In this document: positions 1 through 64,000 of the stretch, piece after piece
How the letters are laid out: the number at the start of each line of letters is the position of its first letter
How positions within the stretch are numbered: the first letter of the stretch is position 1
Origin: Patescibacteria group bacterium
Lineage (GTDB): Bacteria > Patescibacteriota > Patescibacteriia > 2-02-FULL-49-11
Direction of reading: 5' to 3'
DNA: 64,000 bases
Assembly: GCA_041645165.1 (NCBI GenBank)
Contig: JBAZQN010000006.1
Location: 4,933-68,932, forward strand
Position numbers and translations under genes: made by a program
The notes under the pieces: generated by a model
Database searches by the model: none
What the model saw: only the letters and a program-made list of their open reading frames with translations
What the model was told of the DNA's origin: nothing

Positions 1-737
1 CCCACTTCTTGGGCTTTTATTTTTGACATACCGTAGTAAAACAAAAAATAAGCGACGGCCGATGAAAAGAAAACGCCAAAAATAATGCCGATTAGGCCGT
101 TAATATTTAACTGATGAAAACTCCAATTATTTAACTCCCCAACCGCAAAAGGCAAAAAAGTAAGGCTGCCGAAGAGGAAAGAGATTGTAGTTACTTGGTA
201 AGGATTAACTTTTTTTAATATATCTTTACCAAAAATGGTTTGAAAAATGGTTCCAAAAGTAGCAATGAGAAAAAATATATTACCGCCAATCCTGCCGAAA
301 TTCAACACTCCTCCGTTACTTACCACAGGAGATAAAATTACCACTAATACCCCAAAAAGCGCAATCATCATCCCGGACAACACTTTGAATTTTGGTTTTT
401 CGTGTAAAAATATGATGGAAAATAAATAGATAAAGACAGGCCCTGAACAAGCGATTATCGGCACATTAATGCTGGTTGACTTTGGTAATCCTAAAAAGAA
501 AAAACTGATGTTGATGGTCACACCAAAAAAACCAACTAAAAGAATCTCTAGCCACTGCCGCATATTTATCTTCTGCCAATGGTGAATTGCCAGGGGTATG
601 AAGATTAATCCCGCTCCAAAAAACCTGATAAACGCTAAGGTAAAGGGAGGAATATTCTCGAGGGCAAATTTAAAAATCGGCGCAGCAGCGCCCCAGATAA
701 TGTTGGTAATAATCAAGGCAGTGATGGGATTCATAAA

Positions 738-1226
738 TTATTTTTTCCAAGTTGTATTAATTTGCTTTATATTGTTAATTTTTTCTTTTTTAAAAAATTT
801 AATAAACAAGAACACTATCCCACTGATCACTAAGAATAAAGCTAGCCATCGTTTAAGAAGTTCTCTATAATAAGTCTTCTCTAAAAAAGTGTACTTCTCG
901 CCTATGTTTCCTTCTATGTACTCATAACCTAATTTTTCACAACATGGTTCAATATCTTTTAAATAAACAGTCGCTGTTAAATCGCATTGCTCAAATTTAT
1001 TAGCAATACTCCTATCATTATATTCAAGCTTCCAACCAGGTGGAACACTAAATGATTTTGAATTAAAACCCTCACCTTTGGCAGAAATATAAAAACCACA
1101 CTGTTGAGTTGTCTCATTTATAGCGTAACCAGTCGTAGGACCTAAAGCATTAACAGAGCTCGTAAGATATAAACAATTAATAATTATTAATACTAAGCTA
1201 GCCAAAACAATTTTCTTTTTAGACAT
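738..1226 (-). CDS. hypothetical small secreted/membrane-anchored protein (paralog 1 of a tandem pair)
   Basis: 162-aa ORF. N-terminus MSKKKIVLASLVLIIINCLYL is signal/TM-like. Lies in a ~30% GC AT-rich block. Next ORF has the same MSKKKI + TM start. Confidence 0.45.
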   Translation of the reverse strand: MSKKKIVLASLVLIIINCLYLTSSVNALGPTTGYAINETTQQCGFYISAKGEGFNSKSFSVPPGWKLEYNDRSIANKFEQCDLTATVYLKDIEPCCEKLGYEYIEGNIGEKYTFLEKTYYRELLKRWLALFLVISGIVFLFIKFFKKEKINNIKQINTTWKK

Positions 1227-1240
1227 AAAAGTTGTGTAAT

Positions 1241-1684
1241 CTATTTACTTTTCTGTTTATCTTTAAATAATAACAATTTCACTATTAAAAAATACAGTGA
1301 CATATAAATGGGTAGCGTTAACAAATAATAGTAATTATATTCCCTGATACCAAAGCCATGCCACTTAGATGCCAACCAAGGAAATGGAAAACCATATTTT
1401 ACTATTTCTTCTTGTGCGTCTGCGACACTGGCATGTTCTATGCTCCATAAATCATCCGATTCAGAACTATTTTTATCATAATAATCACGGTTACTGTAAT
1501 CCTTAAAATAAATAGTAACAAAAAATAATTTTATAGTTACATCTCTTAAACATCGGGGATTAGAGTCGACATTGACATAATTATGACCATAAACATTAAA
1601 ACAATGGTCATAAAAAAATATTATTTTATAGCTTAAATTTATGCAGATTAGAATAATAAATAAAATAATTTTCTTTTTAGACAT
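1241..1684 (-). CDS. hypothetical small secreted/membrane-anchored protein (paralog 2)
   Basis: 147-aa ORF with N-terminus MSKKKIILFIILICINLSY. Tandem with previous ORF and equally AT-rich. Confidence 0.45.
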   Translation of the reverse strand: MSKKKIILFIILICINLSYKIIFFYDHCFNVYGHNYVNVDSNPRCLRDVTIKLFFVTIYFKDYSNRDYYDKNSSESDDLWSIEHASVADAQEEIVKYGFPFPWLASKWHGFGIREYNYYYLLTLPIYMSLYFLIVKLLLFKDKQKSK

Positions 1685-1900
1685 AAAATTGTTCTCTATT
1701 ATGATGATAAAATTAGTATCTAGAACTATTTGAAGTGGTAATAAGTCGGCTCAATTCCCTCCATTTGAGCCGATAACTAAATCCCTAATCGGCTCATTCG
1801 CGCCGTGTTTGAGCCGAAAGATCCCGCGGTTTGAGCTGTTTCTTTATTAGTATCTGCTGACTAGGCTCACCCTAACCCATTATCATTTCTTCTGCGCCTT

Positions 1901-1946
1901 TTGAGGATGAAATATGCGCTTCATCCACTCAATCATGCCTAGAAGG
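1901..1946. repeat. direct repeat copy 1: diverged duplicate of the P-type ATPase 3' end (translates to ...HPQKAQKK*)
   Basis: 37/37 nt identical (ggatgaaatatgcgcttcatccactcaatcatgccta) to 2468-2504, which encodes the real C-terminus ...MIEWMKRIFHPHKKGKD*. Confidence 0.7.
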
Positions 1947-1978
1947 TCAGAATTACTCATGTTTTTAATAAACATGCA

Positions 1979-2410
1979 TTAACTAAGTTTTTTAATAAAC
2001 CTGATTGCTTTATTAATTTTATAGATTTCTTTAACCACGCAATAGGGTAAAATCACTAAAATGATAAATAGCATTATGAACAAAATCAAAATAACTGGGA
2101 ATAAATCTTTATCAATGAATTGAAAAAAATCTTTACTAAAAACATCTTTACTAAAAAAGGATATAATCATTATCATTATAAAAAGATATACAGATACTAA
2201 AAATAGTCTACCAAACTTTTGTCGTGTTAATTCAACAATATTTTTATCTAATATTATCAAATTGTATAAAAAGTTATTTTGTTTCGCTAAACATCCTTTA
2301 TGATAAAATAATACAGTATGCAATAAGGAAGCCGCACCTAAATAATCCCGCTCAGCAATAATCAAATCGTCCCTGGAATATATTTCTTTTTTGCATTGAT
2401 AACATTTCAT
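1979..2410 (-). CDS. hypothetical zinc-ribbon (CxxC...HxxC) membrane protein
   Basis: 143-aa ORF with N-terminal C-x2-C ... HKGC, followed by two hydrophobic segments. Sits between the two direct-repeat copies of the ATPase 3' end. Confidence 0.35.
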   Translation of the reverse strand: MKCYQCKKEIYSRDDLIIAERDYLGAASLLHTVLFYHKGCLAKQNNFLYNLIILDKNIVELTRQKFGRLFLVSVYLFIMIMIISFFSKDVFSKDFFQFIDKDLFPVILILFIMLFIILVILPYCVVKEIYKINKAIRFIKKLS

Positions 2411-2445
2411 ATTTTATTTCATTAAAGTATCAAAAATCTTTAAAT

Positions 2446-5178
2446 TTAATCTTTTCCTTTCTTGTGTGGATGAAATATGCGCTTCATCCACTCAATCATG
2501 CCTATAAAGACGCAGGAAATGAAGAGGATAAGCAGCCAGTCATGCGGTAAGAGAGGTACGGTGCCAAAGAGGTGCTGTAGCGCGGGGATGTAGATTACGG
2601 CGACTTGGAGCAATAATCCCGTGACGGCAGCAAGGATGAGCATGGGATTCCGCATAAATGGGATCCGCCAAATCGGCTCCTGCAGGGAGCGCAATGAAAA
2701 TACATAAACCGTGGCAGTGACCGAGAGCGTCGTGAATGCTATGGTCCGCGCAAGTTCCAGGGAATGGAACATATTCCAATAGAAGATGAAAAGGAGAAGA
2801 CTTAATATGGCAGAACAGGTGCTAATCGCGCCGATCAACCAGCGATGCTCGTGCATAAGAATAGATTCCCCTCTTACCCGCGGCTTTTCGCGCATGAGGG
2901 CGCGGTTGGCCGGCTCCTGGGTAAGCGCGAGCGCGGGAAACGTGTCAGTGACAATATTGACCCATAAAATTTGAGCAGGAAGATAGGGAAGGGGCCACCC
3001 CATCAGAAGCGCAAAAGTAATCGCAATGGTTTCCGTAAAGCTGTTAGAAAGCATATAAAGCGCCACGGTGCGGATATTATGGTAGATAAGCCTGCCCTCG
3101 CGTATGGCGCTCGTCATAGTGCGGATATGATTATCGAGAAGCACTATGTCCGACGACTCCTTTGCCACATCAGTGCCGCTCCCCAAGGCAACGCCGATGT
3201 CAGCCGCTTTCAAGGCGGGAGCGTCATTCACCCCGTCCCCTGTCATCGCAACCACCGCGCCTCTCGCTTTCCATGCCGCGATAATGCGGAGCTTGTCTTC
3301 AGGCGTTGCGCGGGAAAATACCGCAATATTATTTATCTTTTCCGCGAGCGCATTGAGCGAGAGTTCCTTGAGTTCGCTTCCATCCATTACCCTTCTTGCG
3401 CCCTTTAATAACCCAAGCGTTCGCCCGATGGAAGTGGCGGTAAGGCGATGATCGCCGGTTATCATGACCGTGCGGATGCCTGCTTTTTCCGCTTCCGCAA
3501 TGGTTTCCACCGCACCCTCGCGCAGAGGATCTTGGATGCCGATAAAGCCAAGAAATATCAAATCATGAAGAGGATTAACCATCTTTTTCAGCTCCCGTGC
3601 GTCTCTGCGTGCCTCCCTTTTCGTAATGCAGAGCACCCGCAATCCTTGTCCGCTCATGCGTTCCACTTTTTTATTCAGCGCATCTATCCCCTCACGGCTT
3701 AAAGGCACCACTCGGCCAGATTCGTCTTCTACATACTTGATAAAAGGGAGAAGGATTTCTGGCGCGCCTTTTACATAGAGCACGTCCTTTACGCTTCCCT
3801 CTGCCGCGGATGCGCGATGGAGCGTGCACATATATTTATCCTTTGAATTAAACGGCTGTTCAGCGCGGCGAGGATAGAGGTTCCGTAATGCGGCGACATC
3901 TATCCCATGGTCGAGAGCGGCGCGCATGAGCGCCCTGTCAGTGGTATTACCCGTGGCCACAGGGCCCGAAACAGCTCCCCCCATCTCATACGGCGCGGCA
4001 TCATTGCATACCACCATGGCAGTGACAAGCTCCTCTAACCCAGCATGTAAATCGTTTAACGCACGTTCGCGCAGTATATTGTAGGAACGAAGGTATGTGT
4101 CCATCCGCACTACTTGCATCTCCCCCACGGTGAGCGTGCCTGTTTTATCGGCACAGATGACGGATGTCGCACCGAGCGTTTCTGCGGCATGGAGCTTTTT
4201 TACGAGCCCTTTCTGCGTTAAAATTCTCTGCATGCCGATCGCAAGCACCACGGTAACAGCAATGGTAAGCCCTTCTGGAATCGCCGATACCGCAACTGCA
4301 ATCGCGGTCGCAAACATATCTGCAATCCCCTCTCCTTGAAAAATGCCGAATCCGAAAATTAATAGAACCACGACAATAATCGCAAACGCGAGCTCGCGTC
4401 CGAATCGGTTTAATTGCTTCTGGAGCGGCGTGCGCTCTTCCGGCGTTCGCGCAAGAAGCAGGGCAATATGCCCTACCTGCGTATGCGCACCCGTGGCCAC
4501 CACGAGCCCGCTTCCCCGTCCCGCAGTCACGACCGTACCAAACCAAAGCATGTTGATCTGTTCCGCAAGCACGCGTGCGGTATGAAGGGTGCGGACATCC
4601 TTTTTCGCGGGGTGCGATTCCCCCGTGAGCATGCTCTCATTGGCCTCCAGGGCATGCTCCGATAATAGGCGAATATCCGCGGGCACGCGGTCACCCGCCT
4701 GTACGGAAACGATATCGCCGGGCACCAGTTCCTCCTGCGGCACTTCCACGAGCGCGCCATCTCGTAGAACCCGCGCTTTGGTGACGATGACCTTCTGTAG
4801 CGCGGCAAGCGCATGCTGCGCACGGCGCTCTTGGAACGCGCCCACCGCTACATTTATGAATACCGCACCCAAAATAACCTGCGCATCGACTACATCTCCC
4901 AGCATGAAACTCGCCACAGACGCCGCGATCAGTATGACGACTAAAACATTGGCAAACTGGCGGAGCAGAATGAGCAAAAAGAAGTTACGATTCTCACGAT
5001 GCGGCAACACATTATTACCCCACTGCGTGCGGCGCTCGAGCGTCTCTCTCGTGGTAAGCCCTTGCGGGGTTGCGTGCAATTCCTGGAGGATCTCCTTGCC
5101 TGAACGCAATGAAAATGACCCCCCCGGAGATTGCCCTCCGAGCGGCTCTGCTTCCTTTTTTTGTCCCAGGTTAGTCAT
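2446..5178 (-). CDS. cation-transporting P-type ATPase (P2-type, Ca2+/Mg2+-like)
   Basis: 910 aa. Motifs: ICADKTGTLT (phosphorylation site), MITGDHRLTA, TGDGVNDAPALKAADIGVALG. Cation-ATPase N-domain and 10 TM-like segments. Confidence 0.9.
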   Translation of the reverse strand: MTNLGQKKEAEPLGGQSPGGSFSLRSGKEILQELHATPQGLTTRETLERRTQWGNNVLPHRENRNFFLLILLRQFANVLVVILIAASVASFMLGDVVDAQVILGAVFINVAVGAFQERRAQHALAALQKVIVTKARVLRDGALVEVPQEELVPGDIVSVQAGDRVPADIRLLSEHALEANESMLTGESHPAKKDVRTLHTARVLAEQINMLWFGTVVTAGRGSGLVVATGAHTQVGHIALLLARTPEERTPLQKQLNRFGRELAFAIIVVVLLIFGFGIFQGEGIADMFATAIAVAVSAIPEGLTIAVTVVLAIGMQRILTQKGLVKKLHAAETLGATSVICADKTGTLTVGEMQVVRMDTYLRSYNILRERALNDLHAGLEELVTAMVVCNDAAPYEMGGAVSGPVATGNTTDRALMRAALDHGIDVAALRNLYPRRAEQPFNSKDKYMCTLHRASAAEGSVKDVLYVKGAPEILLPFIKYVEDESGRVVPLSREGIDALNKKVERMSGQGLRVLCITKREARRDARELKKMVNPLHDLIFLGFIGIQDPLREGAVETIAEAEKAGIRTVMITGDHRLTATSIGRTLGLLKGARRVMDGSELKELSLNALAEKINNIAVFSRATPEDKLRIIAAWKARGAVVAMTGDGVNDAPALKAADIGVALGSGTDVAKESSDIVLLDNHIRTMTSAIREGRLIYHNIRTVALYMLSNSFTETIAITFALLMGWPLPYLPAQILWVNIVTDTFPALALTQEPANRALMREKPRVRGESILMHEHRWLIGAISTCSAILSLLLFIFYWNMFHSLELARTIAFTTLSVTATVYVFSLRSLQEPIWRIPFMRNPMLILAAVTGLLLQVAVIYIPALQHLFGTVPLLPHDWLLILFISCVFIGMIEWMKRIFHPHKKGKD
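2465..2510. repeat. direct repeat copy 2 (functional 3' end of ATPase gene)
   Basis: Same 37-bp core as 1905-1941. Lies inside CDS 2446..5178. Confidence 0.7.
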
Positions 5179-5295
5179 TTCCTTAATATTGTACGATGAA
5201 TAGGCATATATGGCAAAAACAGCTCTCCATTCCTTTCTCTTGCTATATTCTGTATAATACTGTTATCCACTCAGTTATAGATAAACCCTTTTAAA

Positions 5296-5402
5296 TATAT
5301 AACCAGACGCGAGTTGCCGCGTTTCGCCGCGAGGACTGTTTGAGTCCCGCGAAGCGGGACGAGTTCCGCAGCAAGAAAGGCGGCAACCGCGGCGGAATAG
5401 AA
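5296..5402. repeat. GC-rich leader element family F copy 1 (GCGAGGACTGT...GAGTCCCGCGAAGCGGGAC...GAGTTCCGCAGCAAGAAA)
   Basis: Shares GCGAGGACTGT, GTCCCG/CGGGAC hairpin and GAGTTCCGCAG(C)AAGAAA with 7076-7215. Partial similarity to 17030-17110. Confidence 0.5.
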
Positions 5403-5470
5403 CCATATTTCTAAAGGTTCATCTCTATAAAACCATTCCATTTGAATATTAACAAATAACTTTATACCCT

Positions 5471-5929
5471 ATGCCCCCCACTCCAGCCCAACCAGAGGAA
5501 CAAAAAGGCACCTTGCGCCCTTGGCTTTCTATCCTCGTAGTGCTCATTTTTGCCATAATTGCATGGGCCTATATCGCCCAAAAGGCCAAAACTAACGTAC
5601 AAGAGGAAGGTGTATCGACCGTAAACCAGCCTCCTCTCCCACCCACGCTCACGCTTCCCCAAGAGCCGCCAACGCTCACAGGCGCGATGACTTTTATCCA
5701 AGGCGCTAACCTCACCGTGATGGTCCTTAAGGAAAATAATCCTACGCTTGAGATTGATAAAGCGCTTATCGTCTCGGTAAGCGCTGATACCAAGATTGCG
5801 GATAAGGGCGGCAAGGCGCTGGCCTCTGACGCGCTGAAGGTGGGCGATACCATCGCCGTGTATAGCCAATTGCCTCTCACGGACGAGAGCTCAGTAGTAC
5901 CCGCGGATATTATCGTAATCAATCCTTAA
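5471..5929 (+). CDS. hypothetical membrane-anchored protein
   Basis: 152-aa ORF with one N-terminal TM (LSILVVLIFAIIAWAYIA), a Pro/Thr-rich linker, and coding-like composition. Overlapping minus ORF 5462..5869 judged less likely. Confidence 0.4.
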   Translation: MPPTPAQPEEQKGTLRPWLSILVVLIFAIIAWAYIAQKAKTNVQEEGVSTVNQPPLPPTLTLPQEPPTLTGAMTFIQGANLTVMVLKENNPTLEIDKALIVSVSADTKIADKGGKALASDALKVGDTIAVYSQLPLTDESSVVPADIIVINP

Positions 5930-6116
5930 ATCTAAATCCCATTCTCCACATTTTACACAAACCCCCTTCCTGAAGAAGGGGGTTTATTCATGCATAAATT
6001 TAATTTCAGTACCTTAGGCGCCGTAAAAAAATAACATATCCCGCCATCTACGCCGTACGTCAACAAAATAAGGACAAATCTATGGGACAAGTGAAATGTT
6101 ATTTTTTTAAGCGCCC

Positions 6117-7025
6117 TTAGGGTATGGCCAATGATTTTGCGAAAGAATCAGACAATGTAAATATCTCATCTTCTCCTGCGGCGCGGATCCACCACACATT
6201 TTGTTGCTTTACCAATGTGACTTCTCCCGAATCTGCTTCCAAAGAACCTTTGAATGAAATTATTATCCCTTTTGCTTCCTTTTGCGCAAAAGTGGCTTTA
6301 TCCTTTTCCGTGTCTATAAATCCTGTGGCTTTCAAGGGATGCAAAGCGGCTATTAATGTCTCCATCTCTGCATTGCCTGCGGCCACAGTGGCGGCCCCTG
6401 CGCTCACCTCCCACGTGTCTCCATCCTTGTGATAGGTTTTTATGGTTGCCCCTTGCATGCGGTAGGTGATCGTGTCAAGCGCGGCGGGGTCAATATTCAC
6501 AATCGTTTTATTCCTCCAAGAATCAATAAGCAACGGGAATACAAGAGACAGATTGGCATTGGCCAGATAGACCTCATCTTTGCCCTCAATCTTCACATAA
6601 GACGAGCTGTAGGTAGGGCCGCTTTTGCCTACCCTGAATGCGATACGCGTATCCTCCACGCGCAGGGAAATCAACAGCCCTTCATCACCAACTCCTAATC
6701 TTTCAAAATTCTCGGGGTTGCGAGATATGGGGCCTTCATAGGCACTGGTGCGCAAAGTATCCAAGGCTTTTTGCACCAGCTCCGCATCTGCGCGTTTCCC
6801 ATCTACGCGCCACGCACCGTCCTGTCGCGCTAAGGCAATAACGCTTTCATCTTTCTTAATCTCTATCTCCCCAACCTGCGAAGGGTCCATATTCTGAAGC
6901 GCTTTACTCATATTATTGGCGTTTCCACTCTTCTCCCCTCTTCCTTTCCGCCACCTCACTCCTCCTATTATCGCCGCAAGCACCACTACGATAAGCGCAA
7001 GAATTAACAATACTTTTTTGCTCAT
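6117..7025 (-). CDS. DUF4340-like protein, partner of the ABC/GldG transport system
   Basis: 302 aa with N-terminal TM (LLILALIVVVLAAIIGG). Sits 3' of the GldG-like gene, the typical DUF4340 context. Confidence 0.6.
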   Translation of the reverse strand: MSKKVLLILALIVVVLAAIIGGVRWRKGRGEKSGNANNMSKALQNMDPSQVGEIEIKKDESVIALARQDGAWRVDGKRADAELVQKALDTLRTSAYEGPISRNPENFERLGVGDEGLLISLRVEDTRIAFRVGKSGPTYSSSYVKIEGKDEVYLANANLSLVFPLLIDSWRNKTIVNIDPAALDTITYRMQGATIKTYHKDGDTWEVSAGAATVAAGNAEMETLIAALHPLKATGFIDTEKDKATFAQKEAKGIIISFKGSLEADSGEVTLVKQQNVWWIRAAGEDEIFTLSDSFAKSLAIP

Positions 7026-7075
7026 AAAATGAAAGCGTAGAATAATGCAGTAGAACTAATATCCGAAACGAAGGT

Positions 7076-7215
7076 TAGTCAATTTTAGTGCGAGGACTGT
7101 CCGAGGGAGTCCCGATGAGCTATGGATGATTAGTATTGGAGGCGAAACGGGACGATGCCATAAGGCACCCGAGTTCCGCAGAAGAAAATTGGGCTAACCT
7201 GAGTGGGGATGGCGG
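7076..7215. repeat. GC-rich leader element family F copy 2 (with internal insertion)
   Basis: See 5296-5402. Shared blocks: gcgaggactgt, gagtcccg, cgggacga, gagttccgcagaagaaa. Confidence 0.5.
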
Positions 7216-7249
7216 ATCCGCCTGCCTTAAAACTATCAACACATTCTAT

Positions 7250-9508
7250 TTAGATCATTGCTGATTTCTTCTTTCGAATAAATAGCCTTACCCCTGCGGC
7301 GAGCGCAACCAATATTGGCACACCGATAAGATTAAACAACCTCACCCTCTGCCGCAGAGTGTCGCTCGGGAACCCGAGGGGGCTCGGGATGCGCGTCTTG
7401 GACCGCACGCTGATAAGCGCTTCATCCTGCGTCAGCCAATCAACGGTATTCAACGCAAAGGTCAAATTGGGGCTTCCTTCCTGCATGAACTGATCACTCG
7501 CCATTTTCGCGCTCCCCACCAACACCAACCTCCCGCTCTTCTTGAGGGTTTGCCCTGCGGAAGAGTGCACCACCATGGACACTGCAGCAATATTCTTTCC
7601 GAGCTCATCCTTATTTGCCTTTAAGGGAGCTTGAGGGTCAATATTCACAGGCAGGGACTTCGCAAATCCGCCGTCAGTGGTGGTGAGAAGTTCCTGTATT
7701 TCATTACCCTCGCCTTTATCGGTCCGCTCGACTAACGACGCCCATGGTAACATTACCGAAGTGAGATCTCCTGCAATGGGGTTCGCCGTAACCACATGCG
7801 CGCGCACCCAATAGGGATATGGCAGGATCAGGGAAAGGAACCCGCTCTGGATGGTCACATTCTCATACGAACGCACATCGGCAAGGATCCGGGGGGCGAC
7901 ACGGGCGCCGAATGGAGCAAAGAGATCCCCGTTTGAATCAACATACTCCTGCGCGGTAAATGTCTGTGCATCCACGTTCGCCCTATCAATAAATGCCAGC
8001 ATACTTCCTCCTTGCTCAATGTAATTCCGGATGGCCTGCACTGCGCTGTCGCCAAGATCTTGAGTTGGCCCTAAGAGGATCGCTGCATCGGTTTCCTGGG
8101 CGATAACCGGCGTGGACGTGCTCATATCTGTATCAGTAACCGCGTCTAATCGGCTCAGCGCCTGGCGGAATGCGCCCGCAGGCTCCTCCCCGAAACCAGT
8201 TAGAAAGGTGACATTAGCTTTCTTGGGATCGGTAAGCGATTTAATGGACCTCAAAAGCCGGTATTCCAAATCATCGCTCCGATCGATAAAGGGGATCACT
8301 TCTTTCCCGTCTGTATACAAAGTAGCGAGGCCAAACATACCCTTTTGGGCTTGAAATACATCCTTTTCGAGCACATTGAACTGCATCTCGGTGATGCCTA
8401 ACGCCCTCGCCTCCTCTATCGCATCCGACCCTTCCTCCACGTTTTTATATTCCACCACGACATTCCCTCTCCCCTGTGATTGAAAATCTGACAGTAAATC
8501 TTGCACATCGCGTTTTACCAACGCGATCTGGGAAGGCAACTCTTTGGTGGAAAAAAGCTTAATGGTCACGAGATCCGGCAGTGCGCGCACAATAGTTTTC
8601 GTGGCAGGAGACAATGTATAGACGCGATTCTGGGTAAAATCAATGCGCCCCCGAAGGTATGCGCCCGCAAGGTTGAGCCCAAGGGTAAGTACTATAATAA
8701 GCATCGATCCATAAAAATACCGGCGTCGCTGAGGCGCATGGGGCGACAAACGTTCACGCATGAGGAGCCACCCCGCGATGCCAAAAGCCGCACCGCTCAC
8801 GGTTATGAAATATACAAAATCCCGTATGTCCAACACGCCCCTCGTTATATTGTAATAATGGGCGCTGATCGAGAGATGTTCTGCCACCACGCGTACTGAT
8901 GCAGGGAGGCCGACGGTGACGACCTCTGCCCCTGCGATCGTGAACACGAAACTCACCCCCGCGCTGATAAGGAACGAAGTCACTTGGTGGCGCACTCCTG
9001 CGGAGGCCGCAAGGCTAATGCATGAAAACACAAACGCCAAAAACATGGCGCCGAGATATTGCGCCGCCACAATGCCGAAATCAAAACTGCCAAACCCTCG
9101 CAGGGTTAAAACCACCGGCAACGTGAGGATAAACGTGATGAGGAAAAACGACCATACGGAAAGCAGTTTCCCTGCCAAATACACCCATGGATTCACCGGC
9201 TGCGCGAGCGCCGTTTCAAGCGTCCCTGATTTTCTCTCTTCCGCAATAAGCCGCATGCTCACCGCAGGGACTAAGAAAAGCAGGAGCCAGGGAAAAAGCT
9301 CAAACATCGGCCGCAAGGTGGCGATGGGATTAACGGCAAGTGAACGAAAATAAAAAAATGAATTGAATACGAGGGCAACGATAAGCAGGAGGTAACCGCC
9401 GGGATGGTCAAACCACGCGCGGAGTTCTCGTTGTACGATGGCAATGATTTGTCGAACCGCTATCATACAAAAATAATTACTAGATCTATTATCGTTTATA
9501 ATTCTCAA
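7250..9508 (-). CDS. fused ABC-2 type permease / GldG-like auxiliary component
   Basis: 752 aa. N-terminal ~250 aa has 6 TM (ABC-2 permease-like). A large extracytoplasmic domain follows, then a C-terminal TM anchor (LFNLIGVPILVALAAGVRLFI). Adjacent to the ABC ATPase gene. Confidence 0.65.
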   Translation of the reverse strand: MRIINDNRSSNYFCMIAVRQIIAIVQRELRAWFDHPGGYLLLIVALVFNSFFYFRSLAVNPIATLRPMFELFPWLLLFLVPAVSMRLIAEERKSGTLETALAQPVNPWVYLAGKLLSVWSFFLITFILTLPVVLTLRGFGSFDFGIVAAQYLGAMFLAFVFSCISLAASAGVRHQVTSFLISAGVSFVFTIAGAEVVTVGLPASVRVVAEHLSISAHYYNITRGVLDIRDFVYFITVSGAAFGIAGWLLMRERLSPHAPQRRRYFYGSMLIIVLTLGLNLAGAYLRGRIDFTQNRVYTLSPATKTIVRALPDLVTIKLFSTKELPSQIALVKRDVQDLLSDFQSQGRGNVVVEYKNVEEGSDAIEEARALGITEMQFNVLEKDVFQAQKGMFGLATLYTDGKEVIPFIDRSDDLEYRLLRSIKSLTDPKKANVTFLTGFGEEPAGAFRQALSRLDAVTDTDMSTSTPVIAQETDAAILLGPTQDLGDSAVQAIRNYIEQGGSMLAFIDRANVDAQTFTAQEYVDSNGDLFAPFGARVAPRILADVRSYENVTIQSGFLSLILPYPYWVRAHVVTANPIAGDLTSVMLPWASLVERTDKGEGNEIQELLTTTDGGFAKSLPVNIDPQAPLKANKDELGKNIAAVSMVVHSSAGQTLKKSGRLVLVGSAKMASDQFMQEGSPNLTFALNTVDWLTQDEALISVRSKTRIPSPLGFPSDTLRQRVRLFNLIGVPILVALAAGVRLFIRKKKSAMI

Positions 9509-9660
9509 TTTTCAAATCTCAATTTTCAAATAATTTTTAATGAATCAATGATGCAATGTTTGAAAATTGAATCATTGCGATATTGATTGTCCCGCCGCAA
9601 CGGGATCCCGCGTCCGCGGGAAAAATTGGAAATTGAATATTGAAAATTCTAACTCTCTAT
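9505..9660. repeat. AT-rich palindromic intergenic element (family E'), paralogous to 31030-31140, with a GCGGGATCCCGC hairpin
   Basis: Shares caattttcaaataattttt?aatg...caatgtttgaaaattgaa with 31040-31120. Core is gtcccgccgcaacgggatcccgcgtccgcggga. Confidence 0.6.
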
Positions 9661-10581
9661 GGTAAGCTCCCGAAATACCTCCTCAAGGCTTTTTTCTTCT
9701 TCGTATAATTCCGCAATGACCCAGCGGTGTTCAACCGCACATTGAAATACCGCTGTCCGTATATCAACGTCACGCGGGGTGAGGAGCTCAAAACGCTTAA
9801 ATTTATTTTTTTGATTCCCCTCGAACGCTTCCACGCGCGCGACGCCTCCGAGTTTCTCTAATGTTTCCCGAATCCCGCTCCCCTGTGCTTCCACGACCGT
9901 CCGCTTTTCACCGCTTGCGCGGTGTTCTAGTTCATCCACGGTGCCGTCAGCGACAATGCGGCCTTCCCGAATCACTATCACCCGTGAACAGGTCATCGCA
10001 ACTTCAGTAAGGACATGCGTGGAAAGAAGCACTGTTTTTTCCCGTCCCAAGCGTTTTATCAATTCCCTTATTTCATGCCGCTGATTCGGGTCCAACCCTT
10101 CGGTGGGTTCGTCAAAAATAAGGATATCCGGATCTCCCACGATCGCCTGCGCCAAGCCCACCCGCTGGCGAAAACCTTTTGAGAGCTCGGCAATGGGGCG
10201 GCGCCATACCTTTTCAAGGCCGGCAAGCCCAATCGCGCGTTCAACTGCACTCTTTTTGTCCGCTCCCCACATCCCATGGAGCGCTGCGGTATAGTTAAGC
10301 GCCTGCGTCACGAGCAAGTCTTCATGCAAAGGATTATTTTCAGGCAGATATCCTAAACGTTTCTTCAAAGAAAGAGGATCCTCCAATGCATTTTGGCCGT
10401 CAAAATTTATTTCACCCTTATCAGGCTCCAAGACCCCCGCGATTATCCTCATCGTGGTCGTCTTGCCGGCGCCGTTGGGACCCAAAAATCCTATCACTTC
10501 GCCCTTTGAAATGGAAAAAGTGAGCTCATCAACCGCTTTCACCTTGCCAAATGATTTGGATATTTTATCTAACGTGAGCAT
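9649..10581 (-). CDS. ABC transporter ATP-binding protein
   Basis: Walker A GPNGAGKTTTMR, signature LSKGFRQRVGLA, Walker B ILIFDEPTEGLD. Annotated start is the ATG at 10579-10581 (MLTLDKISKSF). The 9 upstream codons of the tracked ORF translate the element TIR. Confidence 0.9.
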   Translation of the reverse strand: MLTLDKISKSFGKVKAVDELTFSISKGEVIGFLGPNGAGKTTTMRIIAGVLEPDKGEINFDGQNALEDPLSLKKRLGYLPENNPLHEDLLVTQALNYTAALHGMWGADKKSAVERAIGLAGLEKVWRRPIAELSKGFRQRVGLAQAIVGDPDILIFDEPTEGLDPNQRHEIRELIKRLGREKTVLLSTHVLTEVAMTCSRVIVIREGRIVADGTVDELEHRASGEKRTVVEAQGSGIRETLEKLGGVARVEAFEGNQKNKFKRFELLTPRDVDIRTAVFQCAVEHRWVIAELYEEEKSLEEVFRELTIES

Positions 10582-10815
10582 ACCCCGTATATCAACATCC
10601 AACGCCAAACGCGGCTGGCATTGGAGAAAACCATAATATGAATGCGATCTTAGAGTATTGTATCATAACAAGATTGGAAGATAACGTTTGGCGATCGGTG
10701 AGGGAGGCTATGTAAAAATCTACCATACGTTCAATCCGCATCCAGTCGTACCTCATCTATTATTTTCTGCACAAAGGTTCCCGCCTCCCTCTTGGATGTT
10801 GTATTGCGGGGCATA
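10579..10815 (-). repeat. family A TIR element copy A1 (MITE-like, ~237 bp), abutting the start codon of the ABC ATPase gene
   Basis: TIRs are cataccccgtatatcaacatccaa ... ttggatgttgtattgcggggcata. Internal nested inverted repeats cgccaaacg/cgtttggcg and gagggagg/cctccctc. The terminal CAT (=ATG) is the gene start. Confidence 0.75.
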
Positions 10816-10875
10816 ACGCCTTATCATAGAAAACACAGCGCGGCTTTCGGCTGTGTTTCCCATCGTATTAATCTT

Positions 10876-11676
10876 TTACTTCAGCAATGGATCAATGATA
10901 TTCTTGAAATTCTCAAAAGGCACCGCGCCAGAAACGGGAATTTTTGTATCGCCTTTCACTACCACGTTATAGGGAGTGCCTGCACCGCCTGCGAGCACTG
11001 CGCCCTGCGCCTGGTCCTGCACCTTTTGCGTGTATTTTCCTGATTCAAGGCATGCAGTAAATGCTTCCTTATCCAAACCCATCTCTTGCGCGTACTCCGG
11101 CAATTTTGCCAAATCAAGCCCGTTATTAGCTGGCGTCACTTCGTAAATTTTATCAAGCAACTTCCAAAAACCGTCATTGCCGCCCAGTTCGCCTGCGCAC
11201 TCGGTTGCTTCCGCTTCCTTGGTCGCCTTGGAATGCAGGTTCACCAGAGGAAAGTGCCGATACACCCAATTCACTTTTCCATCATACTCTGCTATCACTT
11301 GCTTCAGGGTAGGGTGGAGCCGTTTGCAGAACGGGCATTCCAAATCTGAATATTCTACAATGGTTACGGGAGCATCTTTCTCCCCTCTCGTCCAGTCAGT
11401 GTCAGTCACTGCGGGAAGTCCTTCAGCGCCCGCTCTTGGGGCTGGTTCTCCCGCTTGGGGCGTGGGATTGACTTGCGCGGTAGGCGCCGCTTTTTTATCT
11501 CCATTTTTATCATCTCCGCTATCGCCTTTCAGCATTATCCCTAAGAGAATAAAAAACCCCACGACGAAAAAAAACACCAACGCGCTCCCCATTCCGAGGA
11601 AAAATGTAGTTTTCGGCTTCATGTGCGAAAACCAAGAATTGTTGGATTCGTGTTCACTATGAGTGTGTTCTGCCAT
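10876..11676 (-). CDS. DsbA-family thiol:disulfide oxidoreductase (membrane-anchored)
   Basis: 266 aa with N-terminal TM and thioredoxin-fold active site CPFC (…EYSDLECPFCKRLHP…). Confidence 0.8.
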   Translation of the reverse strand: MAEHTHSEHESNNSWFSHMKPKTTFFLGMGSALVFFFVVGFFILLGIMLKGDSGDDKNGDKKAAPTAQVNPTPQAGEPAPRAGAEGLPAVTDTDWTRGEKDAPVTIVEYSDLECPFCKRLHPTLKQVIAEYDGKVNWVYRHFPLVNLHSKATKEAEATECAGELGGNDGFWKLLDKIYEVTPANNGLDLAKLPEYAQEMGLDKEAFTACLESGKYTQKVQDQAQGAVLAGGAGTPYNVVVKGDTKIPVSGAVPFENFKNIIDPLLK

Positions 11677-11814
11677 AGACGAGCATGGTTAATATAATTT
11701 AAGTAAAAGAGAATTTCTGCGCCTATTACTCACGCAGAAGGAATATTGAAAATTATTTGGTAATCTACAGTATACAACAGAAAATCCCACATGTCCAAAA
11801 ACGCAACTCCATTC

Positions 11815-12123
11815 CTATTTCCTAAAACTAGGATAGCTCCGCATTAATTTTTGCAAACGCTTTTTATAATCACGAAATTTGTTATCAAGTTCAATTTCAT
11901 CCTCCCCGCTCAACCCTACCTCCCGATATGTCCTGTAATCTTCTTCTATCTTTAAAAACAAATCAACAGTCTCTTTCAAATATTTCTCTATTTCTATAAG
12001 CTCAATCAGCTTTCCCTCCATCAGATTAATACGCAGAATCAGATCCTGCATCATAGTCCTCAAATGGCCCTCTAACTCTTTTCGAGAGCAATCACCTCCT
12101 TCAGGCCTCTTTTCTCCATTCAT
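11815..12123 (-). CDS. hypothetical small coiled-coil protein
   Basis: 102-aa ORF immediately 3' of tkt, charged/helical. No recognisable motif. Confidence 0.3.
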   Translation of the reverse strand: MNGEKRPEGGDCSRKELEGHLRTMMQDLILRINLMEGKLIELIEIEKYLKETVDLFLKIEEDYRTYREVGLSGEDEIELDNKFRDYKKRLQKLMRSYPSFRK

Positions 12124-12126
12124 AAA

Positions 12127-14091
12127 TTATTGCCCTAAAGACCGCACCGCCTGTAGTATAGCACCTCTGTCAATTTCCTCAAAACCCAATAATTCCGCGG
12201 GCGTGCCGCTCTTCGGAGTTTTGCGCACTGCGAGTGATTTAAACGCGGCGCCAGTGCCCGCGATTGCTTCTGCCACCGCCTCTCCCAATCCCCCTTCCGG
12301 CACATGGTCTTCCACGGTAATAATCTTGCCTGTCTCTTGAGCCGCCCTTACGAGCGCCGCGCGATCGATGGGTTTTAGAGAATAACAATCTATGATTCTC
12401 AATTCAATTCCTTCTTGCGCCAAAGTATCTGCCGCGGCAAGCGCTTCAAAAAGGGTAATGCCGGCGGCAACGATAGTGCAGACGTCTCGCGCGCTTGACC
12501 TTAACGTCTTACTGCCGCCGATCGGAAACTGTTCCTCCGGACCATAAATGACAGGCGTTGCTCCGCGTGTCGTGCGGAGGTAAACAATGCCATTATAACG
12601 CACAGCTTCATGAACTAGTCTTTCCGTAGCAGGGGCATCTGACGGATAAAGCACCACTGCATCCTGCACCGCCCTAAACATGGCAATGTCCTCGAGCCCC
12701 ATCTGGCTGGGGCCGTCTTCGCCGATAGACACGCCTGCATGCGAACCCACAAACTTCACATTCGCTTTGCTGTACGATGCCATCCTGATCTGGTCAAAGG
12801 CGCGGGTAAAGAACGCCGCAAAAGTGCTGCAAAACGGGATCATACCTCGCTTCGCAAGCCCTACGGCGACACCCACCATATTCTGCTCCGCGATAAACAT
12901 TTCCACAAACTGCTGGGGGGTGCCCTTCTTCACCAATTCTGCAAAGGTGGAATTTTTCACTTCAGCGTCCACCGCCACCACCCGCGGATCCTCACGCGCC
13001 AGTTTCTCCAACGCTTCCCCATACGCTTTCCGCGTCGCGATCAAGTCTCCCTTCTTGTACTCGGTATTAGGTATTACGTATTTCGTATTATGCACTTGAT
13101 CGCTCGCCCCCTGATACCTACTACCTGATACCTGATACGAAACGTCTGGCATTGCAACTGTCCCTCTTAATCGAGTATCAATTTCTCTCAACTCCCCTAA
13201 TGCTTTTTCATATTCTTCAACAGAGAGCGCTTTGCCATGCCACCCTTCCTTATTCTCCATGCACGACACACCCTTCCCCTTTAGGGTCTTTGCGATAATC
13301 ATGGTTGGTTTATCTTGTGTACCCTTAGCCTTGCGATAGGCAGAGAGTATCTCATCAGTATTATGGCCATCCACTATAATCGTTTCCCAGCCAAATGCGG
13401 CGACCCTTCGGGCATACGCGTCCACATCGTGGCCCGCCATAGTCTCTCCGCTCTGCCCCAAACGGTTCACGTCTATAATACCGACTAAATTATCCAGTTT
13501 TTCATGCCCCGCCCACATGATTGCCTCCCACACCGAACCTTCTGCCATTTCGCTGTCTCCGAGAAGCACATACACGCGTGAAACACACCCCTCCTCACTC
13601 CGTTCGGTACCCCTCTCAAGAGGGGAATTACCCGAAGTCCCCTCCTGCGGAGGGGTGTCCCGCCATTGAGGGACGGGGTGGGTAAACCGCTTCAATGCGA
13701 GCGCCATGCCTGCACCTACTGACAGCCCCTGTCCGAGCGAACCAGTCGCCACTTCCGTATAGCGAAACGTCGGCATAGGATGCCCTTCCAGGGGTGAATT
13801 AAATTTTCGCAATGATAAAAGCTCATCTTCGTTTACCGCTCCCGCAGCCGCATAGAGCGCATACAACAAGGGAGCAGCATGCCCTTTAGAAAAAATCACT
13901 CGGTCATTCAAAGGATATTCCGGATGGTCAAGGTCAAAACGCAAAATGCCGCCAAAGAAAAGTACTGTCATGAGATCGGTCGCGGAGAGCGAAGAGCTCG
14001 GATGACCAGACCCTGCCGCGGTCGTCGCGCGAAGGATAAAATAGCGCACCAGCTGCGCGAGATTTTCAAGAGTTTCTTTCGTGGTTTGCAT
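12127..14091 (-). CDS. tkt: transketolase (single-chain short form)
   Basis: GHPSSSLSATDLM...SKGHAAPLLYA (TPP-binding N-domain), plus pyrimidine-binding and C-terminal domains. Contains an extra ~30-aa loop (HPVPQWRDTPPQEGTSGNSPLERGTERSEEGCVS) encoded by a palindromic insert. Confidence 0.9.
   Translation of the reverse strand: MQTTKETLENLAQLVRYFILRATTAAGSGHPSSSLSATDLMTVLFFGGILRFDLDHPEYPLNDRVIFSKGHAAPLLYALYAAAGAVNEDELLSLRKFNSPLEGHPMPTFRYTEVATGSLGQGLSVGAGMALALKRFTHPVPQWRDTPPQEGTSGNSPLERGTERSEEGCVSRVYVLLGDSEMAEGSVWEAIMWAGHEKLDNLVGIIDVNRLGQSGETMAGHDVDAYARRVAAFGWETIIVDGHNTDEILSAYRKAKGTQDKPTMIIAKTLKGKGVSCMENKEGWHGKALSVEEYEKALGELREIDTRLRGTVAMPDVSYQVSGSRYQGASDQVHNTKYVIPNTEYKKGDLIATRKAYGEALEKLAREDPRVVAVDAEVKNSTFAELVKKGTPQQFVEMFIAEQNMVGVAVGLAKRGMIPFCSTFAAFFTRAFDQIRMASYSKANVKFVGSHAGVSIGEDGPSQMGLEDIAMFRAVQDAVVLYPSDAPATERLVHEAVRYNGIVYLRTTRGATPVIYGPEEQFPIGGSKTLRSSARDVCTIVAAGITLFEALAAADTLAQEGIELRIIDCYSLKPIDRAALVRAAQETGKIITVEDHVPEGGLGEAVAEAIAGTGAAFKSLAVRKTPKSGTPAELLGFEEIDRGAILQAVRSLGQ
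13575..13680. repeat. in-frame GC-rich triple-hairpin insertion inside tkt
   Basis: Three hairpins: cccctctcaagagggg, cccctcctgcggagggg, gtcccgccattgagggac. Lies between the conserved GQGLSVGAGMALA and RVYVLLGD motifs. Confidence 0.6.
14041..14091. repeat. direct repeat: tkt 5' end (copy 1, functional start)
   Basis: tagcgcaccagctgcgcgagattttcaagagtttctttcgtggtttgcat, ~90% identical to 16950-17000. Confidence 0.75.
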
Positions 14092-14219
14092 ATTTTTTAT
14101 TGAGTACTTATTTAACCAAATCCAAACCTATTTTAAACGGTACTGATAACGTGCCTTGCTCCCCGATAGCCCAAATGCTCGAACGATGCGGACAAAGAAA
14201 GGCGCTCTGAAGTTGAATG

Positions 14220-14984
14220 TTAAAAATTTCCAAAAATCATTATACACCGTGAGCTTTTATTTTGGTCGAACTTTTTATGAACGTTAAAATCACCCAAGAG
14301 TTTCTTTAATTTCCATCTCTTCCCTAATAAACTCTTAACTTCCTTCACCGTGAGATATTGCTGCGTCTCAGTGTCTTGGATTACACGCCTCTCTCCAGTC
14401 TTTTTATTAGTAATTGTGTAAACGTAACTTGATTCACGAATCCTATTTTGATTAATAATCCAATCTCTGGTCACCGTTAACTGGTATTGCTTATTATTTA
14501 CTGGAGCATAGGTCTTGTGAAATTCTCTCATCGTTATATAACGATAGAAATTCGCTTCTTCTAATATGATTACTTGTTTTATGTGGCTTTTTAACCAATG
14601 AAAAAAATGTTTGCGCCCCTTTGCGTTCAGAATGTAAGGAAATGTGGACCACATACAAATCGCTGCATCATAATTTTTTTGAAGCGCTATGGTCTCAAAA
14701 GTTCCCTGTGCGGTCTTTAATTGGATATACCCTTTTTTCGCTTGAAGCAGCGCATTCTTCGACTGGTCAAATATAGTTACATCGTACCCTTGAGAAGCAA
14801 GGATCTTAGAATGCATGCCCACCCCGCCACCGAGATCGATAATGGTCTTAACCTTTCCCCCAAAAGTTCCCACAACTCCTAAAATAAATTCCGTCTCGTC
14901 TTTCTCTGCTCCTTTCCGTTCCTCTAAACTTTCACGAAAAAGTGGGTAAAGGTTGGTAAGTCTTTCGTACATCAACGTTTTCAT
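14220..14984 (-). CDS. class I SAM-dependent methyltransferase
   Basis: Motif I IIDLGGGVGMHS and acidic loop DVTIFDQS. Located in the AT-rich island. Confidence 0.7.
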   Translation of the reverse strand: MKTLMYERLTNLYPLFRESLEERKGAEKDETEFILGVVGTFGGKVKTIIDLGGGVGMHSKILASQGYDVTIFDQSKNALLQAKKGYIQLKTAQGTFETIALQKNYDAAICMWSTFPYILNAKGRKHFFHWLKSHIKQVIILEEANFYRYITMREFHKTYAPVNNKQYQLTVTRDWIINQNRIRESSYVYTITNKKTGERRVIQDTETQQYLTVKEVKSLLGKRWKLKKLLGDFNVHKKFDQNKSSRCIMIFGNF

Positions 14985-15769
14985 ACTGACCTTTTTTTAC
15001 TTAAAACTTGGACTATCTCTTTATGATTCAATGAATTGGCCGCGACATAACTGGGCTGATATAGATCAACTCTTTGACCCTTAAAATTGGTCACTTTCCC
15101 TCCCGCCTCTCGGACAATAAGGCTTCCGGCAGCCCAATCCCATGGTTTATCTACACGATCAATACATCCATCAATTCTTCCCAACGCGAGATAAGCGAGT
15201 ACCGTACATGCTGAATTAAAAATTCTCACCTCTCTCGTTTTGCCAACAAACCGATAGAGGATGCCGACATCTGCCCTATTAAAGTATGTTTCAGACGCAA
15301 GTATCGAATCTTTCAAGAGCCTGCGAGAAACTGAAAGTCTCCTTTTGCCCGCATAGGCACCGTGACCTTTGACCGCACTTAAGAGGAGATTTTCGCTAGG
15401 GAGATAGAGTACGCCGAGTATAATCTCGCCATTCATCTCTAACCCTATGGAAACGGAAAAAAGAGGGATTCCTCGTGCATAATTCGGGGTACCGTCAAGT
15501 GGGTCAATAATCCATTTATAGCCTCTTGTTAGAGAATATGCGGATGAAGACTCCTCCGCGAGGACAGTAAAATCTGGGGTCTCCTTTTTTAGATGCTCAA
15601 GGATAATTTTTTCACTTTTTATGTCTGCTTCCGTCACCCACGTTTCATCGTTTTTTCTATGAACCTGGATGGCGTCGTTTCGAAATTGTTTCATGAGGTA
15701 GTGACCAGCTTTCTCTGCTGCTGTCGAGGCTATCTTTAAACAAAAACCTAAATTCCCTTTACTATTCAT
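14981..15769 (-). CDS. inositol monophosphatase-family phosphatase (SuhB/HisN-like)
   Basis: IMPase motifs WIIDPLDGTPNY and …WDWAAG…. Confidence 0.8.
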   Translation of the reverse strand: MNSKGNLGFCLKIASTAAEKAGHYLMKQFRNDAIQVHRKNDETWVTEADIKSEKIILEHLKKETPDFTVLAEESSSAYSLTRGYKWIIDPLDGTPNYARGIPLFSVSIGLEMNGEIILGVLYLPSENLLLSAVKGHGAYAGKRRLSVSRRLLKDSILASETYFNRADVGILYRFVGKTREVRIFNSACTVLAYLALGRIDGCIDRVDKPWDWAAGSLIVREAGGKVTNFKGQRVDLYQPSYVAANSLNHKEIVQVLSKKRSV

Positions 15770-15771
15770 AT

Positions 15772-16908
15772 CTATCCCAAAATACCTTTAATGGCATGTA
15801 ACACCCTGTTATTCGATTCCTGATCCAAAACAGTGATGCGCACAAAATGATTATGGAATTGCTTACTCATTGAATCGCAGTTCCTGATATACACACCCTT
15901 ATCTTTAAGCTTCTCGATTAACAGAGAGGCGGATATCTTTTTAAGCTGGCAAAGAATAAAATTGGTGACTGATGGAAAAGTCACTAATCCCGGGAGCTTG
16001 GCTAACTCTCTAAACAATAATTTTTCAAGTTTATGTGTTTTTTCTATTTTTTTGGCATAATATTTCCAATTTGAAATAGCAGCTATTGCCGCCATCTGAC
16101 CTGGCAGGCTAACCGACCACGGTGGAATACGCAAAATAAGGCTTTTTGTGATACTTGCATTTGCGATAAGATACCCCACACGCAATCCCGAGAGAGCATA
16201 AATCTTTGACATAGATTTCAATATGCACAGATTAGGATGCTGATCCACTAAAGTCTCACATGATTCATGATGTCCTACATATTCGATATATGTTTCATCA
16301 ACTATAATCATAGTATTTTTGGGAACAGCGGCAATAAACTCTTGCACTTGTGCACGAGTCATATAGGTACCTGCCGGGCTATTAGGATTTACTATAACAA
16401 CTACCTTCGGTTTGTGCTGAATAACATCTTTGATTAGCTGGCTAAGGGAAACTTGAAAATTATTTTCTGGTTTTAAAGCATGAGAAACGATTTTACAACC
16501 TACTACCTTCTCCATTACGTGCAGGTACTCTCCATACATGGGATCAATAATCATGGCGAGATCCTTTTGCGTAAAAAGAATTTCTAAGAGCAAAAAAATT
16601 AATTGGGACGAACCTGTTCCGCATGAGATTAACCTTTCGGGGACCTCTCTAGTTTGTGATATGGTTTTTATGAGAGATTGCGGTCGCGCGGGCGGACTTG
16701 TATGAATAATGTGCTCTAGATGCTTTCTAAGCACCTGACTAACTGCGGGGGCAGGCGGATACCATGCATCAAGAACATCAGCGGGTATTATAGTATGACC
16801 AAGCTCAGAAATTCGACTAAAATCATACTTAAACTTTTCCCAAAAGCTTCCGCCATGAAATGCCGCGACATCAATTTGCCCTTTTCTCATTTTGCCGGTA
16901 TTACTCAT
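15772..16908 (-). CDS. class I/II PLP-dependent aminotransferase (HisC/CobD-like)
   Basis: 378 aa with PLP-lysine context SMSKIYALSGLRVGY and N-terminal fold-type I. Confidence 0.75.
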   Translation of the reverse strand: MSNTGKMRKGQIDVAAFHGGSFWEKFKYDFSRISELGHTIIPADVLDAWYPPAPAVSQVLRKHLEHIIHTSPPARPQSLIKTISQTREVPERLISCGTGSSQLIFLLLEILFTQKDLAMIIDPMYGEYLHVMEKVVGCKIVSHALKPENNFQVSLSQLIKDVIQHKPKVVVIVNPNSPAGTYMTRAQVQEFIAAVPKNTMIIVDETYIEYVGHHESCETLVDQHPNLCILKSMSKIYALSGLRVGYLIANASITKSLILRIPPWSVSLPGQMAAIAAISNWKYYAKKIEKTHKLEKLLFRELAKLPGLVTFPSVTNFILCQLKKISASLLIEKLKDKGVYIRNCDSMSKQFHNHFVRITVLDQESNNRVLHAIKGILG

Positions 16909-16949
16909 AAACTCTCAGCATAACAGCAGACAAAACGTCTTATGATTTA

Positions 16950-17000
16950 GTAGCGCACCATCTGCGCGAGATTTTCAAGAGTTTCTTTCGATGCTTGCAT
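16950..17000. repeat. direct repeat: displaced duplicate of tkt 5' end (encodes MQASKETLENLAQMVRY)
   Basis: tagcgcaccatctgcgcgagattttcaagagtttctttcgatgcttgcat. Bounds a ~2.86-kb AT-rich island together with 14041-14091. Confidence 0.75.
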
Positions 17001-17029
17001 ACAATATTATGGTGCAGTATTCTAAAGAT

Positions 17030-17110
17030 AGTCCGAACCGCTTTCGCCGCCTGCGGCGGCGAGGAAGTCCCCCCGCGAAAATTCGGAATGGCGGCGGAGC
17101 CGCACCGCTG
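17030..17110. repeat. GC-rich element related to family F
   Basis: Shares tttcgccgc, gcgagga, cccgcgaa and ggcggc with 5296-5402. Confidence 0.35.
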
Positions 17111-17153
17111 ACAATTTCAAGTTTTTCTTTGGCGGTATTTAATTATAACACAT

Positions 17154-17858
17154 TCAGAATTTTTTGAATTTCAGGCCCATAAAAAATTCGTAGAAAGGTC
17201 CTGCTACCATTCCAACACCAAATGCCCATAATAATTCTTCAATCGGAATACCTGAAATAAAAATATGGCTTAGGTTTGGAAGTAGCCACCATTTGTGTAT
17301 AACCCCCGGAAACAATGCAAGAAAAATTAGATAACCGAATAAAGTTAAGAGGCCCACCAACAGGCCACTTGCAAGCGCGTCAAAAAATAGGTCTCGTCTA
17401 AAATAAATCATAAAAGCACTTAAAATTCCAAAACTGACTAGGGCCGCATAAATCGAGTTAATCCCGAAATATACTGGAAGACCAAAAACTAAAAAGAAAA
17501 GTGCAAAGAAAGGAATGAGAAACCAAGTCCAATGATGTCTTCTATCTCTTCTTTTGCAAAAATGCTTACCAAAAACTTCCTCGTAAATCACATTAGCTAT
17601 GCCACCGAGAAAAAAACCATACAGAAAATCTTCAATACCTCCTAGTCGCCAATTTTTTAAAAAAGAAGAGTGTATATATTCTGGTCTCCAGTAATCTGCC
17701 AAAAACCATGGAGCCCATAAAATAGCAAGAATCCCGACACAGAAACTAGCAACTAAAATTTCTTTCCTACAATCCTTACGATGAATGAAAAAATATAACC
17801 AAAGTGGTAATGCTACAAGGTTTCCCAAAAGATATGCGTATTGAAAGTCATTAAACAT
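17154..17858 (-). CDS. hypothetical polytopic membrane protein
   Basis: 234 aa with ~7 hydrophobic helices. AT-rich. Confidence 0.45.
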   Translation of the reverse strand: MFNDFQYAYLLGNLVALPLWLYFFIHRKDCRKEILVASFCVGILAILWAPWFLADYWRPEYIHSSFLKNWRLGGIEDFLYGFFLGGIANVIYEEVFGKHFCKRRDRRHHWTWFLIPFFALFFLVFGLPVYFGINSIYAALVSFGILSAFMIYFRRDLFFDALASGLLVGLLTLFGYLIFLALFPGVIHKWWLLPNLSHIFISGIPIEELLWAFGVGMVAGPFYEFFMGLKFKKF

Positions 17859-17983
17859 GCATGATTAAAAAATTTTCTTCCCCCAAAATGCGAAATCGTG
17901 AATTCGTTTTTACCCCCAAAATTGAATACAAATTAGTCGCCGAGCGAAGCGAGGCGAGCCTTTCAAACTTGCAATTTCCTACG

Positions 17984-18059
17984 TGGTGCGCCCAGCAGGG
18001 ATCGAACCTGCGACCGTTGGCTTAAAAGGCCACTGCTCTACCAACTGAGCTATGGGCGC
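17984..18059 (-). tRNA. tRNA-Lys (anticodon UUU)
   Basis: GCGCCCATAGCTCAGTTGGTAGAGCAGTGGCCTTTTAAGCCAACGGTCGCAGGTTCGATCCCTGCTGGGCGCACCA. Cloverleaf with anticodon loop CUUUUAA; CCA is encoded. Confidence 0.85.
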
Positions 18060-18302
18060 GAAGTATATCCAAACTATACGAGATTATTGCATAATAATCA
18101 ACTGCAACGGCATTAAAAGGTGGACTCCCTGTGGAAAGAAGGTTAATAGAAGAGCCTTGGGCGCCTTGCAAAAATAACTTCCCACTTAGGGTACAGAATC
18201 GTGCCTTGCTGGTAACCATACATTATGGACATTCATATAAGTTATTTTTTCAGGCGCCCTTGTAATCCTGCCGCATGGCAAGGTACAATACCATAGCAGT
18301 AA

Positions 18303-18405
18303 TGAAATTCGAAATACTAAATCCGAAATCCTAAACCGTTTTGGATTTTGGTAATTGGAATTTTGGGTTTGTTTAGGATTTAGAGTTTAGGATTTAGGAT
18401 TTTCA
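18303..18405. repeat. low-complexity palindromic spacer (family E; AAATCCTAAA.../...TTTAGGATTT arms)
   Basis: gaaatactaaatccgaaatcctaaaccgttttggattttgg...gtttaggatttagagtttaggatttagg. Confidence 0.6.
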
Positions 18406-18411
18406 TTAAGG

Positions 18412-18731
18412 TATGCCCAGTTATACAACTTCCCATATGTTCTTCTATATCTATGTATTGGAGAGTCTGCAGGATAACGAGAGATACGTAGGATATACTC
18501 ATAATCTGAGAAAACGATTAGAAGAACATAATAAGGGTAAGAATTTTGCCACAAAGTTTAGATTACCATTTAAACTCATTTACTTCGAAGGATGTTTTAA
18601 TCAAAACGACGCCAAACGCCGTGAACATTATCTGAAAGGAACCCAAGGTCGAAGGTTCTTAGGACTGCGGCTTCAGGAATACACTCGCAGTCAACCAGCG
18701 TTTGGCGTGGGAAGTTGATATACTGGGTATG
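18412..18731 (+). mobile_element. family A element, long copy A5 carrying a GIY-YIG nuclease ORF (candidate autonomous element), abutting the dnaB start
   Basis: Left end (g)tatgcccagttatacaacttccca matches the far TIR of A1–A4. Right end cgtttggcgtgggaagttgatatactgggtATG matches the near TIR. Flanked by ATG at 18413-18415 and 18729-18731. Confidence 0.7.
18413..18718 (+). CDS. small GIY-YIG nuclease family protein (COG2827/UPF0213-like)
   Basis: …FFYIYVLESLQDNERYVGYTHNLRKRLEEHNKGKNFATKFRLPFKLIYFEGC…AKRREHYLK. Has the GIY…YIG, R and E(H)N signature. Alternative start at ATG 18437. Confidence 0.7.
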   Translation: MPSYTTSHMFFYIYVLESLQDNERYVGYTHNLRKRLEEHNKGKNFATKFRLPFKLIYFEGCFNQNDAKRREHYLKGTQGRRFLGLRLQEYTRSQPAFGVGS

Positions 18732-20129
18732 CCCATCTCCCCCGACCGCCTTCCTCCCCAAAATCTTGAAGCAGAGCAATCGGTGCTGGGAAGCCTGCTT
18801 ATTGATAAAGAGGCAATTACGAAAATTGCCGATTTTTTGCATCCGGAAGATTTCTACCGCGACCTGCACGGGCTCATTTTTGAAACAATGCTTGAGCTCT
18901 ATGAGCGCAAAGAGCCCATCGACTTGCTCTCGCTTTCCGGACGGCTTGAAGAGAAAAAGAAACTGGAAATGGTGGGCGGGAGAGGATTTTTGGCAGGCCT
19001 TGCCAATGTGGTGCCCACGGCAAGCCACGTGGTGCACTACGGGCAGATCGTGCAGAAGAAGGCGATATTGAGGAGGCTTATTCATGCCGCCGCAGAAGTG
19101 GGTGAACTGGGATTCAATGAATCGGAAGACGTGGACGTGGTGCTCGATAAGGCGGAACAGCGGCTCTTCAATGTCTCGCAGCACAGCAGACGCCAAAATT
19201 TCGTCCCCGTCAAGCAGTTGCTTACCGAGGCATTTGATCGCATCGATGAGCTGCACCGCGAGTCAGGGAAACTGCGGGGCTTTAGGACAGGCTTCAAAGA
19301 ACTCGACCACAAGCTCGCGGGGCTCCAGCGCTCAAACCTCATCATTGTCGCGGCGCGGCCCAGCATGGGAAAAACGTCGCTCACCATAGACATCGCGCGC
19401 CATATCGCCACGCAGGAACATGTGCCCGTGGGTATATTTTCCCTTGAAATGTCAAAAGAGGAACTGGTGGACAGGATGCTCTGCGCAGAAGCGAACGTGG
19501 ACCTCTGGAAACTCCGCACCGGCAGGCTTTCGGACCGCGAAACGCCCCAAGGGGAAAGCGACTTTACCGCGATCGGCCGCGCCATGGGCACCCTCGCGGA
19601 GGCGCCTATTTATATTGATGATTCCGCGATACTCAACGTCATGGAAATCCGCACCAAAGCGCGGCGCTTGCATGCGGAAACCGGATTGGGATTCATCGTG
19701 GTAGATTACCTCCAGCTTATGGAAAGCGGCAGCAATCTGGAGAGCAGGGTCCAGGAAGTCGCGCAAATCACGCGGGGCTTAAAAGCGCTCGCCCGCGAAC
19801 TCAATGTTCCGGTACTCGCCGTGTCGCAGCTTTCGCGGCAGGCGGAAAACCGCCCCGGCTCCATTCCGCGCCTTGCCGACCTCCGGGAATCAGGATCCAT
19901 AGAACAGGACGCGGACGTGGTGATGATTATTTTCCGCGAAGAAATGTACAAGCCTGATACGCCGCGCAAGCACATCGCGGAAATCCATATCGCCAAACAC
20001 CGCAACGGCCCAACCGGTATTGTAGAACTCTACTTCGACGCGGAAAAAACCTCGTTTAAAAATCTGGAAAAGACAATGCCCATCACTAACATGCCACCTC
20101 CTCCTTCTGTTAGCAATCCATCATTTTAG
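18729..20129 (+). CDS. dnaB: replicative DNA helicase DnaB
   Basis: N-domain …PQNLEAEQSVLGSLLID…, Walker A ARPSMGKTSL, …LSQLSRQAENR… Annotated from the element-terminal ATG; the tracked ORF begins 27 nt earlier at a TTG inside the TIR. Confidence 0.9.
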   Translation: MPISPDRLPPQNLEAEQSVLGSLLIDKEAITKIADFLHPEDFYRDLHGLIFETMLELYERKEPIDLLSLSGRLEEKKKLEMVGGRGFLAGLANVVPTASHVVHYGQIVQKKAILRRLIHAAAEVGELGFNESEDVDVVLDKAEQRLFNVSQHSRRQNFVPVKQLLTEAFDRIDELHRESGKLRGFRTGFKELDHKLAGLQRSNLIIVAARPSMGKTSLTIDIARHIATQEHVPVGIFSLEMSKEELVDRMLCAEANVDLWKLRTGRLSDRETPQGESDFTAIGRAMGTLAEAPIYIDDSAILNVMEIRTKARRLHAETGLGFIVVDYLQLMESGSNLESRVQEVAQITRGLKALARELNVPVLAVSQLSRQAENRPGSIPRLADLRESGSIEQDADVVMIIFREEMYKPDTPRKHIAEIHIAKHRNGPTGIVELYFDAEKTSFKNLEKTMPITNMPPPPSVSNPSF

Positions 20130-20189
20130 AATTTATCTGGCTACGCCAGATCTCGCATAGCGAGAGAGTTTAGAATTTATTATAAAAAT

Positions 20190-20477
20190 ATGACTATCTT
20201 CTCCAAGATCAAAGCAGTGCGCGACCTGCGCTCGCAAGCGAAAGAAATGCAATCCGTGCTCCAGGACGTCCACGTGGAAACGGAACACAAAGGCACAAAA
20301 ATCATGCTCAACGGAAACCTCGAAGTGGAAAGCCTCACGCTCAACCGCGAACGCAGCGTATCTGATCTGCAAAACGACCTGAAAGACCTCCTCAACGACG
20401 CGCTGAAAAAAACCCAGCGCAAGATGGCGGAAACCATGCGAGCATCTGGAAAAATGAATTTACCAGGCCTCTCTTAA
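20190..20477 (+). CDS. ybaB: YbaB/EbfC nucleoid-associated protein
   Basis: 95 aa. …VLQDVHVETEHKGTKIMLNGNLEVESLTLN… Conserved position before recR. Confidence 0.75.
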   Translation: MTIFSKIKAVRDLRSQAKEMQSVLQDVHVETEHKGTKIMLNGNLEVESLTLNRERSVSDLQNDLKDLLNDALKKTQRKMAETMRASGKMNLPGLS

Positions 20478-20504
20478 GGACAAGGGAAGGTTACTTTCAA
20501 TATA

Positions 20505-20615
20505 ACAAATCCCAAACCCCAATTTCCAATGACCAAGTAAATCCCAATGCATCAATGACCAAATTTGGACATTTGGATTTTGAGCTTTATTGGGAATTGG
20601 TCATTGGGATTTCTC
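20505..20615. repeat. family E low-complexity palindromic spacer
   Basis: aaatcccaaaccccaatttccaatgaccaa...ttggtcattgggatttc. Confidence 0.55.
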
Positions 20616-20642
20616 CATATAAGTCTCTAATTTTACAGTATT

Positions 20643-21263
20643 GTGCAATACCCCTCACCTATTCAAAACCTCATCAATGCATTCAAATCCCTTCCCGGCG
20701 TCGGCCCCCGTACCGCAGAACGCTATGCTTTCGCGCTGTTCCATAAGCCTGAAGAAGAGCGGCAATCCATCGCGGCAGCCATACAAAACGCTTCCCGGGT
20801 AAAACAATGCACGCAATGCAATAATTTTAGCGAGAATACCCGCTGCCACATTTGCGCAGATATGCGCAGGAATCAACGCACTATCTGCGTCGTGGCTGAA
20901 GTACAGGATCTTGCGGCCATGGAAAGGGCAGGTGAATTCCGCGGCGTGTATCATGTGCTCGGGGGATTGCTGTCTCCTCTTGAAGGCACGTCACCTAAGG
21001 AGTTAAAAATTGAACAGTTGCTGGTAAGAATAAAGCAGCTAAATAATCCCCCCGCGCCTGACAGCGCAGCCATACTTGAAATCATCCTAGCCTTTGACCA
21101 GACGCCGGAGGGAGAATCAACCGCCATCTACCTCGCGAAAGAGCTCAAAACCACCGGCGCAAAGATCACCCGCTTGGCCCGTGGCCTTCCCACAGGATCA
21201 GACCTCTCCTACGCGGACGAAATGACGCTCACGAACGCGCTATTGGGGAGAAGAGAAATGTAA
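20643..21263 (+). CDS. recR: recombination protein RecR
   Basis: HhH motif LPGVGPRTAERYAF, C4 zinc finger CTQCNNFSENTRCHIC, Toprim domain. Confidence 0.9.
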   Translation: MQYPSPIQNLINAFKSLPGVGPRTAERYAFALFHKPEEERQSIAAAIQNASRVKQCTQCNNFSENTRCHICADMRRNQRTICVVAEVQDLAAMERAGEFRGVYHVLGGLLSPLEGTSPKELKIEQLLVRIKQLNNPPAPDSAAILEIILAFDQTPEGESTAIYLAKELKTTGAKITRLARGLPTGSDLSYADEMTLTNALLGRREM

Positions 21264-21604
21264 TAAAAAACATCTGTGGAAAACTCCTTCTTGACCAAAA
21301 AATACATATCCCCTACACTTTTACTACTTATGCCACAGCCACGCGCAATTATCCTTAACGTCGTCCTTGCAAACGGGATACTCCCGTGTGGTTTGGCGTA
21401 AGTAACGGATAGAAATAAAAATAAGGACGCCGACCCCCACGGGCCGGCGATTTTAGTTCTTTATAAAATAAATTTGGTTTTAGACGTGAGTCAATTATTC
21501 GTAATAACTGACTTTCGCTTAAAACCTGCTGGTCGAGGGAATTAAACCCCCAAATACCGGCTAGTGGCGGACGTCACAATAATCATTCGTCACGCCAAAG
21601 GTTT

Positions 21605-21640
21605 TAAAGCCCTGTGCCATAAACGCAGGGCTACTTATTT
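21605..21640. terminator. candidate bidirectional hairpin terminator between convergent recR and kbl
   Basis: gccctgtgccataaacgcagggc followed by tacttatttt on + and a ttt run on −. Confidence 0.35.
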
Positions 21641-22822
21641 TACAATCCCATACTTCTTCCCCAATTTCACAAATGCAGACACAAGGGTATCGATTTGCGT
21701 GGTGGTGTGCGCGGCTGAAATTTGCACGCGAATGCGCGCGCGCCCCATAGGCACCACCGGATAACTGAATCCAATCACATAAATCCCTTCCGAGAGCATG
21801 TCTTCTGCTACCCCTAACGCCACTTTCCCCTCGCCGACAATCACGGGCACGATGGGATGGACCGATGCGGGGAGCGTGAAACCTGCCTCAGCCATCTTCG
21901 CACGGAAATGCTTCGTATTATCCCACAAGCGTTCTCGCAACTCCGGATGACCCTTAAGGTGCTGCAATACCGCAATCGTCGTGCCTGCCACGACAGGGGG
22001 CAATGCATTGGTAAACAAACTGGTGCGCACGCGCTGTTCAAGCAGCTCAATTAATGCCGAGGGTCCTGCGATACAGCCGCCGGTTGCGCCGCCCAAAGCT
22101 TTGCCAAACGTGGTAGTGATCACGTCCACCCGATCCTCCACGCGGTGGTATTCATGCGTGCCGCGCCCCGTATCTCCCATGAAACCCGTGGCATGCGAAT
22201 CATCCACAACCACCACGGCATTATATTTCTCCGCCAAATCGCATATCTGCGGCAAGGGCGCGATCTCCCCTTCCATGCTGAATACTCCGTCCGTCACGAT
22301 ACACCGCACGCGTTTGCCTTGGGTCGCTTTCAGTTTCTCCTCAAGACCATGTAAATCCAAATGCGCGTATACGTGCCGTTCTGCTTTGCACAGCCTTAAC
22401 CCGTCAATAATGCTCGCATGATTCAGGGCATCGCTTATCACTGCGTCTTCTTCATTCAGCATCGCGGCAAAAAGGCCTTCATTGGCATCCCAGCAAGAGC
22501 CGAACGCCAATGCAGATTCTTTCTTCAAAAACGCGGCCGTCTCGCGCTCAAGGTCCTTGTGCACTGTCTGCGTGCCGCAAATGAACCGCACCGATGACAA
22601 ACCATACCCATACCGGTCAAGCGCCTTTTTTGCCTCATCAACCAAAATATCGCTGCCTGCAAGCCCTAGATAATTATTCGCGCAAAAATTAATCACCTCT
22701 TTCCCCTGCGTCCTCACCACCGCGCCTTGTCTGCTCTCAAGCACGCGCTGGGATTTATAGAGACCTGAACTCCTTATTTCTTCAAGGACTTTCGTAATAA
22801 TTGGCTGTAGCGAAGAGAACAT
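21635..22822 (-). CDS. kbl: 2-amino-3-ketobutyrate CoA ligase (glycine C-acetyltransferase)
   Basis: 395 aa alpha-oxoamine synthase family: …VINFCANNYLGLAG…, PLP Lys in …TFGKALGG…. Confidence 0.85.
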   Translation of the reverse strand: MFSSLQPIITKVLEEIRSSGLYKSQRVLESRQGAVVRTQGKEVINFCANNYLGLAGSDILVDEAKKALDRYGYGLSSVRFICGTQTVHKDLERETAAFLKKESALAFGSCWDANEGLFAAMLNEEDAVISDALNHASIIDGLRLCKAERHVYAHLDLHGLEEKLKATQGKRVRCIVTDGVFSMEGEIAPLPQICDLAEKYNAVVVVDDSHATGFMGDTGRGTHEYHRVEDRVDVITTTFGKALGGATGGCIAGPSALIELLEQRVRTSLFTNALPPVVAGTTIAVLQHLKGHPELRERLWDNTKHFRAKMAEAGFTLPASVHPIVPVIVGEGKVALGVAEDMLSEGIYVIGFSYPVVPMGRARIRVQISAAHTTTQIDTLVSAFVKLGKKYGIVK

Positions 22823-22832
22823 ATCTCATGAA

Positions 22833-22950
22833 TTAATTCCCAAATCCCAATGCCCAATTCCCAATAAAATCCCAAACCTAAAAATCCAAACATTGAAGCA
22901 TTGGGGTTTAAAGTATTGATTGGTCATTGATCATTGATCATTTATCAATG
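22833..22950. repeat. family E low-complexity palindromic spacer
   Basis: aattcccaaatcccaatgcccaattcccaataaaatcccaaacc...ttggggtttaaag...tggtcattgatcattgatcat. Confidence 0.55.
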
Positions 22951-22953
22951 CGG

Positions 22954-24135
22954 CTACTTCTGCATATCAAATATCAACTTCGGATGTTCAGCCATTTTTT
23001 GCTCTAAAAGTTCAGGGGTAAACGCGGAAAGAGGTATGACCGTGCCATTGCCGCCGCGCAATATGATATTCCAAATATCATCCTGCAGTCCGTTCGAGAC
23101 GTCGGAGAGGAGGCGGTGCATCGTATGCCATGTGTTGAATATCTGCCTGCCGATAATATTATGGATGGTGATGCCTTTCATCACCATGCGGGAAAAATTT
23201 GTGATTACGAAATCCCCGTCCTTGATGCCGAAAAATACCACATGGCCGCCCGGACGCACCGCCTCAAGGCAGTTATTGACCGAGGAATTAAAGCCTGCCA
23301 TTTCCATGGCAATATTGACCCCCTTGCCGCGTGTGATGCCCTTTATCGCCTCTACGACTTCTGTATCAGCCGCATACTCATGGGCTTTATCCTTTCTCTC
23401 AATCTTAATGGTATGGTGAGCTCCCAATGCTTTGGCCATATCCAACTGGCTGCGGTCAGTGTCAATCCCTATGATGAGCGATGCCCCGTATCGGCGAGCG
23501 AGCGCAATGGAGAAAAGCCCTATTTGCCCGCATCCAAAAATAGCGACTGTAGCGCCGCGCAGCTCCAGAGAGGTAAGCGCATGCACGGCATTGCCGATCG
23601 GATCATAGATGGCGCAAATTTCCGGCCGCACCGCGCCCGTATCAACCCTCCAGAGATTCCTTGCCGGCAGCTTCACGTATTCTGCAAAGACCCCGTCAAT
23701 GCTGATGCCGAGGATGAGCTGGTCTTGGCACACCTCTTGCATCCCCGTGCGGCACTGCAGGCATTTCCCGCACGTAACGTGCGAGTCTCCCGTAACCATG
23801 TCCCCTTCCTTAATGCCGTAGAGATGCTCCACCTGCGACCCCGCCGCAACGACTTCGCCTAAAAATTCATGCCCTAAAATGCGCATGCGCTTGCCCTCGC
23901 GCTTCAATGATGTGTGGATCATCTCCGAGAACGCCTGGCGTTTCCAAATCCCGCGGTCAGAACCGCATATCCCCGCGTAGAGAATTTTCAAAATGATAAA
24001 CGCCGCCTCCTTCGGGTCAAGGCGCTCATTAAGCTCCGGATAAAGCACCTCGCGCTTCATAAATCCGCGCGAGGTCTCCCATCCGTCTTTTTCGAGGTCG
24101 AGCGTGAGAGCTTGGATGGAGGCGGACATAGCCAA
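22954..24135 (-). CDS. tdh: L-threonine 3-dehydrogenase-like zinc alcohol dehydrogenase (N-terminally extended)
   Basis: GICGSDRGIWK, ILGHEFLGEVVAAG, Rossmann GCGQIGL. Directly upstream of kbl. Confidence 0.8.
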   Translation of the reverse strand: MAMSASIQALTLDLEKDGWETSRGFMKREVLYPELNERLDPKEAAFIILKILYAGICGSDRGIWKRQAFSEMIHTSLKREGKRMRILGHEFLGEVVAAGSQVEHLYGIKEGDMVTGDSHVTCGKCLQCRTGMQEVCQDQLILGISIDGVFAEYVKLPARNLWRVDTGAVRPEICAIYDPIGNAVHALTSLELRGATVAIFGCGQIGLFSIALARRYGASLIIGIDTDRSQLDMAKALGAHHTIKIERKDKAHEYAADTEVVEAIKGITRGKGVNIAMEMAGFNSSVNNCLEAVRPGGHVVFFGIKDGDFVITNFSRMVMKGITIHNIIGRQIFNTWHTMHRLLSDVSNGLQDDIWNIILRGGNGTVIPLSAFTPELLEQKMAEHPKLIFDMQK

Positions 24136-24196
24136 GAAGTTAGAAGCTGAAATTTGGAATTAACAATACCGTATACAATAATCCGATAGCCTCTTG

Positions 24197-24248
24197 TCAT
24201 TCCCGCCCCGTATCACGGTACGGGGTAAACTCCGGCGGGAATCCAGAA
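24197..24248. repeat. nested GC hairpin element family G copy 1
   Basis: cattcccgccCCCGTATCACGGTACGGGGtaaactccggcgggaatccagaa. Inner stem is 7 bp; outer is attcccgcc/ggcgggaat. Confidence 0.6.
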
Positions 24249-24337
24249 TGAAAAATAAATATAAAAATCCTCCAACGCTAGAGAGGATTCTTTATGGTAA
24301 TAATGGGCTCTAATCGACTTGTCCTGTAGCGGATCCC

Positions 24338-24661
24338 CTAGCCACGTATCTTAGTAATTTTAATTTCCGTGAACATCTGCCGATGGCCCTGCTTTTTGTA
24401 ATAGCGGGTCTTGGGCTTGAATTTGATAATGGTCACTTTCCTTGCGCGTCCCTGCTTTACTACGGTTGCCTCCACCGCGGCATTAGCGACATATGGCGTG
24501 CCGACCTTCACCTCGCCGCCAGTCTCCTGCGCAACCAGCAATACTTCCCCAAAGATTATTTCAGCACCCTCTTTCGCTTCGAGCTTTTCCACGCGCAAAA
24601 CTGTACCTTCTTTCACAAGGTACTGCTTCCCGCCTGTCTTAATGACCGCTATTTGAGTATC
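24338..24661 (-). CDS. rplU: 50S ribosomal protein L21
   Basis: MDTQIAVIKTGGKQYLVKEGTVL… Annotated start at the internal ATG. rpmA is not adjacent. Confidence 0.85.
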   Translation of the reverse strand, partial: DTQIAVIKTGGKQYLVKEGTVLRVEKLEAKEGAEIIFGEVLLVAQETGGEVKVGTPYVANAAVEATVVKQGRARKVTIIKFKPKTRYYKKQGHRQMFTEIKITKIRG

Positions 24662-24699
24662 CATACACATTTGCGCTTCGCACAAATCGCTGATCAACG

Positions 24700-24745
24700 C
24701 AGATCGTCACGCATGCAATGACGCAGATTTACGCAGATGATTATA
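24700..24745. promoter_or_regulatory. ACGCAGA(T) repeat array upstream of rplU
   Basis: caacgcagatcgtcacgcatgcaatgacgcagatttacgcagatg: 3–4 ACGCA(G/T) units at ~10-bp phasing. Confidence 0.4.
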
Positions 24746-24802
24746 ACTTCAATATCCTCCTCTATTCTATCCTAAAACCTTATGAATAGTCAAATAATAA
24801 TA

Positions 24803-25291
24803 CTACCTATTCCCTGATACTCCTACATCATTATTAATCTCATTTTTTTCAGCCCACCCTGCGGGTACCTCAAGGACATGGGTCACGAGGCTGGGAGGAG
24901 AGTAGGTTGGCAACGGTGAATATTCATTGACTGGCGCGGGCACGTTGGGCGTAACGCCGATGACCTTATCGTGGTAAATCCAGATGATATCAATCGAGAA
25001 CCGCATCTCCTTCATCCAGAATGAAGGCATGGAGGGAGGATCGAAGACAAAGAGCATTCCCTTCCCTTCATCCAAACCTGCCCTGCCTGAAAACCCTTTG
25101 GCTTTCTCTTCTGGCGTGCGCATTACCTCAACCTGCACGGGAATGCCGTTGAGGGTGATCGTGGTAACTCTTTGCGTTGACGCATCTTCATTTTCCGCCG
25201 GAGGCACGGCAACTTTTTGCCGGGCGGTGAGGGAGCAGCCGGATAAAGAAATACCTATTAGAATTATGATGAGAAAAAAGATACGGGACAT
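24803..25291 (-). CDS. DUF192-family lipoprotein
   Basis: Lipobox LSGC. …KGMLFVFD…FWMKEM.FSIDIIW…VLEVPAG… COG1430-like. Confidence 0.6.
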   Translation of the reverse strand: MSRIFFLIIILIGISLSGCSLTARQKVAVPPAENEDASTQRVTTITLNGIPVQVEVMRTPEEKAKGFSGRAGLDEGKGMLFVFDPPSMPSFWMKEMRFSIDIIWIYHDKVIGVTPNVPAPVNEYSPLPTYSPPSLVTHVLEVPAGWAEKNEINNDVGVSGNR

Positions 25292-25409
25292 ACCTTAGTG
25301 AAAATGACCAATTAGTACAAAAACACCTTACACGATAAAGTTCAAAATCTCACCGCTTCAGCGGGACCCGCATACCTTAGATAAATTAGTTCAATGTGCG
25401 GGACAAAGC

Positions 25410-25505
25410 TCAAATGCCAAATGAAATCCAAAATTCCAATGCCAAAACTTTAACATTGAGGTTTTGACATTCCTTTGAACTTTGAAATTTGTCATTTGAA
25501 CTTAT
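25410..25505. repeat. family E low-complexity palindromic spacer
   Basis: caaatgccaaatgaaatccaaaattccaatgccaaaac...gttttgacattcctttgaactttgaaatttg. Confidence 0.5.
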
Positions 25506-25533
25506 CAATGGCGGGGTTTGGAATTTCTTTCAA

Positions 25534-26592
25534 TCATGTTCGTTTCTTATACCTCACTACTACCACAATCGCCAGCAGCACCATAACAATCCCCAGCACA
25601 AGAAGCGCCATCACCTTTTGCTGGCTTTGTAAAAATAATGATGAAGTGCCGAAAAATGCGGTGAAACCCCAGAGCACAAACACCGCCTGCCGGTGGGTCA
25701 ATCCCGCATCCAGAAGCCTGAAATGAAGATGCTTGAGATCCGCAGATGCAAAAGAAGTCCGCTCCAAAAAAATCCTCCTCACGACCACCCACGCCACATC
25801 CAGAATGGGGATCCCCATGATAAGAAGCGCGGTGGCTATTTTCGCGCCGGAAATTATGGCAAGCACGCCTAAGAGGTATCCGATGAGCGTTGATCCGCCT
25901 TCACCTAAAAAAATAGAAGCCGGATGAATATTAAAGGCAAGGAATCCAAGGCACGCGCCTGCCACCATGAGCGCTAAATAAGAGGTGCCCGAAAGCGGCA
26001 CATCCCAATAGAGGGAAACCATAAAAAGGATAAATGCGCCGATCGCGCCAATCCCCGCCACGAGCCCATCGAGTCCGTCCAACAGCTTTGTGGTATACGT
26101 CATGCCGAGAAGCCAAATCCCTGCGATGGCAGACCCGAACCAGGGAGAAATATACAGGAGCGCGCGCCCATAAGGGCCAGTGCCTGCGACAAATGGATTA
26201 GTGACATACTGGACGCCTATCCCCGCCGCAAGGGACACTACTACTGCGGTTATGGGAAATAAAAATTGCCGCCACGGCTTTAATCCTTTCGCGTCGTCCC
26301 ACATGCCGCCGCCGACCAGCAAGAGGGACGCAAGAACAATGCCTAACAATTGCGTATTGCCAATCCTCGCATCATTGAGTAACCCCAAACGCCACGCGAT
26401 AAAACCTACCCCCACCAATGCAAGCCATAATGCTAATCCTCCCCAAAGAGGAGTAGGAGACGGATGGCGTTTACGCTCCTGGTTAGGAAGGTCTACGGCG
26501 CCTTTTGCGCGCGCAAACCTAAGCACCAGCGGCGTGCATAGTGCTGCGAGCGCCATAGAGCTGAAAAATACTAAAAACCGTTCTATGTTCAT
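25534..26592 (-). CDS. glycosyltransferase family 4 polyprenyl-phosphate sugar-1-phosphate transferase (WecA/MraY family)
   Basis: 352 aa, 10–11 TM. DGLDGLVAGI motif and …NF.GPKLVGRG… region. Confidence 0.8.
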   Translation of the reverse strand: MNIERFLVFFSSMALAALCTPLVLRFARAKGAVDLPNQERKRHPSPTPLWGGLALWLALVGVGFIAWRLGLLNDARIGNTQLLGIVLASLLLVGGGMWDDAKGLKPWRQFLFPITAVVVSLAAGIGVQYVTNPFVAGTGPYGRALLYISPWFGSAIAGIWLLGMTYTTKLLDGLDGLVAGIGAIGAFILFMVSLYWDVPLSGTSYLALMVAGACLGFLAFNIHPASIFLGEGGSTLIGYLLGVLAIISGAKIATALLIMGIPILDVAWVVVRRIFLERTSFASADLKHLHFRLLDAGLTHRQAVFVLWGFTAFFGTSSLFLQSQQKVMALLVLGIVMVLLAIVVVVRYKKRT

Positions 26593-26635
26593 TGAAGATG
26601 ATTATTAGTAGACTTTCCCAATTGCCCTCACTGTC

Positions 26636-26688
26636 ATTCACGCCCCGCATCACGGTACGGGGTAAACTCCGGCGGGAATCCAGAACAA
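26636..26688. repeat. family G nested hairpin copy 2
   Basis: cattcacgccCCCGCATCACGGTACGGGGtaaactccggcgggaatccagaa. Confidence 0.6.
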
Positions 26689-26689
26689 T

Positions 26690-27172
26690 TCAATCAATAT
26701 TATTATGCTTATTTCTGGATCCCCGACCCCGTATCTCGGTACGGGGCAGGTTCTGGTCGGGGATGACATTGAATGGTGAATGTCCAGTAGTATTATTTAA
26801 GTATGTATCAAGTAACAATTGCGCCGCGAGCGCGTGTTCGTCCGCGCTCTTACCTTGATTCTTTTTTTTGGCTTCTGCCGTGGTGAAACGCTCATCTACC
26901 GTTTCCACCGGCACATTCAGGAATTCTTCCAATTCACATACGAATTTCTGCACTTCAGAGGATGCGGCGCCTTGCGCGCCTTTAAGGGTAAGCGGTAAAC
27001 CTACCACTGATTTAAGTATGCCTTCAAATTCTACGATCTTCTCAAGGTCTTGAAAGAGCTTTTTGCGGCTCGTGACCTCCAATGTTTTATAAGGAAAAGC
27101 CATCTTCCCTTCTTCGTCAGTCACGGCAAGCCCCACATGCTTTCTGCCATAATCTATTCCGAGAATTTTCAT
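26690..27172 (-). CDS. ruvX: Holliday-junction resolvase-like RuvX/YqgF
   Basis: MKILGIDYGRKHVGLAVTDE… RNase H-like YqgF. The C-terminal ~25 aa of the ORF reads through the G hairpins and is probably not real. Confidence 0.75.
   Translation of the reverse strand: MKILGIDYGRKHVGLAVTDEEGKMAFPYKTLEVTSRKKLFQDLEKIVEFEGILKSVVGLPLTLKGAQGAASSEVQKFVCELEEFLNVPVETVDERFTTAEAKKKNQGKSADEHALAAQLLLDTYLNNTTGHSPFNVIPDQNLPRTEIRGRGSRNKHNNID
26717..26767. repeat. family G nested hairpin copy 3 (variant outer stem)
   Basis: ggatccccgaCCCCGTATCTCGGTACGGGGcaggttctggtcggggatg. Confidence 0.55.
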
Positions 27173-27212
27173 AAAAATTAATTCAACTGAATGACTAAAT
27201 GACTTAATGTCT

Positions 27213-27971
27213 TTATGGCTCAGTTAATATCTCACATCCATTTTCAGTAATAACGATGGTATGTTCGTAATGCGCGCTTAAATCTCCGTCCTGCGTGACC
27301 ACGGTCCAGCCGTCGTCCAGTGTCTTCACGCGCCAGTCGCCCGCCGTGATCATGGGTTCAATCGCGATTGTTGCACCCGCAGGCAGCACATCGCCCACAA
27401 AAGGTGATTTAAAATTTGGTACCTCGGGTGGCTCGTGCAGCGCGCGCCCCACCCCATGCCCCACAAGATCGCGCACCACGCCAAATCCCTGCGCCACCAC
27501 ATATTCCTCTATCGCCGTGCCGATTTCCCCTACCTTCACGCCTGCCCTAACCATACTCACGCCGCATTTAAACGCTTCCTGAGCCGCATTGATCAGCCTT
27601 GTGGCTATAGGGGTCACTTTCCCCACAGGAACGGTCAACGCCGCATCCACGCATAAATCCTCATACCACAGACCAAGATCAAGCCCTACAATATCCCCTT
27701 CTAGGAGCGCGCGGATGCGCCTCCCGTTTCCATGCACCACTTCCTCATTCACCGATGCGCACAATGTGGAAGGGAACCCTTTATAACCCAAAAAGGCCGG
27801 GATTGCCCCTGCCTCACGAATCATTTTTTCCGCACTCCGATCCAGTTCCTTTATTACTACTCCCGGCGCTACTTGCTTTGCCACCTCAGCTAACACCCGC
27901 GCAAGAATCTTGCCCCCTTTGCGCATTTTCTCTATCTCATCTTCTGACTTGGGAATAATCTTTACAGTCAT
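27213..27971 (-). CDS. map: methionine aminopeptidase type I
   Basis: 252 aa pita-bread fold: …CASVNEEVVHG…, D…D metal ligands, H…E…E. Confidence 0.9.
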   Translation of the reverse strand: MTVKIIPKSEDEIEKMRKGGKILARVLAEVAKQVAPGVVIKELDRSAEKMIREAGAIPAFLGYKGFPSTLCASVNEEVVHGNGRRIRALLEGDIVGLDLGLWYEDLCVDAALTVPVGKVTPIATRLINAAQEAFKCGVSMVRAGVKVGEIGTAIEEYVVAQGFGVVRDLVGHGVGRALHEPPEVPNFKSPFVGDVLPAGATIAIEPMITAGDWRVKTLDDGWTVVTQDGDLSAHYEHTIVITENGCEILTEP

Positions 27972-28153
27972 AATAACGAAAGAAATCGTCTCCTATTGGC
28001 GAGGTATTCGCATTCCAGACCATCTCGAGGCTTCGCGGGCATGGTCTCCGACTCCGCCGACTGGCGGATGTCGGAGGAGCGAAACCGAGAGCTGAGCGAC
28101 GCGAGCCACGCTGGGGCGAGCAAGAGTGTCTGGATATGCGGATACCGAGTGTC

Positions 28154-28825
28154 TTAATGTATTCCTAATTTCCTGAAAATTTCTTTTCGTACCTCCACCA
28201 CCGTCTGTTCGCCGTTCACCTCCACCACCCATCCTTTCGTGCGAAAATACTCAACGGCGGGCACCACTTCCTCCTGATAAAATTGGATGCGTTTCATTAT
28301 CGCTTGTTCATTGGTGTCGTAATCGCGCACTTCCACCGCTGCGCCATCAATCGGGCACTGCGTAAAATTACGCCCGATTAATATATGACCATTCACGCAT
28401 ACGCTGCGGTTCAACAGCCGCCGTTTCAACTCTTCTCCTTGCACTTCGATGACAAGCGCTTTTACGTTGGTACGCCCGAGGCGCCGAAGCATGTCCTCGA
28501 GCTGTCTCGCTTGCCCGACCCGCCGCGGATACCCATCTATAAGCAAACCCTTGTGCGAAGGGATGGAAATAATTTTTTCCTCCACCAGTTGCAATACTTC
28601 CTCATCAGGCAAGTACCTTCCTGATTCGTATACGTCTTTCACGTGACGCCCCCACGCCGAGTCCTCTTTTGCTTTTTCGCGTACGATCTCCCCTGCTTCC
28701 ACTTTTTCCAAATTGAGCGCTTTTAATATAAAATCCCCTTGCGTGCCCTTGCCGGAGCCAGCAGAGCCGAAGAGGATCACCGTAAGAGGTTCATTCTTTG
28801 CATGAGATTCCATACATTCATTCAA
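28154..28825 (-). CDS. adk: adenylate kinase
   Basis: P-loop FGSAGSGKGTQ, LID region with Zn-type CxxH…C, …GYPRRVGQA…. Confidence 0.9.
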   Translation of the reverse strand: MNECMESHAKNEPLTVILFGSAGSGKGTQGDFILKALNLEKVEAGEIVREKAKEDSAWGRHVKDVYESGRYLPDEEVLQLVEEKIISIPSHKGLLIDGYPRRVGQARQLEDMLRRLGRTNVKALVIEVQGEELKRRLLNRSVCVNGHILIGRNFTQCPIDGAAVEVRDYDTNEQAIMKRIQFYQEEVVPAVEYFRTKGWVVEVNGEQTVVEVRKEIFRKLGIH

Positions 28826-28852
28826 AATGTTTCTACCACCAAGTTTGACTCA

Positions 28853-37660: not shown

Positions 37661-37667
37661 CCTTGCA

Positions 37668-38066
37668 TTACTTAATCCTCTCTTTAACCTTTTCTTTCCC
37701 TATTGCCTCATGCTCTCCTTTACCGAGTCGTGCCACTCTCTCTCCCAACACCAAAATGACATGGCTGGTCCTGCGGAGGATGGGATTTGCGCGGCCCATC
37801 GCCCGCGGAAAAGTCCTTTTCAGTGAAGGCCCCCCGTCAACGCGTATCTCCTTCACGTAAAGATTGATAGACTCAAGGTGAAAATTATGTTTCGCGTTCG
37901 CTACACCTGATTCCACAAGCTTTTTCAAAGGCTTTGCGCTATGATGCGCATCAAACGAAAGGAGCGCAATTGCTTTAGTGGCATCGATCCCTTTTATGGT
38001 CTCAGCCACCAGCCGCACCTTCCTTGGCGCCATCCGGAGATACCTTAATTTTGCAGTGATGTCCAT
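37668..38066 (-). CDS. rplV: 50S ribosomal protein L22
   Basis: MDITAKLRYLRMAPRKVRLVAETIKG…. Confidence 0.9.
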   Translation of the reverse strand: MDITAKLRYLRMAPRKVRLVAETIKGIDATKAIALLSFDAHHSAKPLKKLVESGVANAKHNFHLESINLYVKEIRVDGGPSLKRTFPRAMGRANPILRRTSHVILVLGERVARLGKGEHEAIGKEKVKERIK

Positions 38067-38170
38067 ACCCGCCTAAATTTTGCACCAGTCTGGTGCACTT
38101 AATTTCTTAATAACGATTACTCGACCTATTGTATCTCACTATTGTTCCTGCCCGCAAAACTTAGGCGGGC
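38064..38170 (-). repeat. family B TIR element copy B3. Left TIR supplies the rplV ATG; right TIR overlaps the rpsS stop codon.
   Basis: CATacccgcctaaattttgcaccagtctggtgcacttaatttc…cccgcaaaacTTAggcgggc. TTA at 38161-38163 is the rpsS TAA. Confidence 0.75.
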
Positions 38171-38496
38171 TTTTCTTTCTCGTCAGGTTTCGTTTGTGCG
38201 ACTTCTGTCTCCGCCTGTTTCGCTTCGATCTCTCTCTGCATGCGGCCGCCATGTCGCACAAATTTGCGGGTTAGGGAAAATTCCCCCAACCGATGCCCTA
38301 CCATATTCTCCACCACGAGGACTGGCACATGGATTTTGCCGTTATGCACGCCAAACACAAAGCCAACCATTTCCGGGGTAATGACGCTCGCGCGCGCCCA
38401 TGTTTTAATAACCGTTTTATCTCCGGATTTTAATGACTTCACGCGCTGCAAGAGTTTTTGATCTATGTAAGGCCCTTTTTTAAGTGAACGTGACAT
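38161..38496 (-). CDS. rpsS: 30S ribosomal protein S19 (with short K/E-rich C-terminal tail)
   Basis: [16 protein letters not shown]…HNGK…. Confidence 0.9.
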
Positions 38497-38602
38497 ACCC
38501 GCCTAAATTTTGCACATTCTTTAAGTGCATTAATTGATTAATAATTCATTACTCGACATAGAGAATTACCATTTTAGCTACCCGCAAAACTTAGGCGGGC
38601 AT
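38494..38602 (-). repeat. family B TIR element copy B4 abutting the rpsS start (divergent interior)
   Basis: catacccgcctaaattttgcacattctttaagtgcattaattg…cccgcaaaacttaggcgggcat. Confidence 0.7.
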
Positions 38603-38650
38603 ACTCCATAATTTTGGACTTTGGAATTTGGTTTTTGGATTATCAACATA

Positions 38651-39481
38651 TTAACTTCTTTTCTTAACGATAAACCTATTGGTCCATTTCCCTTTATTCC
38701 TGGTAGGAACGCCAAACGCGGGTTTCCCCCACGGAGTTTTGGGAAATTTCATGCCTATGGGATTGTGCCCTTCGCCTCCGCCGTGAGGATGGTCAACCGG
38801 GTTCATCGCCTTGCCGCGTACCTCTGGTCTCCACCCTAAATGACGCATACGGCCTGCCTTACCTAACCTCACTAAACGCTTATCAGGATTAGAAACTTGG
38901 CCCACTGAAGCGCATGCTTCTTTCGGAAAAAGCCGGATTTCCCCCGAGGGCAGCTTCACTTGGGCGAAATCCCCTTCCACGTTCATCACTATTGCATTCG
39001 TACCCGCGGATCGCACTATCTTTCCCCCTTGTCCAGGAACCAGTTCGATATTATACACCGGCTTACCGGTAGGGATATAAGAGAGGGGCATCCGGTTACC
39101 GGGGGTGGCTTCAATCTTGTGCATACTTGACATCACGGTAGTCCCCTGGTGAATATCCACCGGTGCGGGAATATAACGGCGTTCCTTATCAGGATATTCC
39201 ACCAATGCGATTGCGCTTGTCCGATTCGGGTCATATTCTACCGCAATCACTTTCGCAGGCACATCGAATCGGTCTTGGCGAAAATCAATGATCCGGTACA
39301 ACCGCTTATGGCCGCCTCCTCGATGCCGCACGGTGATTTTCCCTTGGGCATTCCTCCCCCCGCTCTTAGAAAGTGGGGTGACCAACGAACGCTCCGGCCG
39401 CTTGTCGGCAAAGCTTGTATGCGGAATGCTTGAGGCGCCGCGCCGTCCGGGACTTGTAGGTTTGTATAATTTTATAGCCAT
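38651..39481 (-). CDS. rplB: 50S ribosomal protein L2
   Basis: MAIKLYKPTSPGRR… and …GGGHKRLYR…. Confidence 0.95.
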   Translation of the reverse strand: MAIKLYKPTSPGRRGASSIPHTSFADKRPERSLVTPLSKSGGRNAQGKITVRHRGGGHKRLYRIIDFRQDRFDVPAKVIAVEYDPNRTSAIALVEYPDKERRYIPAPVDIHQGTTVMSSMHKIEATPGNRMPLSYIPTGKPVYNIELVPGQGGKIVRSAGTNAIVMNVEGDFAQVKLPSGEIRLFPKEACASVGQVSNPDKRLVRLGKAGRMRHLGWRPEVRGKAMNPVDHPHGGGEGHNPIGMKFPKTPWGKPAFGVPTRNKGKWTNRFIVKKRS

Positions 39482-39486
39482 ACCTT

Positions 39487-39610
39487 AATGGAAAATACCA
39501 AACTCTAAATCCTAAATAAATACAAAATTCGAAAATTCAAAAACAAAGTTTCGTCGTTTTTATTTTTTGGATTTGTTTAGAGTTTAGAATTTAGTGCTTA
39601 GGATTTATCA
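39487..39610. repeat. family E low-complexity palindromic spacer
   Basis: aaaataccaaactctaaatcctaaataaatacaaaattcg…ttggatttgtttagagtttagaatttagtgcttaggattt. Confidence 0.6.
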
Positions 39611-39615
39611 CTTTG

Positions 39616-40071
39616 CTACGTCTTTGACGCTGTTGCTAATACATCAATAGTTTTGCCTTTTGGGAGTGTTACTATCGCCTTTTTGTACGATTTTGTATAC
39701 CCATAGTGGCGCCCAAATCGAACTTTCTTGCCTTGATAATTTTGGATGTCAACGGATATTGGCCGCACCCCATAGGCTGCAGTGATTGCCTCTTTGACCG
39801 ATCCCTTGGTTGCGCGCGTATGCACGACAAACACATACTGGCCGAGCGCCGCACAGCGTGTAGACTTTTCTGACACCACAGGCTTCAAGAGCACTGAACC
39901 TCCCTCGCGATACAGAGGATAATCTCTGGGCGCCTTGGACGCTTTGTTACCCTTCTTCGTCTCAGGCTCCTGCGCTTTCTGCTCATCTTTTTGAGGCGCT
40001 TTGTCCTTCGGCGCAGCCCTCTGCACTACTTCATGTTTTCGCTTAAATCGGTCAAAAAAACCCATACTCAC
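39616..40071 (-). CDS. rplW: 50S ribosomal protein L23 (ORF carries a ~55-aa K/E-rich N-terminal extension; a GTG start with a GAGGGAGG Shine-Dalgarno (SD) sequence lies internally)
   Basis: Core …SVLLKPVVSEKSTR…FVVHTRATKGSVKEAI… An internal 'gagggaggttcaGTGctcttgaag' would give a canonical ~95-aa L23. Confidence 0.8.
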   Translation of the reverse strand: MSMGFFDRFKRKHEVVQRAAPKDKAPQKDEQKAQEPETKKGNKASKAPRDYPLYREGGSVLLKPVVSEKSTRCAALGQYVFVVHTRATKGSVKEAITAAYGVRPISVDIQNYQGKKVRFGRHYGYTKSYKKAIVTLPKGKTIDVLATASKT

Positions 40072-40077
40072 TAATGA

Positions 40078-40240
40078 TAAATCCTAAATACTAAACTCTA
40101 AATCCTAAATTGCTCCTGTTGGGTGCCGAACTTTGAATTTCGGTCATTAAGATTTATTTAGGATTTCTCCCGCTCCTTGATTTTTTCTTTCTAAGGTATG
40201 CGGGATCCCGCCTGAGCGGTGAGGATTTAGTGCTTTGTAT
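40078..40240. repeat. family E palindromic spacer plus family H GCGGGATCCCGCC motif
   Basis: taaatcctaaatactaaactctaaatcctaaattg…ggtcattaagatttatttaggattt, then ggtatGCGGGATCCCGCctgagcggtgagg. Confidence 0.55.
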
Positions 40241-40936
40241 TTATTCCTTCTTTTTACGCTTTACTCTGGTACGTTGCGCCAGGATTGGAATAACTCCCGG
40301 AACCATGAGAATCGTCCGGTATCCCGCCACATCTTCAATCGCGACATCATGAGCGCTCACGGTGCGCACGCCGGGCACATTCCTGCTGGCGCGTGTCATC
40401 ACTGCAGAGGACGCCTCCGGGAATACCACCAGCAACTCCTGCCTCTCTTTCGGCAATTGCACGTGCTTCAAATCCTCAATGTGTGCGCGCATTTCACGCA
40501 ACGCTGTCACAAACACCTTCGTTTTCGCTTCATTTAAAATAAATTCCTTTATCACCACGACATGCTTGGACTTGTATTGTGCGGAAAACGCCATTGCCAG
40601 CGCTTTTCGCGCGACCTTCACGTTCACCTTCCGCTCCCAATTGCGTTCATTCCGAGGGCCAAACACCACCCCGCCGCCTTTCCAAATGGGAGATCTGATA
40701 GAACCATGACGCGCGCGTCCGGTTCCTTTCTGGCGCCACGGTTTCTTCCCTCCCCCTCTCACTTCATCGCGCGTTTTGGTGTGTGCGGTTCCCGCGCGCG
40801 TGCTGGAAGCCCGGGAAATAAGCACCCTGTGAAGCAAGGATTTATCTACCTTCACGTCAAAAACCTCCGGAGGCAAATCAAGCTCCTCGGCAACGGTACC
40901 ATCTAAATTGTAGACCTTGGCCTTCTCCATATTCAC
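40241..40936 (-). CDS. rplD: 50S ribosomal protein L4
   Basis: MNMEKAKVYNLDGT…. Confidence 0.9.
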   Translation of the reverse strand: MNMEKAKVYNLDGTVAEELDLPPEVFDVKVDKSLLHRVLISRASSTRAGTAHTKTRDEVRGGGKKPWRQKGTGRARHGSIRSPIWKGGGVVFGPRNERNWERKVNVKVARKALAMAFSAQYKSKHVVVIKEFILNEAKTKVFVTALREMRAHIEDLKHVQLPKERQELLVVFPEASSAVMTRASRNVPGVRTVSAHDVAIEDVAGYRTILMVPGVIPILAQRTRVKRKKKE

Positions 40937-40949
40937 AATGCAAAATGTG

Positions 40950-41555
40950 TTAACCCTGAATAATAACCAAGCTGTTCCTCGCGCCCGGGAGCGCTCCTTT
41001 CACGTACATTAATCCTTGCTCCGGTTCAATTCTCACCACTTTCAATTTTTTCACGCTTACCCGCTCTCCCCCCATCCTCCCTGCCATCCTTGTTCCTTTA
41101 AAAACTCTTTGTACGCCGCCCGCGCCTATGCTCCCGGGCGCGCGGCCGCTGTCCTTATGGCCGTGGGAAGAAGGATGACCGTGAAAATGATGCCGCTTCA
41201 CGACGCCCGCGAATCCTTTGCCTTTTGAAGTGCCTGCCACTGACACCGTGTCACCCGGCTGAAAAATGTCAATCGGAATCTCTTTGCCGCGTGAAATATC
41301 CTTCGCTTCCTCTGCGGTACACTGGAAGGAGCGAAGATACTGGAAATGCGGAAGGTCTTTGAGATGCCCTTGCATTGGCTTGGTGGGATGTTTCACTTTC
41401 CCGTATCCAAGTTGCACCTCGACCGTGTCTTCTGTACGGTTTCTCACCTGCGTCACCGCGCATCCGGAAACATTCACCGCAGTGACCGGTACCGCAGTGC
41501 CATCTTCCTCAAAGAATCGCGTCATATTTAATTTTCTCCCTAAAATCACCTTCAT
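40950..41555 (-). CDS. rplC: 50S ribosomal protein L3
   Basis: MKVILGRKLNMTRFFEEDG… Annotated from the internal ATG. Confidence 0.9.
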   Translation of the reverse strand: MKVILGRKLNMTRFFEEDGTAVPVTAVNVSGCAVTQVRNRTEDTVEVQLGYGKVKHPTKPMQGHLKDLPHFQYLRSFQCTAEEAKDISRGKEIPIDIFQPGDTVSVAGTSKGKGFAGVVKRHHFHGHPSSHGHKDSGRAPGSIGAGGVQRVFKGTRMAGRMGGERVSVKKLKVVRIEPEQGLMYVKGALPGARNSLVIIQG

Positions 41556-41754
41556 AAACTGGTAACACAAACTAAAAACGAATACCACAACCAATACGTT
41601 CAGGGAAGCGGTATTCGCATCGCCAACGAAATACTGGTGTGTTGTGCCTTAAATGGAAACCTCATCTATTGCGCGTTAGTACTATAGGAGGAGGTAACCC
41701 CGCATTTGCGGGGTCGGTCCCCAGAATACCTAACGACAATTGTTTGAAAAGAAT

Positions 41755-42126
41755 CTACAACATTTTTATTTCGACATCTACGCCGGCGGGGAGATTCAAA
41801 TTCATGAGCTCGTCCACCGTCTTTGGTTTTGGATCTATAATATCGATAAGACGCTTATGAACCCTTATTTCGTACTGCTCCCGCGAATTCTTATGCACAA
41901 ACGCAGAACGAATAGTGGTATATTTCGTCTTTTCTGTCGGCAACGGCACCGGCCCTTTCAGCTGCGCGCCTGTCCTCTCTGCGGTTTCGATAATCGTGCG
42001 CGTCGACTGGTCCGCGATTTTATGGTCGTATGCCTTAATCTTAATCCGAATACGCTGCGGACCTTCCACTTCTTTCTCTACCGGCTTTGCCGTCTTTGCG
42101 TGAGTTGTAGGTTGTAATAGAGCCAT
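41755..42126 (-). CDS. rpsJ: 30S ribosomal protein S10 (possible ~20-aa N-terminal over-extension)
   Basis: …[31 protein letters not shown]…. Confidence 0.85.
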
Positions 42127-42152
42127 CGCCTAAGAAATCAGATCAACAACGT

Positions 42153-43355
42153 TTATTTATAAATCTTAATTACCGCACCCGCGCCTACCGTGTGCCCGCC
42201 TTCGCGGATCGCGAACCGCTGCTTCTCTTCCAATGCGACCGCTTTCTGAAGCACTACCTTAATCTGTACGGTATCTCCGGGCATCACCATTTCAGTGCCT
42301 TCAGGAAGGATGACCTCGCCGGTCACGTCAGTGGTGCGGATATAGAACTGCGGCTTGTATCCCTTGAAGAATGGCGTATGGCGGCCTCCCTCATCCTTGG
42401 AGAGGATATAGACTTGCCCTTCAAACTCGGTATGGGGCGTGGTGGTGCCGGGCTTGGCAATAACCTGCCCGCGCTCGACATCTTCTTTCTTCAAACCCCT
42501 CATAAGGCATCCTGCATTGTCGCCCGCGCGCCCTTCATCCAGCGACTTGTTGAACATTTCTATTCCCGTAATGACGGTCTTCTGGGTTTCTCTCAAACCA
42601 ACCACCTCGACCTCTTCGTTCACCTTAATAACGCCGCGCTCTACCCTCCCGGTCACGACGGTGCCGCGGCCTTCAATGGAAAAAATATCTTCGATCGGCA
42701 TAAGGAATGGCTGGTCAACCGCCCGCACCGGCTCCGGAATGTATTCATCAAGCGTCTCCGCGAGTTTGAGCACGGCTTTAAAATTCTCGCCGTCTTTATT
42801 GCCCGCGTTTGCCTCTTCAAGCGCTTTGAGCGCTGAGCCCCGTATGATGGGGGTCGTTTCCCCGGGGAATTCATATTTCTTGAGAAGTTCCCTTACCTCT
42901 TCTTCCACTAAATCCACCAAGTCTTTGTCGTCGACTTGGTCCACTTTATTCAAGAAAACAATGATATAGGGAACGCCCACTTGCCGCGCGAGCAAGATGT
43001 GTTCGCGAGTCTGGGGCATGGGGCCGTCAGCGGCGGATACTACAAGAATAGCGCCATCCATTTGGGCAGCGCCTGTAATCATGTTTTTCACGTAGTCCGC
43101 GTGTCCCGGGCAGTCAATGTGCGCGTAGTGACGCTTCGCGGTTTCATATTCCACGTGCGCGGTGTTGATGGTAATGCCGCGCGCTTTCTCTTCCGGCGCA
43201 TTGTCAATCTGATCAACACCCTTCTCCTGCGCGTTGAAACCTGCCACCTTCAGTACTTTCAGCATTGCGGCGGTCAAAGTCGTCTTGCCGTGGTCCACAT
43301 GGCCAATGGTGCCGACGTTGATATGTGGTTTTGTGCGTTCGTATTTGCCTGCCAT
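42153..43355 (-). CDS. tuf: elongation factor Tu
   Basis: [25 protein letters not shown]. Confidence 0.95.
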
Positions 43356-43399
43356 ACGTGTTTAAATTAATGATACTAATAAATTAATTCCCTACTTTA

Positions 43400-43500
43400 A
43401 TGTACTTCTGCGTGCATCTGCGTTACTTTCTGCGTATATCTGCTTCTATGCCTCATAAGATGCGGAAGAACACTGATAATGACGCAGAATAACGCAGAAA
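43400..43500. promoter_or_regulatory. phased TCTGCGT / ACGCAGA repeat array upstream of tuf
   Basis: cttctgcgtgcatctgcgttactttctgcgtat…gacgcagaataacgcagaaag at ~10–12-bp spacing. Same heptamer as upstream of rplU. Confidence 0.4.
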
Positions 43501-43689
43501 GATTGAAATTCCGATACAATAAATATTATGTTTCAAGACCTAAAGCGCTCGTCATAAAGAGAGTCTTTAAATACAGCCCTGATTGTAGCAAGATATTACC
43601 ATTAATGCAAGGGTGTAATTTCCACGGTCTGGCGTTTTATTTAAATAAAGTAAATATTTCTCTAGAATTAGCCAAGAAATACTAAACAC

Positions 43690-43850
43690 TCACTAACTCT
43701 CTTTTACCAGTAATTGCTCACTTACTTAAACCTATAAGCGAAGGAATACCAATTTTTCGAGGATTTAGGCGTATCAAGCGGCTAGGTCGCGTCCGCAGAA
43801 AAATTGTGTATTCCTGAGTGGGAAAGAACCTGAGTGAGCAATTACCCTCT
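43690..43850. repeat. tuf–fusA intergenic element bounded by a 12-bp inverted repeat
   Basis: …ccagtaattgctcacttac … gagtgagcaattaccc…. Confidence 0.35.
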
Positions 43851-45953
43851 CCTCTTCACCCCGCTTCTTGTTTCCTGGATAGCCAGTGCGATCTGCTTGG
43901 GCACTTCTTCATAATGGGAAAATTCCATGGTGTTGGAAGCGCGCCCCTGTGTCATTGAGCGCAGGGTGGTCGCATAGCCGAACATCTCCGCCAGAGGGAC
44001 GAGCGCATCGATAATCTTCACGCCGCTGCGGTCCCGCATCTCTTTGATCTGTCCGCGCTTCGCATTCAAATCTCCTATCACCTCGCCCAGAAATTCTTCC
44101 GGCGTTATTACTTCCACTTTCATGATAGGTTCGAGCAACACGGGCAACGCTCTTTTGCACGCTTCCTGGAACGCGAATGATCCCGCGAGTTTGAATGCCG
44201 CTTCCGATGAATCGACTTCGTGGTACGAACCGTCATACACGGTGACCGTCATGTCAATCACGGGATATCCCGCGACGACGCCGTTCTCAAGCGCTTCTTT
44301 CACGCCCTTCTCAATGGCGGGGATATACTCGCGCGGAATGGACGCTCCTTTTATTTCATCGATGAACTCGTAGCCCTTCCCCCGCTCTTGCGGCGCCACT
44401 CTCAGCCAGCAATGGCCGTATTGCCCGCGCCCGCCTGTCTGCCGGATGTATTTCCCTTCCCCTTCCGCCTCATCTTTGATCGTTTCTTTATATGCCACCT
44501 GCGGCTTGCCCACGGTCGCGCCGACACTGAACTCGCGCTTCATTCTTTCCACAATAATTTCAAGATGCAGCTCACCCATGCCTGAAATAATGGTCTCGAG
44601 CGTTTCCTCGTCTGTCCTGATGCGGAAGGTGGGATCTTCCTCCGCAAGACGCTGGAGCGCGATGCCCATTTTTTCCTGATCCACTTTCGTCTTCGGCTCG
44701 ATCGCGACAGAGATAACCGGCTCGGGAAATACAATGGACTCGAGCAATATAGGATGGTCCGGATCGCACAAGGTATGGCCGGTAGAAGTGCTCTTCAATC
44801 CCACCGCCGCGGCGATCTCTCCTGCAAACACTTCATCCACATCTTCCCGGTGATTCGCATGGAGCCGCACGATCCTGCTGATGCGCTCGCGCTCTCCATT
44901 GCTTACATTGAGGACGTATGATCCTGAGGTCAGGTGCCCGGCATACACGCGGAAAAAAGTGAGTTTTCCCACATAGGGGTCAGCCGCAACCTTAAAGGCA
45001 AGCGCAGTAAACGGCTCATCATCCGATGCCTTGCGTGAAACCGCGGCGCCGGTCTTGGGATCAGATGCCACTAAATCAGGCACATCCAAAGGAGAAGGAA
45101 GATATTCCACGATTGCGTCAAGAAGGAATTGCACTCCTTTATTTTTCAGCGCAGAACCGCAAAGGATGGGGATAATCTTGCACTGGATCACTGCCTTTCT
45201 CAATACTGCTTTTAATTCCCCCAAGGCGGGCTCCTTGCCTTCCAAGTACTGGCGCATGAGGGTATCGTCATTTTCCACTATTGCCTCAATGAGCGCGTGG
45301 CGCGCGGTTTCCGCAACTTTGCTTAATTCAGCGGGGATTTCTTCTTCAGTAATTTCCTTACCCCATTCGTCATGGTACAGGTATGCCTTGCGAGTAAGGA
45401 GATCAATGATGCCTTTGAATTTTTCCTCATCTCCGATGGGGATCTGGAGCGGGTACGCATTCTTGGCGAGCCTTGTGTGTATGCTCTTCACGTCCGCCCA
45501 AAAATCCGCGCCCATCCGGTCGAGCTTATTGATGAAACACATGCGGGGCACATTGTAGCCGTCCGCATAACGCCAGTTCGTCTCGCTTTGCGGTTCCACT
45601 CCTGCCACGCCGTCAAACACCACGACGGCGCCGTCAAGCACCCTCAAACTTCTCTTCACTTCCACGGTAAAGTCAATGTGGCCCGGAGTATCGATGAGGT
45701 TCAGCCGGTGCTTATTGCCAGGATCGGACGTCGGCGCCCAGAAACAAGTCGTCGCGGCAGCGGTAATGGTGATGCCGCGCTCCTTCTCCTGCTCCATCCA
45801 GTCCATTTCAGCCGCGCCTTCATGGACCTCCCCGATCTTATGCTTCTTGCCAGTATAAAACAGCACGCGTTCAGACACGGTGGTTTTTCCCGCGTCAATG
45901 TGGGCGATAATGCCGAAATTTCTCGTTTTCTCTAATGAATATTCCCGTGGCAT
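43842..45953 (-). CDS. fusA: elongation factor G
   Basis: [17 protein letters not shown], domains II–V. Confidence 0.95.
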
Positions 45954-46161
45954 ACCCGCCTAAATTTTGCACTTCATTAAGTGCATAATATGGTAATAAG
46001 GAATGAATCGACCAAATGAATCTATACCTAGTGCCGTTACAATTTAATTCGGCTATAACTGATATGCTTATTTTACCATCTGTATTGAAATACTAATCTC
46101 TTGCGTGTCGCAAAACTTAATTGTAACGGTACTAGTTCATGCCCGCAAAACTTAGGCGGGC
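45951..46161 (-). repeat. family B TIR element copy B5 (long, ~211 bp) abutting the fusA start
   Basis: catacccgcctaaattttgcacttcattaagtgcataat … gttcatgcccgcaaaacttaggcgggc. Confidence 0.7.
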
Positions 46162-46618
46162 GAATATGAAGTTTGATGGTGAAGCTCCACGGCTTTATAG
46201 CCGTGGCATCTTCACGTTCTTCGGCGGAACCCGCCGAAGCGTATCCGCCTTCGCTTGGAGGCTACGGCGGATTACCCGCATCGCATTCATCCACCCCGCC
46301 ATGGCGGGGTGGCTTTCTGCGGAGGCGGGTAAAAAAATAAATCCTCCCCTTCTCTCTCCCTCCTTCTCCTTCCGCAATCGTGCGTGAGCGCATGAACCTT
46401 CACTTGATGATCGGGGTAAACTGATTTTCGCAGCGATTTTTCTTCAGCGAGAGCTGCGCTTGCGAAACCCTCCGCAACCGGCCCCAGCACGGTCTCTGAT
46501 GTCAGTCGGAGTGGGGCTGGTGAGGCGGAGTGCGGTCCCGCGCTGGCGGGACCGACACGTGTTTCGCAATGTGCAACTCGAGCGACTGCGTGAGTCCATC
46601 ATCGGCAATCCCGAGCGT
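46162..46618. other. GC-rich hairpin-dense non-coding region between rpsG and fusA (candidate structured RNA or element remnant)
   Basis: Stems ccacggctttatagccgtgg, cggcggaacccgccgaag, cccgccatggcgggg. No credible ORF. Conventional str operons have a ≤100-bp rpsG–fusA gap. Confidence 0.4.
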
Positions 46619-47089
46619 CTACCCATAGCGGGCGAAATGCGCAAACGCGCGGTTCGCTTCCGCCATTCTCTGCATATCCATTTTCTTTTTCATGGCCGCG
46701 CCCTCACCCTTCGCCGCCTCCTGCAGCTCTTCCAGAAGTTTCTTGTGCATCGGTTTTCCTTTCCGGGCTCTTGAGGCATCAATAATCCACCGGAACGCGA
46801 GCGTGTTCCTGCGGTCGGGATTTACGGGAAATGGAATTTGATAGTTGGCGCCCCCAATCCTGCGCGGCCGTATTTCCAGCGCCGGCCCTACATTCTTCAT
46901 GGCCATATCAAACACCGTGAGCGGGTCAGCGCCTGCGCTTTTAATGGCATCAAACGTGCGGTAGAGCACATTTTGCGCGGTTGATTTCTTCCCGCGCCGC
47001 ATGAGGTAATTGATGAATTTCGCAATCGTCACCGATCCAAACTTTGGATCCGGCGCAATTTTTCTCTTTGGTGCTTTCTTTCCACGCAT
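46619..47089 (-). CDS. rpsG: 30S ribosomal protein S7
   Basis: MRGKKAPKRKIAPDPKFGS…ANRAFAHF…. Confidence 0.9.
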   Translation of the reverse strand: MRGKKAPKRKIAPDPKFGSVTIAKFINYLMRRGKKSTAQNVLYRTFDAIKSAGADPLTVFDMAMKNVGPALEIRPRRIGGANYQIPFPVNPDRRNTLAFRWIIDASRARKGKPMHKKLLEELQEAAKGEGAAMKKKMDMQRMAEANRAFAHFARYG

Positions 47090-47094
47090 AATAA

Positions 47095-47195
47095 CTAAAT
47101 CAAAATGCAAAATGCAAATCTCAAAATGATGGTATTACGTCCCGCTGAGGCGGGACTCCATAATTTTGATTTTTGGACTTTGATTTTTGGATTAG
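47095..47195. repeat. family D hairpin element copy D4
   Basis: aaatcaaaatgcaaaatgcaaatctcaaaatgatggtattacGTCCCGCtgagGCGGGACtccataattttgatttttggactttgatttttgg. Confidence 0.65.
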
Positions 47196-47200
47196 CATTT

Positions 47201-47626
47201 TCATTTCTTCGCCTTCTCCCGCTTCGCGCCGTACCGCGACCTTCCCTGTTTCCTCGCCTGCACGCCGCCGGTATCATAGACTCCCCGCACAATATGATAG
47301 CGCACCCCGGGCAAATCCTTTACCCTGCCGCCGCGCACCAATACAATGGAGTGTTCCTGCAAATTATGCCCCTCGCCGGGGATGTACACAGTCGCTTCTT
47401 CGCCGTTCGAGAGCCTCACGCGGGCGATCTTCCGTAAAGCAGAGTTCGGTTTCTTGGGCGTCATGGTGGTCACCTTGAGGCACACCCCGCGCTTATAGGG
47501 GTTTCCTTTATCAAGCGTTTTCCTTCTGCGCGTAAGCACGTTAAACACCGTCTGCATGGCAGGCGATTTGGTCTTGCGCTTGAGGCTCTTCCGCCCTTGG
47601 CGGACTAATTGGTTAATGGTCGGCAT
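47201..47626 (-). CDS. rpsL: 30S ribosomal protein S12
   Basis: [14 protein letters not shown]…[10 protein letters not shown]…. Confidence 0.95.
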
Positions 47627-47741
47627 AAAAAATCGGTATAAGACGATAAGTCCTATACGTCCTTATCATATGACCTATACGACTTAAGTTACTTATTACG
47701 CTTTATAATTTACCAATTCTTTTAAAAAGTGTCAAACTGCC

Positions 47742-48344
47742 TTACCCGGCAATTCCTGTGAAGAGACGGAAAAGGAATGCCATAAGCGGAAGAAGCGCGC
47801 TCGCGAAATAAAATATAAATAAAATAAAAAGCACGATGCCATACCGCTCAAAAGTGTGCTCCATCCCCCGCCAGGAATCCGGAAGGAGCGCGAATAATAT
47901 TTTCGAACCGTCAAGAGGAGGGATGGGCACGAGGTTAAACACCGCCAGCATCACATTCGCCCATACGCCTACGCTAAGTATTTCCAAAAAGGAGGATGAG
48001 GGAAGGAAACGGACTACCATGCCAAGGAACGCCGCGATTATGAAATTGGATGCAGGGCCTGCTATCCCGACAAGCGCGGGTCCCCATTTCTTATCTTTTA
48101 GATTATAGGGATTATAAGGGACTGGCTTGGCATAGGCGAATAAAAACCGCCCGCCCGTGGTAAACCACGCGATAAGCGGCAAAAGAATTGAACCCATGGG
48201 ATCAATATGCACGATTGGGTTAAGTGTAAGCCTTCCCAAATCCTTGGCGGTCGGATCGCCAAGCTCATTCGCCATCCATCCATGGCTGTACTCATGGATG
48301 ATCGCGCCCATGATGATGAAGATGAGAAACGCAATATCGGTCAT
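47742..48344 (-). CDS. site-2 protease family (M50) intramembrane metalloprotease
   Basis: HEYSHG (HExxH), …NLVPIPPLDGSKIL… (LDG motif), ~5 TM. Confidence 0.75.
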   Translation of the reverse strand: MTDIAFLIFIIMGAIIHEYSHGWMANELGDPTAKDLGRLTLNPIVHIDPMGSILLPLIAWFTTGGRFLFAYAKPVPYNPYNLKDKKWGPALVGIAGPASNFIIAAFLGMVVRFLPSSSFLEILSVGVWANVMLAVFNLVPIPPLDGSKILFALLPDSWRGMEHTFERYGIVLFILFIFYFASALLPLMAFLFRLFTGIAG

Positions 48345-48584
48345 ATCTCTACTCAGTTACCATTCCAATTCCGATTGTCATTCCAGACCGGGATCTGGAA
48401 TCCAGACAAAAAATAAGCAAACAAAACGATGTTTCATTTAACCGTTTAGCATTGCAGCCAATGTAACAATGTAACTATTTAACAGTTTAACAATTTCATT
48501 CTCAAGGTGTATATCAATCCTACCACTTCTCATGCAATCTCTACAAATTTGCCTTTTACCGCCAATTATGTTAACCTACCTTCA

Positions 48585-48635
48585 AGAGAAAATCGTCCCG
48601 CACTGCGGGACTCCGCAATTTTAATTTTCAACTTT
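48585..48635. repeat. family D hairpin core copy D5 (partial)
   Basis: gaaaatcGTCCCGCactGCGGGACtccgcaattttaattttc. Confidence 0.5.
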
Positions 48636-48687
48636 GTGATTATTAATTTTAGAGTTTAGAGCTTAGAATTTAGAATTTTTCAAGAAT

Positions 48688-48873
48688 ATGTCCCGCCGCT
48701 GTGATTTTTGCCTTCGTGGTCCTACCAAAATGACCACCCGCTCCCACTCGAATATTGCATCGAGGCGCTGGGTGTATATCAATCTCCAGCCCAAAACCAT
48801 TGACGGCAAGGGAGTCAAGATTTGTACGCGCTGCCTCAAGACGCAAGCCAAGAAGATGGTAACAAAATCATAA
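48688..48873 (+). CDS. rpmB: 50S ribosomal protein L28
   Basis: MSRRCDFCLRGPTKMTTRSHSNIASRRWVYINLQ…ICTRCLK matches the L28 pattern MSRxCxxCGK…RSHA…R.W.PNL. Confidence 0.7.
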   Translation: MSRRCDFCLRGPTKMTTRSHSNIASRRWVYINLQPKTIDGKGVKICTRCLKTQAKKMVTKS

Positions 48874-48973
48874 CTTCGAATTTTAAAATTCCAAGTTTAC
48901 CACCCGCATAAAGCGGGCTTTTTATTTATATTTATTGACATTATAGTGGTGTGTAGTAATATACCAAAAAATT

Positions 48974-49046
48974 GGCCTATAGCTCAACTGGTAGAGCAAT
49001 CCTTTAGGAAAGGATGGTTAGGGGTTCGATACCCTTTAGGCCGCCA
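48974..49046 (+). tRNA. tRNA with atypical anticodon loop UUAGGAA (nominal anticodon AGG). Identity uncertain; possible pseudo-tRNA.
   Basis: GGCCTATAGCTCAACTGGTAGAGCAATCCTTTAGGAAAGGATGGTTAGGGGTTCGATACCCTTTAGGCCGCCA. Good D- and T-arms. Acceptor has a T·T pair, position 8 is A, and position 34 is A. Confidence 0.55.
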
Positions 49047-49056
49047 AAAATAAATA

Positions 49057-49133
49057 GGCCCCGTAGCTCAATTGGTTAGAGTACCTGCTTGACATGCAGG
49101 GTGTTGGAGGTTCGAGTCCTCCCGGGTCCACCA
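49057..49133 (+). tRNA. tRNA-Val (anticodon GAC)
   Basis: GGCCCCGTAGCTCAATTGGTTAGAGTACCTGCTTGACATGCAGG…GGAGGTTCGAGTCCTCCCGGGTCCACCA. One C·U in the acceptor stem. Confidence 0.75.
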
Positions 49134-49141
49134 AAAAAACT

Positions 49142-49219
49142 GCGCCCGTAGTTCAACTGGTTAGAACAATGGCTTGGTAAGCAGTAGGTTGGGGGTTCGA
49201 ATCCCCTCGGAGCGCTCCA
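49142..49219 (+). tRNA. tRNA-Thr-like (anticodon GGU), with a bulged acceptor stem and one anticodon-stem mismatch
   Basis: GCGCCCGTAGTTCAACTGGTTAGAACAATGGCTTGGTAAGCAGTAGGTTGGGGGTTCGAATCCCCTCGGAGCGCTCCA. Confidence 0.55.
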
Positions 49220-49226
49220 TAAAGCT

Positions 49227-49303
49227 GTGCCCGTAACTCAGCAGGTTAGAGTAATCGCCTGATAAGCGGGAAGTCGTAGGTTCGAACCCTACCGGGCACA
49301 CCA
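49227..49303 (+). tRNA. tRNA-Ile (anticodon GAU)
   Basis: GTGCCCGTAACTCAGCAGGTTAGAGTAATCGCCTGATAAGCGGGAAGTCGTAGGTTCGAACCCTACCGGGCACACCA. Confidence 0.8.
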
Positions 49304-49549
49304 TACAAAAGGCCATCATTTACATGATGGCCTTAAAATTTTTTAAACCACAAACCCGCCTCATATCTGGCGGGTTCCTGATTATTACACTGAAACCGAT
49401 CTACAGTTTTCAGATTTATCTCTCTCGCATATCTTAGACTTAGCTTGAACTTTTTTCGAGCGAGAGTTCAAAGGAATTTTAAAGGAAAAAACTGAACTGA
49501 AATTTCCCAAAACCGCTTTCGGGCGGCGGCGAGGCCTCAAAATCGCATA

Positions 49550-52285
49550 TTATTGTTTAAGAATATCTCCCAGTTGCCTTATTGCCTCGCCGTAGCGCGC
49601 CCAATCACCATCCCTTTGCGCTCGAACGGCTTCCTCATACGCTCCTAAGGCTCTTCGTATACGCTCCGGAATATCTTGAGGTGGTATTCCACCTGAGGCG
49701 GACGGTTTTGTTGTCGCGGACCCTTGCGGCTTTACTCCCGCTCCACTGCCAAAAATTTTCGATAACCCCTCCTCCAGCGTCTCTTCCATGGCAATTTTAT
49801 TTTCATACGCCACAACCACCCTTTTTAACTCGGGGATTTTTCCGGCTTCGGCCTTGAGATAGAGCGGGCGCACATACAAGAGCGATTCCTCAATCGGAAT
49901 AACTAAAAGTGGGCCTTGGATTACTTGCGACCCGCCTTGACTCCAAAGCGAGATCTGCTGACTAATCACCGGGTCCTGGTTGATGCGGCCGATGATCTGC
50001 TTTGGTCCGAACACAAGCTTGTCTTTAGGAAAACGATAGACCAACAACTTGCCGTAGTTTTCTCCATCGTTACGGGCAACCATCCAGGCGGACAGGTTGT
50101 CTTTTGCGCGGGGAGTAAAAGGCAGCATCAAAATATATTCCTCTTTTTTCTCTCCCGGCAACTTCATAATAATATGCCGTGGTTGCATCGGCGGAATCCC
50201 GCTCCCACGGGACGCCCCCTCTCCTTCTGACGCAATGGCCGGAATTTCCCACTGGTCTTCTTTGTTGTAAAAAATCTGTGGATCATCCATGTGGTAGACC
50301 GAATACGCGGCAGTCTGCAGGGTAAAGATATCTTCGGGATAGCGCAAATGAGAAACAAGGTTCTCTGGAATTTCTGACATCGGTCGGAATGTTCCGGGGA
50401 AAATCGTGGCGTATGTTTTTAAAATCGGGTCCTCTGTGTCCGCTTGATAGAAAACGACACTGCCATTATACGCATCAACCACCACTTTTACCGAGTTTCT
50501 CACATAATTTACACTCTTGCCATTCAACAACAACGGTTGGGAATAGGGATAACGGTCGCTCGTGGTATAGGCATCGGCGATCCAATACACCTTGCCGTCG
50601 GCAATAACGATATAAGGGTCTCGGTCAAAGGTCAAAAACGGCGCGATTTTGGCGATTCTTTCGGCAATAGTGCGGTAATACAGAATACGACTCTCACTGG
50701 TTATGTCGTTAGACAAAAGCAGTTTAAGCGATTGGAATTTCACTGCGTAAAAGACACGCTTGATGAAAGAGTTCATCTCCACCCCACCCGTGCCTTCATA
50801 TGTTGCGTAGACATTTTCTTCGCCTTTTGGATAGTTGAACTCGAGAGATTTGGTTTTTGCGATGACGTAGTCGTTTGAAAGCTCGCCGAAGTAGATCTCA
50901 GGACGCGAGATTTTCAGTTCATCCACATCAGATTTGGGCGGCAAATCCTTAACGAATAAAACCGGCAATCCTTCCTGGGTGACTTGATTCATCGGCCCGG
51001 CCGCTATGCCATAGCCGTGCGTAAACGTCAGCCGTTCATTGATCCAGTTCCTGTTCGGCAGGCTGGCCGAAGACAACTCCCGCGGAGAGAGCATAATCTG
51101 GCGAATTTCTCCATCTATGATATAGCGATCATTATCAACTTCGGCAAACTCGTAATAAGTTCTGATTTCCTGTATCTGGGAAAAAGTTGACAAAAGGGGC
51201 TTCCTGTCCCAAAGCCGCATGTTTTTAACCGTGAGATTGTTGGCCGAGATATCAGTGCTGGTTATGGGCTTATCTCCCGAGATTTCTCGTTCCTCGATTT
51301 TATCAAGAGCAAACGCCTGACGGGTAGCGGCGATATTATACTTAATAAACGGCGTTTCTTTTACCAGCTCATTGGGGGCAACCACCAATTTTTGAACAAG
51401 GGAAGGGATTACTGCTCCCGCGAATCCCACGACAACATAAAGAGAAACTGCTCCGACAAGCAGTGACAACTTTCCCTTCCATACCCAAAAGACGACCGAA
51501 ACTGCCGCAAGTACAGCCGTAACCATTGAGATCCAAAGCATGAGTATTCTCACGGTTGCGTCTGTGTACGTCGCGCCAAATACTAAACCATCCTGACTCG
51601 CGAGCAGTGTAAAGCGAGAAAGGTAGACCCCGGCGGCAATGGTTGAGAGAATTATTGCGAGCAAGATGCCAAGATGAATTCTCGCCGCGCGTTCAATTCG
51701 CATTTGTTTAAGTAATTGTAGACTTGCGACATAAAGGCTGCCTCGCAAAAAATATATGATCGCACAGCCGATCAGCGTCAAGATAACGAGTGTTTTCGCG
51801 AGACCAAGACCCGCTTGTAAAACAGGGAGAGAGAAGACATAAAATCCGATGTCTTTATTAAAGATAGGGTCTGTCGCGCCAAAAGCCGCGCCTGAAATAA
51901 ATTTTAATACCTCCTGCCAATTGGCCGCCGCCACAAGTCCGAAAAAGAGCGCGATTGCCACGCTCAACACAACGGCCAATTTTTTAACAATGCGATTGTT
52001 CAAATCCACCGGCCGGCCGATTAACGCCTCCGGCAAAATTGCCGTCCAAGAGATTTTTGAGCGGATTGCTAAAGAGAAGTTGATAAACAAAAAAACGGCG
52101 GCAAAAATTCCCGCTACCGAAAACAACGCTATTTTAGCGATCAGAGACTTAATAAAGATTTGAGTGTAGCCAACCTCGGAGAACCACCACCAATCAGTAA
52201 CAAAGGCGACAATGCTTGAAAAAAGGATAAAGACAACAAAAAGCCCAATAAAGGAGATTCGTGTGAGGTACTTTGGAATAGTCAT
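49550..52285 (-). CDS. UPF0182-family large membrane protein
   Basis: 911 aa. N-terminal ~280 aa has 7 TM helices, followed by a large extracytoplasmic domain. Typical UPF0182 architecture. Confidence 0.7.
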   Translation of the reverse strand: MTIPKYLTRISFIGLFVVFILFSSIVAFVTDWWWFSEVGYTQIFIKSLIAKIALFSVAGIFAAVFLFINFSLAIRSKISWTAILPEALIGRPVDLNNRIVKKLAVVLSVAIALFFGLVAAANWQEVLKFISGAAFGATDPIFNKDIGFYVFSLPVLQAGLGLAKTLVILTLIGCAIIYFLRGSLYVASLQLLKQMRIERAARIHLGILLAIILSTIAAGVYLSRFTLLASQDGLVFGATYTDATVRILMLWISMVTAVLAAVSVVFWVWKGKLSLLVGAVSLYVVVGFAGAVIPSLVQKLVVAPNELVKETPFIKYNIAATRQAFALDKIEEREISGDKPITSTDISANNLTVKNMRLWDRKPLLSTFSQIQEIRTYYEFAEVDNDRYIIDGEIRQIMLSPRELSSASLPNRNWINERLTFTHGYGIAAGPMNQVTQEGLPVLFVKDLPPKSDVDELKISRPEIYFGELSNDYVIAKTKSLEFNYPKGEENVYATYEGTGGVEMNSFIKRVFYAVKFQSLKLLLSNDITSESRILYYRTIAERIAKIAPFLTFDRDPYIVIADGKVYWIADAYTTSDRYPYSQPLLLNGKSVNYVRNSVKVVVDAYNGSVVFYQADTEDPILKTYATIFPGTFRPMSEIPENLVSHLRYPEDIFTLQTAAYSVYHMDDPQIFYNKEDQWEIPAIASEGEGASRGSGIPPMQPRHIIMKLPGEKKEEYILMLPFTPRAKDNLSAWMVARNDGENYGKLLVYRFPKDKLVFGPKQIIGRINQDPVISQQISLWSQGGSQVIQGPLLVIPIEESLLYVRPLYLKAEAGKIPELKRVVVAYENKIAMEETLEEGLSKIFGSGAGVKPQGSATTKPSASGGIPPQDIPERIRRALGAYEEAVRAQRDGDWARYGEAIRQLGDILKQ

Positions 52286-52414
52286 AATGATTATATTATA
52301 GAAAATTTTTCCTCAGTTGTTAATATCCACCCGCAAGCGGCGCGACAAAGGCGATAATTAGCAGAACAATCACGGTAATGAAAATAATTCTTTTGACCTT
52401 GTCAGACATAAAAT

Positions 52415-53455
52415 TTATTGGCTTTCGCGCTCTTTATGAATCATAATATAGATTTCGAGGAAGGTAAAGAGCAGGTTTAAGACGAGAGGCCCTAATAAGA
52501 ATCCGAGAGGTCCAAAAAAGCCGATGCCGCCCAAGATAGAAAGTAGAATCAGAAATGGATGGAGCTGTGTTCCTCGTCCAACGAGCTTCGGTCCCAAAAA
52601 GTTGTCAACGAGTCCCACGGCTGTCATTCCCCAAAGCAGAAGGCCGACCGCGAAAAACATTTCTCCGCTGAAGTATAGGTAGAGAATCGCCGGAAGAAGC
52701 ACTAAAGCCGTCCCAATACCGGGGATTAACGCGGTGATTGCCGCAACACTACCCCACAGCGTCGCATTGGGAACTCCGAAGATGGCGAATCCGACCGCGG
52801 TTAGTATGCCTTGAATGAACGCCACCATAAGACTCCCTTTGATGACTGAATTAATTGCCAGCGCAAGCTTATTGAAAATTGTTTCATCGTGAATATCTTG
52901 CAGGGGGCTTAAAGCGACGACGGCCTCTTTGAGTTTGCGACCATCCTTAAACAGATAATACAGAGCGACGAGGAATATAAAGATTCCAACCATTGCTTTT
53001 GCAACATTCGCAAAAAGAGGTCCGAGGTGCTGGAGTAACCAGATTAATCCCTGTTTTAAGTACGGGTTAATATCAATGGAGAATTCTATTGGCACAGGAG
53101 AAAATCTCGTGAGGTTCTGCATGGCATCATTCACACCGCGAGAGAGATCCGTTATGTCGTCGCTTTGTGTAAGAAAAGAGTGAAGCTGTGTTGCTTCCTG
53201 AAAAATCTGTATGCCTAAAAATGCGAGAGGTACGATAACAACGATAAGAACAGAGATGGTGGCGAGAAGCGCCGCCAGACCCCTTCGCTCGCGCGTAATG
53301 GTGAGCGTCTTTTTGTGGAATGGCGCAAAGACGGTTGCAAAAACCATGGCCAAGATAAGCGCATAAAGAAAAGGCTTAAAAATGAAAAGGGCAAGGACAA
53401 AAATTCCTGCGAGTAGAATGAGTAAAAAATAAAATTCTGATTTTTGGTGTTTCAT
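52415..53455 (-). CDS. AI-2E family transporter (PerM/UPF0118-like permease)
   Basis: 8 TM. Annotated start at MKHQKSEFYFLLILLAGIF… The tracked ORF has an extra 21-aa lead-in. Confidence 0.7.
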   Translation of the reverse strand: MKHQKSEFYFLLILLAGIFVLALFIFKPFLYALILAMVFATVFAPFHKKTLTITRERRGLAALLATISVLIVVIVPLAFLGIQIFQEATQLHSFLTQSDDITDLSRGVNDAMQNLTRFSPVPIEFSIDINPYLKQGLIWLLQHLGPLFANVAKAMVGIFIFLVALYYLFKDGRKLKEAVVALSPLQDIHDETIFNKLALAINSVIKGSLMVAFIQGILTAVGFAIFGVPNATLWGSVAAITALIPGIGTALVLLPAILYLYFSGEMFFAVGLLLWGMTAVGLVDNFLGPKLVGRGTQLHPFLILLSILGGIGFFGPLGFLLGPLVLNLLFTFLEIYIMIHKERESQ

Positions 53456-53607
53456 GTTATTTTTTCTTCCAAAATTTAAATTTATTAAAAAGTAAAATTC
53501 GCCAGCCCAATAATTCAAGACCGATAATTGCTAGCCATGAACCGGGAGTGAGCGGAGTAAAAAAAGCGGCAAGTCCTATTAGCACCAAAACAACGCCGAT
53601 GGGTTTC

Positions 53608-56325
53608 TTAATTTTTTGCATTTTCATTGCTTGTTTCTCGTCTTCGTAACAGTCCTTTCGTTATTTCCAATATCGGCACCACCGTTGCCGCCGCGCCCGC
53701 AACTATTGCCCAATCAGCGTACGATAAAGCCACGGTCTTAAACGGCACTTGAAGAAAAGGTACATAGATGACGAGCGCCAATAGAAGTAGCTCCCACGCA
53801 ATAGCGAGGTTCAGCCACCGGTTGGCAAATGGTCGGCGCAATACCGAATAGTGATCCGAACGGAAACTGTATGCCTTGAAAAATTGAATGAGCACCAGCG
53901 AGACAAATACCATCGCCATACTCGCGACCAAATCCCGACCAGACTGCAAAGCCCAGACAAACAGACCGACATTGACGAGTGTAGACCATACCCCGCCCGT
54001 GACCATCAGCGTAACAACGGAGCGGCTGAAAATTCCGCCAGTCAATTTGCGCGGGGAACGTCGCATGATATTAGCCTCGGGCGGATCCACGGCCAGCGCC
54101 AAAGCAGGCAGGCCATCCGTGGCAAGATTCACGTATAAAATCTGCACTGCTGAGAGTGGTAAGGGCAATCCCATAAGCGACGTCACCACCATCAGTCCGA
54201 TTTCGCCGATGTTTGATGAAATCAAATACATGAGGTATTTTTTTATATTGCTAAAGATAATCCGCCCCTCCTCCACCGCGGCAACAATGGAGGCAAAGTT
54301 ATCATCGGTCAATATCATGGCCGCCGCTTCTCTGGAGACATCAGTACCAGTAATACCCATGGCAATGCCAATATTGGCTTTCTTGATGGCCGGAGCGTCG
54401 TTGACGCCGTCGCCCGTCATAGCCACAATATGGCCGCGACGTTGCAGGGCCTCTACCACTCGCAGTTTGTGTTCGGGCGATACCCGAGCGCAGACGGCGA
54501 TGTGCTCAATACTTTGTTCTAGCTCGTTATCGCTCATCGCGGAGAGATCGCTGCCAGTAATCACTCGGCCACCGAGGGGCAAAAGGGTCAGTTCCCGCGC
54601 AATTGCCTTAGCCGTCACCGGGTGGTCACCGGTGATCATCATGAGTTTAATTCCGGCCTGTCGACAAAGCTCAATGGCCTGTTTCGCCTCCAGCCGGGGC
54701 GGATCAATCATGCCAAAGAGGCCCAGGAAAATCATATCTCGCTGCGCCAGCTCAATATCAGTGGCCGGAACATACGCCACTCCAATGACTCGAAGAGCTT
54801 CCTCGCCAAAGGTCTGCGTAGCGGCAAGGATAGCAGTGCGCACTTCCTTGGTGAGCGGTTGCACTTCTCCGCTTGTTTGGTAACGAGTGCAGGAGGCGAG
54901 AATAATTTCAGCCGCTCCCTTCCCGTACGCCACCGTGCCAAGGGGCGATTGGTGTAGTGTGGTCATTCGTTTACTTTCGGAACTAAAGGGGATTTCGGCC
55001 ACGCGCCGAAACTGCTCATCCATGAATTCTTTTTGCAGTCCCGCTTTTTCTGCCGCCACGACCAACGCTCCCTCGGTGGGGTCGCCTTTCAAATCCCAAA
55101 CGCCATCGGTTTTCGCAAGGCGAGCGTCCGAAGAGAGCGCGGCTGCTTGGAGTAAAAGCCGCAGGTTGTCCGTCAACGGATAGGGCTGACCTTGCCATAG
55201 AAATTCTCCTCTTGGCTCATATCCGCTGCCGCTCACCTCCAGCACAATTTCGCCATTTAAAAAAATTTTTCGCACGGTCATTTCGTCTTTGGTAAGCGTA
55301 CCTGTTTTATCCGAGCAGATAATGCTTGTGCATCCCAGGGTTTCTACCGCCGGCAAATGCCGCACCAGGGCGTTCCGTTTGACCATTCGTTGCACGCCAA
55401 TGGCGAGCGAGATCGTCACCACCGCGGGAAGCGCCTCAGGCACTACCGCGACGGCGAGTGCAATACCAAAGACTATCATCTCAAGTAGCGGTTGCCCTCG
55501 GAATAACCCGAGCAGTACGATACCCGCCACCACCGCAAAAGCGGCTTTGGTCAGGGTTTTCGCCACGCGGTCCAAATTTTTTGCTAAAGGAGTTTCTTCC
55601 TGCTCCACACTTTGGAGCATCCCCGCAATACGGCCAAATTCTGTCTGCATACCAGTGGCAGTAACTATGGCTCGTCCACGACCGTAGATAGCACTGGTAC
55701 CTGCAAAAACCATATTGCGACGATCCCCGAGTGGAGATCCTTCCTCACAGGTAAGCTCACTATGTTTTTCTACAGGTACAGATTCACCGGTTAATGCCGC
55801 TTCTTCCGCCTTTAGATTCACTGCTTCAATTAAACGAGCGTCAGCCGGGAAGCGATCGCCGGTCGCAAGCACAATAATGTCGCCTGGCACGAGCTCTTGG
55901 GCAGGCACTTCTCGCTCCAATCCATCGCGGAAAACCAGAGCTATTGGTGCGGCGAGCCTGCGCAGCGCTTCAAGCGCCCGCCCGGCGCGCCACTCTTGAA
56001 CAAAACCCAGGACTACGGCAAAGAGTATAATCACCCCAATAGCGATCGCTTCCACCACATGGCCCAAAATACCAGAGAGCGCCGTGGCGACAAGTAGAAT
56101 AAGAATTAAGGAATTCTTGAACTGATGAAGAAAGAGTGTAAATGGCGAAATTTGGGCGGCGGCAATAAGCTGGTTGGGACCATACTGTTGAAGACGAGTT
56201 TGTGCTTCAACATCAGATAATCCAGTAGTTCCGTCGGTCTTGAGTTCAGCGATAGCAGTGGCAGCGGTAAGGGCATGCCAGGGACGGCGGTTTGCTTCAT
56301 TATTGCCTAAATTCTTATGATGCAT
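53608..56325 (-). CDS. cation-transporting P-type ATPase (second P2-type paralog)
   Basis: ICSDKTGTLT, MITGDHPVTAKAIA, MTGDGVNDAPAIKKANIGIAMG. 905 aa. Confidence 0.9.
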   Translation of the reverse strand: MHHKNLGNNEANRRPWHALTAATAIAELKTDGTTGLSDVEAQTRLQQYGPNQLIAAAQISPFTLFLHQFKNSLILILLVATALSGILGHVVEAIAIGVIILFAVVLGFVQEWRAGRALEALRRLAAPIALVFRDGLEREVPAQELVPGDIIVLATGDRFPADARLIEAVNLKAEEAALTGESVPVEKHSELTCEEGSPLGDRRNMVFAGTSAIYGRGRAIVTATGMQTEFGRIAGMLQSVEQEETPLAKNLDRVAKTLTKAAFAVVAGIVLLGLFRGQPLLEMIVFGIALAVAVVPEALPAVVTISLAIGVQRMVKRNALVRHLPAVETLGCTSIICSDKTGTLTKDEMTVRKIFLNGEIVLEVSGSGYEPRGEFLWQGQPYPLTDNLRLLLQAAALSSDARLAKTDGVWDLKGDPTEGALVVAAEKAGLQKEFMDEQFRRVAEIPFSSESKRMTTLHQSPLGTVAYGKGAAEIILASCTRYQTSGEVQPLTKEVRTAILAATQTFGEEALRVIGVAYVPATDIELAQRDMIFLGLFGMIDPPRLEAKQAIELCRQAGIKLMMITGDHPVTAKAIARELTLLPLGGRVITGSDLSAMSDNELEQSIEHIAVCARVSPEHKLRVVEALQRRGHIVAMTGDGVNDAPAIKKANIGIAMGITGTDVSREAAAMILTDDNFASIVAAVEEGRIIFSNIKKYLMYLISSNIGEIGLMVVTSLMGLPLPLSAVQILYVNLATDGLPALALAVDPPEANIMRRSPRKLTGGIFSRSVVTLMVTGGVWSTLVNVGLFVWALQSGRDLVASMAMVFVSLVLIQFFKAYSFRSDHYSVLRRPFANRWLNLAIAWELLLLALVIYVPFLQVPFKTVALSYADWAIVAGAAATVVPILEITKGLLRRRETSNENAKN

Positions 56326-56327
56326 AG

Positions 56328-56546
56328 TTAGTTTTTGATTAAATCATCAACGCCAACATCCAACGCTTTGGCGATTCTCGTTAGTGTTTCAATAGTTGGG
56401 TTTGGGTTTGCTCCCGATTCCACTGTAACCACGGTATTAAGCGACAAATCCGCCAGCTTGGACAGGCGATCTTGGGAAATACCTTTGTCCTGCCGGATTT
56501 TCTTCAAGTTTTTGGCTATTTTTGAACCTTGATTATTATTTGACAT
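56328..56546 (-). CDS. XRE-family helix-turn-helix transcriptional regulator
   Basis: 72 aa. …LKKIRQDKGISQDRLSKLADLSLNTVVTVESG…. Confidence 0.75.
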   Translation of the reverse strand: MSNNNQGSKIAKNLKKIRQDKGISQDRLSKLADLSLNTVVTVESGANPNPTIETLTRIAKALDVGVDDLIKN

Positions 56547-57026
56547 AGGTCTTTGGAAGATATACCATTATATTGTATAGGTTAAAAAGTATCCTTTTAC
56601 TTTCATCAATTACAATGATAACAAATTTCAAAAGACTTGTCCAAACAAAAGGGAGTTCCTACTTGTCGCCCGCGCACGGGAAGGGTGGGGCAAGGGCGAC
56701 TATTCTTTTTCTTTTGGACCCGCCGCCCGAAAAATCCGCTGGGGGTTTCCAGCAGGTGGGCAAAAAGGAAGGGGGTTGGGGGGAAGGAATTTTTGCCCAT
56801 CTGCTCTCCGCGCCGAAGGCGCGGCTGAGGTGGGAGCGGCTCCGCTCTCTTGCTCCTTCAAGAGAAGCAAAGCAAAACATTTTTCAATTCCTTTTAGAAG
56901 AAAAAGGGTCGCGCACCAAAATTGAAAAAAGAGAAAAATGTTTTGCTTCGCGCCGCCGTCAGGCGGGCGGAGCCGCAGGACGGGTCAGTTTCGTTCAAAG
57001 TAGGTTCGCACTGCGTTCAGTAATTG

Positions 57027-57175
57027 CGACCAAGTTAGACATTGACAGTTTTCGGAAGAAGGTACGCGCTCGCTTCGCTCGCGCGCTGGGGGGATTTTAT
57101 TCTGATTTTCCGCCACAATCCGCCATTCGCCCGACCAATCCCAGCCGACTTTTTTGGAGAGCAGGCGGCGGTTCG
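57027..57175. repeat. perfect 149-bp inverted repeat, left copy (IR-L), immediately upstream of the serine recombinase gene
   Basis: Reverse complement of 57027-57175 is identical to 58661-58809. Confidence 0.85.
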
Positions 57176-57291
57176 GGTGCGCGAAGCGCACAACAAATGA
57201 AATTTGTATCCAATTTTTTCCTTTCCGCCAAAGGCGGAATACGAAGCCAGTTTTTTAATCCCGCGCTTTACGGCCAAAGGCGACTAACAAT

Positions 57292-58887
57292 ATGAACACC
57301 AAATACTTTTTATACGCTCGCAAATCAACCGAAGACGAAGAACGGCAAGTGATGAGTATTGAAGCGCAGCTTACGGAGTTGGCTGAATTTGCCAAGCGAG
57401 AAAATATTGAAATTGCCGAAACATTTATTGAATCAAAAAGCGCAAAGAAGCCAGGGCGAGAAGTGTTTAACGAGATGATGAGCAGAGTTCAGGAAAGTAA
57501 AACTACGGTGGGACTTCTCGCGTGGCACCCGGATCGTCTCGCCCGCAACAGCGTTGATGGCGGTTTGATAATTTACTCCATAGACACCGCCAAAATCGCT
57601 TCTTTGCGCTTTCCCACATTTTGGTTTGAGCCAACTCCGCAAGGGCTTTTTATGCTCCAAGTCGCCTTTGGCCAATCAAAATATTATTCCGACAATTTGT
57701 CGGAAAATGTAAAGCGCGGGATTCGCCAAAAACTCAGGCGGGGGGAGTGGCCCGGCCTTGCGCCGTTTGGGTATGTGAACAATCCGAAAACACGAACGAT
57801 TGAGCCAGACCCAACAAAAGCGAGAGTTATCAAAAAAGCGTTTGAAGAATACGCGCAAGGCCGTCATACACTTTTGTCTTTAGGTGAACGCCTGAGTTTT
57901 TGGGGCGTGGTGAGCGGAACCGGAAAACCGCTTTGCAAAGCAACGCTCCAACGAATGCTTACCAATAAAGCGCATCTCGGTTTAATTGTCCATAACGACG
58001 AAACTTACGAGGGCGGTTTTCCAGCAATTGTTTCCAGAGCGACTTTTGAGAAAGTGCAGGAAGTGTTAAAGAGCCGAGCCAAGCCGCGTCATTCTAAAAA
58101 GCGGCATAACTTCCCATTTACCGGACTGCTTACTTGCGGCGAGTGCGGCGCGGCTATTACGGCACAATACGCGCATGGACACGGTGGAACTTACAAATAC
58201 TATCGTTGCACCAAACGGCTTGGCTCGTGTTCGCAAAGTTATTTGCGCGAGGACTTACTCACCGAACAACTGAAAATAGAAATCTCAAAAGTCGCTCTCT
58301 GCGAAGACTCGAAAGAAAAGATGCTGGCGCAAGTGGAAGTGTGGGAAAAAGAAAATATCCAGTCTTCGCAATCTTTCGCCCAAAATTTGGAAAAGGAAAT
58401 CAAGGAAACCGAACAAAAACTTGATAGATTGGTAAACGCCTTTTTGGACGGAAGCATAGAAAAAGAAACCTACCTTACCAAAAAGGATGAACTCATCACA
58501 ACCAAAACAGACCTCCAGCAAAGGAAGTCTGATTTTGGGCGAAAGGGAAACAATTGGATCGAACCTTTGCGCGAATGGATTTTAGCCGCTCACCACGCGG
58601 AAAAACTGGCTTCGTCAAACGAATTTGATGAAATCAAATCGTTTGTTGAAAAAATTGGAACGAACCGCCGCCTGCTCTCCAAAAAAGTCGGCTGGGATTG
58701 GTCGGGCGAATGGCGGATTGTGGCGGAAAATCAGAATAAAATCCCCCCAGCGCGCGAGCGAAGCGAGCGCGTACCTTCTTCCGAAAACTGTCAATGTCTA
58801 ACTTGGTCGGGGCGGGGAGAATCGAACTCCCGCTACAAGCACCCCATGCTCGCGTACTACCATTATACTACGCCCCGTAAATTGTAG
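57292..58887 (+). CDS. large serine recombinase (resolvase/invertase N-domain + recombinase domain + zinc ribbon)
   Basis: YARKSTEDEERQ…SIEAQ (catalytic Ser), …HPDRLARN…, Zn ribbon CGECGAAI…YYRC. The last ~28 codons read through tRNA-Pro (antisense), so the true stop is probably earlier or overlapping. Confidence 0.85.
   Translation: MNTKYFLYARKSTEDEERQVMSIEAQLTELAEFAKRENIEIAETFIESKSAKKPGREVFNEMMSRVQESKTTVGLLAWHPDRLARNSVDGGLIIYSIDTAKIASLRFPTFWFEPTPQGLFMLQVAFGQSKYYSDNLSENVKRGIRQKLRRGEWPGLAPFGYVNNPKTRTIEPDPTKARVIKKAFEEYAQGRHTLLSLGERLSFWGVVSGTGKPLCKATLQRMLTNKAHLGLIVHNDETYEGGFPAIVSRATFEKVQEVLKSRAKPRHSKKRHNFPFTGLLTCGECGAAITAQYAHGHGGTYKYYRCTKRLGSCSQSYLREDLLTEQLKIEISKVALCEDSKEKMLAQVEVWEKENIQSSQSFAQNLEKEIKETEQKLDRLVNAFLDGSIEKETYLTKKDELITTKTDLQQRKSDFGRKGNNWIEPLREWILAAHHAEKLASSNEFDEIKSFVEKIGTNRRLLSKKVGWDWSGEWRIVAENQNKIPPARERSERVPSSENCQCLTWSGRGESNSRYKHPMLAYYHYTTPRKL
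58661..58809. repeat. perfect 149-bp inverted repeat, right copy (IR-R). Encodes the C-terminal ~48 aa of the recombinase and includes the last 6 nt of tRNA-Pro.
   Basis: cgaaccgccgcctgctctccaaaaaagtcggctgggattggtcgggcgaatggcgg…ctgtcaatgtctaacttggtcg. Confidence 0.85.
58804..58877 (-). tRNA. tRNA-Pro (anticodon GGG)
   Basis: CGGGGCGTAGTATAATGGTAGTACGCGAGCATGGGGTGCTTGTAGCGGGAGTTCGATTCTCCCCGCCCCGACCA. Confidence 0.8.
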
Positions 58888-58987
58888 CCCCGAAATCTAC
58901 TTCGGGGCCATGCATGCCTAACTACCGCCTTGATATCACACTGTGATATCAAGACCTACACCCCGTCAAATTGTAGTCTCGAAAACT
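58866..58987. repeat. att-like region: ~30-bp direct repeats (58868-58896 and 58946-58975) flanking a perfect 25-bp palindrome (CTTGATATCACACTGTGATATCAAG)
   Basis: ctacgccccgtaaattgtagccccgaaa vs ctacaccccgtcaaattgtagtctcgaaa. DR1 overlaps the 5' end of tRNA-Pro. Confidence 0.6.
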
Positions 58988-59673
58988 AAACTACTCAATG
59001 ACTTTATGACTTATTGACTTATTGACTAACACAAATGGCTCCAAAGGCTATTAGTAGGCAAGTCAGTCCCTCGCAAGTCAATCGGGCCACGTCTTCCATC
59101 AGCTGGCCTCGCACGAGGCTCGGTCAATCCGATACAAGATTCTCTCCCAAAGGAGAAAGGCCGCTGGTTGCTCTCAACCCGATACCGCAGTATCAAGGAA
59201 ATCAAGCTGACCGACGAAAATTACTTGACGAACCACTTAATCCTACTTATGAGCGCTAAAAGGAGCCACCTCTATTATACCACACCGTCAAGGCTCTTCA
59301 AGGTAAACAATTCCCTCAAACTCCAGCTTCGTAAGGTAGAGAAAATGTCCCCTCCTCTACGAAGGACTGCACTGCGAGTCAGAAGCGGTGCAGAGGGAGG
59401 TCTCCTGGGGATAACTGGACTGGACACCTTACTCACTATCCCCTACCATAGAAATACTATATGCAAATAACACCCAACCAAACCATGAAGATGAACAAGA
59501 TGAAGATGTCCTACCCTCAAGGGACTGGTTGGTGTTATGCATAAGGTTTAAATAAAAATTAGGAATACACCTCCAGCCCCAGAGCTGGTTTTTTTGTTTT
59601 TACATAATCACAGAAGCCAGTTTAGGCCATTGATACGCCAAAAACACAAAACGTTCATTGACAAGGAGAAGGA

Positions 59674-60129
59674 ATGAAAAAAGTTATTACATGGGTGATA
59701 GGATTTATCCTTTCACCTCTAAGCTTTTGGAACGATTTATTTATAAACGTTCCAATAAGCTGGTTCGTTGCTTGGCCGGCGGCACTCATATATCGGCCTG
59801 CATTCCCATTCGTATTTTCGGTTGCATATATCGCGACCAACGTGCTGGGAATGCGCATGATGGACACGGCGGTCCATCAAAAAAACAATGGCGTTGTTAC
59901 ATGGGCCAACGCCATCGGCTGTGTGGTGTTACTCGCAGCCGCCAGCTTGGGCTGGATCCCGCTTCCGTTACTCTTTGTCACTGCTTGTGTGGTGGCAAAT
60001 ATGATCGGCGCGATCATTTACCAGATCGCGGGAAATAAAAAGAGGGTCGAACTGTGCATGACCCTTGTTTACACCGCTCTTATAGTAGGAGCGGTATTCA
60101 TGGAATGGATTCCAATACCCACTCCTTAA
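59674..60129 (+). CDS. hypothetical small polytopic membrane protein
   Basis: 151 aa with 4 hydrophobic helices. Confidence 0.5.
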   Translation: MKKVITWVIGFILSPLSFWNDLFINVPISWFVAWPAALIYRPAFPFVFSVAYIATNVLGMRMMDTAVHQKNNGVVTWANAIGCVVLLAAASLGWIPLPLLFVTACVVANMIGAIIYQIAGNKKRVELCMTLVYTALIVGAVFMEWIPIPTP

Positions 60130-60269
60130 AGGCATGACTGATACTTCAAGTCATGCCTTCTGCTTTATGCAAAACTCATAATACGCTGTTTTCGTTCCCG
60201 TAAAGCGCAATTATTTTCACGATCGTGAAAATAATGTCCCTTATGTTACCGCAACGCATTCCATGTATC

Positions 60270-61130
60270 TCATGTTAACACATCAAGTAACACGTGCGGA
60301 ATCTCATCAATCACATCCGTGGCAAGAAGCCCTTCGCCTTTCAAAGCGCCTGCGAGCTCCCCTGCCTTTCCTGATATCCAGCAGCCTGCTTGCGCGGCAA
60401 TGAATGGCGTTGCTCCGCGCGCGAGGAGCGCGCCGATAATGCCTGCGAGCACGTCTCCAGTGCCGCCCTTTGTCATGAAGGGTGTGCCTGTGGAATTCAC
60501 TGCCACTTCCTGTCCGTCAGAAATAATATCCTTATTTCCTTTGAGTACCACGACGCAGCCCAGCGTTCGCGCTGCCTGCTTCACGATTTCTATCCGTTCT
60601 TCAAATGGCTTCATGGCAGGATCAATGCCGGTAAGCGCAAAAAATTCTCCTGCGTGCGGGGTAAAGACAAATGGTTTGCCCTTCATCTCTTCAAAATCAA
60701 TTTTCCTCAACGCACGTATGGCATCCGCGTCAATGACCGCGGGCATGGTGCATTCTTTCATAATCTTCAACAGCGCATCGAACGTACCCTCCTCCCTTCC
60801 CGCGCCATTTCCAATGACCATGGCCGTTTTATGTGTCACAAGTTCCCGCATCTTCGGCAAATGCCGATTGGAAATCGCGTCGCCATCAAGCGGCCACGTA
60901 ACCAGATTGGGATTCGCGCCTGCCGCAGCGTCTGCCGCCCGCTGCGGTGCAACAATGGTTGCTAAATCACATCCTGCCCTCATTGCCGCCAGCGCCACCA
61001 GCTGCGGCGCGCCGGTATAGTGCACTGACCCACCTACGACCAAAAGATGGCCATAGTCGTATTTCTTGGCATCCAAAGGACGGGGCTTGTAAATAGAACG
61101 TATCAACTCTGCAGATATTACAAATGCCAT
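60270..61130 (-). CDS. ADP-dependent (S)-NAD(P)H-hydrate dehydratase (YjeF C-terminal domain, Nnr2-like)
   Basis: …GGSVHYTGAPQLVALAAMRAGCDL…TPHAGEF…TKGGTGDVLAGIIGALLA…. Confidence 0.8.
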   Translation of the reverse strand: MAFVISAELIRSIYKPRPLDAKKYDYGHLLVVGGSVHYTGAPQLVALAAMRAGCDLATIVAPQRAADAAAGANPNLVTWPLDGDAISNRHLPKMRELVTHKTAMVIGNGAGREEGTFDALLKIMKECTMPAVIDADAIRALRKIDFEEMKGKPFVFTPHAGEFFALTGIDPAMKPFEERIEIVKQAARTLGCVVVLKGNKDIISDGQEVAVNSTGTPFMTKGGTGDVLAGIIGALLARGATPFIAAQAGCWISGKAGELAGALKGEGLLATDVIDEIPHVLLDVLT

Positions 61131-61137
61131 AAATTAT

Positions 61138-61272
61138 GAAATCCTAAACACTAAACTCTAAACCCTAAACAAATCTAAAATCCAAATATCAAAATCCAAA
61201 ATGTAAATGTAAAATCTATAAATTTTAATCTATCATTTTGATTTTTGCATTTTGGATTTTACATTCCTCCCC
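61138..61272. repeat. family E low-complexity palindromic spacer
   Basis: aaatcctaaacactaaactctaaaccctaaacaaatctaaaatccaaatatcaaaatccaaaatg…ttttgatttttgcattttggatttt. Confidence 0.6.
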
Positions 61273-61329
61273 GATAAAACAAAACCTCCCCGTTAAAATC
61301 GAGGAAGTTGCAAACATATTAACTCAGGA

Positions 61330-61920
61330 TTAGAACATAATATCTTCCTCTGCCCGCTTGTAGTCGTGGAGGTCTTCCGGAGAAAACCAGTATTCGATTT
61401 CATGCGCCGCTTCTTTGGGAGTTTCCGAGGCGTGTACGAGATTGTGGATTCCCCTCCGGTCGCGGTTTGCGGCGGCTGGCGAGTCCACCGAATAATCGCC
61501 GCGGATTGTGCCCATCTCCGCCTTGTTGGGCAGGGTGTGCCCGCACACTTTGCGCACCATATCTATCGCATGAATTCCTTCAATGACCATCTTCACCAAC
61601 GGCCCTTCGGTCATATAGTCAAGCAGCCACCCGCGCACCATTTTGCCGATCTCTTTGGGTTCCCCCGTGCCCAACTCTTTCACTGGATCAAGGCCGTAAT
61701 GAGAGTACGTATCAAGTGTTTTGTGTCCCAAACGTTCTACCCAAGTGTCATCCTTCGGATAATGCCCATCAATCTGTTCACGGGTTGCAGTAAACATTTT
61801 AAGCGCCACGATTTTTAAACCACGCTGCTCAAAGCGCTTCATCACCTCGCCCACCAATCCGCGCTTCACGCCGTCTGGTTTGACCATCACATAAGTTCGT
61901 TCTTGTTTGGGGTGAATCAT
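61330..61920 (-). CDS. ndk: nucleoside diphosphate kinase (long form)
   Basis: ERTYVMVKPDGVKRGLVGEVMKRFEQRGLKIVALKM… Has an NDK active-site His region. Confidence 0.85.
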   Translation of the reverse strand: MIHPKQERTYVMVKPDGVKRGLVGEVMKRFEQRGLKIVALKMFTATREQIDGHYPKDDTWVERLGHKTLDTYSHYGLDPVKELGTGEPKEIGKMVRGWLLDYMTEGPLVKMVIEGIHAIDMVRKVCGHTLPNKAEMGTIRGDYSVDSPAAANRDRRGIHNLVHASETPKEAAHEIEYWFSPEDLHDYKRAEEDIMF

Positions 61921-62484
61921 AGTGGAGAATCTAGAAGCTGCCCGATCATCCGATCGGGCATCCGGTCGAATGACCGGATGAATCTAGAATAAGGATAGCA
62001 TAAAAAAGAAAAAGGATGCAACGTCAAGAAAAAATTCAGCCCTGCTACGCAAAGTGGGCTGTACTGTAGAGAGATACTCAGTTGCTTTCCTAGGTTGCGG
62101 TAGCAGGGTCTTTCGACGGGCGGGAGGCACTGGCCCCCCAAATTTTTGCTCCGAACGGAACGGTGGTGCTTGTCAAATAACAGCACCACGGGTGGTCATG
62201 CTCCGTCCGGAGCGCTGCCTCGGCGAATGTTCACATTCACAACAGGTGCACACTAACCTGTTGCATCAACTCCGAGGACAATCTATGTTAAGGCCACATC
62301 CTGCGAGCAAGGGCTCGCAATCTATGGCTCGAATATTCTGGTGGCCACCAGATGACTAACCCTTTACGAACTTTCAGCTCGTCATTGGTGACCCACCAGC
62401 AGTGTTAAGGAGGAGCAAATTTAATTTTATCATCCCTATCCTAGCATATCCACTTACCTTGTCAAATTCCTTAACCTGACACCC

Positions 62485-63996
62485 TCACCTAACCTCTTCC
62501 TTTCTAGGGAGAGGACCGTATAAACTTAGTCCGTCGCTAGTAAATCTCACATCCCCCCGCACATCCGTGCGGAGCACCGTGGCGCCGGCGCGCTCTAATC
62601 GCTTCACGGTACGCAAGGACGGATGACCGTAAGGATTATCTTTGCCTGCGGATATGACAGCATACTGGGGCGCGACCGCATTAATAAATTCCTCTGAATT
62701 CGCATCCGAGCTTCCGTGATGGCCCACTTTCAGCACATTGCTTTCCAAATCCCACTCACCCGCCGCAAGTATCCCTTCCTCCATTGCAACCGGCGCATCG
62801 CCCATGAAGAGAAATGACGATTCTCCGTAGGCAAAACGCAGGACCACGGAAGTGCCGTTTAACTCTTCAACGCGTATCCCTTCCAAACCCTCCTGCGGCG
62901 CGAGCACACTGAATTCTCCGTTTCCTAATTCAAACGAATCGCCTGAAGCCACAAACTGCACGGGGATATTTCTCCCCCGCACTTCATCTAAAAACGCAAG
63001 ATACTCATCGGTCGTGTGCGCCACGCCTGTCATCACTACTTTTTCCACCTTATAGCGCTTCAACACTTCCACTAAGCCTGTCACGTGATCCGTGTGCGGA
63101 TGAGTAAGCACTACATACTCGATCGTGCGGTCCCACCACGGCAGGGCGCTGCCGAGTTTGCTTAAAATGCCCGCGTCCGGCCCCCCGTCAATGAGCGCTT
63201 GCTGTCCTCGGGGAATATTAATCAACGCCGCGTCTCCCTGCCCGACGTCGAAAAACGTAACCTCCAATTTCTTGCTGCGCAGGTATAAGGGAAAAGAATA
63301 CGCGAGAAACAGAAGGGCTACCGCGCCGATGGCAATAGGGAAGCGATGCGCTTCGATCCCGTGTATTATTTTTTTCCAATAAGGTTCCTGCGCGCGTGCG
63401 GGTTGATCCTTTTTCCCCTTCTCTTCTAACATGATGACCGGTTCGCGGAACAGCGATTCGTCAATCGGCACGAGGGCAATTTCCATTGACTGTGCTGCGA
63501 TCGTTTCTTTCGATTTCATGAGAGAGGGGGCAAAGAAGCGTGCGCGATAGCGCTGTTTAAAATTACCCCAAAGGAGAACCAATAACCTCCTCTGCCACCA
63601 GCCGATGATTGCGAGCGCATACAGCGCGACCACCGCAGTCCACGACCATGAAGGCACCTGCAATGCGGCGCCCGGCACTTGAGCGAGTGCGTGCGCAACC
63701 GCAAGAAACGCATGCGCCATAACCCACACCATCGCGCCTACCGCTTCTCCCGCAAGAGGAAACACGCCTACGATGCCTGCGATGAATCCAATCGCCATCA
63801 AGAATGGCACCCATGGCACGAGCATGAGATTCGCAATCGGAGATATGACGGACACTCGGTCAAAACTGCCTACCAAGAGCGGCAAGGTGGTCACCTGCGC
63901 GGCTAAGGTCAGCGCAATGATTTCGCGCAATTTCCATCGCTCGGGGATAAAGGCGAGACGGCGCATGAGATGAGGGCTCACTAAGAGAATACCCAC
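62485..63996 (-). CDS. comEC: ComEC/Rec2 DNA-internalisation protein, C-terminal part (TM + metallo-beta-lactamase domain). N-terminus lies beyond the window end.
   Basis: MBL motifs …DVGQGDAALI… and VLTHPHTDH. N-terminal part of the segment has hydrophobic TM helices. Confidence 0.75.
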   Translation of the reverse strand: MGILLVSPHLMRRLAFIPERWKLREIIALTLAAQVTTLPLLVGSFDRVSVISPIANLMLVPWVPFLMAIGFIAGIVGVFPLAGEAVGAMVWVMAHAFLAVAHALAQVPGAALQVPSWSWTAVVALYALAIIGWWQRRLLVLLWGNFKQRYRARFFAPSLMKSKETIAAQSMEIALVPIDESLFREPVIMLEEKGKKDQPARAQEPYWKKIIHGIEAHRFPIAIGAVALLFLAYSFPLYLRSKKLEVTFFDVGQGDAALINIPRGQQALIDGGPDAGILSKLGSALPWWDRTIEYVVLTHPHTDHVTGLVEVLKRYKVEKVVMTGVAHTTDEYLAFLDEVRGRNIPVQFVASGDSFELGNGEFSVLAPQEGLEGIRVEELNGTSVVLRFAYGESSFLFMGDAPVAMEEGILAAGEWDLESNVLKVGHHGSSDANSEEFINAVAPQYAVISAGKDNPYGHPSLRTVKRLERAGATVLRTDVRGDVRFTSDGLSLYGPLPRKEEVR

Positions 63997-64000
63997 AGTC

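Follow-up and report, generated by a model that had tools for sequence, protein, structure and literature searches.

Genes and conserved features next to the ATPase gene

The window analysed here is a 64,000-nucleotide stretch of a contig from an uncultured, Uhrbacteria-like Patescibacteria group bacterium, and the features described between positions 1 and 5178 all lie on its minus strand. A P-type (P2-like, cation) ATPase of 910 aa is encoded at 2446–5178 in DNA of 54% GC, and the 3' end of this gene is the host site of the insertion described below. Pfam recognised the domains expected of a P-type ATPase (E1-E2_ATPase, Cation_ATPase_N/C and Hydrolase), and orthologs with 83–91% identity were found in Uhrbacteria/Patescibacteria contigs. 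At the other side of the locus, positions 1–734 hold the first 244 codons of an EamA-family transporter gene (306 aa in full; Pfam EamA, E=7e-35). The gene is present at full length in L008, a contig from the Logan assemblies, and it shares 82–86% DNA identity with L002, L003 and L005. It is the conserved right-hand neighbour of a variable slot, and we place it outside any island despite its GC content of 38%.

Related loci from four lineages (L001/L007, L002/L003, L004 and L005) were used for comparison. In L005, the closest of these, only 12 nt separate the ATPase stop from the EamA start. L002 and L003 carry one gene of 80 aa in this interval, and L001/L007 and L004 have other genes 3' of the ATPase, with no EamA gene within the sequence compared. 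Judged from these alignments, the stretch between the ATPase and EamA genes is a hot spot, different in each relative that was sampled. The ATPase gene itself is mosaic, its tracts having their closest matches in different relatives. Gene positions 997–1221 are 93–98% identical to L005 and 74–80% identical to L001 and L002, and the last 150–225 nt before the repeat core described below are closest to L002. Such mosaicism points to frequent homologous recombination among lineages and to the co-existence of related strains. ComEC (62485–63996) and RecR are also encoded in the window.

Two ORFs beginning with MSKKKI, each predicted to encode a small membrane or secreted protein, occupy the hypervariable slot: ORF162 (738–1226), an orphan for which the homologue search returned only the query itself, and ORF147 (1241–1684). 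The original prediction treated them as paralogs and suggested one or more small islands in the AT-rich block up to position 2510. The two start-codon regions are 96% alike over 27 nt, with about 8 codons in common, and elsewhere no homology was detectable (BLASTP E=1). The likeness of the MSKKKI-start ORFs is confined to the first 17–27 nt and does not run along the proteins as in a paralogous family. Genes of this kind (start ATGTCTAAAAAGAAAAT) also lie 3' of the ATPase in L002/L003, L001/L007 and L004, the three other lineages with contigs reaching far enough. They look like residents of a fast-evolving slot and not like a repeat-bounded island. An island spanning the whole block is further contradicted by the conserved EamA neighbour at 1–734 and by positions 1741–1882, which homology to the relatives marks as the ancestral 3' flank of the ATPase gene (47% GC).

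This flank contains two hairpins (1746–1773 and 1789–1817) with the common stem TCGGCTCA/TGAGCCGA. The hairpin at 1746–1773 is identical in L004 at all 28 nt, about 60 nt 3' of the ATPase stop of that locus. Folding of positions 1700–1900 as a whole was no better than that of shuffled sequences (z = -0.67), despite the two conserved local hairpins. Rfam and tRNA scans of positions 1–2510 gave no matches, and a promoter/terminator scan was uninformative in the AT-rich DNA here.

A direct repeat with two different ATPase tails

The final codons of the ATPase gene are duplicated as a direct repeat. Copy A (attL-like, 2461–2507) lies within the ATPase reading frame, and its partner, copy B (attR-like, 1898–1944), lies 563 nt away from start to start. 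The two copies match at 44 of 47 nt (94%) and share an exact core of 37 nt (1905–1941 and 2468–2504), a length far above chance for a 2.5-kb region. The duplication of the ATPase C-terminus, as originally predicted, was thus borne out. The repeats had also been thought to bound the entire block at 1–2510, and they enclose only positions 1945–2460. The three mismatches (A/C, A/T and C/A) all fall within the outer 10 positions, which would occur with p of about 0.007 if they were randomly spread (simple combinatorics). This distribution is better explained by an identical core between imperfect arms than by decay of a duplication that was once perfect.

A perfect 7-8-7 inverted repeat, GGATGAA-GCGCATAT-TTCATCC, is present in the core; about 1% of 47-nt windows have such a pattern. 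Inverted repeats are also a property of the core sites of tyrosine recombinases. The one found here may be of incidental origin, because it lies within coding sequence that is conserved in the relatives. The Logan contig L008, an independent assembly, is 100% identical to the window over 1934 nt and ends inside the core, as is expected of a k=31 graph at a real repeat. A third, degenerate copy of the tail was sought with blastn-short and tblastn, and neither the window nor the adjoining 2.1 kb on its left contained one; these 2.1 kb were taken from a 4-kb Logan contig reached via ORF162 and ORF147. Comparable gene-end repeats were also searched for in the related loci, with none found.

Between the two copies lies a unique DNA of 516 bp (1945–2460; 563 bp when one repeat is counted) with a GC content of 23.4%. 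It is missing from L001–L007, and BLAST against phage and plasmid collections gave no match. The prediction of a single ORF between the repeats also held. This ORF143 (1979–2410; 143 aa) has an N-terminal CxxC...HxxC motif (Cys3, Cys6, His37 and Cys40) followed by two long hydrophobic segments at about 64–92 and 95–132, predicted to be helices. Of 2000 composition-matched simulations, 3 gave a run of 143 or more codons free of stops. The single-sequence AF2 model placed helices at 46–90 and 93–142, and its mean pLDDT of 67, with values below 50 at the N-terminus, was too weak for a fold search. A search of 5.8e9 clusters and a full HMMER search of 1.84e9 representatives each returned only ORF143 itself, and Pfam gave zero matches for ORF143, ORF147 and ORF162. 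ORF143 is absent from the loci L001–L007 of all four lineages. Low GC content and orphan status alone leave a foreign origin unproven, since AT-rich orphan ORFs fill the neighbouring slot in all lineages.

The polarity of the event was read from the two tails. The gene-attached tail (2446–2467), which gives the ATPase the C-terminus HPHKKGKD*, adjoins the core of copy A, and homology to the four relatives ends at 2458–2467, immediately after the core. The other tail, GMIEWMKRIFHPQKAQKK* (1883–1939, translated from 1939 to 1883), is detached from the gene and ends in HPQKAQKK*. The orthologs end in HPQKAREK, HPQKAIKNK and HPQKK, that is, in tails of the copy B type and not of the copy A type. 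The detached tail matches that of L001 at 23 of 27 nt, and the alignments of copy B span the stop codon in L001 (89% over 63 nt) and extend beyond it in L004 (74% over 74 nt). Each relative has a single tail copy of the copy B type, so that the insert is a presence/absence polymorphism with an intact target site. These comparisons clearly indicate that the distal copy B is the ancestral ATPase tail and that the present tail of the gene arrived with the insert, because both the ortholog-type tail and the native downstream sequence with its conserved hairpin stay with copy B. The gene-attached tail agrees with the ancestral one at 15 of 27 nt, and its first 15 nt are similar to the L005-type tail CATCCACAGAAGAAA. 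This L005-like start suggests that the mimic came from a related ATPase gene. A second P-type ATPase in the window (53608–56325) was also considered as the tail's origin and rejected, because its identity is 38% and its C-terminus is unrelated.

Recombinases and comparison with known elements

No integrase or other mobility gene was found in the insert, between the ATPase and EamA genes, or in the EamA-NYN-MFS genes reaching 2.1 kb beyond the left end of the window. Pfam detected no tyrosine recombinase among 46 ORFs of the window, which comprise all selected ORFs of 200 aa or more except the three genes of the tkt island, and the precomputed Pfam matches of the L002 orthologs of these three include no recombinase. 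The sole recombinase found is a large serine recombinase at 57292–58887, 55 kb away. The attP/attB pairs of such enzymes typically have only a few bases in common. A cassette of the SCC-like, large-serine-recombinase type was rejected on account of this distance and of the 37-nt identity, and a reading of the repeat as a target-site duplication was considered and not adopted.

A search for an attP-like copy of the core in IMG/VR, the JGI metagenome contigs and the GTDB genomes was negative beyond the ATPase orthologs. A 23-mer of the core, searched by exact match so that diverged sites could escape, occurred only in ATPase orthologs in the latter two collections, and IMG/VR had no occurrence. 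Xer-dependent elements (IMEX, pdif modules) use host XerC/D and carry dif-like sites of 28 bp (11-6-11) at their ends. Compared by eye with the E. coli site, the core agrees with the XerC arm only at GCGCATA and with the XerD arm nowhere; the dif site of this host, which may differ from that of E. coli, and its Xer genes lie outside the window. A second locus of like architecture is present in the window at the start of tkt, where 58-nt repeats flank three genes.

The insert resembles several described elements. SXT in prfC and SCCmec in rlmH are elements that restore the end of their target gene. The dusA-specific islands insert at the terminal codons and supply a replacement terminus, the displaced end remaining as a repeat (PMC4482086). 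The present locus is like all of these in that the element provides the new terminus and the displaced original is left as a repeat; however, each of them codes for a tyrosine or large serine recombinase of its own, and they range from kilobases to more than 100 kb, and the insert has neither property. The streptococcal CIMEs and decayed ICE/IME remnants are located at the 3' ends of fda, rpsI and rpmG, and CIMEs measure 1.2–13 kb and microCIMEs 130–220 bp (PMC6323972, PMC7563491). The insert shares with CIMEs the attL/attR repeats at the 3' end of a conserved gene, the intact target gene and a content of cargo only, with integration and transfer genes missing. It differs in that no cognate ICE/IME or integrase using the core was found in IMG/VR, the JGI metagenome contigs or the GTDB genomes, that 0.5 kb with one orphan gene falls between the reported size classes, and that the host belongs to the Patescibacteria. 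Flanking repeats and presence/absence polymorphism are as in a site-specific island, and an integrase inside the element is lacking. To our knowledge, no such CIME/ICE system has been described in Patescibacteria.

The H47 island of E. coli (microcin H47) is likewise flanked by imperfect repeats and encodes no recombinase, and its excision and integration proceed by RecA-independent host functions through crossovers in segments of repeat identity (PMC3191183, PMC5426353). It is similar to the insert as a small recombinase-less island between imperfect direct repeats, but it has 13 kb, a defined function and experimentally shown mobility, whereas the insert is a static footprint inside the coding end of a gene. 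The flexible slots known from population genomics are also comparable, as the stretch between ATPase and EamA is different in each of the related lineages. However, the double-crossover replacement that operates in such slots leaves no repeat, and the duplicated gene tail implies that the gain of ORF143 was additive and took place inside the gene.

Origin of the insertion

The comparison of loci establishes, at the level of sequence, an insertion with its polarity, its boundaries and its absence from the relatives. For its mechanism, we infer a single-crossover event across the core, which would have left something like an integrase-less, CIME-like islet, and we hold this to be on balance the probable course. 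Foreign or sister-lineage DNA of 563 bp, including one repeat, would have entered the chromosome via one reciprocal crossover of Campbell-type topology inside the 37-nt stretch identical to the ATPase 3' end. The gene would have remained intact because the incoming DNA bore a mimic of its last codons, so that the ATPase now reads through the core into the supplied HPHKKGKD*. The original tail, stop codon and hairpin-bearing 3' flank would have moved 563 bp downstream as a dead remnant, and the cargo would be one orphan membrane-protein gene, placed in the slot otherwise occupied by fast-evolving MSKKKI-start genes. With no recombinase in cis, the crossover may be the work of a site-specific recombinase of the tyrosine type that acted in trans or was later lost, as in CIMEs; alternatively, the host's homologous recombination may have acted on circularised DNA of a related lineage. 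The GC contents of the insert and the ATPase gene (23% and 54%), the absence of ORF143 from L001–L007 and the similar architecture at tkt support insertion, and the mosaicism, ComEC and RecR also count in favour of the crossover. Against it stand the lack of a recombinase in cis and of an attP-like copy, the presence of a distant serine recombinase only, and the size of the usual integrative elements, which is far larger than 0.5 kb.

An unlikely alternative is homology-facilitated illegitimate recombination after uptake of a linear fragment from a related lineage, comprising the 3' part of its ATPase gene, its own tail and ORF143. The homology would have served as an anchor in the ATPase gene and the far end would have been joined illegitimately just upstream of the recipient core, leaving the recipient's last 18 codons as a remnant with neither att site nor circle. 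The L005-like tract at 997–1221, ComEC, the L005-like tail and the lack of a recombinase in cis are all compatible with this. However, pairing would have to halt before the 37-nt identity, with the illegitimate join made precisely where that identity begins or ends; the like outcome of about 50 nt at the tkt start would require a second coincidence; and the final 150–225 nt before the core are closest to L002 and not to an L005-like donor. A local origin, by tandem duplication of the ATPase 3' end followed by divergence or a later insertion, with ORF143 not horizontally acquired, would suit a slot whose neighbouring positions hold AT-rich orphan ORFs in all lineages. We consider it improbable, as the DNA following copy A (23% GC) has no similarity to that following copy B (47% GC), the mismatches are restricted to the repeat ends, and tail A resembles the tail of another lineage and not a decayed tail B.

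An assembly artefact, in which two co-occurring strains that differ in the 3' flank of the ATPase gene were joined through a common 37-mer, is very improbable. The contig is metagenome-assembled, related strains co-exist and recombine, and the Logan assemblies record ORF162 but not ORF143, with L008 ending inside the core. However, a k=31 assembly is expected to break at a true repeat, and 37 nt is shorter than the reads and the larger k-mers of standard assemblers. The junction of the ORF143 flank to the core (…CTGACCTTCT|AGGCATG…) must also occur in reads, and its occurrence there means that at least one genome has ORF143 between two copies of the core. DGRs are common in CPR bacteria and place their variable repeat at the 3' end of a gene, so that the repeat might instead be a template/variable pair that diversifies the ATPase tail, or have some other function. 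We regard this as barely conceivable; no reverse transcriptase is present among the window ORFs scanned, the mismatches are not adenine-specific, and the repeat has only 47 nt and lies in the tail of a P-type ATPase.

The prediction of islands in the ATPase 3' end is retained for one small island and given up for the rest of the block, whose MSKKKI genes are resident in relatives. A further repeat or an integrase had been anticipated on the left, and their absence together with a shared arrangement in orthologous loci was to reduce the repeat to a local duplication. Neither was found, and the orthologous loci do not share the arrangement.

As a footprint, this is an ordinary insertion of a familiar kind with uncharacterised cargo. 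We hold it rather doubtful, though worth stating, that Patescibacteria add genes beside conserved genes by a general, undescribed and integrase-free mode. In such a mode, circles or fragments carrying a mimic of a gene terminus of about 50 nt may recombine via a core of 30–40 nt, driven by host recombination or competence functions or by an unrecognised trans-acting enzyme; the host gene may be kept and its displaced terminus left behind, and the two footprints in the window, at the 3' end of the ATPase gene and the 5' end of tkt, may be instances of how orphan membrane-protein genes are gained. The locus offers a clean, polarised case of gene gain in an uncultured CPR bacterium: a gene for an orphan membrane protein was placed within the end of a conserved transporter gene, which was not inactivated by it. 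Should the integrase-free route prove to be general, it would be relevant to the ways in which streamlined and probably competent episymbionts gain lineage-specific surface proteins.

The duplicated end of the ATPase gene

The window opens with a minus-strand gene series from EamA to the ATPase. It comprises an EamA transporter gene (734..1, extending beyond the window edge), ORF162 (1226..738), ORF147 (1684..1241), a spacer (1882..1741), a short dead reading frame with the end GMIEWMKRIFHPQKAQKK before its stop (1939..1883), the orphan ORF143 (2410..1979) and the gene for a P-type ATPase of 910 aa (5178..2446). The GC content was 38% in EamA, 27-29% in ORF162 and ORF147, 47% in the spacer and 54% in the ATPase gene. 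The claimed direct repeat of the ATPase C-terminus proved to be real: 2461-2507 (copy A, within the ATPase reading frame) and 1898-1944 (copy B, detached from it) were identical at 44 of 47 nt, 563 nt apart, with an exact core of 37 nt (2468-2504 and 1905-1941). The 516 unique bp between the copies (1945-2460, hereafter the insert) had a GC content of 23%. All three mismatches fell within the outer ten positions, for which the chance under random scattering is about 0.007 (C(10,3)/C(47,3)); hence, the repeat has an identical core between imperfect arms and is not a perfect duplication that has decayed. A perfect 7-8-7 inverted repeat, a pattern whose background frequency is about 1%, lies within the core. 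The core sites of tyrosine recombinases have an inverted repeat of this kind, but this one, being inside conserved coding sequence, may be incidental.

Public data contain four close relatives of the ATPase (91, 90, 88 and 83% identity; the next best was 54%), whose C-termini are HPQKK, HPQKAREK, HPQKAIKNK and HPYSGQKRT. The detached copy ends in HPQKAQKK and was identical to the tail of the related locus L001 at 23 of 27 nt, while the gene-attached tail, HPHKKGKD, shared only 15 of 27 nt with that of the detached copy. The DNA alignment of all relatives to the ATPase gene ended at 2458-2467. The alignments of L001 and L004 to the detached copy extended to the stop codon, and that of L004 17 nt past it. 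Furthermore, the 28-nt hairpin at 1746-1773 was identical (28/28) in L004, the most distant relative, about 60 nt 3' of the ATPase stop there (12801-12828). From these tail matches, alignment extents and the hairpin, it follows that copy B with 1741-1882 is the ATPase gene's original 3' end with its flank, and that the current tail came with the insert. A neighbouring hairpin (1789-1817) has the stem TCGGCTCA...TGAGCCGA in common with the first, just 3' of the ancestral stop; both are without a T-tract and thus are not classical terminators.

The ATPase-EamA interval and its genes

The DNA 3' of the ATPase gene was compared among the related loci, of which L007 places the lineage in Candidatus Uhrbacteria. 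Only 12 nt separate the ATPase stop from the EamA start in L005 (91%), and one 80-aa gene lies between them in L002 and L003. What comes after the ATPase in L001, L006 and L007 is a gene of 160 aa, an AAA_14 ATPase gene, a gene of 98 aa and an IS; in L004, the hairpin comes first, followed by genes for an 89-aa protein, a transglutaminase-like protein and a 277-aa protein, and by AAA_14. The interval is thus a hot spot, different in each lineage, with EamA as its conserved flank. In the sister assembly L003 (9486-11068), an IS630-like transposase (HTH_23/HTH_32 and DDE_3) cuts EamA short to 138 aa; L002, which otherwise matches this assembly, has an uninterrupted EamA of 303 aa.

The original prediction regarded the whole AT-rich block, 1-2510, as one or more islands inserted at the ATPase 3' end, by the same logic as at the tkt start. 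One small island is borne out, as ORF143 was absent from every related locus fetched and copy B carries the original tail. EamA (1-734) belongs to the conserved flank in relatives and not to the island DNA. The region of ORF147 and ORF162, which both start with MSKKKI, did not turn out to be an island like that of ORF143: genes with the ATGTCTAAAAAGAAAAT start lie 3' of the ATPase directly after the stop in L002 and L003, and also in L001, L007 and L004 (with an early stop in L004), and no third copy of the ATPase tail flanks the MSKKKI ORFs. No such gene was found in L005, whose sequence ends 250 nt into EamA. Nor was the proposed paralogy of the two proteins supported: only 27 nt around the start codon were common to both ORFs (96%), with no detectable homology beyond; ORF162 is an orphan. 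We read the MSKKKI genes as a family that resides in this slot, evolves very fast and encodes small membrane or secreted proteins. ATGTCTAAAAAGAAAAT and a few upstream bases are conserved at the nucleotide level in four lineages (window 1210-1226 and 1668-1684; L002 12800; L007 2387; L004 16811; L001 8551), and the small Cys-containing or membrane ORFs that follow are otherwise unrelated. ORF147 and the 98-aa gene of L007 have another upstream motif, ACTAATTTTATCAT, in common.

ORF143 had no homologue but itself among 5.8 billion protein clusters or, by a full HMMER scan, among 1.84 billion representatives, and no Pfam match. It has Cys3, Cys6, His37 and Cys40, and two long hydrophobic helices. 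Of 2000 composition-matched simulations of the 738-2445 block, 3 contained a stop-free run of 143 codons or longer, and the block is tiled by three ORFs of 143-162 codons, all on one strand. Because of the rarity of such runs and the same-strand tiling, the three ORFs are very probably real coding sequences, or were so until recently.

Mobility genes and other repeats in the window

No mobility gene was found in the insert, in the ATPase-EamA interval or in the 2.1 kb left of the window (EamA, NYN and MFS genes), where a search for an integrase had been proposed as a check. Pfam was run on 46 window ORFs, including all selected ORFs of at least 200 aa but the three genes of the tkt island, which were covered by precomputed hits of their L002 orthologs (Aminotran_1_2, Inositol_P and Methyltransf_25). 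No tyrosine recombinase or reverse transcriptase was found among these ORFs and ortholog hits. The only recombinase in the scanned window ORFs was a large serine recombinase (57292-58887; 531 aa; Resolvase, Recombinase and Zn_ribbon_recom), which at its 3' end extends into tRNA-Pro(GGG) on the opposite strand (58804-58877). An XRE-type HTH gene (56328-56546) and a 240-aa ORF without Pfam match come before it, and 56328-58887 may be a small integrated element or remnant at the tRNA. The conserved 23-mer of the core was absent from IMG/VR contigs and occurred only in ATPase orthologs in JGI metagenome contigs and GTDB genomes; thus, no attP-bearing element was found.

Other repeats were observed in the window. 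A 54-nt GC-rich nested palindrome (24195-24248 and 26632-26685, 96% identical) occupies two intergenic regions, one on either side of the L21, DUF192 and glycosyltransferase-4 genes. Scattered repeats of 100-200 nt, up to 96-100% identical, lie in the ribosomal-protein gene cluster (32172-32372, 34977-35177 and 36136-36336; also 33901-34008 and 38063-38170), with one further copy near 10.6 kb (10579-10816), and accompany plus-strand ORFs of 141-191 aa without Pfam match (32439-33014, 35091-35516 and 35770-36300). Low-complexity arrays of 6-8-nt units, of the type AAATCCTAAATTCTAAACTC / TTTGGATTTGGGATTT, are found in many intergenic regions (18305-18407, 31708-31814, 39486-39611, 40079-40112 and 61139-61204), and similar arrays in L004 (about 1150-1290). 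An 87-nt AT-rich intergenic repeat (9491-9577 and 31025-31111, 86% identical) lies upstream of two unrelated operons.

Origin of the insert

The order of the parts is ATPase body, core, new tail, cargo, core and old tail. This topology is exactly what would result if a circular molecule bearing a mimic of the ATPase gene end had joined the chromosome by a single reciprocal crossover, and it equals that of attL/attR in integrative elements targeting the termini of protein genes. The crossover would have been made by a trans-acting or since-lost site-specific recombinase, or by host recombination on the 37-nt identity. The insert-borne tail, which begins like the L005-type tail, the ATPase gene, which is a mosaic of tracts from different relatives, and the presence of ComEC and RecR genes in the window point to a mimic derived from a related ATPase gene. 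The recombination mosaic (2446-5178) was seen against L001, L002, L004 and L005: gene positions 997-1221 were 93-98% identical to L005 and 74-80% to L001 and L002, and the first 320 nt were 74-80% identical to L005 and 85-88% to L001. A second P-type ATPase paralogue (53608-56325; 905 aa, 38% identical) has an unrelated C-terminal tail.

The start of tkt is duplicated in like fashion (14035-14092 and 16944-17001; 58 nt, 88%, with an exact run of 29 nt), and methyltransferase, inositol-monophosphatase and aminotransferase genes lie between the repeats. This duplication covers the first 19 codons, the island (14093-16943) has 40% GC, and the remnant tkt start resembles the L002 allele. L004 lacks the block. 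In L002, it also lies upstream of tkt and is about 90% identical, as diverged as the core genes are, which shows that such repeat-flanked additions can be old and stable.

The main rival to the single crossover is one-sided homologous recombination after DNA uptake with an illegitimate join. This explanation accounts for the missing integrase, but the join would have to land exactly at the edge of the 37-nt identity, and a second coincidence would be needed at tkt. A tandem duplication of the ATPase 3' end is contradicted in that the DNA after copy A bears no similarity to that after copy B. An assembly chimera is unlikely: the junction of the AT-rich flank with the core must be present in reads, the 37-nt repeat is short compared with the read length, and an independent Logan assembly, which extends the window leftward, is identical over 1934 nt and breaks within the core, as expected of a true repeat at k=31. 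A DGR was excluded, as the mismatches do not have the pattern of one and no reverse transcriptase was found among the scanned ORFs.

The closest known counterparts of the insert are integrase-less, repeat-flanked islets, namely the CIMEs at the 3' ends of fda, rpsI and rpmG (PMC6323972, PMC7563491) and the recombinase-less, repeat-flanked H47 island of E. coli (PMC3191183, PMC5426353). Elements restoring the end of their target gene, e.g., the dusA islands (PMC4482086), are a looser likeness. The insert can only be called CIME-like, since a cognate autonomous element or integrase is not known. The locus is a real, well-polarised and ordinary insertion footprint, with an orphan cargo in a hypervariable slot.

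Follow-up and report, generated by a model that had tools for sequence, protein, structure and literature searches.

Why does an essential enzyme of a Patescibacteria genome carry GC-rich hairpin DNA within its reading frame, and where did this DNA come from? The question is raised by tkt (12127..14091, minus strand), a gene within the 64-kb stretch of a Patescibacteria contig that was analyzed here and that we refer to as the window. The open reading frame list, Pfam and PDB identify its 654-residue product as a human-type, single-chain transketolase, with the Pfam domains Transketolase_N (PF00456), Transket_pyr (PF02779) and Transketolase_C (PF02780) and with human transketolase (4kxu/3mos) as the top PDB match (E 1e-182). 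A database protein identical to this product bears the label 'MAG: transketolase [Patescibacteria group bacterium]', and the identical 654-residue transketolase is also encoded on a 6.3-kb contig of the Logan assembly of run SRR8449827, which is an independent assembly. The precomputed Pfam list of the tkt protein lacks two families that are present in its orthologues.

Alignments at the protein, DNA and codon level place an extra segment of 105 nt, or 35 codons (T137–S171), at 13579..13683 on the minus strand. At this site, human TKT and 19 homologues have 5–7 residues, and two orthologous loci (L205 and L207) carry a 15-nt, five-codon loop, DRTDA, where tkt has 105 nt, for a net gain in tkt of 90 nt or 30 codons. 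The segment is absent from all 19 aligned homologues, which include orthologues at 79%, 71%, 67% and lower identity, and one of the segment-free orthologue loci is syntenic with the window. The flanks in tkt are more than 90% identical in nucleotide sequence to the orthologues right up to the insert junctions, the frame is restored exactly, and comparison of the filled site in tkt with the empty sites in L205 and L207 reveals neither a clean footprint nor a direct repeat at the junctions that would represent a target-site duplication. The 35-residue insert peptide is rich in Pro, Glu and Gly and free of stops, and the element has a GC content of 64%, versus ~48% for the genome. The original prediction of an in-frame palindromic insertion of ~100 bp in tkt is therefore borne out as a lineage-specific feature absent from the orthologues; the insert follows a helix ending at F136 and precedes the strand leading to the GDG/ThDP motif. 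A homologous loop shared with unrelated lineages was not found; the 10-residue insert that one orthologue (P0040) has in the same transketolase loop is a different one.

In the AF2 model, residues 138–169 of the tkt product are coil with pLDDT below 50, and this disordered loop lies between a confident helix (residues 122–137) and a confident strand (residues 173–178). The predicted disorder, together with general knowledge of the fold, points to surface exposure of the loop, and we infer that it is both exposed and functionally neutral.

Architecture and distribution of the element

The segment contains a full-length, 101-nt copy of a palindromic element that is found across phyla. A covariance model, R1, derived from 28 copies found in other phyla, the window sequence not among them, matches 13583..13683 over model positions 1–92 of 92 in a cmsearch (66.3 bits, E 1.2e-13), and the opposite strand of the same interval scores 49.3 bits. 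The family unit is ~90–120 nt in size. Its ends form a 9-bp terminal inverted repeat (ACCCACCCC/GGGGTGGGT), its center holds a pair of CCCCTCC/GGAGGGG hairpins, and between these and the terminal repeat lie the outer hairpins, two in number and variable, which are missing altogether in some members. The two halves of the element are reverse complements of each other, making the unit a near-perfect inverted doublet that is REPIN-like in its organization; since the central stems do not differ in sequence, hairpins formed locally and pairing over long range are not separable in the RNAalifold consensus, which, if anything, favors the long-range form. Covariation is present in the terminal stem and in the outer hairpins, where, for example, 17 sequences have CG at pair 2–135 and 9 have AU; none of 500 shuffles reached the observed covariation score.

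A pattern of two hairpins, which imposed the central hairpin sequences on the first locus set, matches at least 120 stretches of species-representative genomes from at least 10 phyla, where a rough uniform-base estimate gives well under one match expected by chance. Both terminal arms, which the pattern does not require, are present at 81 of the 127 sites among the matches listed. The element is common to Verrucomicrobiota, Bacteroidota, Cyanobacteria, Clostridia, Patescibacteria, Binatia, Acidobacteriota and others, and multiple copies occur per genome, as in WRLB01, CAYQYB01, JAIPKD01 and CP123443. The family matches no Rfam family, and we found it undescribed in the literature. Spread by phages was considered and is unsupported, with one match in 2.9 million viral contigs.

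In the tkt copy, the left terminal inverted repeat, ACACACCCC (13583..13591), and right terminal inverted repeat, GGGGTGGGT (13675..13683), which were located by an inverted-repeat search and by the family alignments, with R1 alignment for the right one, are 9 nt long and complementary at eight of nine positions, with one mismatch. Outer slot 1 (13592..13609, TCCTCACTCCGTTCGGTA), delimited by the R1 and family alignments, holds a variable GC hairpin in canonical copies and is decayed in tkt. A pattern search places central hairpin 2, CCCCTCTCAAGAGGGG, at 13610..13625, where an exact 6-bp stem (CCCCTC/GAGGGG) closes a TCAA loop, and central hairpin 3, CCCCTCCTGCGGAGGGG, at 13639..13655, where a 7-bp stem (CCCCTCC/GGAGGGG) closes a TGC loop. 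Between them lies a 13-nt spacer, AATTACCCGAAGT; the family spacer is short and starts with A/T. Outer hairpin 4, GTCCCGCCATTGAGGGAC (13658..13675), was read directly and from the R1 alignment, and is imperfect, as GTCCC and GGGAC, on either side of GCCATTGA, form a 5-bp stem that is followed by a G/A mismatch.

Three perfect hairpins had been proposed for the insert. Two of them are indeed perfect and real beyond chance, as the patterns of central hairpins 2 and 3 occur in none of 100 dinucleotide-preserving shuffles of the window, but the third is imperfect, and the full layout is a terminal inverted repeat with four hairpin slots, one of them decayed. Hairpin 3 has the sequence that was proposed, at coordinates that differ by one base from those implied. 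As RNA, a 116-nt stretch covering the insert region has a folding energy of −59.5 kcal/mol, compared with −45.5 ± 3.8 kcal/mol in shuffles (z = −3.7).

A suggested kinship between the insert and the intergenic GC hairpins of the window does not hold up. A BLAST search of the insert against the 64-kb window returns matches at chance level (best E 0.38), and an R1 scan of the same 64 kb finds no second copy, with a weak 23.8-bit match at 46274..46330 being a different palindrome. R1 also has no match in the orthologous loci (L002–L004 and L205–L207, ~33 kb). The repeat families of the window itself, AT-rich heptamer arrays and GTCCCGC and GCCCGC hairpins, differ from the insert. At the insert region nothing in Rfam reaches the gathering threshold, the best match being the serC leader at 19.9 bits versus 35, and across 18 loci with canonical copies, only a tRNA matched. 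A tRNA-like identity of the insert was rejected, as ARAGORN finds nothing at the site.

Intragenic copies and a linked nuclease gene

The transketolase is one of several proteins with such an insert. In-frame copies with Pfam domains on both sides are present in ComEC, MutS, an AddB-like nuclease, LeuRS and MurC, of which the LeuRS copy belongs to another Patescibacteria MAG. All intragenic copies in recognized genes are in frame and stop-free across the element, in a check that is biased in that only open frames were screened. In MurC, the element is found at the identical site in two species whose proteins are 77% identical, and one of its outer stems has undergone compensatory swaps between the two, from GGCC/GGCC to GCCG/CGGC, which suggests that the structure is maintained within the coding region. 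The MutS loop is hypervariable; a 92%-identical orthologue has an unrelated repeat-like sequence in the same loop, and for this reason, a comparison of filled and empty MutS sites yielded no footprint. Copies of the element are also natural signposts to places where essential enzymes tolerate an insertion. Inserts of this kind lengthen proteins and may weaken domain annotation.

Beside the elements, ORF clustering of 120 loci among the matches listed reveals DUF559 as the sole recurring gene family, and neither a RAYT nor another transposase was found there. The loci selected by the element, ~800 kb in total, contain seven DUF559 ORFs, and each of them has an element no more than 350 nt away. 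In the reverse test, 80 metagenome loci were retrieved by homology to DUF559, and 62 of them contain R1 matches, a fraction that describes one DUF559 subfamily, because the 80 loci are those most similar to the query set; for the closest homologues, R1 matches are present in 33 of 33 loci. The gene is flanked by the element on both sides in 32 of the 80, and 103 of 113 R1 sites are located within 250 nt of a DUF559 gene, a zone that accounts for 32% of the searched sequence. The longer form, in which full copies typically bracket a small DUF559 gene, has the order element–DUF559–element, with complete copies rather than half ends as both flanks; DUF559 itself is not known to be a transposase. 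Parts of the spacer and hairpin 2 of the tkt copy are common to copies that flank DUF559 genes, for example at L178 and L020, and within the 64-kb window no DUF559 gene was found.

The DUF559 proteins that adjoin elements are single-domain proteins of ~110–130 residues assigned to Pfam PF04480, with PDB matches to 3hrl (E 1e-28) and to I-Bth0305I (3r3p, E 9e-5). They belong to the Vsr-like PD-(D/E)XK nucleases, match the catalytic domain of I-Bth0305I in sequence, and keep conserved acidic and histidine residues of the E...D...H.D type. From the linkage, we infer that the DUF559 nuclease mobilizes or maintains the elements, while in an alternative sense of the link, DUF559 genes could insert beside elements or be regulated by them. 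We found the link between DUF559 and the repeats undescribed in the literature. DUF559 is a very large protein family without an assigned function, and it is tightly linked to the element; its putative role as the nuclease that maintains or moves these repeats can be put to a direct test.

Origin of the transketolase segment

The segment in tkt is probably a REPIN-like selfish element in the form of a solo, non-autonomous copy, translated as a disordered loop and tolerated. One copy would have entered the loop between helix 122–137 and strand 173–178, with 15 nt being swapped for 105 nt and no target-site duplication left behind. A DUF559 nuclease may break or nick at or near the hairpin DNA, after which the element would be copied during repair, in a manner perhaps analogous to the RAYT/REPIN system or to endonuclease-driven homing. 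As no outcome other than an in-frame, stop-free one would have been viable in tkt, the element would be read through as a disordered loop. The Pro/Glu/Gly-rich loop of this transketolase would then be explained as translated selfish DNA and not as an adaptation.

The main alternative to be weighed is that the insert is domesticated, either with the loop having a role in the enzyme (regulation, interaction or oligomerization) or with mRNA hairpins, which contain SD-like GGAGGGG tracts, tuning the translation or stability of tkt. We consider this unlikely. The frame is intact, two of the stems have remained perfect, the RNA folds more stably than shuffles do by the z-score given above, and in MurC the element is kept at one site in two species with compensatory stem swaps; however, perfect stems are expected equally if the insertion is recent or if hairpin-templated repair took place, and decay has set in at outer hairpin 1 and at the terminal stem of the tkt copy. 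Furthermore, the same element is found at unrelated sites of unrelated proteins, which fits opportunistic entry into permissive loops. The domestication put forward in the original prediction is left unsupported by the predicted disorder of residues 138–169 and by the absence of the segment from all relatives aligned, even at 79% identity, and the segment looks like tolerated selfish DNA rather than a domesticated sequence.

Other explanations have far less in their favor. Template switching creates perfect short inverted repeats, and the hairpins could in principle have been made in place by this process or by replication slippage, as a lack of target-site duplication and a single copy in the window would allow. 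The R1 match, however, covers 92 of 92 positions with the terminal repeats, hairpin order and linker bases included (E 1e-13), and the tkt copy has parts of its spacer and hairpin 2 in common with DUF559-flanking copies; a local de novo origin is effectively refuted by the R1 match and is highly improbable. An assembly or binning artefact, in which a chimeric contig joins two halves of tkt via the repeat of another organism, would suit a metagenome-assembled genome of ~48% GC with a 64% GC element whose family is common in co-occurring phyla. This is scarcely credible given that both flanks belong to one gene, lie in one frame and match orthologues at more than 90% of nucleotides up to the junctions, that the insert is stop-free with exact restoration of the frame, and that a second assembler (Logan) yields the identical protein. 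Removal of the segment before the protein matures, whether as an intein-like peptide, as RNA in the manner of an intron or through translational bypass, would be aided by a terminal inverted repeat that joins both ends in RNA, but the segment falls far short of the size of a group I or II intron or an intein, splicing residues are absent, and the region has no Rfam match at the gathering score. The intragenic copies in recognized genes are also in frame and stop-free, which would be needless if they were excised, albeit with only open frames screened, and we regard removal as very doubtful.

A broader and more tentative proposal concerns the element and the DUF559 gene together. It is possible, if somewhat short of probable, that they represent a hitherto undescribed class of bacterial mobile or selfish DNA, in which a Vsr-like PD-(D/E)XK nuclease is bracketed by four-hairpin palindromic repeats, and solo repeats have spread in many phyla and repeatedly colonized permissive loops of essential proteins in frame. 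If true, this would provide the first concrete function for the large DUF559 family.

Comparison with known systems

Bacterial MITEs such as Correia/NEMIS, ERIC, RUP and Nezha resemble the present element in being small and non-coding with terminal inverted repeats and stable folds, and in-frame fusions are possible for them as well (PMC10969869). In contrast to MITEs, the present element has no target-site duplication, no insertion sequence encoding a DDE transposase was found as its parent, its terminal repeat is just 9–11 bp, and its interior is itself palindromic. Fungal mitochondrial GC clusters, or double-hairpin elements, are GC-rich hairpins located in frame in essential genes of a lower-GC genome; unlike the present family, they are organellar and without a DUF559 gene, and they are unrelated to it in sequence.

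In-frame palindromic elements were known before, from REPs and from the Rickettsia RPEs (Ogata et al. 2000, as reviewed in PMC10969869 and PMC3733652). Like the present family, RPEs are palindromic repeats of ~100–150 bp that are found in frame in unrelated, functional housekeeping genes, are translated as an extra peptide in permissive loops and have no known encoded transposase, whereas the present family is GC-rich, occurs in many phyla and shows physical linkage to a nuclease gene. RPEs are not known outside Rickettsia and its relatives, nor are they known to share sequence with the present element, and homology to the RPE-1 to RPE-10 consensus sequences is unlikely in view of the host range and GC richness of the element.

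The nuclease side of the system finds its counterpart in the EDxHD homing endonucleases, a family that includes I-Bth0305I (PDB 3r3p; PMC3239194, PMC2677866). These Vsr-like enzymes form a selfish nuclease family, some members of which are free-standing, and the DUF559 proteins beside the element match the catalytic domain of I-Bth0305I (E 9e-5). I-Bth0305I has N-terminal NUMOD/HTH DNA-binding domains and is found in phage genes, within group I introns or inteins, while the present DUF559 proteins are found outside introns and are bracketed by palindromic repeats.

REP sequences are 20–40-bp palindromes, one end of which bears a conserved tetranucleotide, GTAG or CGTC (PMC3733652), and REP/REPIN elements together with RAYT transposases have been termed 'REPtrons' (PMC3116915, PMC3337134, PMC3733652). 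The present family shares with them short GC-rich palindromes arranged as inverted doublets, many solo copies per genome, one small nuclease-type gene flanked by copies, and occasional intragenic copies, including copies in repair genes and tRNA synthetase genes. It differs in that the GTAG or CGTC tag is absent from the ends of the unit, that the unit is a four-hairpin structure of ~100 nt, and that the sequence family is found across phyla, whereas REPINs are lineage-specific and vertically inherited. The flanked gene, moreover, is DUF559, with a Vsr-like PD-(D/E)XK fold, and not an HUH/Y1 tyrosine transposase; if the proposed class is real, it would form a second system of this kind, a counterpart to RAYT/REPIN that differs in mechanism.

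An extra segment within transketolase

The transketolase gene tkt (12127-14091, minus strand, 654 aa) encodes a complete human-type enzyme carrying the Pfam domains Transketolase_N, Transket_pyr and Transketolase_C, and the best PDB matches of its product are human TKT structures (E 1e-182). The protein is identical to a database record, "MAG: transketolase [Patescibacteria group bacterium]", and run SRR8449827, assembled independently by Logan, gives the same 654-aa product. The phmmer match to human TKT is broken in two, with tkt residues 137-170 lying in between against four human residues. An alignment with 19 homologues confirms that the insert, T137-S171, is present in tkt and absent from relatives, as it spans 35 aa where the others have 5-7 residues.

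Up to both junctions, the flanking DNA shares over 90% identity with that of the 79%-identity orthologues. At the site, the orthologous loci L205 and L207 read AAR CGG TTT / GAC CGG ACT GAC GCG / CGN GTN TAT, and the window reads AAG CGG TTT / 105 nt / CGC GTG TAT, such that 15 nt have been exchanged for 105 nt (13579-13683), adding 30 codons net. No target-site duplication is found at the insert in this codon-level comparison. In an AF2 model built on a 20-sequence alignment, the helix at 122-137 and the strand at 173-178 are confident, and residues 138-169 are coil with pLDDT below 50; the model suggests that 138-169 form a disordered excursion at the strand end remote from the GDG/ThDP site.

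The original prediction of three perfect hairpins holds for two, CCCCTC-TCAA-GAGGGG (13610-13625) and CCCCTCC-TGC-GGAGGGG (13639-13655), the patterns of which occur in 0 of 100 window shuffles; the third (13658-13675) is interrupted by a mismatch after 5 bp of stem. It also overlooked a 9-nt terminal inverted repeat (13583-13591 with 13675-13683) and a decayed fourth hairpin slot. The insert RNA is 14 kcal/mol more stable than shuffles (z = -3.7).

Elsewhere in tkt, the inter-domain linker (13059-13140, minus strand, residues ~318-345; pLDDT below 50 with AF2) is an inverted 7-nt array, GGTATCA x4 ... AATACNN x4, built like the AT-rich heptamer-array palindromes between the window's genes. Orthologues have different repeat-like sequences there, e.g. 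'FPISNFQFQNKSQI' and 'FQIPNSKFQIPNKSQIQNSKFQ', and the linker looks like a second, older in-frame segment of repeat origin. Directly downstream of tkt lies a 102-aa ORF (11815-12123, minus strand) with no Pfam match, which is called in the Logan contig and is missing from the otherwise syntenic locus of a 79%-identity relative (L002).

A palindromic element family across phyla

The insert was also proposed to be kin to the window's GC hairpin families, and this does not hold up: BLAST against the window returns only chance-level matches, the best, to a GTCCCGC hairpin, agreeing at 18 of 20 positions (E 0.38). The insert region has no Rfam family match and no tRNA-like gene, and the repeats native to the window fall into families of AT-rich heptamer arrays and of other GC hairpins. 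One of these families (D3, D16, D17) pairs ATACCCGCCTAAATTTTGCAC with GCCCGCAAAACTTAGGCGGGC, with copies at 33897-34009, 34551-34662, 38059-38170, 38489-38600, 45946-45972 and 46135-46161, and GTCCCGC...GCGGGAC hairpins lie at 5344, 33600, 47139 and 48595; together these are probably the "families D/F" of the original prediction, and they are unrelated to the tkt insert. Many intergenic elements (D4, D6-D15) consist of AAATCC/AAACTC-type heptamer runs followed by complementary GGATTT-type runs, for example at 18291-18407, 20502-20612, 22814-22896, 25403-25508, 30441-30534, 31708-31814, 33000-33136, 37532-37674, 39486-39611 and 61139-61278, and are a dispersed, genome-specific palindromic repeat. 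A 130-240-nt repeat (D1, D2, D11), whose four copies end in GCCTCCCTCTTGGATGTTGTATTGCGGGGCATA (10579-10816, 32172-32407, 34977-35215, 36136-36372), may represent shared upstream regions or paralogous gene starts.

The relatives of the insert lie outside the window. Scanning one genome per species for CCCCTC-N4-GAGGGG and CCCCTCC-N3-GGAGGGG separated by 5-25 nt, a pattern that fixes the central hairpins of this first locus set, returned at least 120 stretches, where a rough uniform-base estimate expects well under one chance match. Hosts among the matches listed include Verrucomicrobiota, Binatia, Kiritimatiellae, Calditrichota, Ignavibacteriota, Acidobacteriota, Clostridia, Bacteroidota (including Flavobacterium flevense and Tannerella forsythia), Cyanobacteria (including Nodosilinea PCC 7104 and Phormidium), termite-gut Actinobacteria and Betaproteobacteria, Gammaproteobacteria, a spirochaete and Patescibacteria, and several genomes contribute many loci apiece. 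The pattern occurs in just 1 of 2.9 million viral contigs.

Terminal arms, which the pattern does not impose, are present as ACCCACCCC upstream and GGGGTGGGT downstream in 81 of the 127 listed sites, often with an extra GC hairpin of variable sequence between them and the central hairpins. The left half of the element is the reverse complement of its right half, making it an inverted doublet, REPIN-like in form. Pairs of the terminal stem and outer hairpins covary, with a score reached by 0 of 500 shuffles; pair 2-135, for example, is formed by CG in 17 sequences and by AU in 9. Rfam contains no family that matches the canonical copies. Lineage-specific composite forms also occur: at three Verrucomicrobiia loci (L006, L086, L101), the element is enclosed by a longer repeat that has additional inverted arms further out, ..CCATGAACC.. 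/ ..GGTTCATGG...

We trained a covariance model, R1, on 28 full copies with the window excluded. All 92 of its positions align to 13583-13683, scoring 66.3 bits (E 1.2e-13, a rough value from a short calibration), and it gives zero matches in the relatives' orthologous tkt loci. The tkt insert is a solo, full-length member of this family that is lineage-specific, keeps the reading frame and contains no stop codon. Elsewhere in the 64 kb, R1 responds only to a palindrome of another kind within the rpsG-fusA spacer, and as this match is weak (23.8 bits) the palindromes there belong to another family. That spacer (46139-46620) is unusually long within the str operon and crowded with GC-rich palindromes, TTACCCGC...CCACCCCGCCATGGCGGGGTGG...GCGGGTAA at 46274-46330 and CGGTCCCGCGCTGGCGGGACCG at 46533-46554.

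Open frames of at least 60 codons on either side surround 24 of 126 listed sites. Translation, together with Pfam domains that run across or enclose the element, confirms as hosts ComEC (L036; element peptide 724-762, within Lactamase_B 624-878), MutS (L086; 430-457, within MutS_III), an AddB-like nuclease (L061; between the UvrD_C and PDDEXK_1 matches), LeuRS of another Patescibacteria MAG (L111; 729-766, within Anticodon_1), an AlgX-like protein (L113; beyond the AlgX domain match) and MurC at a site shared by two Verrucomicrobiota species (L065:595-689, L088:7205-7299). Between the two species the MurC proteins share 77% identity and the elements agree at 85 of 95 nt; outer hairpin 1 is GGCC/GGCC in one species and GCCG/CGGC in the other, compensatory swaps within a coding region which hint that stem complementarity is kept after insertion, via selection or hairpin-templated repair. 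The MutS loop is hypervariable in close relatives, an orthologue of 92% identity having other repeat-like sequence there, and the tkt orthologue P0040 has a different, 10-aa insert at the same tkt loop; both sites are permissive loops that have been colonised repeatedly.

Small in-frame inserts are sporadic in the tkt homologue set. P0040 and P0033, both Patescibacteria-type transketolases, have GC-rich in-frame inserts of their own: besides its 10 aa at the shared loop, P0040 has 'ARLPSPSAQADGGQ' in the Pyr domain, and P0033 has 'EKPFDSLALAQG'. The LeuRS of Patescibacteria MAG STD1_31 (L111:603-3230) contains two more in-frame 'CHPERS...' segments, 'VCHPERSGAEPRDPL' and 'SFCHPERSDSEVKDLKIADPSRGAQDDKGGGD', apparently the translation of another GC-rich repeat.

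DUF559 nucleases beside the element

When the ORFs of 120 element-selected loci were clustered, one neighbour recurred besides common housekeeping families: a 110-160-aa protein at 7 loci, always within 350 nt of the element, which Pfam identifies as DUF559 (E 1e-28 to 1e-35). At L121 its gene sits between two nearly identical full element copies (534-635 and 1046-1147). In the reverse test, R1 (E <=0.01) found matches in 62 of 80 metagenome loci chosen by DUF559 homology alone as those closest to the query, and in 33/33 of the closest homologues. The element lies within 250 nt upstream of DUF559 in 43 of the 80 loci, downstream in 50 and on both sides in 32, and 103 of 113 distinct R1 sites fall within 250 nt of the gene, a zone comprising 32% of the sequence searched. 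The downstream copy often begins at the DUF559 stop codon, so that its terminal arm encodes the C-terminal '...NHP'. The unit at L178 has ends ACACACC.../...GGGGTGTGT and a CCCCTCTTGAGAGGGG hairpin, resembling the window copy.

Against the PDB, the DUF559 profile matches 3hrl (E 1e-28) and 3r3p, the catalytic domain of a homing endonuclease, I-Bth0305I (E 9e-5). I-Bth0305I is the founder of the Vsr-like 'EDxHD' family, some members of which are free-standing (PMC3239194), and VSR, DUF559 and DUF2726 share a clade in a published classification (PMC3424549). No description of a DUF559-repeat link turned up in the literature searched, which gave partial coverage.

Origin of the insert and known systems

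By analogy with RAYT/REPIN units and homing endonucleases, the DUF559 nuclease may serve to maintain the elements or to spread them. Solo copies such as that in tkt would then be either non-autonomous derivatives or leftovers of recombination between two flanking copies. As 15 nt were replaced and a duplication is absent, copying of the element during break repair would fit better than cut-and-paste transposition. In genes like tkt only in-frame, stop-free outcomes would survive, which could explain why the insert looks 'designed'; its suggested domestication finds no evidence in its favour.

In-frame palindromic elements are already established as Rickettsia RPEs and as REPs inside genes (PMC10969869; PMC3733652), making the tkt case a further example of a known phenomenon. 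The family differs from REP/RAYT in that it lacks a GTAG or CGTC tag and the gene associated with it encodes no Y1 transposase, and from MITEs in that neither a target-site duplication nor a parent insertion sequence was found. It would instead appear to work much as a REPIN system does, but with a PD-(D/E)XK nuclease.

Follow-up and report, generated by a model that had tools for sequence, protein, structure and literature searches.

A low-GC three-gene island at the 5' end of a Patescibacteria transketolase gene, bounded by a duplicated gene start

Described insertions that supply a new gene end

Integrative elements such as IMEVchUSA3 at dusA and SXT at prfC provide their target gene with new upstream sequence and a new start (PMC8409611). 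A comparable situation is found at the transketolase gene (tkt) in a 64-kb stretch of DNA from a Patescibacteria group bacterium (the window): as in these elements, the entry point lies a few dozen nucleotides inside a housekeeping gene, an imported start with its upstream sequence keeps that gene functional, the original start is displaced to the far end, and direct repeats bound the insert (PMC8409611). The elements at dusA and prfC, however, span 20-100 kb and encode transfer functions as well as a tyrosine integrase and a directionality factor, whereas the tkt insert is 2.9 kb long, contains three metabolic genes and lacks a recombinase. Furthermore, and again unlike these elements, the upstream arm that it imported shows homology to a tkt upstream region.

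Gene ends are also displaced without a recombinase. In the type VI secretion (T6SS) effector-immunity arrays of Vibrio cholerae and the orphan modules of Rhs and CDI systems, homology-facilitated illegitimate recombination leaves orphan gene ends (PMC5361080). There, as in the reading of the tkt locus that is preferred below, a module recombines at a part that it has in common with the resident gene, and the resident DNA is displaced but not removed and persists next to the module (PMC5361080). These cases concern 3' ends and toxin and immunity modules, and they recur into arrays; at tkt, one gene end is affected, the 5' end of a gene of central metabolism.

Two further systems resemble the locus in part. 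The cis-mobilizable elements (CIMEs) of Streptococcus are derived from integrative elements and consist of att-flanked cargo without an integrase; the tkt cargo, also placed at a gene end and flanked by two att-like direct repeats, is likewise free of integration and transfer genes. CIMEs occupy the sites of resident ICEs and can be acted on by the integrase of these ICEs, whereas we know of no resident ICE or integrase for the tkt-start site, nor is one visible. In Allomyces mitochondria, a GIY-YIG ORF accompanied by a foreign atp6 C-terminus represents an endonuclease-linked insertion with a replacement gene end. The tkt insert similarly brings a substitute gene end and leaves the old one as a pseudogene fragment, but the Allomyces-type cases affect 3' ends in organelles, and the tkt island contains no endonuclease gene. 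GIY-YIG genes elsewhere in the window and in L011 and L048 share the Allomyces-type layout.

The duplicated tkt start and the inserted genes

The features of the locus are listed in the order of their coordinates.

12127..14091, minus strand: tkt, transketolase of 654 aa, the intact target gene (PF00456, PF02779, PF02780; aligned with five homologues)
14035..14092, minus strand: proximal repeat copy, the live tkt start with ATG at 14091-14089, MQTTKETLENLAQLVRYFI... (repeat search, translation, 29-nt core)
14092..14219, minus strand: methyltransferase-tkt spacer of 128 nt, whose final ~55-60 nt represent the tkt upstream sequence a second time, in a diverged version that arrived with the insert
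14220..14984, minus strand: cargo gene 3, class-I SAM-dependent methyltransferase of 254 aa (PF13649, E 1.7e-7)
14981..15769, minus strand: cargo gene 2, IMPase-family phosphatase of 262 aa (PF00459, E 3.9e-55), overlapping gene 3 by 4 nt
15772..16908, minus strand: cargo gene 1, HisC/CobD-family PLP enzyme of 378 aa (PF00155, Aminotran_1_2, E 3.5e-45)
16909..16946, minus strand: leader of 38 nt between the stop codon of the relic and the aminotransferase start, forming the left boundary of the insert and conserved in both L082 and L086
16944..17001, minus strand: distal repeat copy, relic of the original tkt start, with ATG at 17000-16998, 17 codons and TAA at 16949-16947
17002..17046, minus strand: remnant of the native tkt upstream sequence, still joined to the relic
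17002..17986, minus strand: variable slot from the 3' end of tRNA-Lys to the relic, occupied here by a GC-rich stretch and by the gene (17154-17858) for a membrane protein of 234 aa that has a lycopene-cyclase domain
17984..18059, minus strand: tRNA-Lys(UUU), a conserved gene that marks the left side of the variable region (ARAGORN, Rfam), also present in L082 and L083

A repeat search of the 64-kb window yielded a single top family, the direct repeat pair of 58 nt with 88% identity and a spacing of 2909 bp; the 51-bp repeats of ~90% identity that had been reported in an earlier note are therewith confirmed and slightly extended. The window contains two exact occurrences of the 29-nt core CTGCGCGAGATTTTCAAGAGTTTCTTTCG (14053-14081 and 16962-16990), and none of 100 dinucleotide shuffles contained it, even with up to three mismatches permitted. 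No such pair is expected by chance.

Read on the minus strand, each copy opens with a tkt ATG, and the two differ in their state. The distal copy is identical to the single tkt start of the relatives L084/L085 over 37 coding nt and, together with the 17 nt preceding its ATG, matches L084 without interruption over 54 nt. As stated earlier, it encodes a tkt N-terminus with its own ATG (MQASKETLENLAQMVRY, then TAA). It is, however, not the diverged copy: it has retained the ancestral MQAS, whereas the proximal, functional copy has been altered to MQTT in this lineage. The reconstructed ancestral versions of both copies are identical across ~50 nt and have abrupt edges, and their immediate upstream sequences are strongly different. 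Conservation does not extend to the 17-codon mini-ORF of the relic, which an internal deletion of 17 nt destroys in L086.

Three genes, all on the minus strand, fill the DNA between the copies and leave only 38 + 128 nt. The island is what the earlier note had taken it for, an insertion of three genes at the very 5' end of tkt that is bounded by the duplicated tkt start. Profile searches place the products of cargo genes 1 and 2 in the HisC/CobD family and nearest to HisN and SuhB, respectively, yet all scores stay under the curated cut-offs. The product of cargo gene 1 reached 219.4 bits for TIGR01141 (hisC; cut-off 276.55) and 183 bits for TIGR01140 (CobD; cut-off 290.55), and its best PDB matches were HisC and a threonine-phosphate-decarboxylase-like enzyme with similar E-values. 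It is accordingly classified as a member of the wider PF00155 and not as a HisC or CobD equivalog. A DegT/StsC-type sugar aminotransferase was rejected, since Pfam gives Aminotran_1_2 only. For cargo gene 2, HisN (TIGR02067; 165.8 bits, cut-off 275.15) and SuhB (NF008027; 153.9, cut-off 332) are the nearest families; with both scores below the cut-offs it is a PF00459 member and not an equivalog of either. The NCBIfam matches of cargo gene 3 were weak, the top one being glycine/sarcosine N-methyltransferase (35 bits, cut-off 350). In a homologue (P0130 in L093) the methyltransferase is fused to the aminotransferase. For the chemistry of the cargo, we suggest a possible route in which a phosphorylated substrate would be transaminated or decarboxylated, then dephosphorylated and finally methylated.

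The GC content of the island is 40.0%, compared to 48.0% for the window (2.9-kb windows: mean 48.2, sd 3.1) and to 52.9% and 54.8% for the flanking core genes tkt and dnaB. The drop of 13-15 points relative to these genes is real and corresponds to the low end of the ~15-20% claimed earlier, but the block of low GC continues past the distal repeat. It extends to ~18700 and includes the membrane-protein gene, the tRNA-Lys and a GIY-YIG gene. The tetranucleotide distance of the island is only moderately unusual (z 1.9, rank 6/123). Homologues of the cassette reside in Patescibacteria contigs of 44-46% GC, and the island with its 40% lies in a genome of 48-50% GC. This contrast counts in favour of a foreign origin of the cassette.

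Occupied and empty sites in related genomes

In the related Patescibacteria genome L082 (~90% DNA identity), the island and both repeat copies are present, and a single continuous alignment with ~90.5% identity spans both copies (17001-13703). L086 contains the island as well; its upstream copy is the one with the 17-nt deletion. The 3' junction of the relic, CGCTAC|TAAAT, is the same in the window, L082 and L086. In contrast, L083 has a syntenic order of dnaB, tRNA-Lys, 360 bp and tkt with a single tkt start and no island, and L084/L085 also have one intact tkt start without an island; empty sites in relatives, which the earlier note had proposed to look for, therefore exist. Values of dS are 0.14-0.40 for the island genes and 0.19-0.92 for the flanking genes. 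The common junction, the empty relatives and the flank-like dS indicate one old insertion that was vertically inherited. It took place at tkt codons 17-18 in an ancestor common to this genome and at least two related lineages. With respect to L082, dN/dS is 0.19 for the aminotransferase, 0.23 for the IMPase-family gene and 0.17 for the methyltransferase; the cargo genes are under purifying selection.

The island is thus an old fixed scar, fairly ordinary though well documented, and not an active mobile element. It is known from three related lineages only, with one common junction and flank-like divergence.

Origin of the insertion

The earlier note had regarded the duplicated gene end as the signature of site-specific integration. 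This was not borne out by the search for mobility functions. Pfam detected no integrase, recombinase or transposase domain in the three cargo proteins or their nearest neighbours, in agreement with the earlier statement that no integrase lies inside the island, and the other genes within ~10 kb have syntenic counterparts in L083 with Pfam hits to housekeeping families. Neither a recombination directionality factor nor a tRNA-fragment repeat was found in the island or region, including any partial copy of tRNA-Lys, and the repeat search gave no inverted pair at the island ends. Searches of viral, phage, plasmid and metagenome collections gave no hit to the island. A transposon or insertion sequence was rejected, because terminal inverted repeats and a transposase are missing and a duplication of ~50 nt is too long; transposon target duplications are far shorter than 50 nt.

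The upstream sequences of the two starts are informative with respect to the mechanism. The native remnant at the relic is identical to L084 in 17/17 positions directly before the ATG and shows a weaker likeness to the L084 tkt upstream sequence out to ~-45 (z 8.5 versus shuffles). The imported sequence before the functional start resembles the same L084 region at roughly -25 to -60 (~79% identity by eye; z 6.6), but at -1 to -20 it is only about half identical. At -1 to -20, the functional copies of the window and L082 have a common sequence that is unlike the native type, and the spacer of the window is 93% identical to the proximal upstream sequence of L082 over the first ~94 alignment columns. 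The promoter-proximal sequence of the functional start thus differs from that of L084 and the distal copy, as expected for the imported replacement gene end that had been postulated. Because the imported sequence resembles a tkt upstream sequence, the chromosomal DNA of a relative fits better as its source than an unrelated attP arm.

We therefore slightly favour an insertion mechanism in which DNA of a relative's tkt locus was recombined without an integrase. The complete explanation, a three-gene foreign operon that was inserted once into tkt and imported by homology-facilitated illegitimate recombination, is put forward tentatively. The ancestor would have taken up DNA from the tkt locus of a related lineage, and one homologous crossover in or beyond tkt plus one illegitimate joint at codon 17-19 would have integrated it. 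The incoming DNA brought its own tkt upstream sequence and start, the present proximal copy, so that tkt remained whole; the original start and ~45 nt of upstream sequence were displaced by 2.9 kb upstream, where a stub of 17 codons is now in decay. As a putative promoter, this relic probably still gives the cargo its transcription signals; the 38-nt leader that follows showed no significant structure in a structure check. On the left, the joint is abrupt past codon 17, with 7/12 further bases matching by eye. A right-hand junction or sharp breakpoint inside tkt is not visible in the alignment. The donor arrangement, with the cassette directly upstream of tkt and no relic, was not found in the very small sample of close relatives, nor did any of 80 more distant tkt loci in genome contigs contain the cassette (0/80); the other cassette homologues (L087, L088, L093, L095) do not adjoin tkt. 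The missing donor arrangement and breakpoint count against this recombination with a relative's locus, and so does the recombinase beside a cargo homologue in L093 that is described below. The ~50-nt identity beside strongly different upstream sequence also speaks against it, as it looks like an att core. Furthermore, codon 13 is CAG in both window copies and CGG in both L082 copies, which could result from gene conversion or from repeated excision and integration.

It is possible, but rather doubtful, that the island is instead the relic of a circular integrative element with a tkt-like start and a promoter of its own in its attP. Such an element would have entered the 5' end of tkt and left its cargo between attL and attR, the integrase being later deleted or acting in trans. 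The direct repeats with their exact core around low-GC cargo, the abrupt edges of the reconstructed copies and the intact single start in relatives are consistent with such an element, as is the supply of new upstream sequence and a start, known from IMEVchUSA3/dusA and SXT/prfC (PMC8409611). The codon-13 change common to both copies in each genome would suit cycles of excision and reintegration. In L093 the fusion homologue adjoins a large serine recombinase, so that cargo relatives can neighbour recombinases; to our knowledge, however, large serine recombinases do not generate 50-nt repeats. Against this origin also stand the absence of a mobility gene from the island, the scanned neighbours and the syntenic annotation within ~10 kb, and an island with no more than 38 + 128 nt to spare. 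The imported arm is homologous to a chromosomal tkt upstream region, a property that attP arms normally lack. In age the island equals its flanks, it bears no trace of recent movement, and neither a second copy nor a different cargo at the tkt-start site was present in the collections searched.

An origin in situ is unlikely. Here, the tkt promoter and the first 17 codons would have been duplicated locally by tandem duplication or slipped repair, and no start would have been imported; the cassette would have been inserted between the copies, or would already have been located upstream and gained the copied promoter. As both upstream sequences are related to that of L084, the duplication may comprise ~100 nt (-45 to +50). 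The relic is located exactly where the cargo operon would need a promoter, and in L086 a TATATTG box is retained despite the loss of the mini-ORF. However, a local duplication requires two events, needs a separate transfer for the foreign GC of the cassette, and leaves unexplained why a half-diverged stretch at -1 to -20 lies beside 50 coding nt that are reconstructed as identical.

Even less probable is a homing-like insertion, in which a nuclease-induced break at the tkt start would have been repaired from a donor allele with the cargo and an altered replacement start. The same layout is seen at the GIY-YIG gene at 18410-18735, which is flanked by inverted repeats, lies 7 nt into dnaB and is accompanied by a duplicated dnaB start, and also in L011 and L048, where GIY-YIG genes have the complete tRNA-Arg(CCG) on one side and a 27-36-nt duplicate of its 5' half on the other. 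The window and L082 contain both this GIY-YIG gene at dnaB and the tkt island, whereas L083 lacks the two of them and its dnaB site is empty. On the other hand, the tkt island contains no nuclease gene, the GIY-YIG gene is 1.4 kb away from the relic, past the conserved tRNA where the repair tract should end, and three cases with putative nuclease cleavage are too few.

Chance similarity or an assembly artefact, for which nothing speaks except that metagenome bins are generally prone to misassembly at repeats, can be dismissed in view of the shuffles and of the recurrence of the structure both in the ~10% diverged L082 and in L001, a sequence-identical Logan contig from run SRR8449827.

The variable slot beyond the relic differs between close relatives. 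From 17987 to 17001 there is no homology with L082; the slot genes are unrelated to one another, and no recombinase is visible in the sequence examined. L082 contains an unrelated 155-aa gene at this position and L084 contains DpnI and small ORFs, whereas the slot of L083 comprises just 360 bp.

The tkt-start duplication and the enclosed island

Between 12 and 21 kb of the window, the following features succeed each other in minus-strand order.

dnaB, on the strand opposite to tkt
18410-18735, small GIY-YIG gene including its flanking repeats
17984-18059, tRNA-Lys(UUU)
17154-17858, gene of a 234-aa membrane protein
16944-17001, minus strand, distal copy of the tkt start (the relic)
15772-16908, same strand as tkt, aminotransferase gene (Pfam Aminotran_1_2)
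14981-15769, same strand as tkt, phosphatase gene (Pfam Inositol_P)
14220-14984, same strand as tkt, methyltransferase gene (Pfam Methyltransf_25)
14035-14092, minus strand, proximal copy of the tkt start
12127-14091, minus strand, tkt, coding for a 654-aa transketolase and opened by the proximal copy

The three cargo genes are tightly packed between the two copies, which form a direct repeat of 58 nt (88% identical, 2909 bp apart). This repeat was the top family in a repeat search of the window. Its 29-nt core occurs exactly twice in the 64 kb, and none of 100 shuffles contained a match, even if three mismatches were allowed. Both copies open with an ATG on the minus strand; the distal one codes for MQASKETLENLAQMVRY and is then terminated by TAA. 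The 2858 bp between the copies have a GC content of 40.0%, compared to 48.0% for the window (sd of 3.1 for 2.9-kb windows); the values for tkt and dnaB are 52.9% and 54.8%, respectively. The tetranucleotide distance of the island is moderately unusual (z 1.9). The repeats and the island had been described correctly in an earlier note, except that the low-GC block does not end at the distal copy but extends to about 18700.

Close homologues were collected by a tkt protein search and their gene contexts by contig look-ups. A contig identical to the window, L001, came from the sequencing run SRR8449827. In the related genome L082 (GCA_040960315.1), whose transketolase is 79% identical at the amino acid level, a GIY-YIG gene, tRNA-Lys and an unrelated 155-aa gene are followed by aminotransferase, phosphatase, methyltransferase and tkt as in the window. 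The stretch from 17001 to 13703 gives a single continuous alignment with L082 (90.5%), and both tkt-start copies are present there at a distance of 2906 bp. In the Logan contig L086, whose aminotransferase is 85% identical in amino acids, the 3' junction of the distal relic (GTGCGCTAC followed by TAAATC) is the same as in the window. Other close relatives do not contain the island. In L083 (GCA_040757655.1; transketolase 71% identical in amino acids), which is syntenic on both sides, only 360 bp separate tRNA-Lys from a single tkt start, and both the cassette and the GIY-YIG gene are missing. L084/L085, whose tkt DNA is about 87% identical, likewise possess a single tkt start, preceded by a DpnI gene and small ORFs. 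A tkt search of genome contigs revealed no cassette among the matches listed, which were loci at 54-59% identity. The presence or absence of the island among close relatives, together with the one shared junction, points to a single insertion that was thereafter inherited vertically. In the comparison of the window with L082, dS is 0.14-0.40 for the cargo genes (dN/dS 0.17-0.23) and 0.19-0.92 for flanking genes. By this measure, island and flanks are of about the same age, and the cargo genes have been kept by selection.

Origin of the two starts and mode of insertion

Over 54 nt, the distal copy and the 17 nt upstream of its ATG match the single tkt start of L084/L085 without a difference, and a weaker similarity to the L084 upstream region continues to about -45 (z 8.5). 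The proximal copies of the window and of L082 share a sequence at -1 to -20 that is unlike the native one, whereas the region from about -25 to -60 again resembles the tkt upstream region of L084 (z 6.6; about 79% identical by eye). According to these comparisons, the distal copy represents the native start and has retained a stub of its promoter region. The start at the proximal copy was brought in by the insert, joined to a tkt-type upstream region of a diverged source. Set against L084 and L086, the four copies suggest that the pair was identical, between the ATG and base 2 of codon 17, when the insertion took place; the differences that now exist in the window were acquired mostly by the proximal copy (QAS to QTT). 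The earlier note had regarded the distal copy as the diverged one; judged against L084 and L086, it is the functional proximal copy that has diverged. At codon 13, both copies read CAG in the window and CGG in L082, a hint from a single site of gene conversion between the copies.

The relic differs by 7% between the window and L082, like other non-coding DNA. A role of its mini-ORF as a conserved leader peptide was rejected, since L086 has TTG in place of the ATG, and a 17-nt internal deletion, which leaves TTG-CAT-TGA, has destroyed the ORF there. A special nucleotide conservation of the tkt 5' end was likewise discarded, as runs of 20-33 nt that are identical in three genomes are common throughout tkt. 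For the relic, leader and spacer, neither an Rfam family nor a fold better than shuffles was found.

The relic has retained the native sequence directly upstream of its ATG, including a CATAAT box that ends 5 nt before the ATG; L086 has kept TATATTG at this position though the ORF is lost. As the cargo operon starts 38 nt past the stop codon of the relic, it is probably transcribed from the former tkt promoter. Transcription of tkt would then depend on the imported upstream sequence, on read-through, or on both; between the methyltransferase gene and tkt there is no terminator-like site. A scan for sigma-70 promoters and terminators gave counts not above those of shuffles and nothing at the relic. 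The new genes have probably been set behind the promoter of an essential gene, and this gene was itself kept alive by an imported start.

Two mechanisms yield exactly such a product, namely integrase-mediated integration and recombination with linear DNA of a relative. We slightly favour the latter, in the form of homology-facilitated illegitimate recombination (HFIR), as a tentative explanation. The donor would be linear DNA of a relative with the cassette upstream of tkt, and joining would require a single homologous crossover within tkt together with a single illegitimate joint at codon 17-19. In other bacteria, HFIR has been proposed for displaced immunity genes and for orphaned gene 3' regions beside incoming modules (PMC5361080). 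It is preferred here because there is no trace of an integrase, because the imported arm is a diverged tkt upstream region and not unrelated element DNA, and because in every close relative the adjacent slot, which extends from tRNA-Lys to the relic, has received other, unrelated genes, with no recombinase visible in the sequence available. What speaks against HFIR is that the donor arrangement was found neither among the matches listed (80 more distant tkt loci) nor beside other cassette homologues. Moreover, tkt is without a visible breakpoint, as no sharp switch occurs in the sliding identity of the window, L082 and L084.

Also against HFIR is the reconstructed identity over 50 nt with its abrupt edges, which resembles an att core and would suit a circular element whose attP site held a tkt-like start plus promoter. 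Integration of such an element by an integrase nevertheless seems to us somewhat less likely than HFIR, given the missing integrase and the tkt-like nature of the imported arm. No recombinase, transposase or other mobility domain was detected in the cargo or its neighbours; the survey of the whole window for integrases comprised the best 25 of 79 families, so that the absence applies to the neighbourhood. No inverted repeats pair the island ends. The tkt core had no match in viral or metagenome contigs, the aminotransferase none in metagenome contigs, and the island DNA none in phages or plasmids. A tRNA-site island was rejected, as 14000-17984 contains no partial copy of tRNA-Lys. A duplication of the tkt start in situ is improbable, and a nuclease-driven, homing-like route even more so.

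The proposal of the earlier note thus stands with respect to an insertion at the tkt start that brought a replacement start; the island is, however, an old, fixed scar, and no site-specific machinery was detected in the cargo or its neighbours. It is a further example of a type of structure already known in other bacteria. For this reason, and because the element is not active, its practical value is modest. It is nevertheless a clean, comparatively dated case of a reduced Patescibacteria genome that gained a metabolic operon without visible mobile-element machinery.

The cargo and homologous cassettes

The PLP enzyme scored 219 bits on hisC (cut-off 277) and 183 bits on CobD (cut-off 291), and some of its PDB matches are to HisC, others to a threonine-phosphate-decarboxylase-like enzyme; no sugar-aminotransferase family matched in Pfam. 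The phosphatase reached 166 bits on HisN (cut-off 275) and 154 bits on SuhB (cut-off 332). For the methyltransferase, the same profile search gave weak hits only. Homologous cassettes occur away from tkt in other Patescibacteria contigs:

L087, aminotransferase, frameshifted IMPase, methyltransferase
L088, aminotransferase, IMPase, EamA, methyltransferase
L093/L094, methyltransferase-aminotransferase fusion
L095, HAD phosphatase adjoining an aminotransferase

In both L087 and L088, a conserved divergent gene of 293-296 aa is located upstream. At the L093 locus (2603-6388), the fusion is 45% and 43% identical in amino acids to the cargo; it is preceded by an HTH gene and adjoins a divergently oriented large serine recombinase of 535 aa. 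A search for flanking repeats around this recombinase and the cargo homologue gave nothing convincing. The conserved aminotransferase-phosphatase-methyltransferase cassette thus recurs in the phylum. The repeated pairing of the aminotransferase with a phosphatase of either fold and a methyltransferase is suggestive of a short pathway with a phosphorylated amine or keto-phosphate as substrate; this gene combination does not single out the compound. The literature offered nothing applicable on a bacterial route with a CobD-like enzyme and a phosphoethanolamine methyltransferase.

Gene-start insertions and neighbouring loci

The 101-aa GIY-YIG gene is flanked by an 18-26-nt inverted repeat (18410-18435 / 18708-18733). 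It is also bracketed by the direct repeat GGTATGCCCA (18410-18419, 18726-18735), which includes the dnaB start codon. L083, which does not possess this gene, has the uninterrupted site AAAAATGCCCATCTCC. These repeats and the empty site indicate an element of roughly 310 bp inserted after the first 7 nt of dnaB, with a second copy of the gene start. Its layout is that of the tkt island on a small scale.

GIY-YIG genes with 38-41% amino acid identity to that of the window are found in the contigs L011 (9478-9881) and L048 (2590-2997). There they lie upstream of tkt, with the complete tRNA-Arg(CCG) on one side and a copy of its 5' half on the other. The fragment, a perfect match of 36 nt in L011 and a diverged one of 27 nt in L048, ends at the anticodon in both. 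Two hairpins with compensatory changes lie between fragment and GIY-YIG ORF; Rfam detected no group I intron at these loci.

The layout was hence seen three times with different cargo and targets, namely at tkt (50-nt duplication), dnaB (7-10 nt) and tRNA-Arg(CCG). A recurrent, integrase-free insertion into the first nucleotides of essential Patescibacteria genes, with the replacement 5' end in the insert and the old one upstream, is a speculation to which we give little credence. Should one mechanism underlie all three, such as repair from a donor allele after a nuclease cut, there would be a new class of elements that target gene starts, with the tkt island as its cargo-bearing relative.

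Unrelated genes occupy, in each close relative, the slot that extends from the 3' end of tRNA-Lys to the original tkt start (window 17002-17986; L082 1380-2068; L084 1-2400):

Window, lycopene-cyclase-domain membrane protein
L082, 155-aa protein without a Pfam hit
L084, DpnI restriction enzyme and small ORFs, including a 194-aa protein without a Pfam hit that looks PIN-like by sequence
L083, no gene

In the alignment of the window with L082, homology is lost precisely at the end of the tRNA and again at the base that precedes the ATG of the relic. The interval from tRNA-Lys to tkt is a concrete locus with a different set of genes in every close relative. A GC-rich stretch (17030-17110; GCGGTGCGGCTCCGCCGCC...GCCGCCGCAGGCGGCG), located between the membrane-protein gene and the relic, is embedded in AT-rich surroundings; it is absent in L082 and L084 and folds no better than shuffles.

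Directly downstream of tkt, a 102-aa ORF with 38% GC (11815-12123) has no Pfam or NCBIfam hit and no called counterpart in L082, where a gap of 280 nt exists; the only ORF at this place in L083 is one of 59 aa. The 102-aa ORF may represent a further small insertion specific to the lineage. The first 3900 nt of the window (1-3900) have the lowest GC content (34-40%) and the largest tetranucleotide distance; at 738-2410, three short ORFs precede a P-type ATPase, the first of which (738-1226) had no hit in the Pfam scan. Finally, the transketolase of the window contains a 31-aa in-frame insertion (VPQWRDTPPQEGTSGNSPLERGTERSEEGCVS; about 13590-13685, minus strand) that is absent from all five aligned homologues. 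The underlying DNA, which has no second copy in the window, contains numerous GGGG/CCCC hairpins, and its fold is better than that of shuffles (z -2.5).

Follow-up and report, generated by a model that had tools for sequence, protein, structure and literature searches.

The 312 bp at positions 18416-18727 of the window (the whole stretch of Patescibacteria DNA analysed here, 64,000 nucleotides long) form one unit, bounded by imperfect terminal inverted repeats (TIRs) of 18 bp, whose insertion site is the start codon of dnaB, where the tetramer TATG has been duplicated. We regard this unit as an intact and probably autonomous element, similar to an insertion sequence (IS), which belongs to a Patescibacteria family with MITE-like derivatives and is mobilised by the GIY-YIG nuclease that it encodes; the probability that we give to this reading is about 0.7. 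Shorter MITE-like derivatives with the same ends are found at other start codons of the same genome. From the sequence we infer that the GIY-YIG nuclease is the transposase or mobilising enzyme.

Structure of the element upstream of dnaB

A preliminary description of this DNA had pointed to the stretch before dnaB and to four shorter elements with common TIRs, all of which were found in the sequence (Table 1). The GIY-YIG reading frame is the sole ORF of the coding element; it starts at the duplicated 5' ATG (18413-18415), once the start codon of dnaB, and ends at a TGA (18716-18718) that lies within the right TIR, with 10 nt between it and the present dnaB ATG. The TIR pair shows three fixed mismatches in all copies, and the TIR search on shuffled sequence gave 0 matches in 100 shuffles. 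Across genomes the left TIR has a nucleotide identity of 0.98; for the codons of conserved residues, identity is 1.00 in the left TIR versus 0.50 in the ORF core; as read from these alignments, the ends are conserved as DNA and the ORF core as protein.

Table 1. Positions of the coding element, its parts and the short copies in the window
Feature	Position	Strand	Remarks
5' target-site duplication TATG	18412..18415	+	Empty site in locus L140 has a single TATG
GIY-YIG ORF, 101 aa, UPF0213/Slx1-like	18413..18718	+	Pfam PF01541, E 3.3e-17
Left TIR CCCAGTTATACAACTTCC	18416..18433	+	Encodes residues 2-7 (PSYTTS)
Box 1 ACGCCAAACGC, 5' strand of subterminal stem	18609..18619	+	Within DAKRRE codons
Box 1' GCGTTTGGCGT, 3' strand of subterminal stem	18698..18708	+	Within AFG codons
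Right TIR GGAAGTTGATATACTGGG	18710..18727	+	Invariant in nearly all copies (nucleotide identity 1.00)
3' target-site duplication TATG	18728..18731	+	ATG at 18729-18731 is the dnaB start codon
dnaB, host gene hit at start codon	18729..20129	+	Pfam DnaB and DnaB_C, E 5e-100
229-bp short copy (10583-10811)	10579..10815 with flanks	-	TATG both sides; 3' ATG starts ABC-transporter ATPase (9649-10581)
222-bp short copy (32181-32402)	32177..32406 with flanks	-	TATG both sides; 3' ATG starts L18 (31811-32179)
225-bp short copy (34986-35210)	34982..35214 with flanks	-	TATG both sides; 3' ATG starts L24 (34676-34984)
223-bp short copy (36145-36367)	36141..36371 with flanks	-	TATG both sides; 3' ATG starts L29 (35943-36143)

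Inside the ends lies a subterminal stem. Its 3' strand stops 1 nt short of the right TIR in the coding element (position 18709 intervening), and in most copies a 9-bp core stem is placed 3 nt inside the right TIR. Both bases co-change in 9 of the 11 pairs, 88.8% of the stem cells are paired versus 26-43% in slid controls, and 0 of 500 shuffles attain the observed value. This covariation persists despite amino-acid change (K to Q with F to L), and the short copies retain the stem with a loop of 3-5 nt.

Empty sites and target duplications

The window dnaB junction reads cattaaggTATG-312 bp-TATGCCCATCTCC. Three related loci precisely lack the unit and carry the start tetramer once: L140 (DnaB 96% identical; ..gggatTATGCCTATCTCC, tetramer TATG), whose type of empty site reads ..GGGATTATGCCTATC.., L138 (DnaB 94% identical; ..aaaaATGCCCATCTCC, tetramer AATG) and L139 (DnaB 82% identical; ..gccATGCCTTCC, tetramer CATG). 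The preliminary description had named as damaging to it an absence of polymorphism at orthologous dnaB loci or a TIR likeness due to coincidental leader conservation; instead, these loci differ by the exact unit, and members of the family are found at unrelated genes across many genomes. A nested mini-element in L026/L120, flanked by CAAG on both sides where uninterrupted copies have CAAG once, provides an independent empty-site comparison. A promoter for the unit was also searched for, and sigma-70-like sites were no more numerous than in shuffled sequences; a lone sigma-70-like site lies at 18260-18289, and its TACAAT box is kept in L138 and L140.

Public genomes yielded 84 two-ended copies of 63-324 bp, among which copies within one subfamily are not independent, so that some of the following counts are inflated. 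The flanking 4-mers are identical in 68 of the 84, with 11 different sequences, and the matched pairs other than ATG-containing ones include CTTG, ATAA, TTTG, TAAG, TTTA, TGGA and CATA. Since these 4-mers vary between copies and match within a copy, the duplication is genuine. It had been described as a 3-bp ATG duplication, which was right as to its existence but not usually as to its length: the direct repeat at dnaB is TATG (18412-18415 and 18728-18731), a T precedes both ATGs in all five window copies, and the duplication is not uniform, about 12 of the 84 copies being consistent with a duplication of ATG alone (3 bp) or with a shifted frame. The family combines TIRs, a varying target-site duplication and occupied and empty orthologous sites, features by which transposable elements are recognised.

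The proposal that insertion takes place exactly at a start codon was borne out at dnaB and proved general, with an ATG at the 3' junction of 74 of the 84 copies; in 70 of these 74 the ATG opens a reading frame that is 50 or more codons long or reaches the end of the locus. The host genes include those of S12, L18, L15, S10, GAPDH, FtsA, YchF, GatB, Fpg and RadA, and two copies flanked by CATA/CATA sit on start codons of opposite-strand genes. No target motif beyond (T)ATG was detected at 50 TATG sites compared over 20 nt on the upstream and 12 nt on the downstream side, which look like ordinary TATG gene starts, and a first impression of enrichment of ATG-CC (Met-Pro) hosts did not hold. Start-codon TATGs make up only about one third of the non-coding-compatible TATG sites in the window, and part of the start-codon bias could stem from purifying selection against insertion at other sites.

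Short copies and the wider family

The four short copies of the window (222-229 bp) are non-coding and all on the minus strand. Those at 32181 and 36145 are 96% identical to each other, and the one at 34986 has a frame open from the 5' ATG to the right-TIR TGA (72 codons); the L14-L24 junction is uninterrupted in locus L098, which represents an empty site. The paired stem GAGGGAGG/CCTCCCTC that had been noticed in the short copies is present in their minimum-free-energy fold. The short copies were also said to keep the 3' ~100 bp of the coding copy, which holds for the last ~35 nt and the GCCAAACG box but not for the rest of the 3' interior, where identity to the coding copy is only 61-66%, about 1-3 SD over shuffles. 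With such internal identity, we rejected the idea that the short copies of the window are recent deletion products of its coding copy. Other genomes do contain clear deletion derivatives, for instance L060 compared with L063, and one coding copy together with several deletion derivatives is a recurrent genome pattern. The autonomous-versus-MITE relationship put forward earlier recurs across genomes, although in the window itself the internal homology between short and coding copies is weak. A second family is also present in the window; its elements are ~105 bp long and have the same layout.

In 80 metagenomic loci the TIRs fall into at least 15 types, every one of them carried by a single-ORF GIY-YIG unit of ~300-330 bp, and most have the layout (T)ATG|CCC..GGG|(T)ATG. 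Start-codon insertion extends to other TIR/GIY-YIG lineages. In viral contigs, inspected for phage carriage, the right-TIR pattern gave 0 matches.

The GIY-YIG protein and its possible role

The protein matches PF01541 with 63 bits against a cut-off of 22.6. It belongs to the GIY-YIG superfamily by its catalytic-domain profile, the GIY/YIG tyrosines and the conserved Arg and Glu, the residues Y12, Y14, Y25, G27, R35, E38, H39 and E71 being invariant in family alignments. Similarity to UPF0213 members and a single ~100-aa domain place it in the UPF0213/Slx1-like (COG2827) type; the nearest solved structure is UPF0213 BH0048 (1zg2; E 5e-6 with the single sequence, 3e-7 with the profile), the other best solved relative is EF2693 (1ywl), and SLX1 matches weakly. 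Close homologues of ~101 aa number at least 548, and a representative search for small UPF0213/Ssn-like GIY-YIG proteins returned 6,427 clusters (E up to 1e-3). Differences between ORFs amount to pN ~0.1-0.3 per site versus a saturated pS of ~0.8, a ratio which indicates that the ORF is under purifying selection. Since synonymous sites are saturated, the conservation reflects selection, and recent horizontal spread was rejected as an explanation for the high identity of the proteins. The GIY-YIG proteins are 71-74% identical where DnaB is 58% identical, a weak comparison that covers the N-terminal half of DnaB only.

The main alternative to a GIY-YIG transposase is that the repeats may be mobile while the nuclease serves another purpose, movement being due to host functions or to an unlinked transposase, which we consider unlikely. 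We know of no GIY-YIG enzyme capable of DNA joining or strand transfer. The covarying subterminal hairpin resembles the protein-binding hairpin of the Ssn kind, and the role demonstrated for Ssn, a ~94-aa single-domain GIY-YIG protein with hairpin repeats in hundreds of copies, is in transformation and not in transposition (PMC11893778). Against this explanation, element and ORF are exactly coextensive, MITE-bearing genomes typically hold one coding copy too, and the TIR type tracks the protein lineage in at least 15 lineages, so that, judged by sequence comparison, TIR sequence and GIY-YIG lineage change together. No longer element with the same TIRs was seen within the loci, where no left TIR lay more than 480 nt away, many copies being at contig ends. 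The sole ORF being GIY-YIG, no recognised transposase class (DDE, DEDD, HUH, Ser, Tyr, Cas1) is encoded. The published SRM pattern, HGTCWY..YYVSBRH..WNVSBRG..RNCYNB, has 0 matches on both strands of the window, and the flanks of the ORF are the unrelated 18-bp TIRs.

A free-standing homing-endonuclease gene, whose product would cleave an unoccupied cognate site so that the gene is copied in by homologous repair with the TIRs incidental, is in our view quite improbable. GIY-YIG is a classic homing-endonuclease fold, and free-standing enzymes of this type (phage T4 Seg proteins, I-TevI) resemble the present elements in catalytic fold and as selfish compact genes between host genes; the element is indeed intergenic and compact like phage seg and mob genes, and the only NCBIfam matches of the protein are weak ones to group I intron endonuclease, far below the cut-off. 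However, homing endonucleases have extra DNA-binding domains, act at one cognate locus and lack TIRs, target duplications and MITE-like derivatives; homing transfers a gene copy from one homologous locus to another without target duplication. The present protein has no DNA-binding domain outside its ~80-residue core, and the family occupies dozens of unrelated target genes, with a 3-4-bp duplication at each, and has TIRs and non-coding derivatives.

RNA-level features

The inverted repeats could alternatively act mainly in RNA and owe their conservation to that role, the TIR hairpin being an mRNA intervening sequence that is removed or cut (e.g. by RNase III) or a translational regulator. As RNA, the TIRs close the whole element in a single stem in which both AUGs lie (z-scores -4.0 and -5.9, the former in the copy at 32181), and in the short copies the Shine-Dalgarno-like GAGGGAGG pairs with CCTCCCTC. 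Yet Rfam retrieved nothing but tRNAs at gathering score and gave 0 matches to the elements even at E up to 1, and empty sites in close relatives together with variable, matching duplications show DNA insertion. We consider it very improbable that such a role accounts for the elements, since it may coexist with transposition but not replace it. Finally, a conserved leader or upstream gene of dnaB, with coincidental likeness elsewhere, has nothing but its adjacency to dnaB in its favour and is refuted by its absence at the dnaB of the three relatives and by its presence at unrelated genes of numerous genomes.

A 5' ATG is present in 48 MITE copies, 26 of which have a length divisible by 3, and 11 MITE copies have an open frame to the TIR TGA, compared with 1.4 expected. 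Most short copies contain premature stops and, therefore, termination-reinitiation is not the general route of host-gene expression.

Proposed mechanism

In the GIY-YIG-mobilised element that we favour, the nuclease would recognise its own ends, i.e. the TIRs and the subterminal stem, possibly as folded single-stranded DNA, and would cut at the element boundaries. The target would be cut with a stagger of ~4 nt, and host repair or ligation would complete the move; excision and integration by a single domain of ~100 residues would need host functions. The duplicated 5' ATG would retain the translation-initiation region of the host gene, and thus the element can presumably do without its own promoter and ribosome-binding site. 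Translation of the host ORF might follow by re-initiation 10 nt past the TGA of the element; alternatively, ribosomes on the left arm might open the TIR hairpin in which the host AUG is otherwise buried. By either route, insertion at a start codon would be nearly harmless. The full version of this model, in which autonomous DNA transposons with GIY-YIG as the sole transposition protein actively target start codons in either orientation, exploit the translation-initiation signal of the host gene and hand translation back to its ORF 10 nt downstream, is to us an even bet.

Comparison with known systems

The closest published system is Ssn/SRM (Chenal et al. 2025, Nat Commun, PMC11893778), in which the gene of a ~94-aa single-domain GIY-YIG protein is bracketed by NTS/SRM hairpin repeats; its authors themselves point out the resemblance of NTS-ssnA-NTS to an insertion sequence. 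Both systems have a gene for a ~94-100-aa GIY-YIG protein between repeats that are also dispersed genome-wide, with co-evolution of protein and repeat. Tip TIRs, 3-4-bp duplications, empty sites, deletion derivatives and start-codon insertion, all seen in the present elements, are unreported for Ssn, and Patescibacteria, our hosts, are unmentioned in that article (PMC11893778). By sequence, moreover, the present protein is nearest to the UPF0213/Slx1 type, whereas Ssn is defined as cd10448.

Classical IS and MITEs (e.g. IS630/Tc1, Correia-like) have in common with the present elements TIRs, a short duplication, one ORF, multiple copies and internally deleted derivatives. The present elements differ in having no DDE, HUH, serine or tyrosine transposase, in an ORF that begins within the target duplication and in a target that is a start codon. 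To our knowledge the smallest IS is ~0.7 kb long (IS200), and the present coding element (312 bp) is under half that size. IS200/IS605 and REP/RAYT are likewise very small, recognise subterminal hairpins and pair one small nuclease-type protein with dispersed palindromic repeats; they depend, however, on Y1 HUH transposases and have neither TIRs nor target duplications. The present elements, with TIRs, duplications and no HUH protein, fall outside IS200/IS605, the subterminal hairpin being the only shared feature.

Significance

Our literature search, the coverage of which was incomplete and is not proof of absence, returned no description of GIY-YIG elements with TIRs and target-site duplications, of MITEs in Patescibacteria or of elements targeting start codons. 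A large family of tiny start-codon-inserting elements in Patescibacteria has apparently gone undescribed so far. For genome annotation, these insertions lengthen Patescibacteria intergenic regions, even within the ribosomal-protein operon, yield spurious N-terminal extensions (LALDVDIxGM...) and break contigs. Targeting of start codons is unusual and, if true, could serve as a programmable or site-biased insertion tool. The reading proposed here would also give a concrete role to small uncharacterised UPF0213/Ssn-like GIY-YIG proteins and would support the IS origin raised for Ssn. If the GIY-YIG protein does mobilise these elements, they would constitute an enzymatically new class among prokaryotic transposable elements, with a chemistry unrepresented in known prokaryotic insertion sequences. 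At ~0.3 kb they would be smaller than any other known autonomous mobile element, and this new lower size limit for autonomy would be attained because promoter, ribosome-binding site and start codon are outsourced to the host.

The dnaB unit and its short relatives

The region upstream of dnaB reads, in the window sequence, ...cattaagg TATG, CCCAGTTATACAACTTCC ... GGAAGTTGATATACTGGG, TATG CCC ATC TCC..., an element body enclosed by a direct repeat (Table). The ATG at its right end opens the DnaB reading frame, as the preliminary description had claimed; the duplication described there is also present, its length being four base pairs (TATG) at both ends of this copy instead of the three proposed (ATG). 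The TGA stop of the GIY-YIG ORF (18716-18718) lies inside the right terminal inverted repeat (TIR), the dnaB ATG following 10 nt further on. A sigma-70-like site is located ~125 nt upstream of the unit, with its TACAAT box also found in two related dnaB loci (L138, L140), and no plus-strand terminator-like site was found between the GIY-YIG ORF and dnaB, an arrangement that fits co-transcription of both.

Repeat finding and alignment recovered the four short copies previously reported to share TIRs with the dnaB unit. All five window copies have in common one end, TATG followed by CCC(C/A)G(C/T)(A/T)ATACAAC(A/T)TCC, and the other, GTTTGGCGT(T/G)GGA(T/A)GTTGATATAC(G/T)GGG followed by TATG, and in 5/5 the ATG past the right end is a real gene start. 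Identity between the 32181 and 36145 copies is 96%. It had also been suggested that short copies keep the 3' ~100 bp of the coding one; this held for the ends and a GCCAAACG box, the remainder being weakly supported at only 61-66% identity.

Table. Coordinates of the features discussed (window positions unless a locus is named)
Feature	Position	Strand	Remarks
Element body	18416-18727	+	312 bp
TATG direct repeat	18412-18415 and 18728-18731	+	both sides of element body
GIY-YIG ORF	18413-18718	+	101 aa; Pfam GIY-YIG, E 3.3e-17
dnaB	from 18729	+	DnaB_C, E 5e-100
Short copy	10583-10811	-	3' ATG is ABC ATPase start
Short copy	32181-32402	-	3' ATG is L18 start
Short copy	34986-35210	-	3' ATG is L24 start
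Short copy	36145-36367	-	3' ATG is L29 start
Second-family copies	33901-34008, 34555-34662, 38063-38170, 38493-38600, about 45954-46060	-	
Hairpin repeats	24195-24248 and 26632-26685		96% identical; TGTCATTCCCGCC[CCGTATCACGGTACGGGGTAAACTCC]GGCGGGAATCCAGAA
Perfect 149-nt inverted repeat	57027-57175 and 58661-58809		encloses large serine recombinase
Serine recombinase ORF	57292-58887		Resolvase, Recombinase, Zn-ribbon domains
tRNA-Pro	58804-58877		overlapped by end of the 149-nt inverted-repeat structure
AT-rich spacers (examples)	18291-18407, 31707-31814, 37532-37674, 39486-39611, 61133-61278		
Two-copy repeat	14035-14092 and 16944-17001		88% identical; 5' ends of two minus-strand genes
Two-copy repeat	9491-9577 and 31025-31111		86% identical; intergenic
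Nested composite, L026	around 1730-2108	-	375-390 bp
Nested composite, L120	1415-1804		375-390 bp

Empty sites, target duplication and family census

Contigs of close DnaB homologues, retrieved by homology search, supplied the comparison with related dnaB loci that had been proposed earlier. The dnaB start reads ..ttcaattaagggatTATGCCTATCTCCCCCGACCGC in L140 (96% DnaB identity), ..ctcaataaaaATGCCCATCTCCCCTGACCGC in L138 (94%) and ..ctgccATGCCTTCCTCTCCCGACCGC in L139 (82%), the 312-bp unit and any TIR-like sequence being absent in all three; the window minus the unit and one TATG is the L140 arrangement. In a distant relative (L098) lacking the L24 copy, the L14 stop lies 13 nt from the L24 start, TATG occurring once.

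A right-TIR scan with no ATG in the pattern and one genome per species returned at least 120 stretches; among the matches listed these are mostly from Patescibacteria MAGs, the others being chance matches without a left TIR, and 84 copies, window included, have both TIRs. They fall into size classes of 63-71 bp (TIR-only hairpins), 111-158 bp, 194-236 bp and 306-324 bp, nearly all of the last carrying an intact 99-105-aa GIY-YIG ORF from the 5' ATG, so that further nuclease-bearing copies do exist. One coding and several short copies occur in JBBTRL01, CAYYRI01, JACQDT01 and the window, which supports the autonomous-versus-MITE relationship put forward in the preliminary description. No element >390 bp with the family's TIRs appeared among the matches listed, many copies lying at contig ends.

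Identical 4-mers flank 68 of the 84 two-ended copies listed: TATG (52 copies), ATGA (4), CATG, AATG and CATA (2 each), and CTTG, ATAA, TTTG, TAAG, TTTA and TGGA (1 each). This pattern, flanks matching within each copy and differing among copies, is the hallmark of target-site duplication; about 12 of these 84 fit either a shifted frame or a duplication of ATG alone (3 bp). Moreover, coding copies of two different genomes (L026, L120) contain, nested in the GIY-YIG ORF, a reverse-orientation 63-78-bp TIR-only mini-element flanked by the same CAAG/CAAG, CAAG occurring once in uninterrupted copies. As a separate observation, ATGA replaces TATG in all copies of a 229-bp subfamily of one genome (L076, L066, L083, L108), two tandem copies in L076 (JBBUGP010000098.1) having one ATGA in common, although TATG copies have exactly the same TIRs as this subfamily. 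The flanking 4-mer therefore looks heritable within a subfamily.

Insertion on start codons

An ATG stands at the 3' junction of 74 of the 84 copies listed. In 70 of these 74 the reading frame beyond is at least 50 codons long or stays open to the locus end, many hosts being recognisable housekeeping proteins. Both CATA/CATA copies are reverse-orientation insertions on opposite-strand start codons (Pth, peroxiredoxin). A one-base shift of the duplication, seen in L114 and, for a divergent lineage, in L137, turns the host start into GTG, using the element's last G. Preference for TATG alone would not explain why nearly all copies sit on start codons, given that the window without elements holds about 47 TATGs at start codons, as against about 93 TATG/CATA sites between genes and about 350 within them. 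The same bias is seen among non-coding copies, for which translation is unnecessary, and no flanking motif beyond (T)ATG was found. T precedes ATG at 49/64 first-ATG gene starts of the window (77%), often as GG(G)TATG, compared with 50% in the other Patescibacteria loci that bear elements and 41% in unrelated chance-match loci; past insertions of this kind, leaderless starts or the way the host initiates translation may lie behind this.

Constraints on protein, ends and subterminal stem

At 70-84% identity the GIY-YIG protein has at least 548 close homologues, all of them about 101 aa long, which conserve both the end-encoded N-terminal MPSNTTS and C-terminal AFGxGS. Comparison of six 312-bp copies, each taken from a different genome, gives 98-100% nucleotide identity for the TIRs, against 68% (70% in amino acids) for the ORF core; conserved residues use the same codon in 100% of TIR codons vs 50% in the core, and pS is about 0.8 (saturated) vs pN 0.1-0.3. 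These comparisons indicate that conservation acts on the DNA sequence in the ends and on the protein sequence in the core. A metagenome protein-profile scan returned 494 relatives, and the 80 loci kept contain at least 15 different TIR sequences, each type bounding a unit of ~300-330 bp with one GIY-YIG ORF. The strict order ATG, CC..GG, (T)ATG and host ORF is found in 39/69 loci with a clear TIR, about a dozen more having the same layout outside the strict pattern; a few lineages are not at ATG (e.g. TIR CCCCGTTAGAAATT). Among these loci, L146/L148 (Ga0315291_10002923, Ga0315277_10000285) come from a different lineage, with DnaB 58% identical over 216 aligned residues, and have a coding copy that inserted independently at the dnaB start. 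A divergent unit (L040 5020-5330) has a perfect 20-bp TIR (GCCCCTCACTTGGAAAGGAT) and adjoins sequence resembling a tRNA 5' part (GGGGCCTATAGCATAGTGGTAGTG); some lineages may target tRNA genes instead of start codons.

A stem is formed by GCGTTTGGC (codons AFG), set 3 nt inward from the right TIR, and GCCAAACGC (codons AKR, within DAKRRE) ~70 nt upstream. Both sides change in 9/11 pairs across 37 distinct copies (GCCCAACGC/GCGTTGGGC, GCCAGACGC/GCGTCTGGC, GCGAGACGC/GCGTCTCGC, GCTAAACGA/TCGTTTAGC), certain changes altering both amino acids, and 88.8% of stem cells are paired vs 26-43% in slid controls, values reached by 0/500 shuffles. Short copies have the same stem, at times in different sequence, with a 3-5-nt loop. 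Covariation of this kind is a constraint on the nucleic acid, the hairpin being like those recognised by IS200/IS605 transposases and Ssn nucleases.

Folded as single strands, short and coding copies are closed by the TIRs into a stem with both AUGs at its base (z-scores -4.0 and -5.9, respectively). The stop-to-start distance is constant at 10 nt in coding copies, and of the 48 short copies that have a 5' ATG, 26 are of a length divisible by three and 11 have an open frame from that ATG to the TIR TGA, vs 1.4 expected from shuffled interiors. The spacing and the open frames favour a putative translation through the element, in which ribosomes would enter from the captured start codon and pass on to the host ORF. 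Early stops are nevertheless present in most short copies, so that melting of the hairpin by ribosomes, or some other route, would also have to be possible.

Other repeats in the window

The window also contains a second family, of ~105-bp elements arranged in the same way, (TATG), CCCGCCTAAGTTTTGC ... GCAAAATTTAGGCGGG, TATG; each copy ends at the start codon of a gene (in turn an unidentified ORF, L5, L22, S19, EF-G). The TIR of a metagenomic GIY-YIG unit (L185; CCCGCCTAAATTTTTGATA) matches this family, which therefore probably belongs to a GIY-YIG element as well. Two hairpin repeats bracket three genes; their arms are like the Neisseria NTS/dRS3 consensus (CGTCATTCCCGCG..GCGGGAATCYRG), the loop is much longer, and the published SRM regular expression does not match them. 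The serine recombinase segment may have arisen by integration of an element, or it may be invertible. Long AT-rich spacers of degenerate AAATCCTAAA/TTTAGGATTT-type units in both orientations lie between many genes, also inside the ribosomal-protein operon.

Relation to known systems

The finding is real and the mobile-element reading very well supported; the case for the GIY-YIG nuclease as mobilising enzyme is well motivated, yet short of proof. The nearest relatives by sequence are the UPF0213 proteins BH0048 and EF2693 and, weakly, SLX1. With homing endonucleases our protein shares the fold but not the behaviour. IS200/IS605 elements have the hairpin logic in common, whereas TIRs and duplication are found only here, and classical IS/MITE pairs share the architecture but differ in the enzyme. 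Among published systems the Ssn family comes closest, ~94-aa single-domain GIY-YIG nucleases cutting single-stranded DNA beside a hairpin repeat, NTS/SRM, that is on both sides of the ssn gene and has hundreds of copies (PMC11893778). Its authors noted a resemblance to insertion sequences and suggested domestication; however, unlike for the family described here, they report no TIR/duplication structure, empty sites or start-codon preference, and do not mention Patescibacteria, our hosts (PMC11893778). The Ssn SRM motif is absent from the window, and a full-text literature search found no description of such elements. The elements described here combine IS/MITE architecture with a GIY-YIG-plus-repeat association, and we give about an even chance to their representing a class of transposase that is categorically new and targets start codons.
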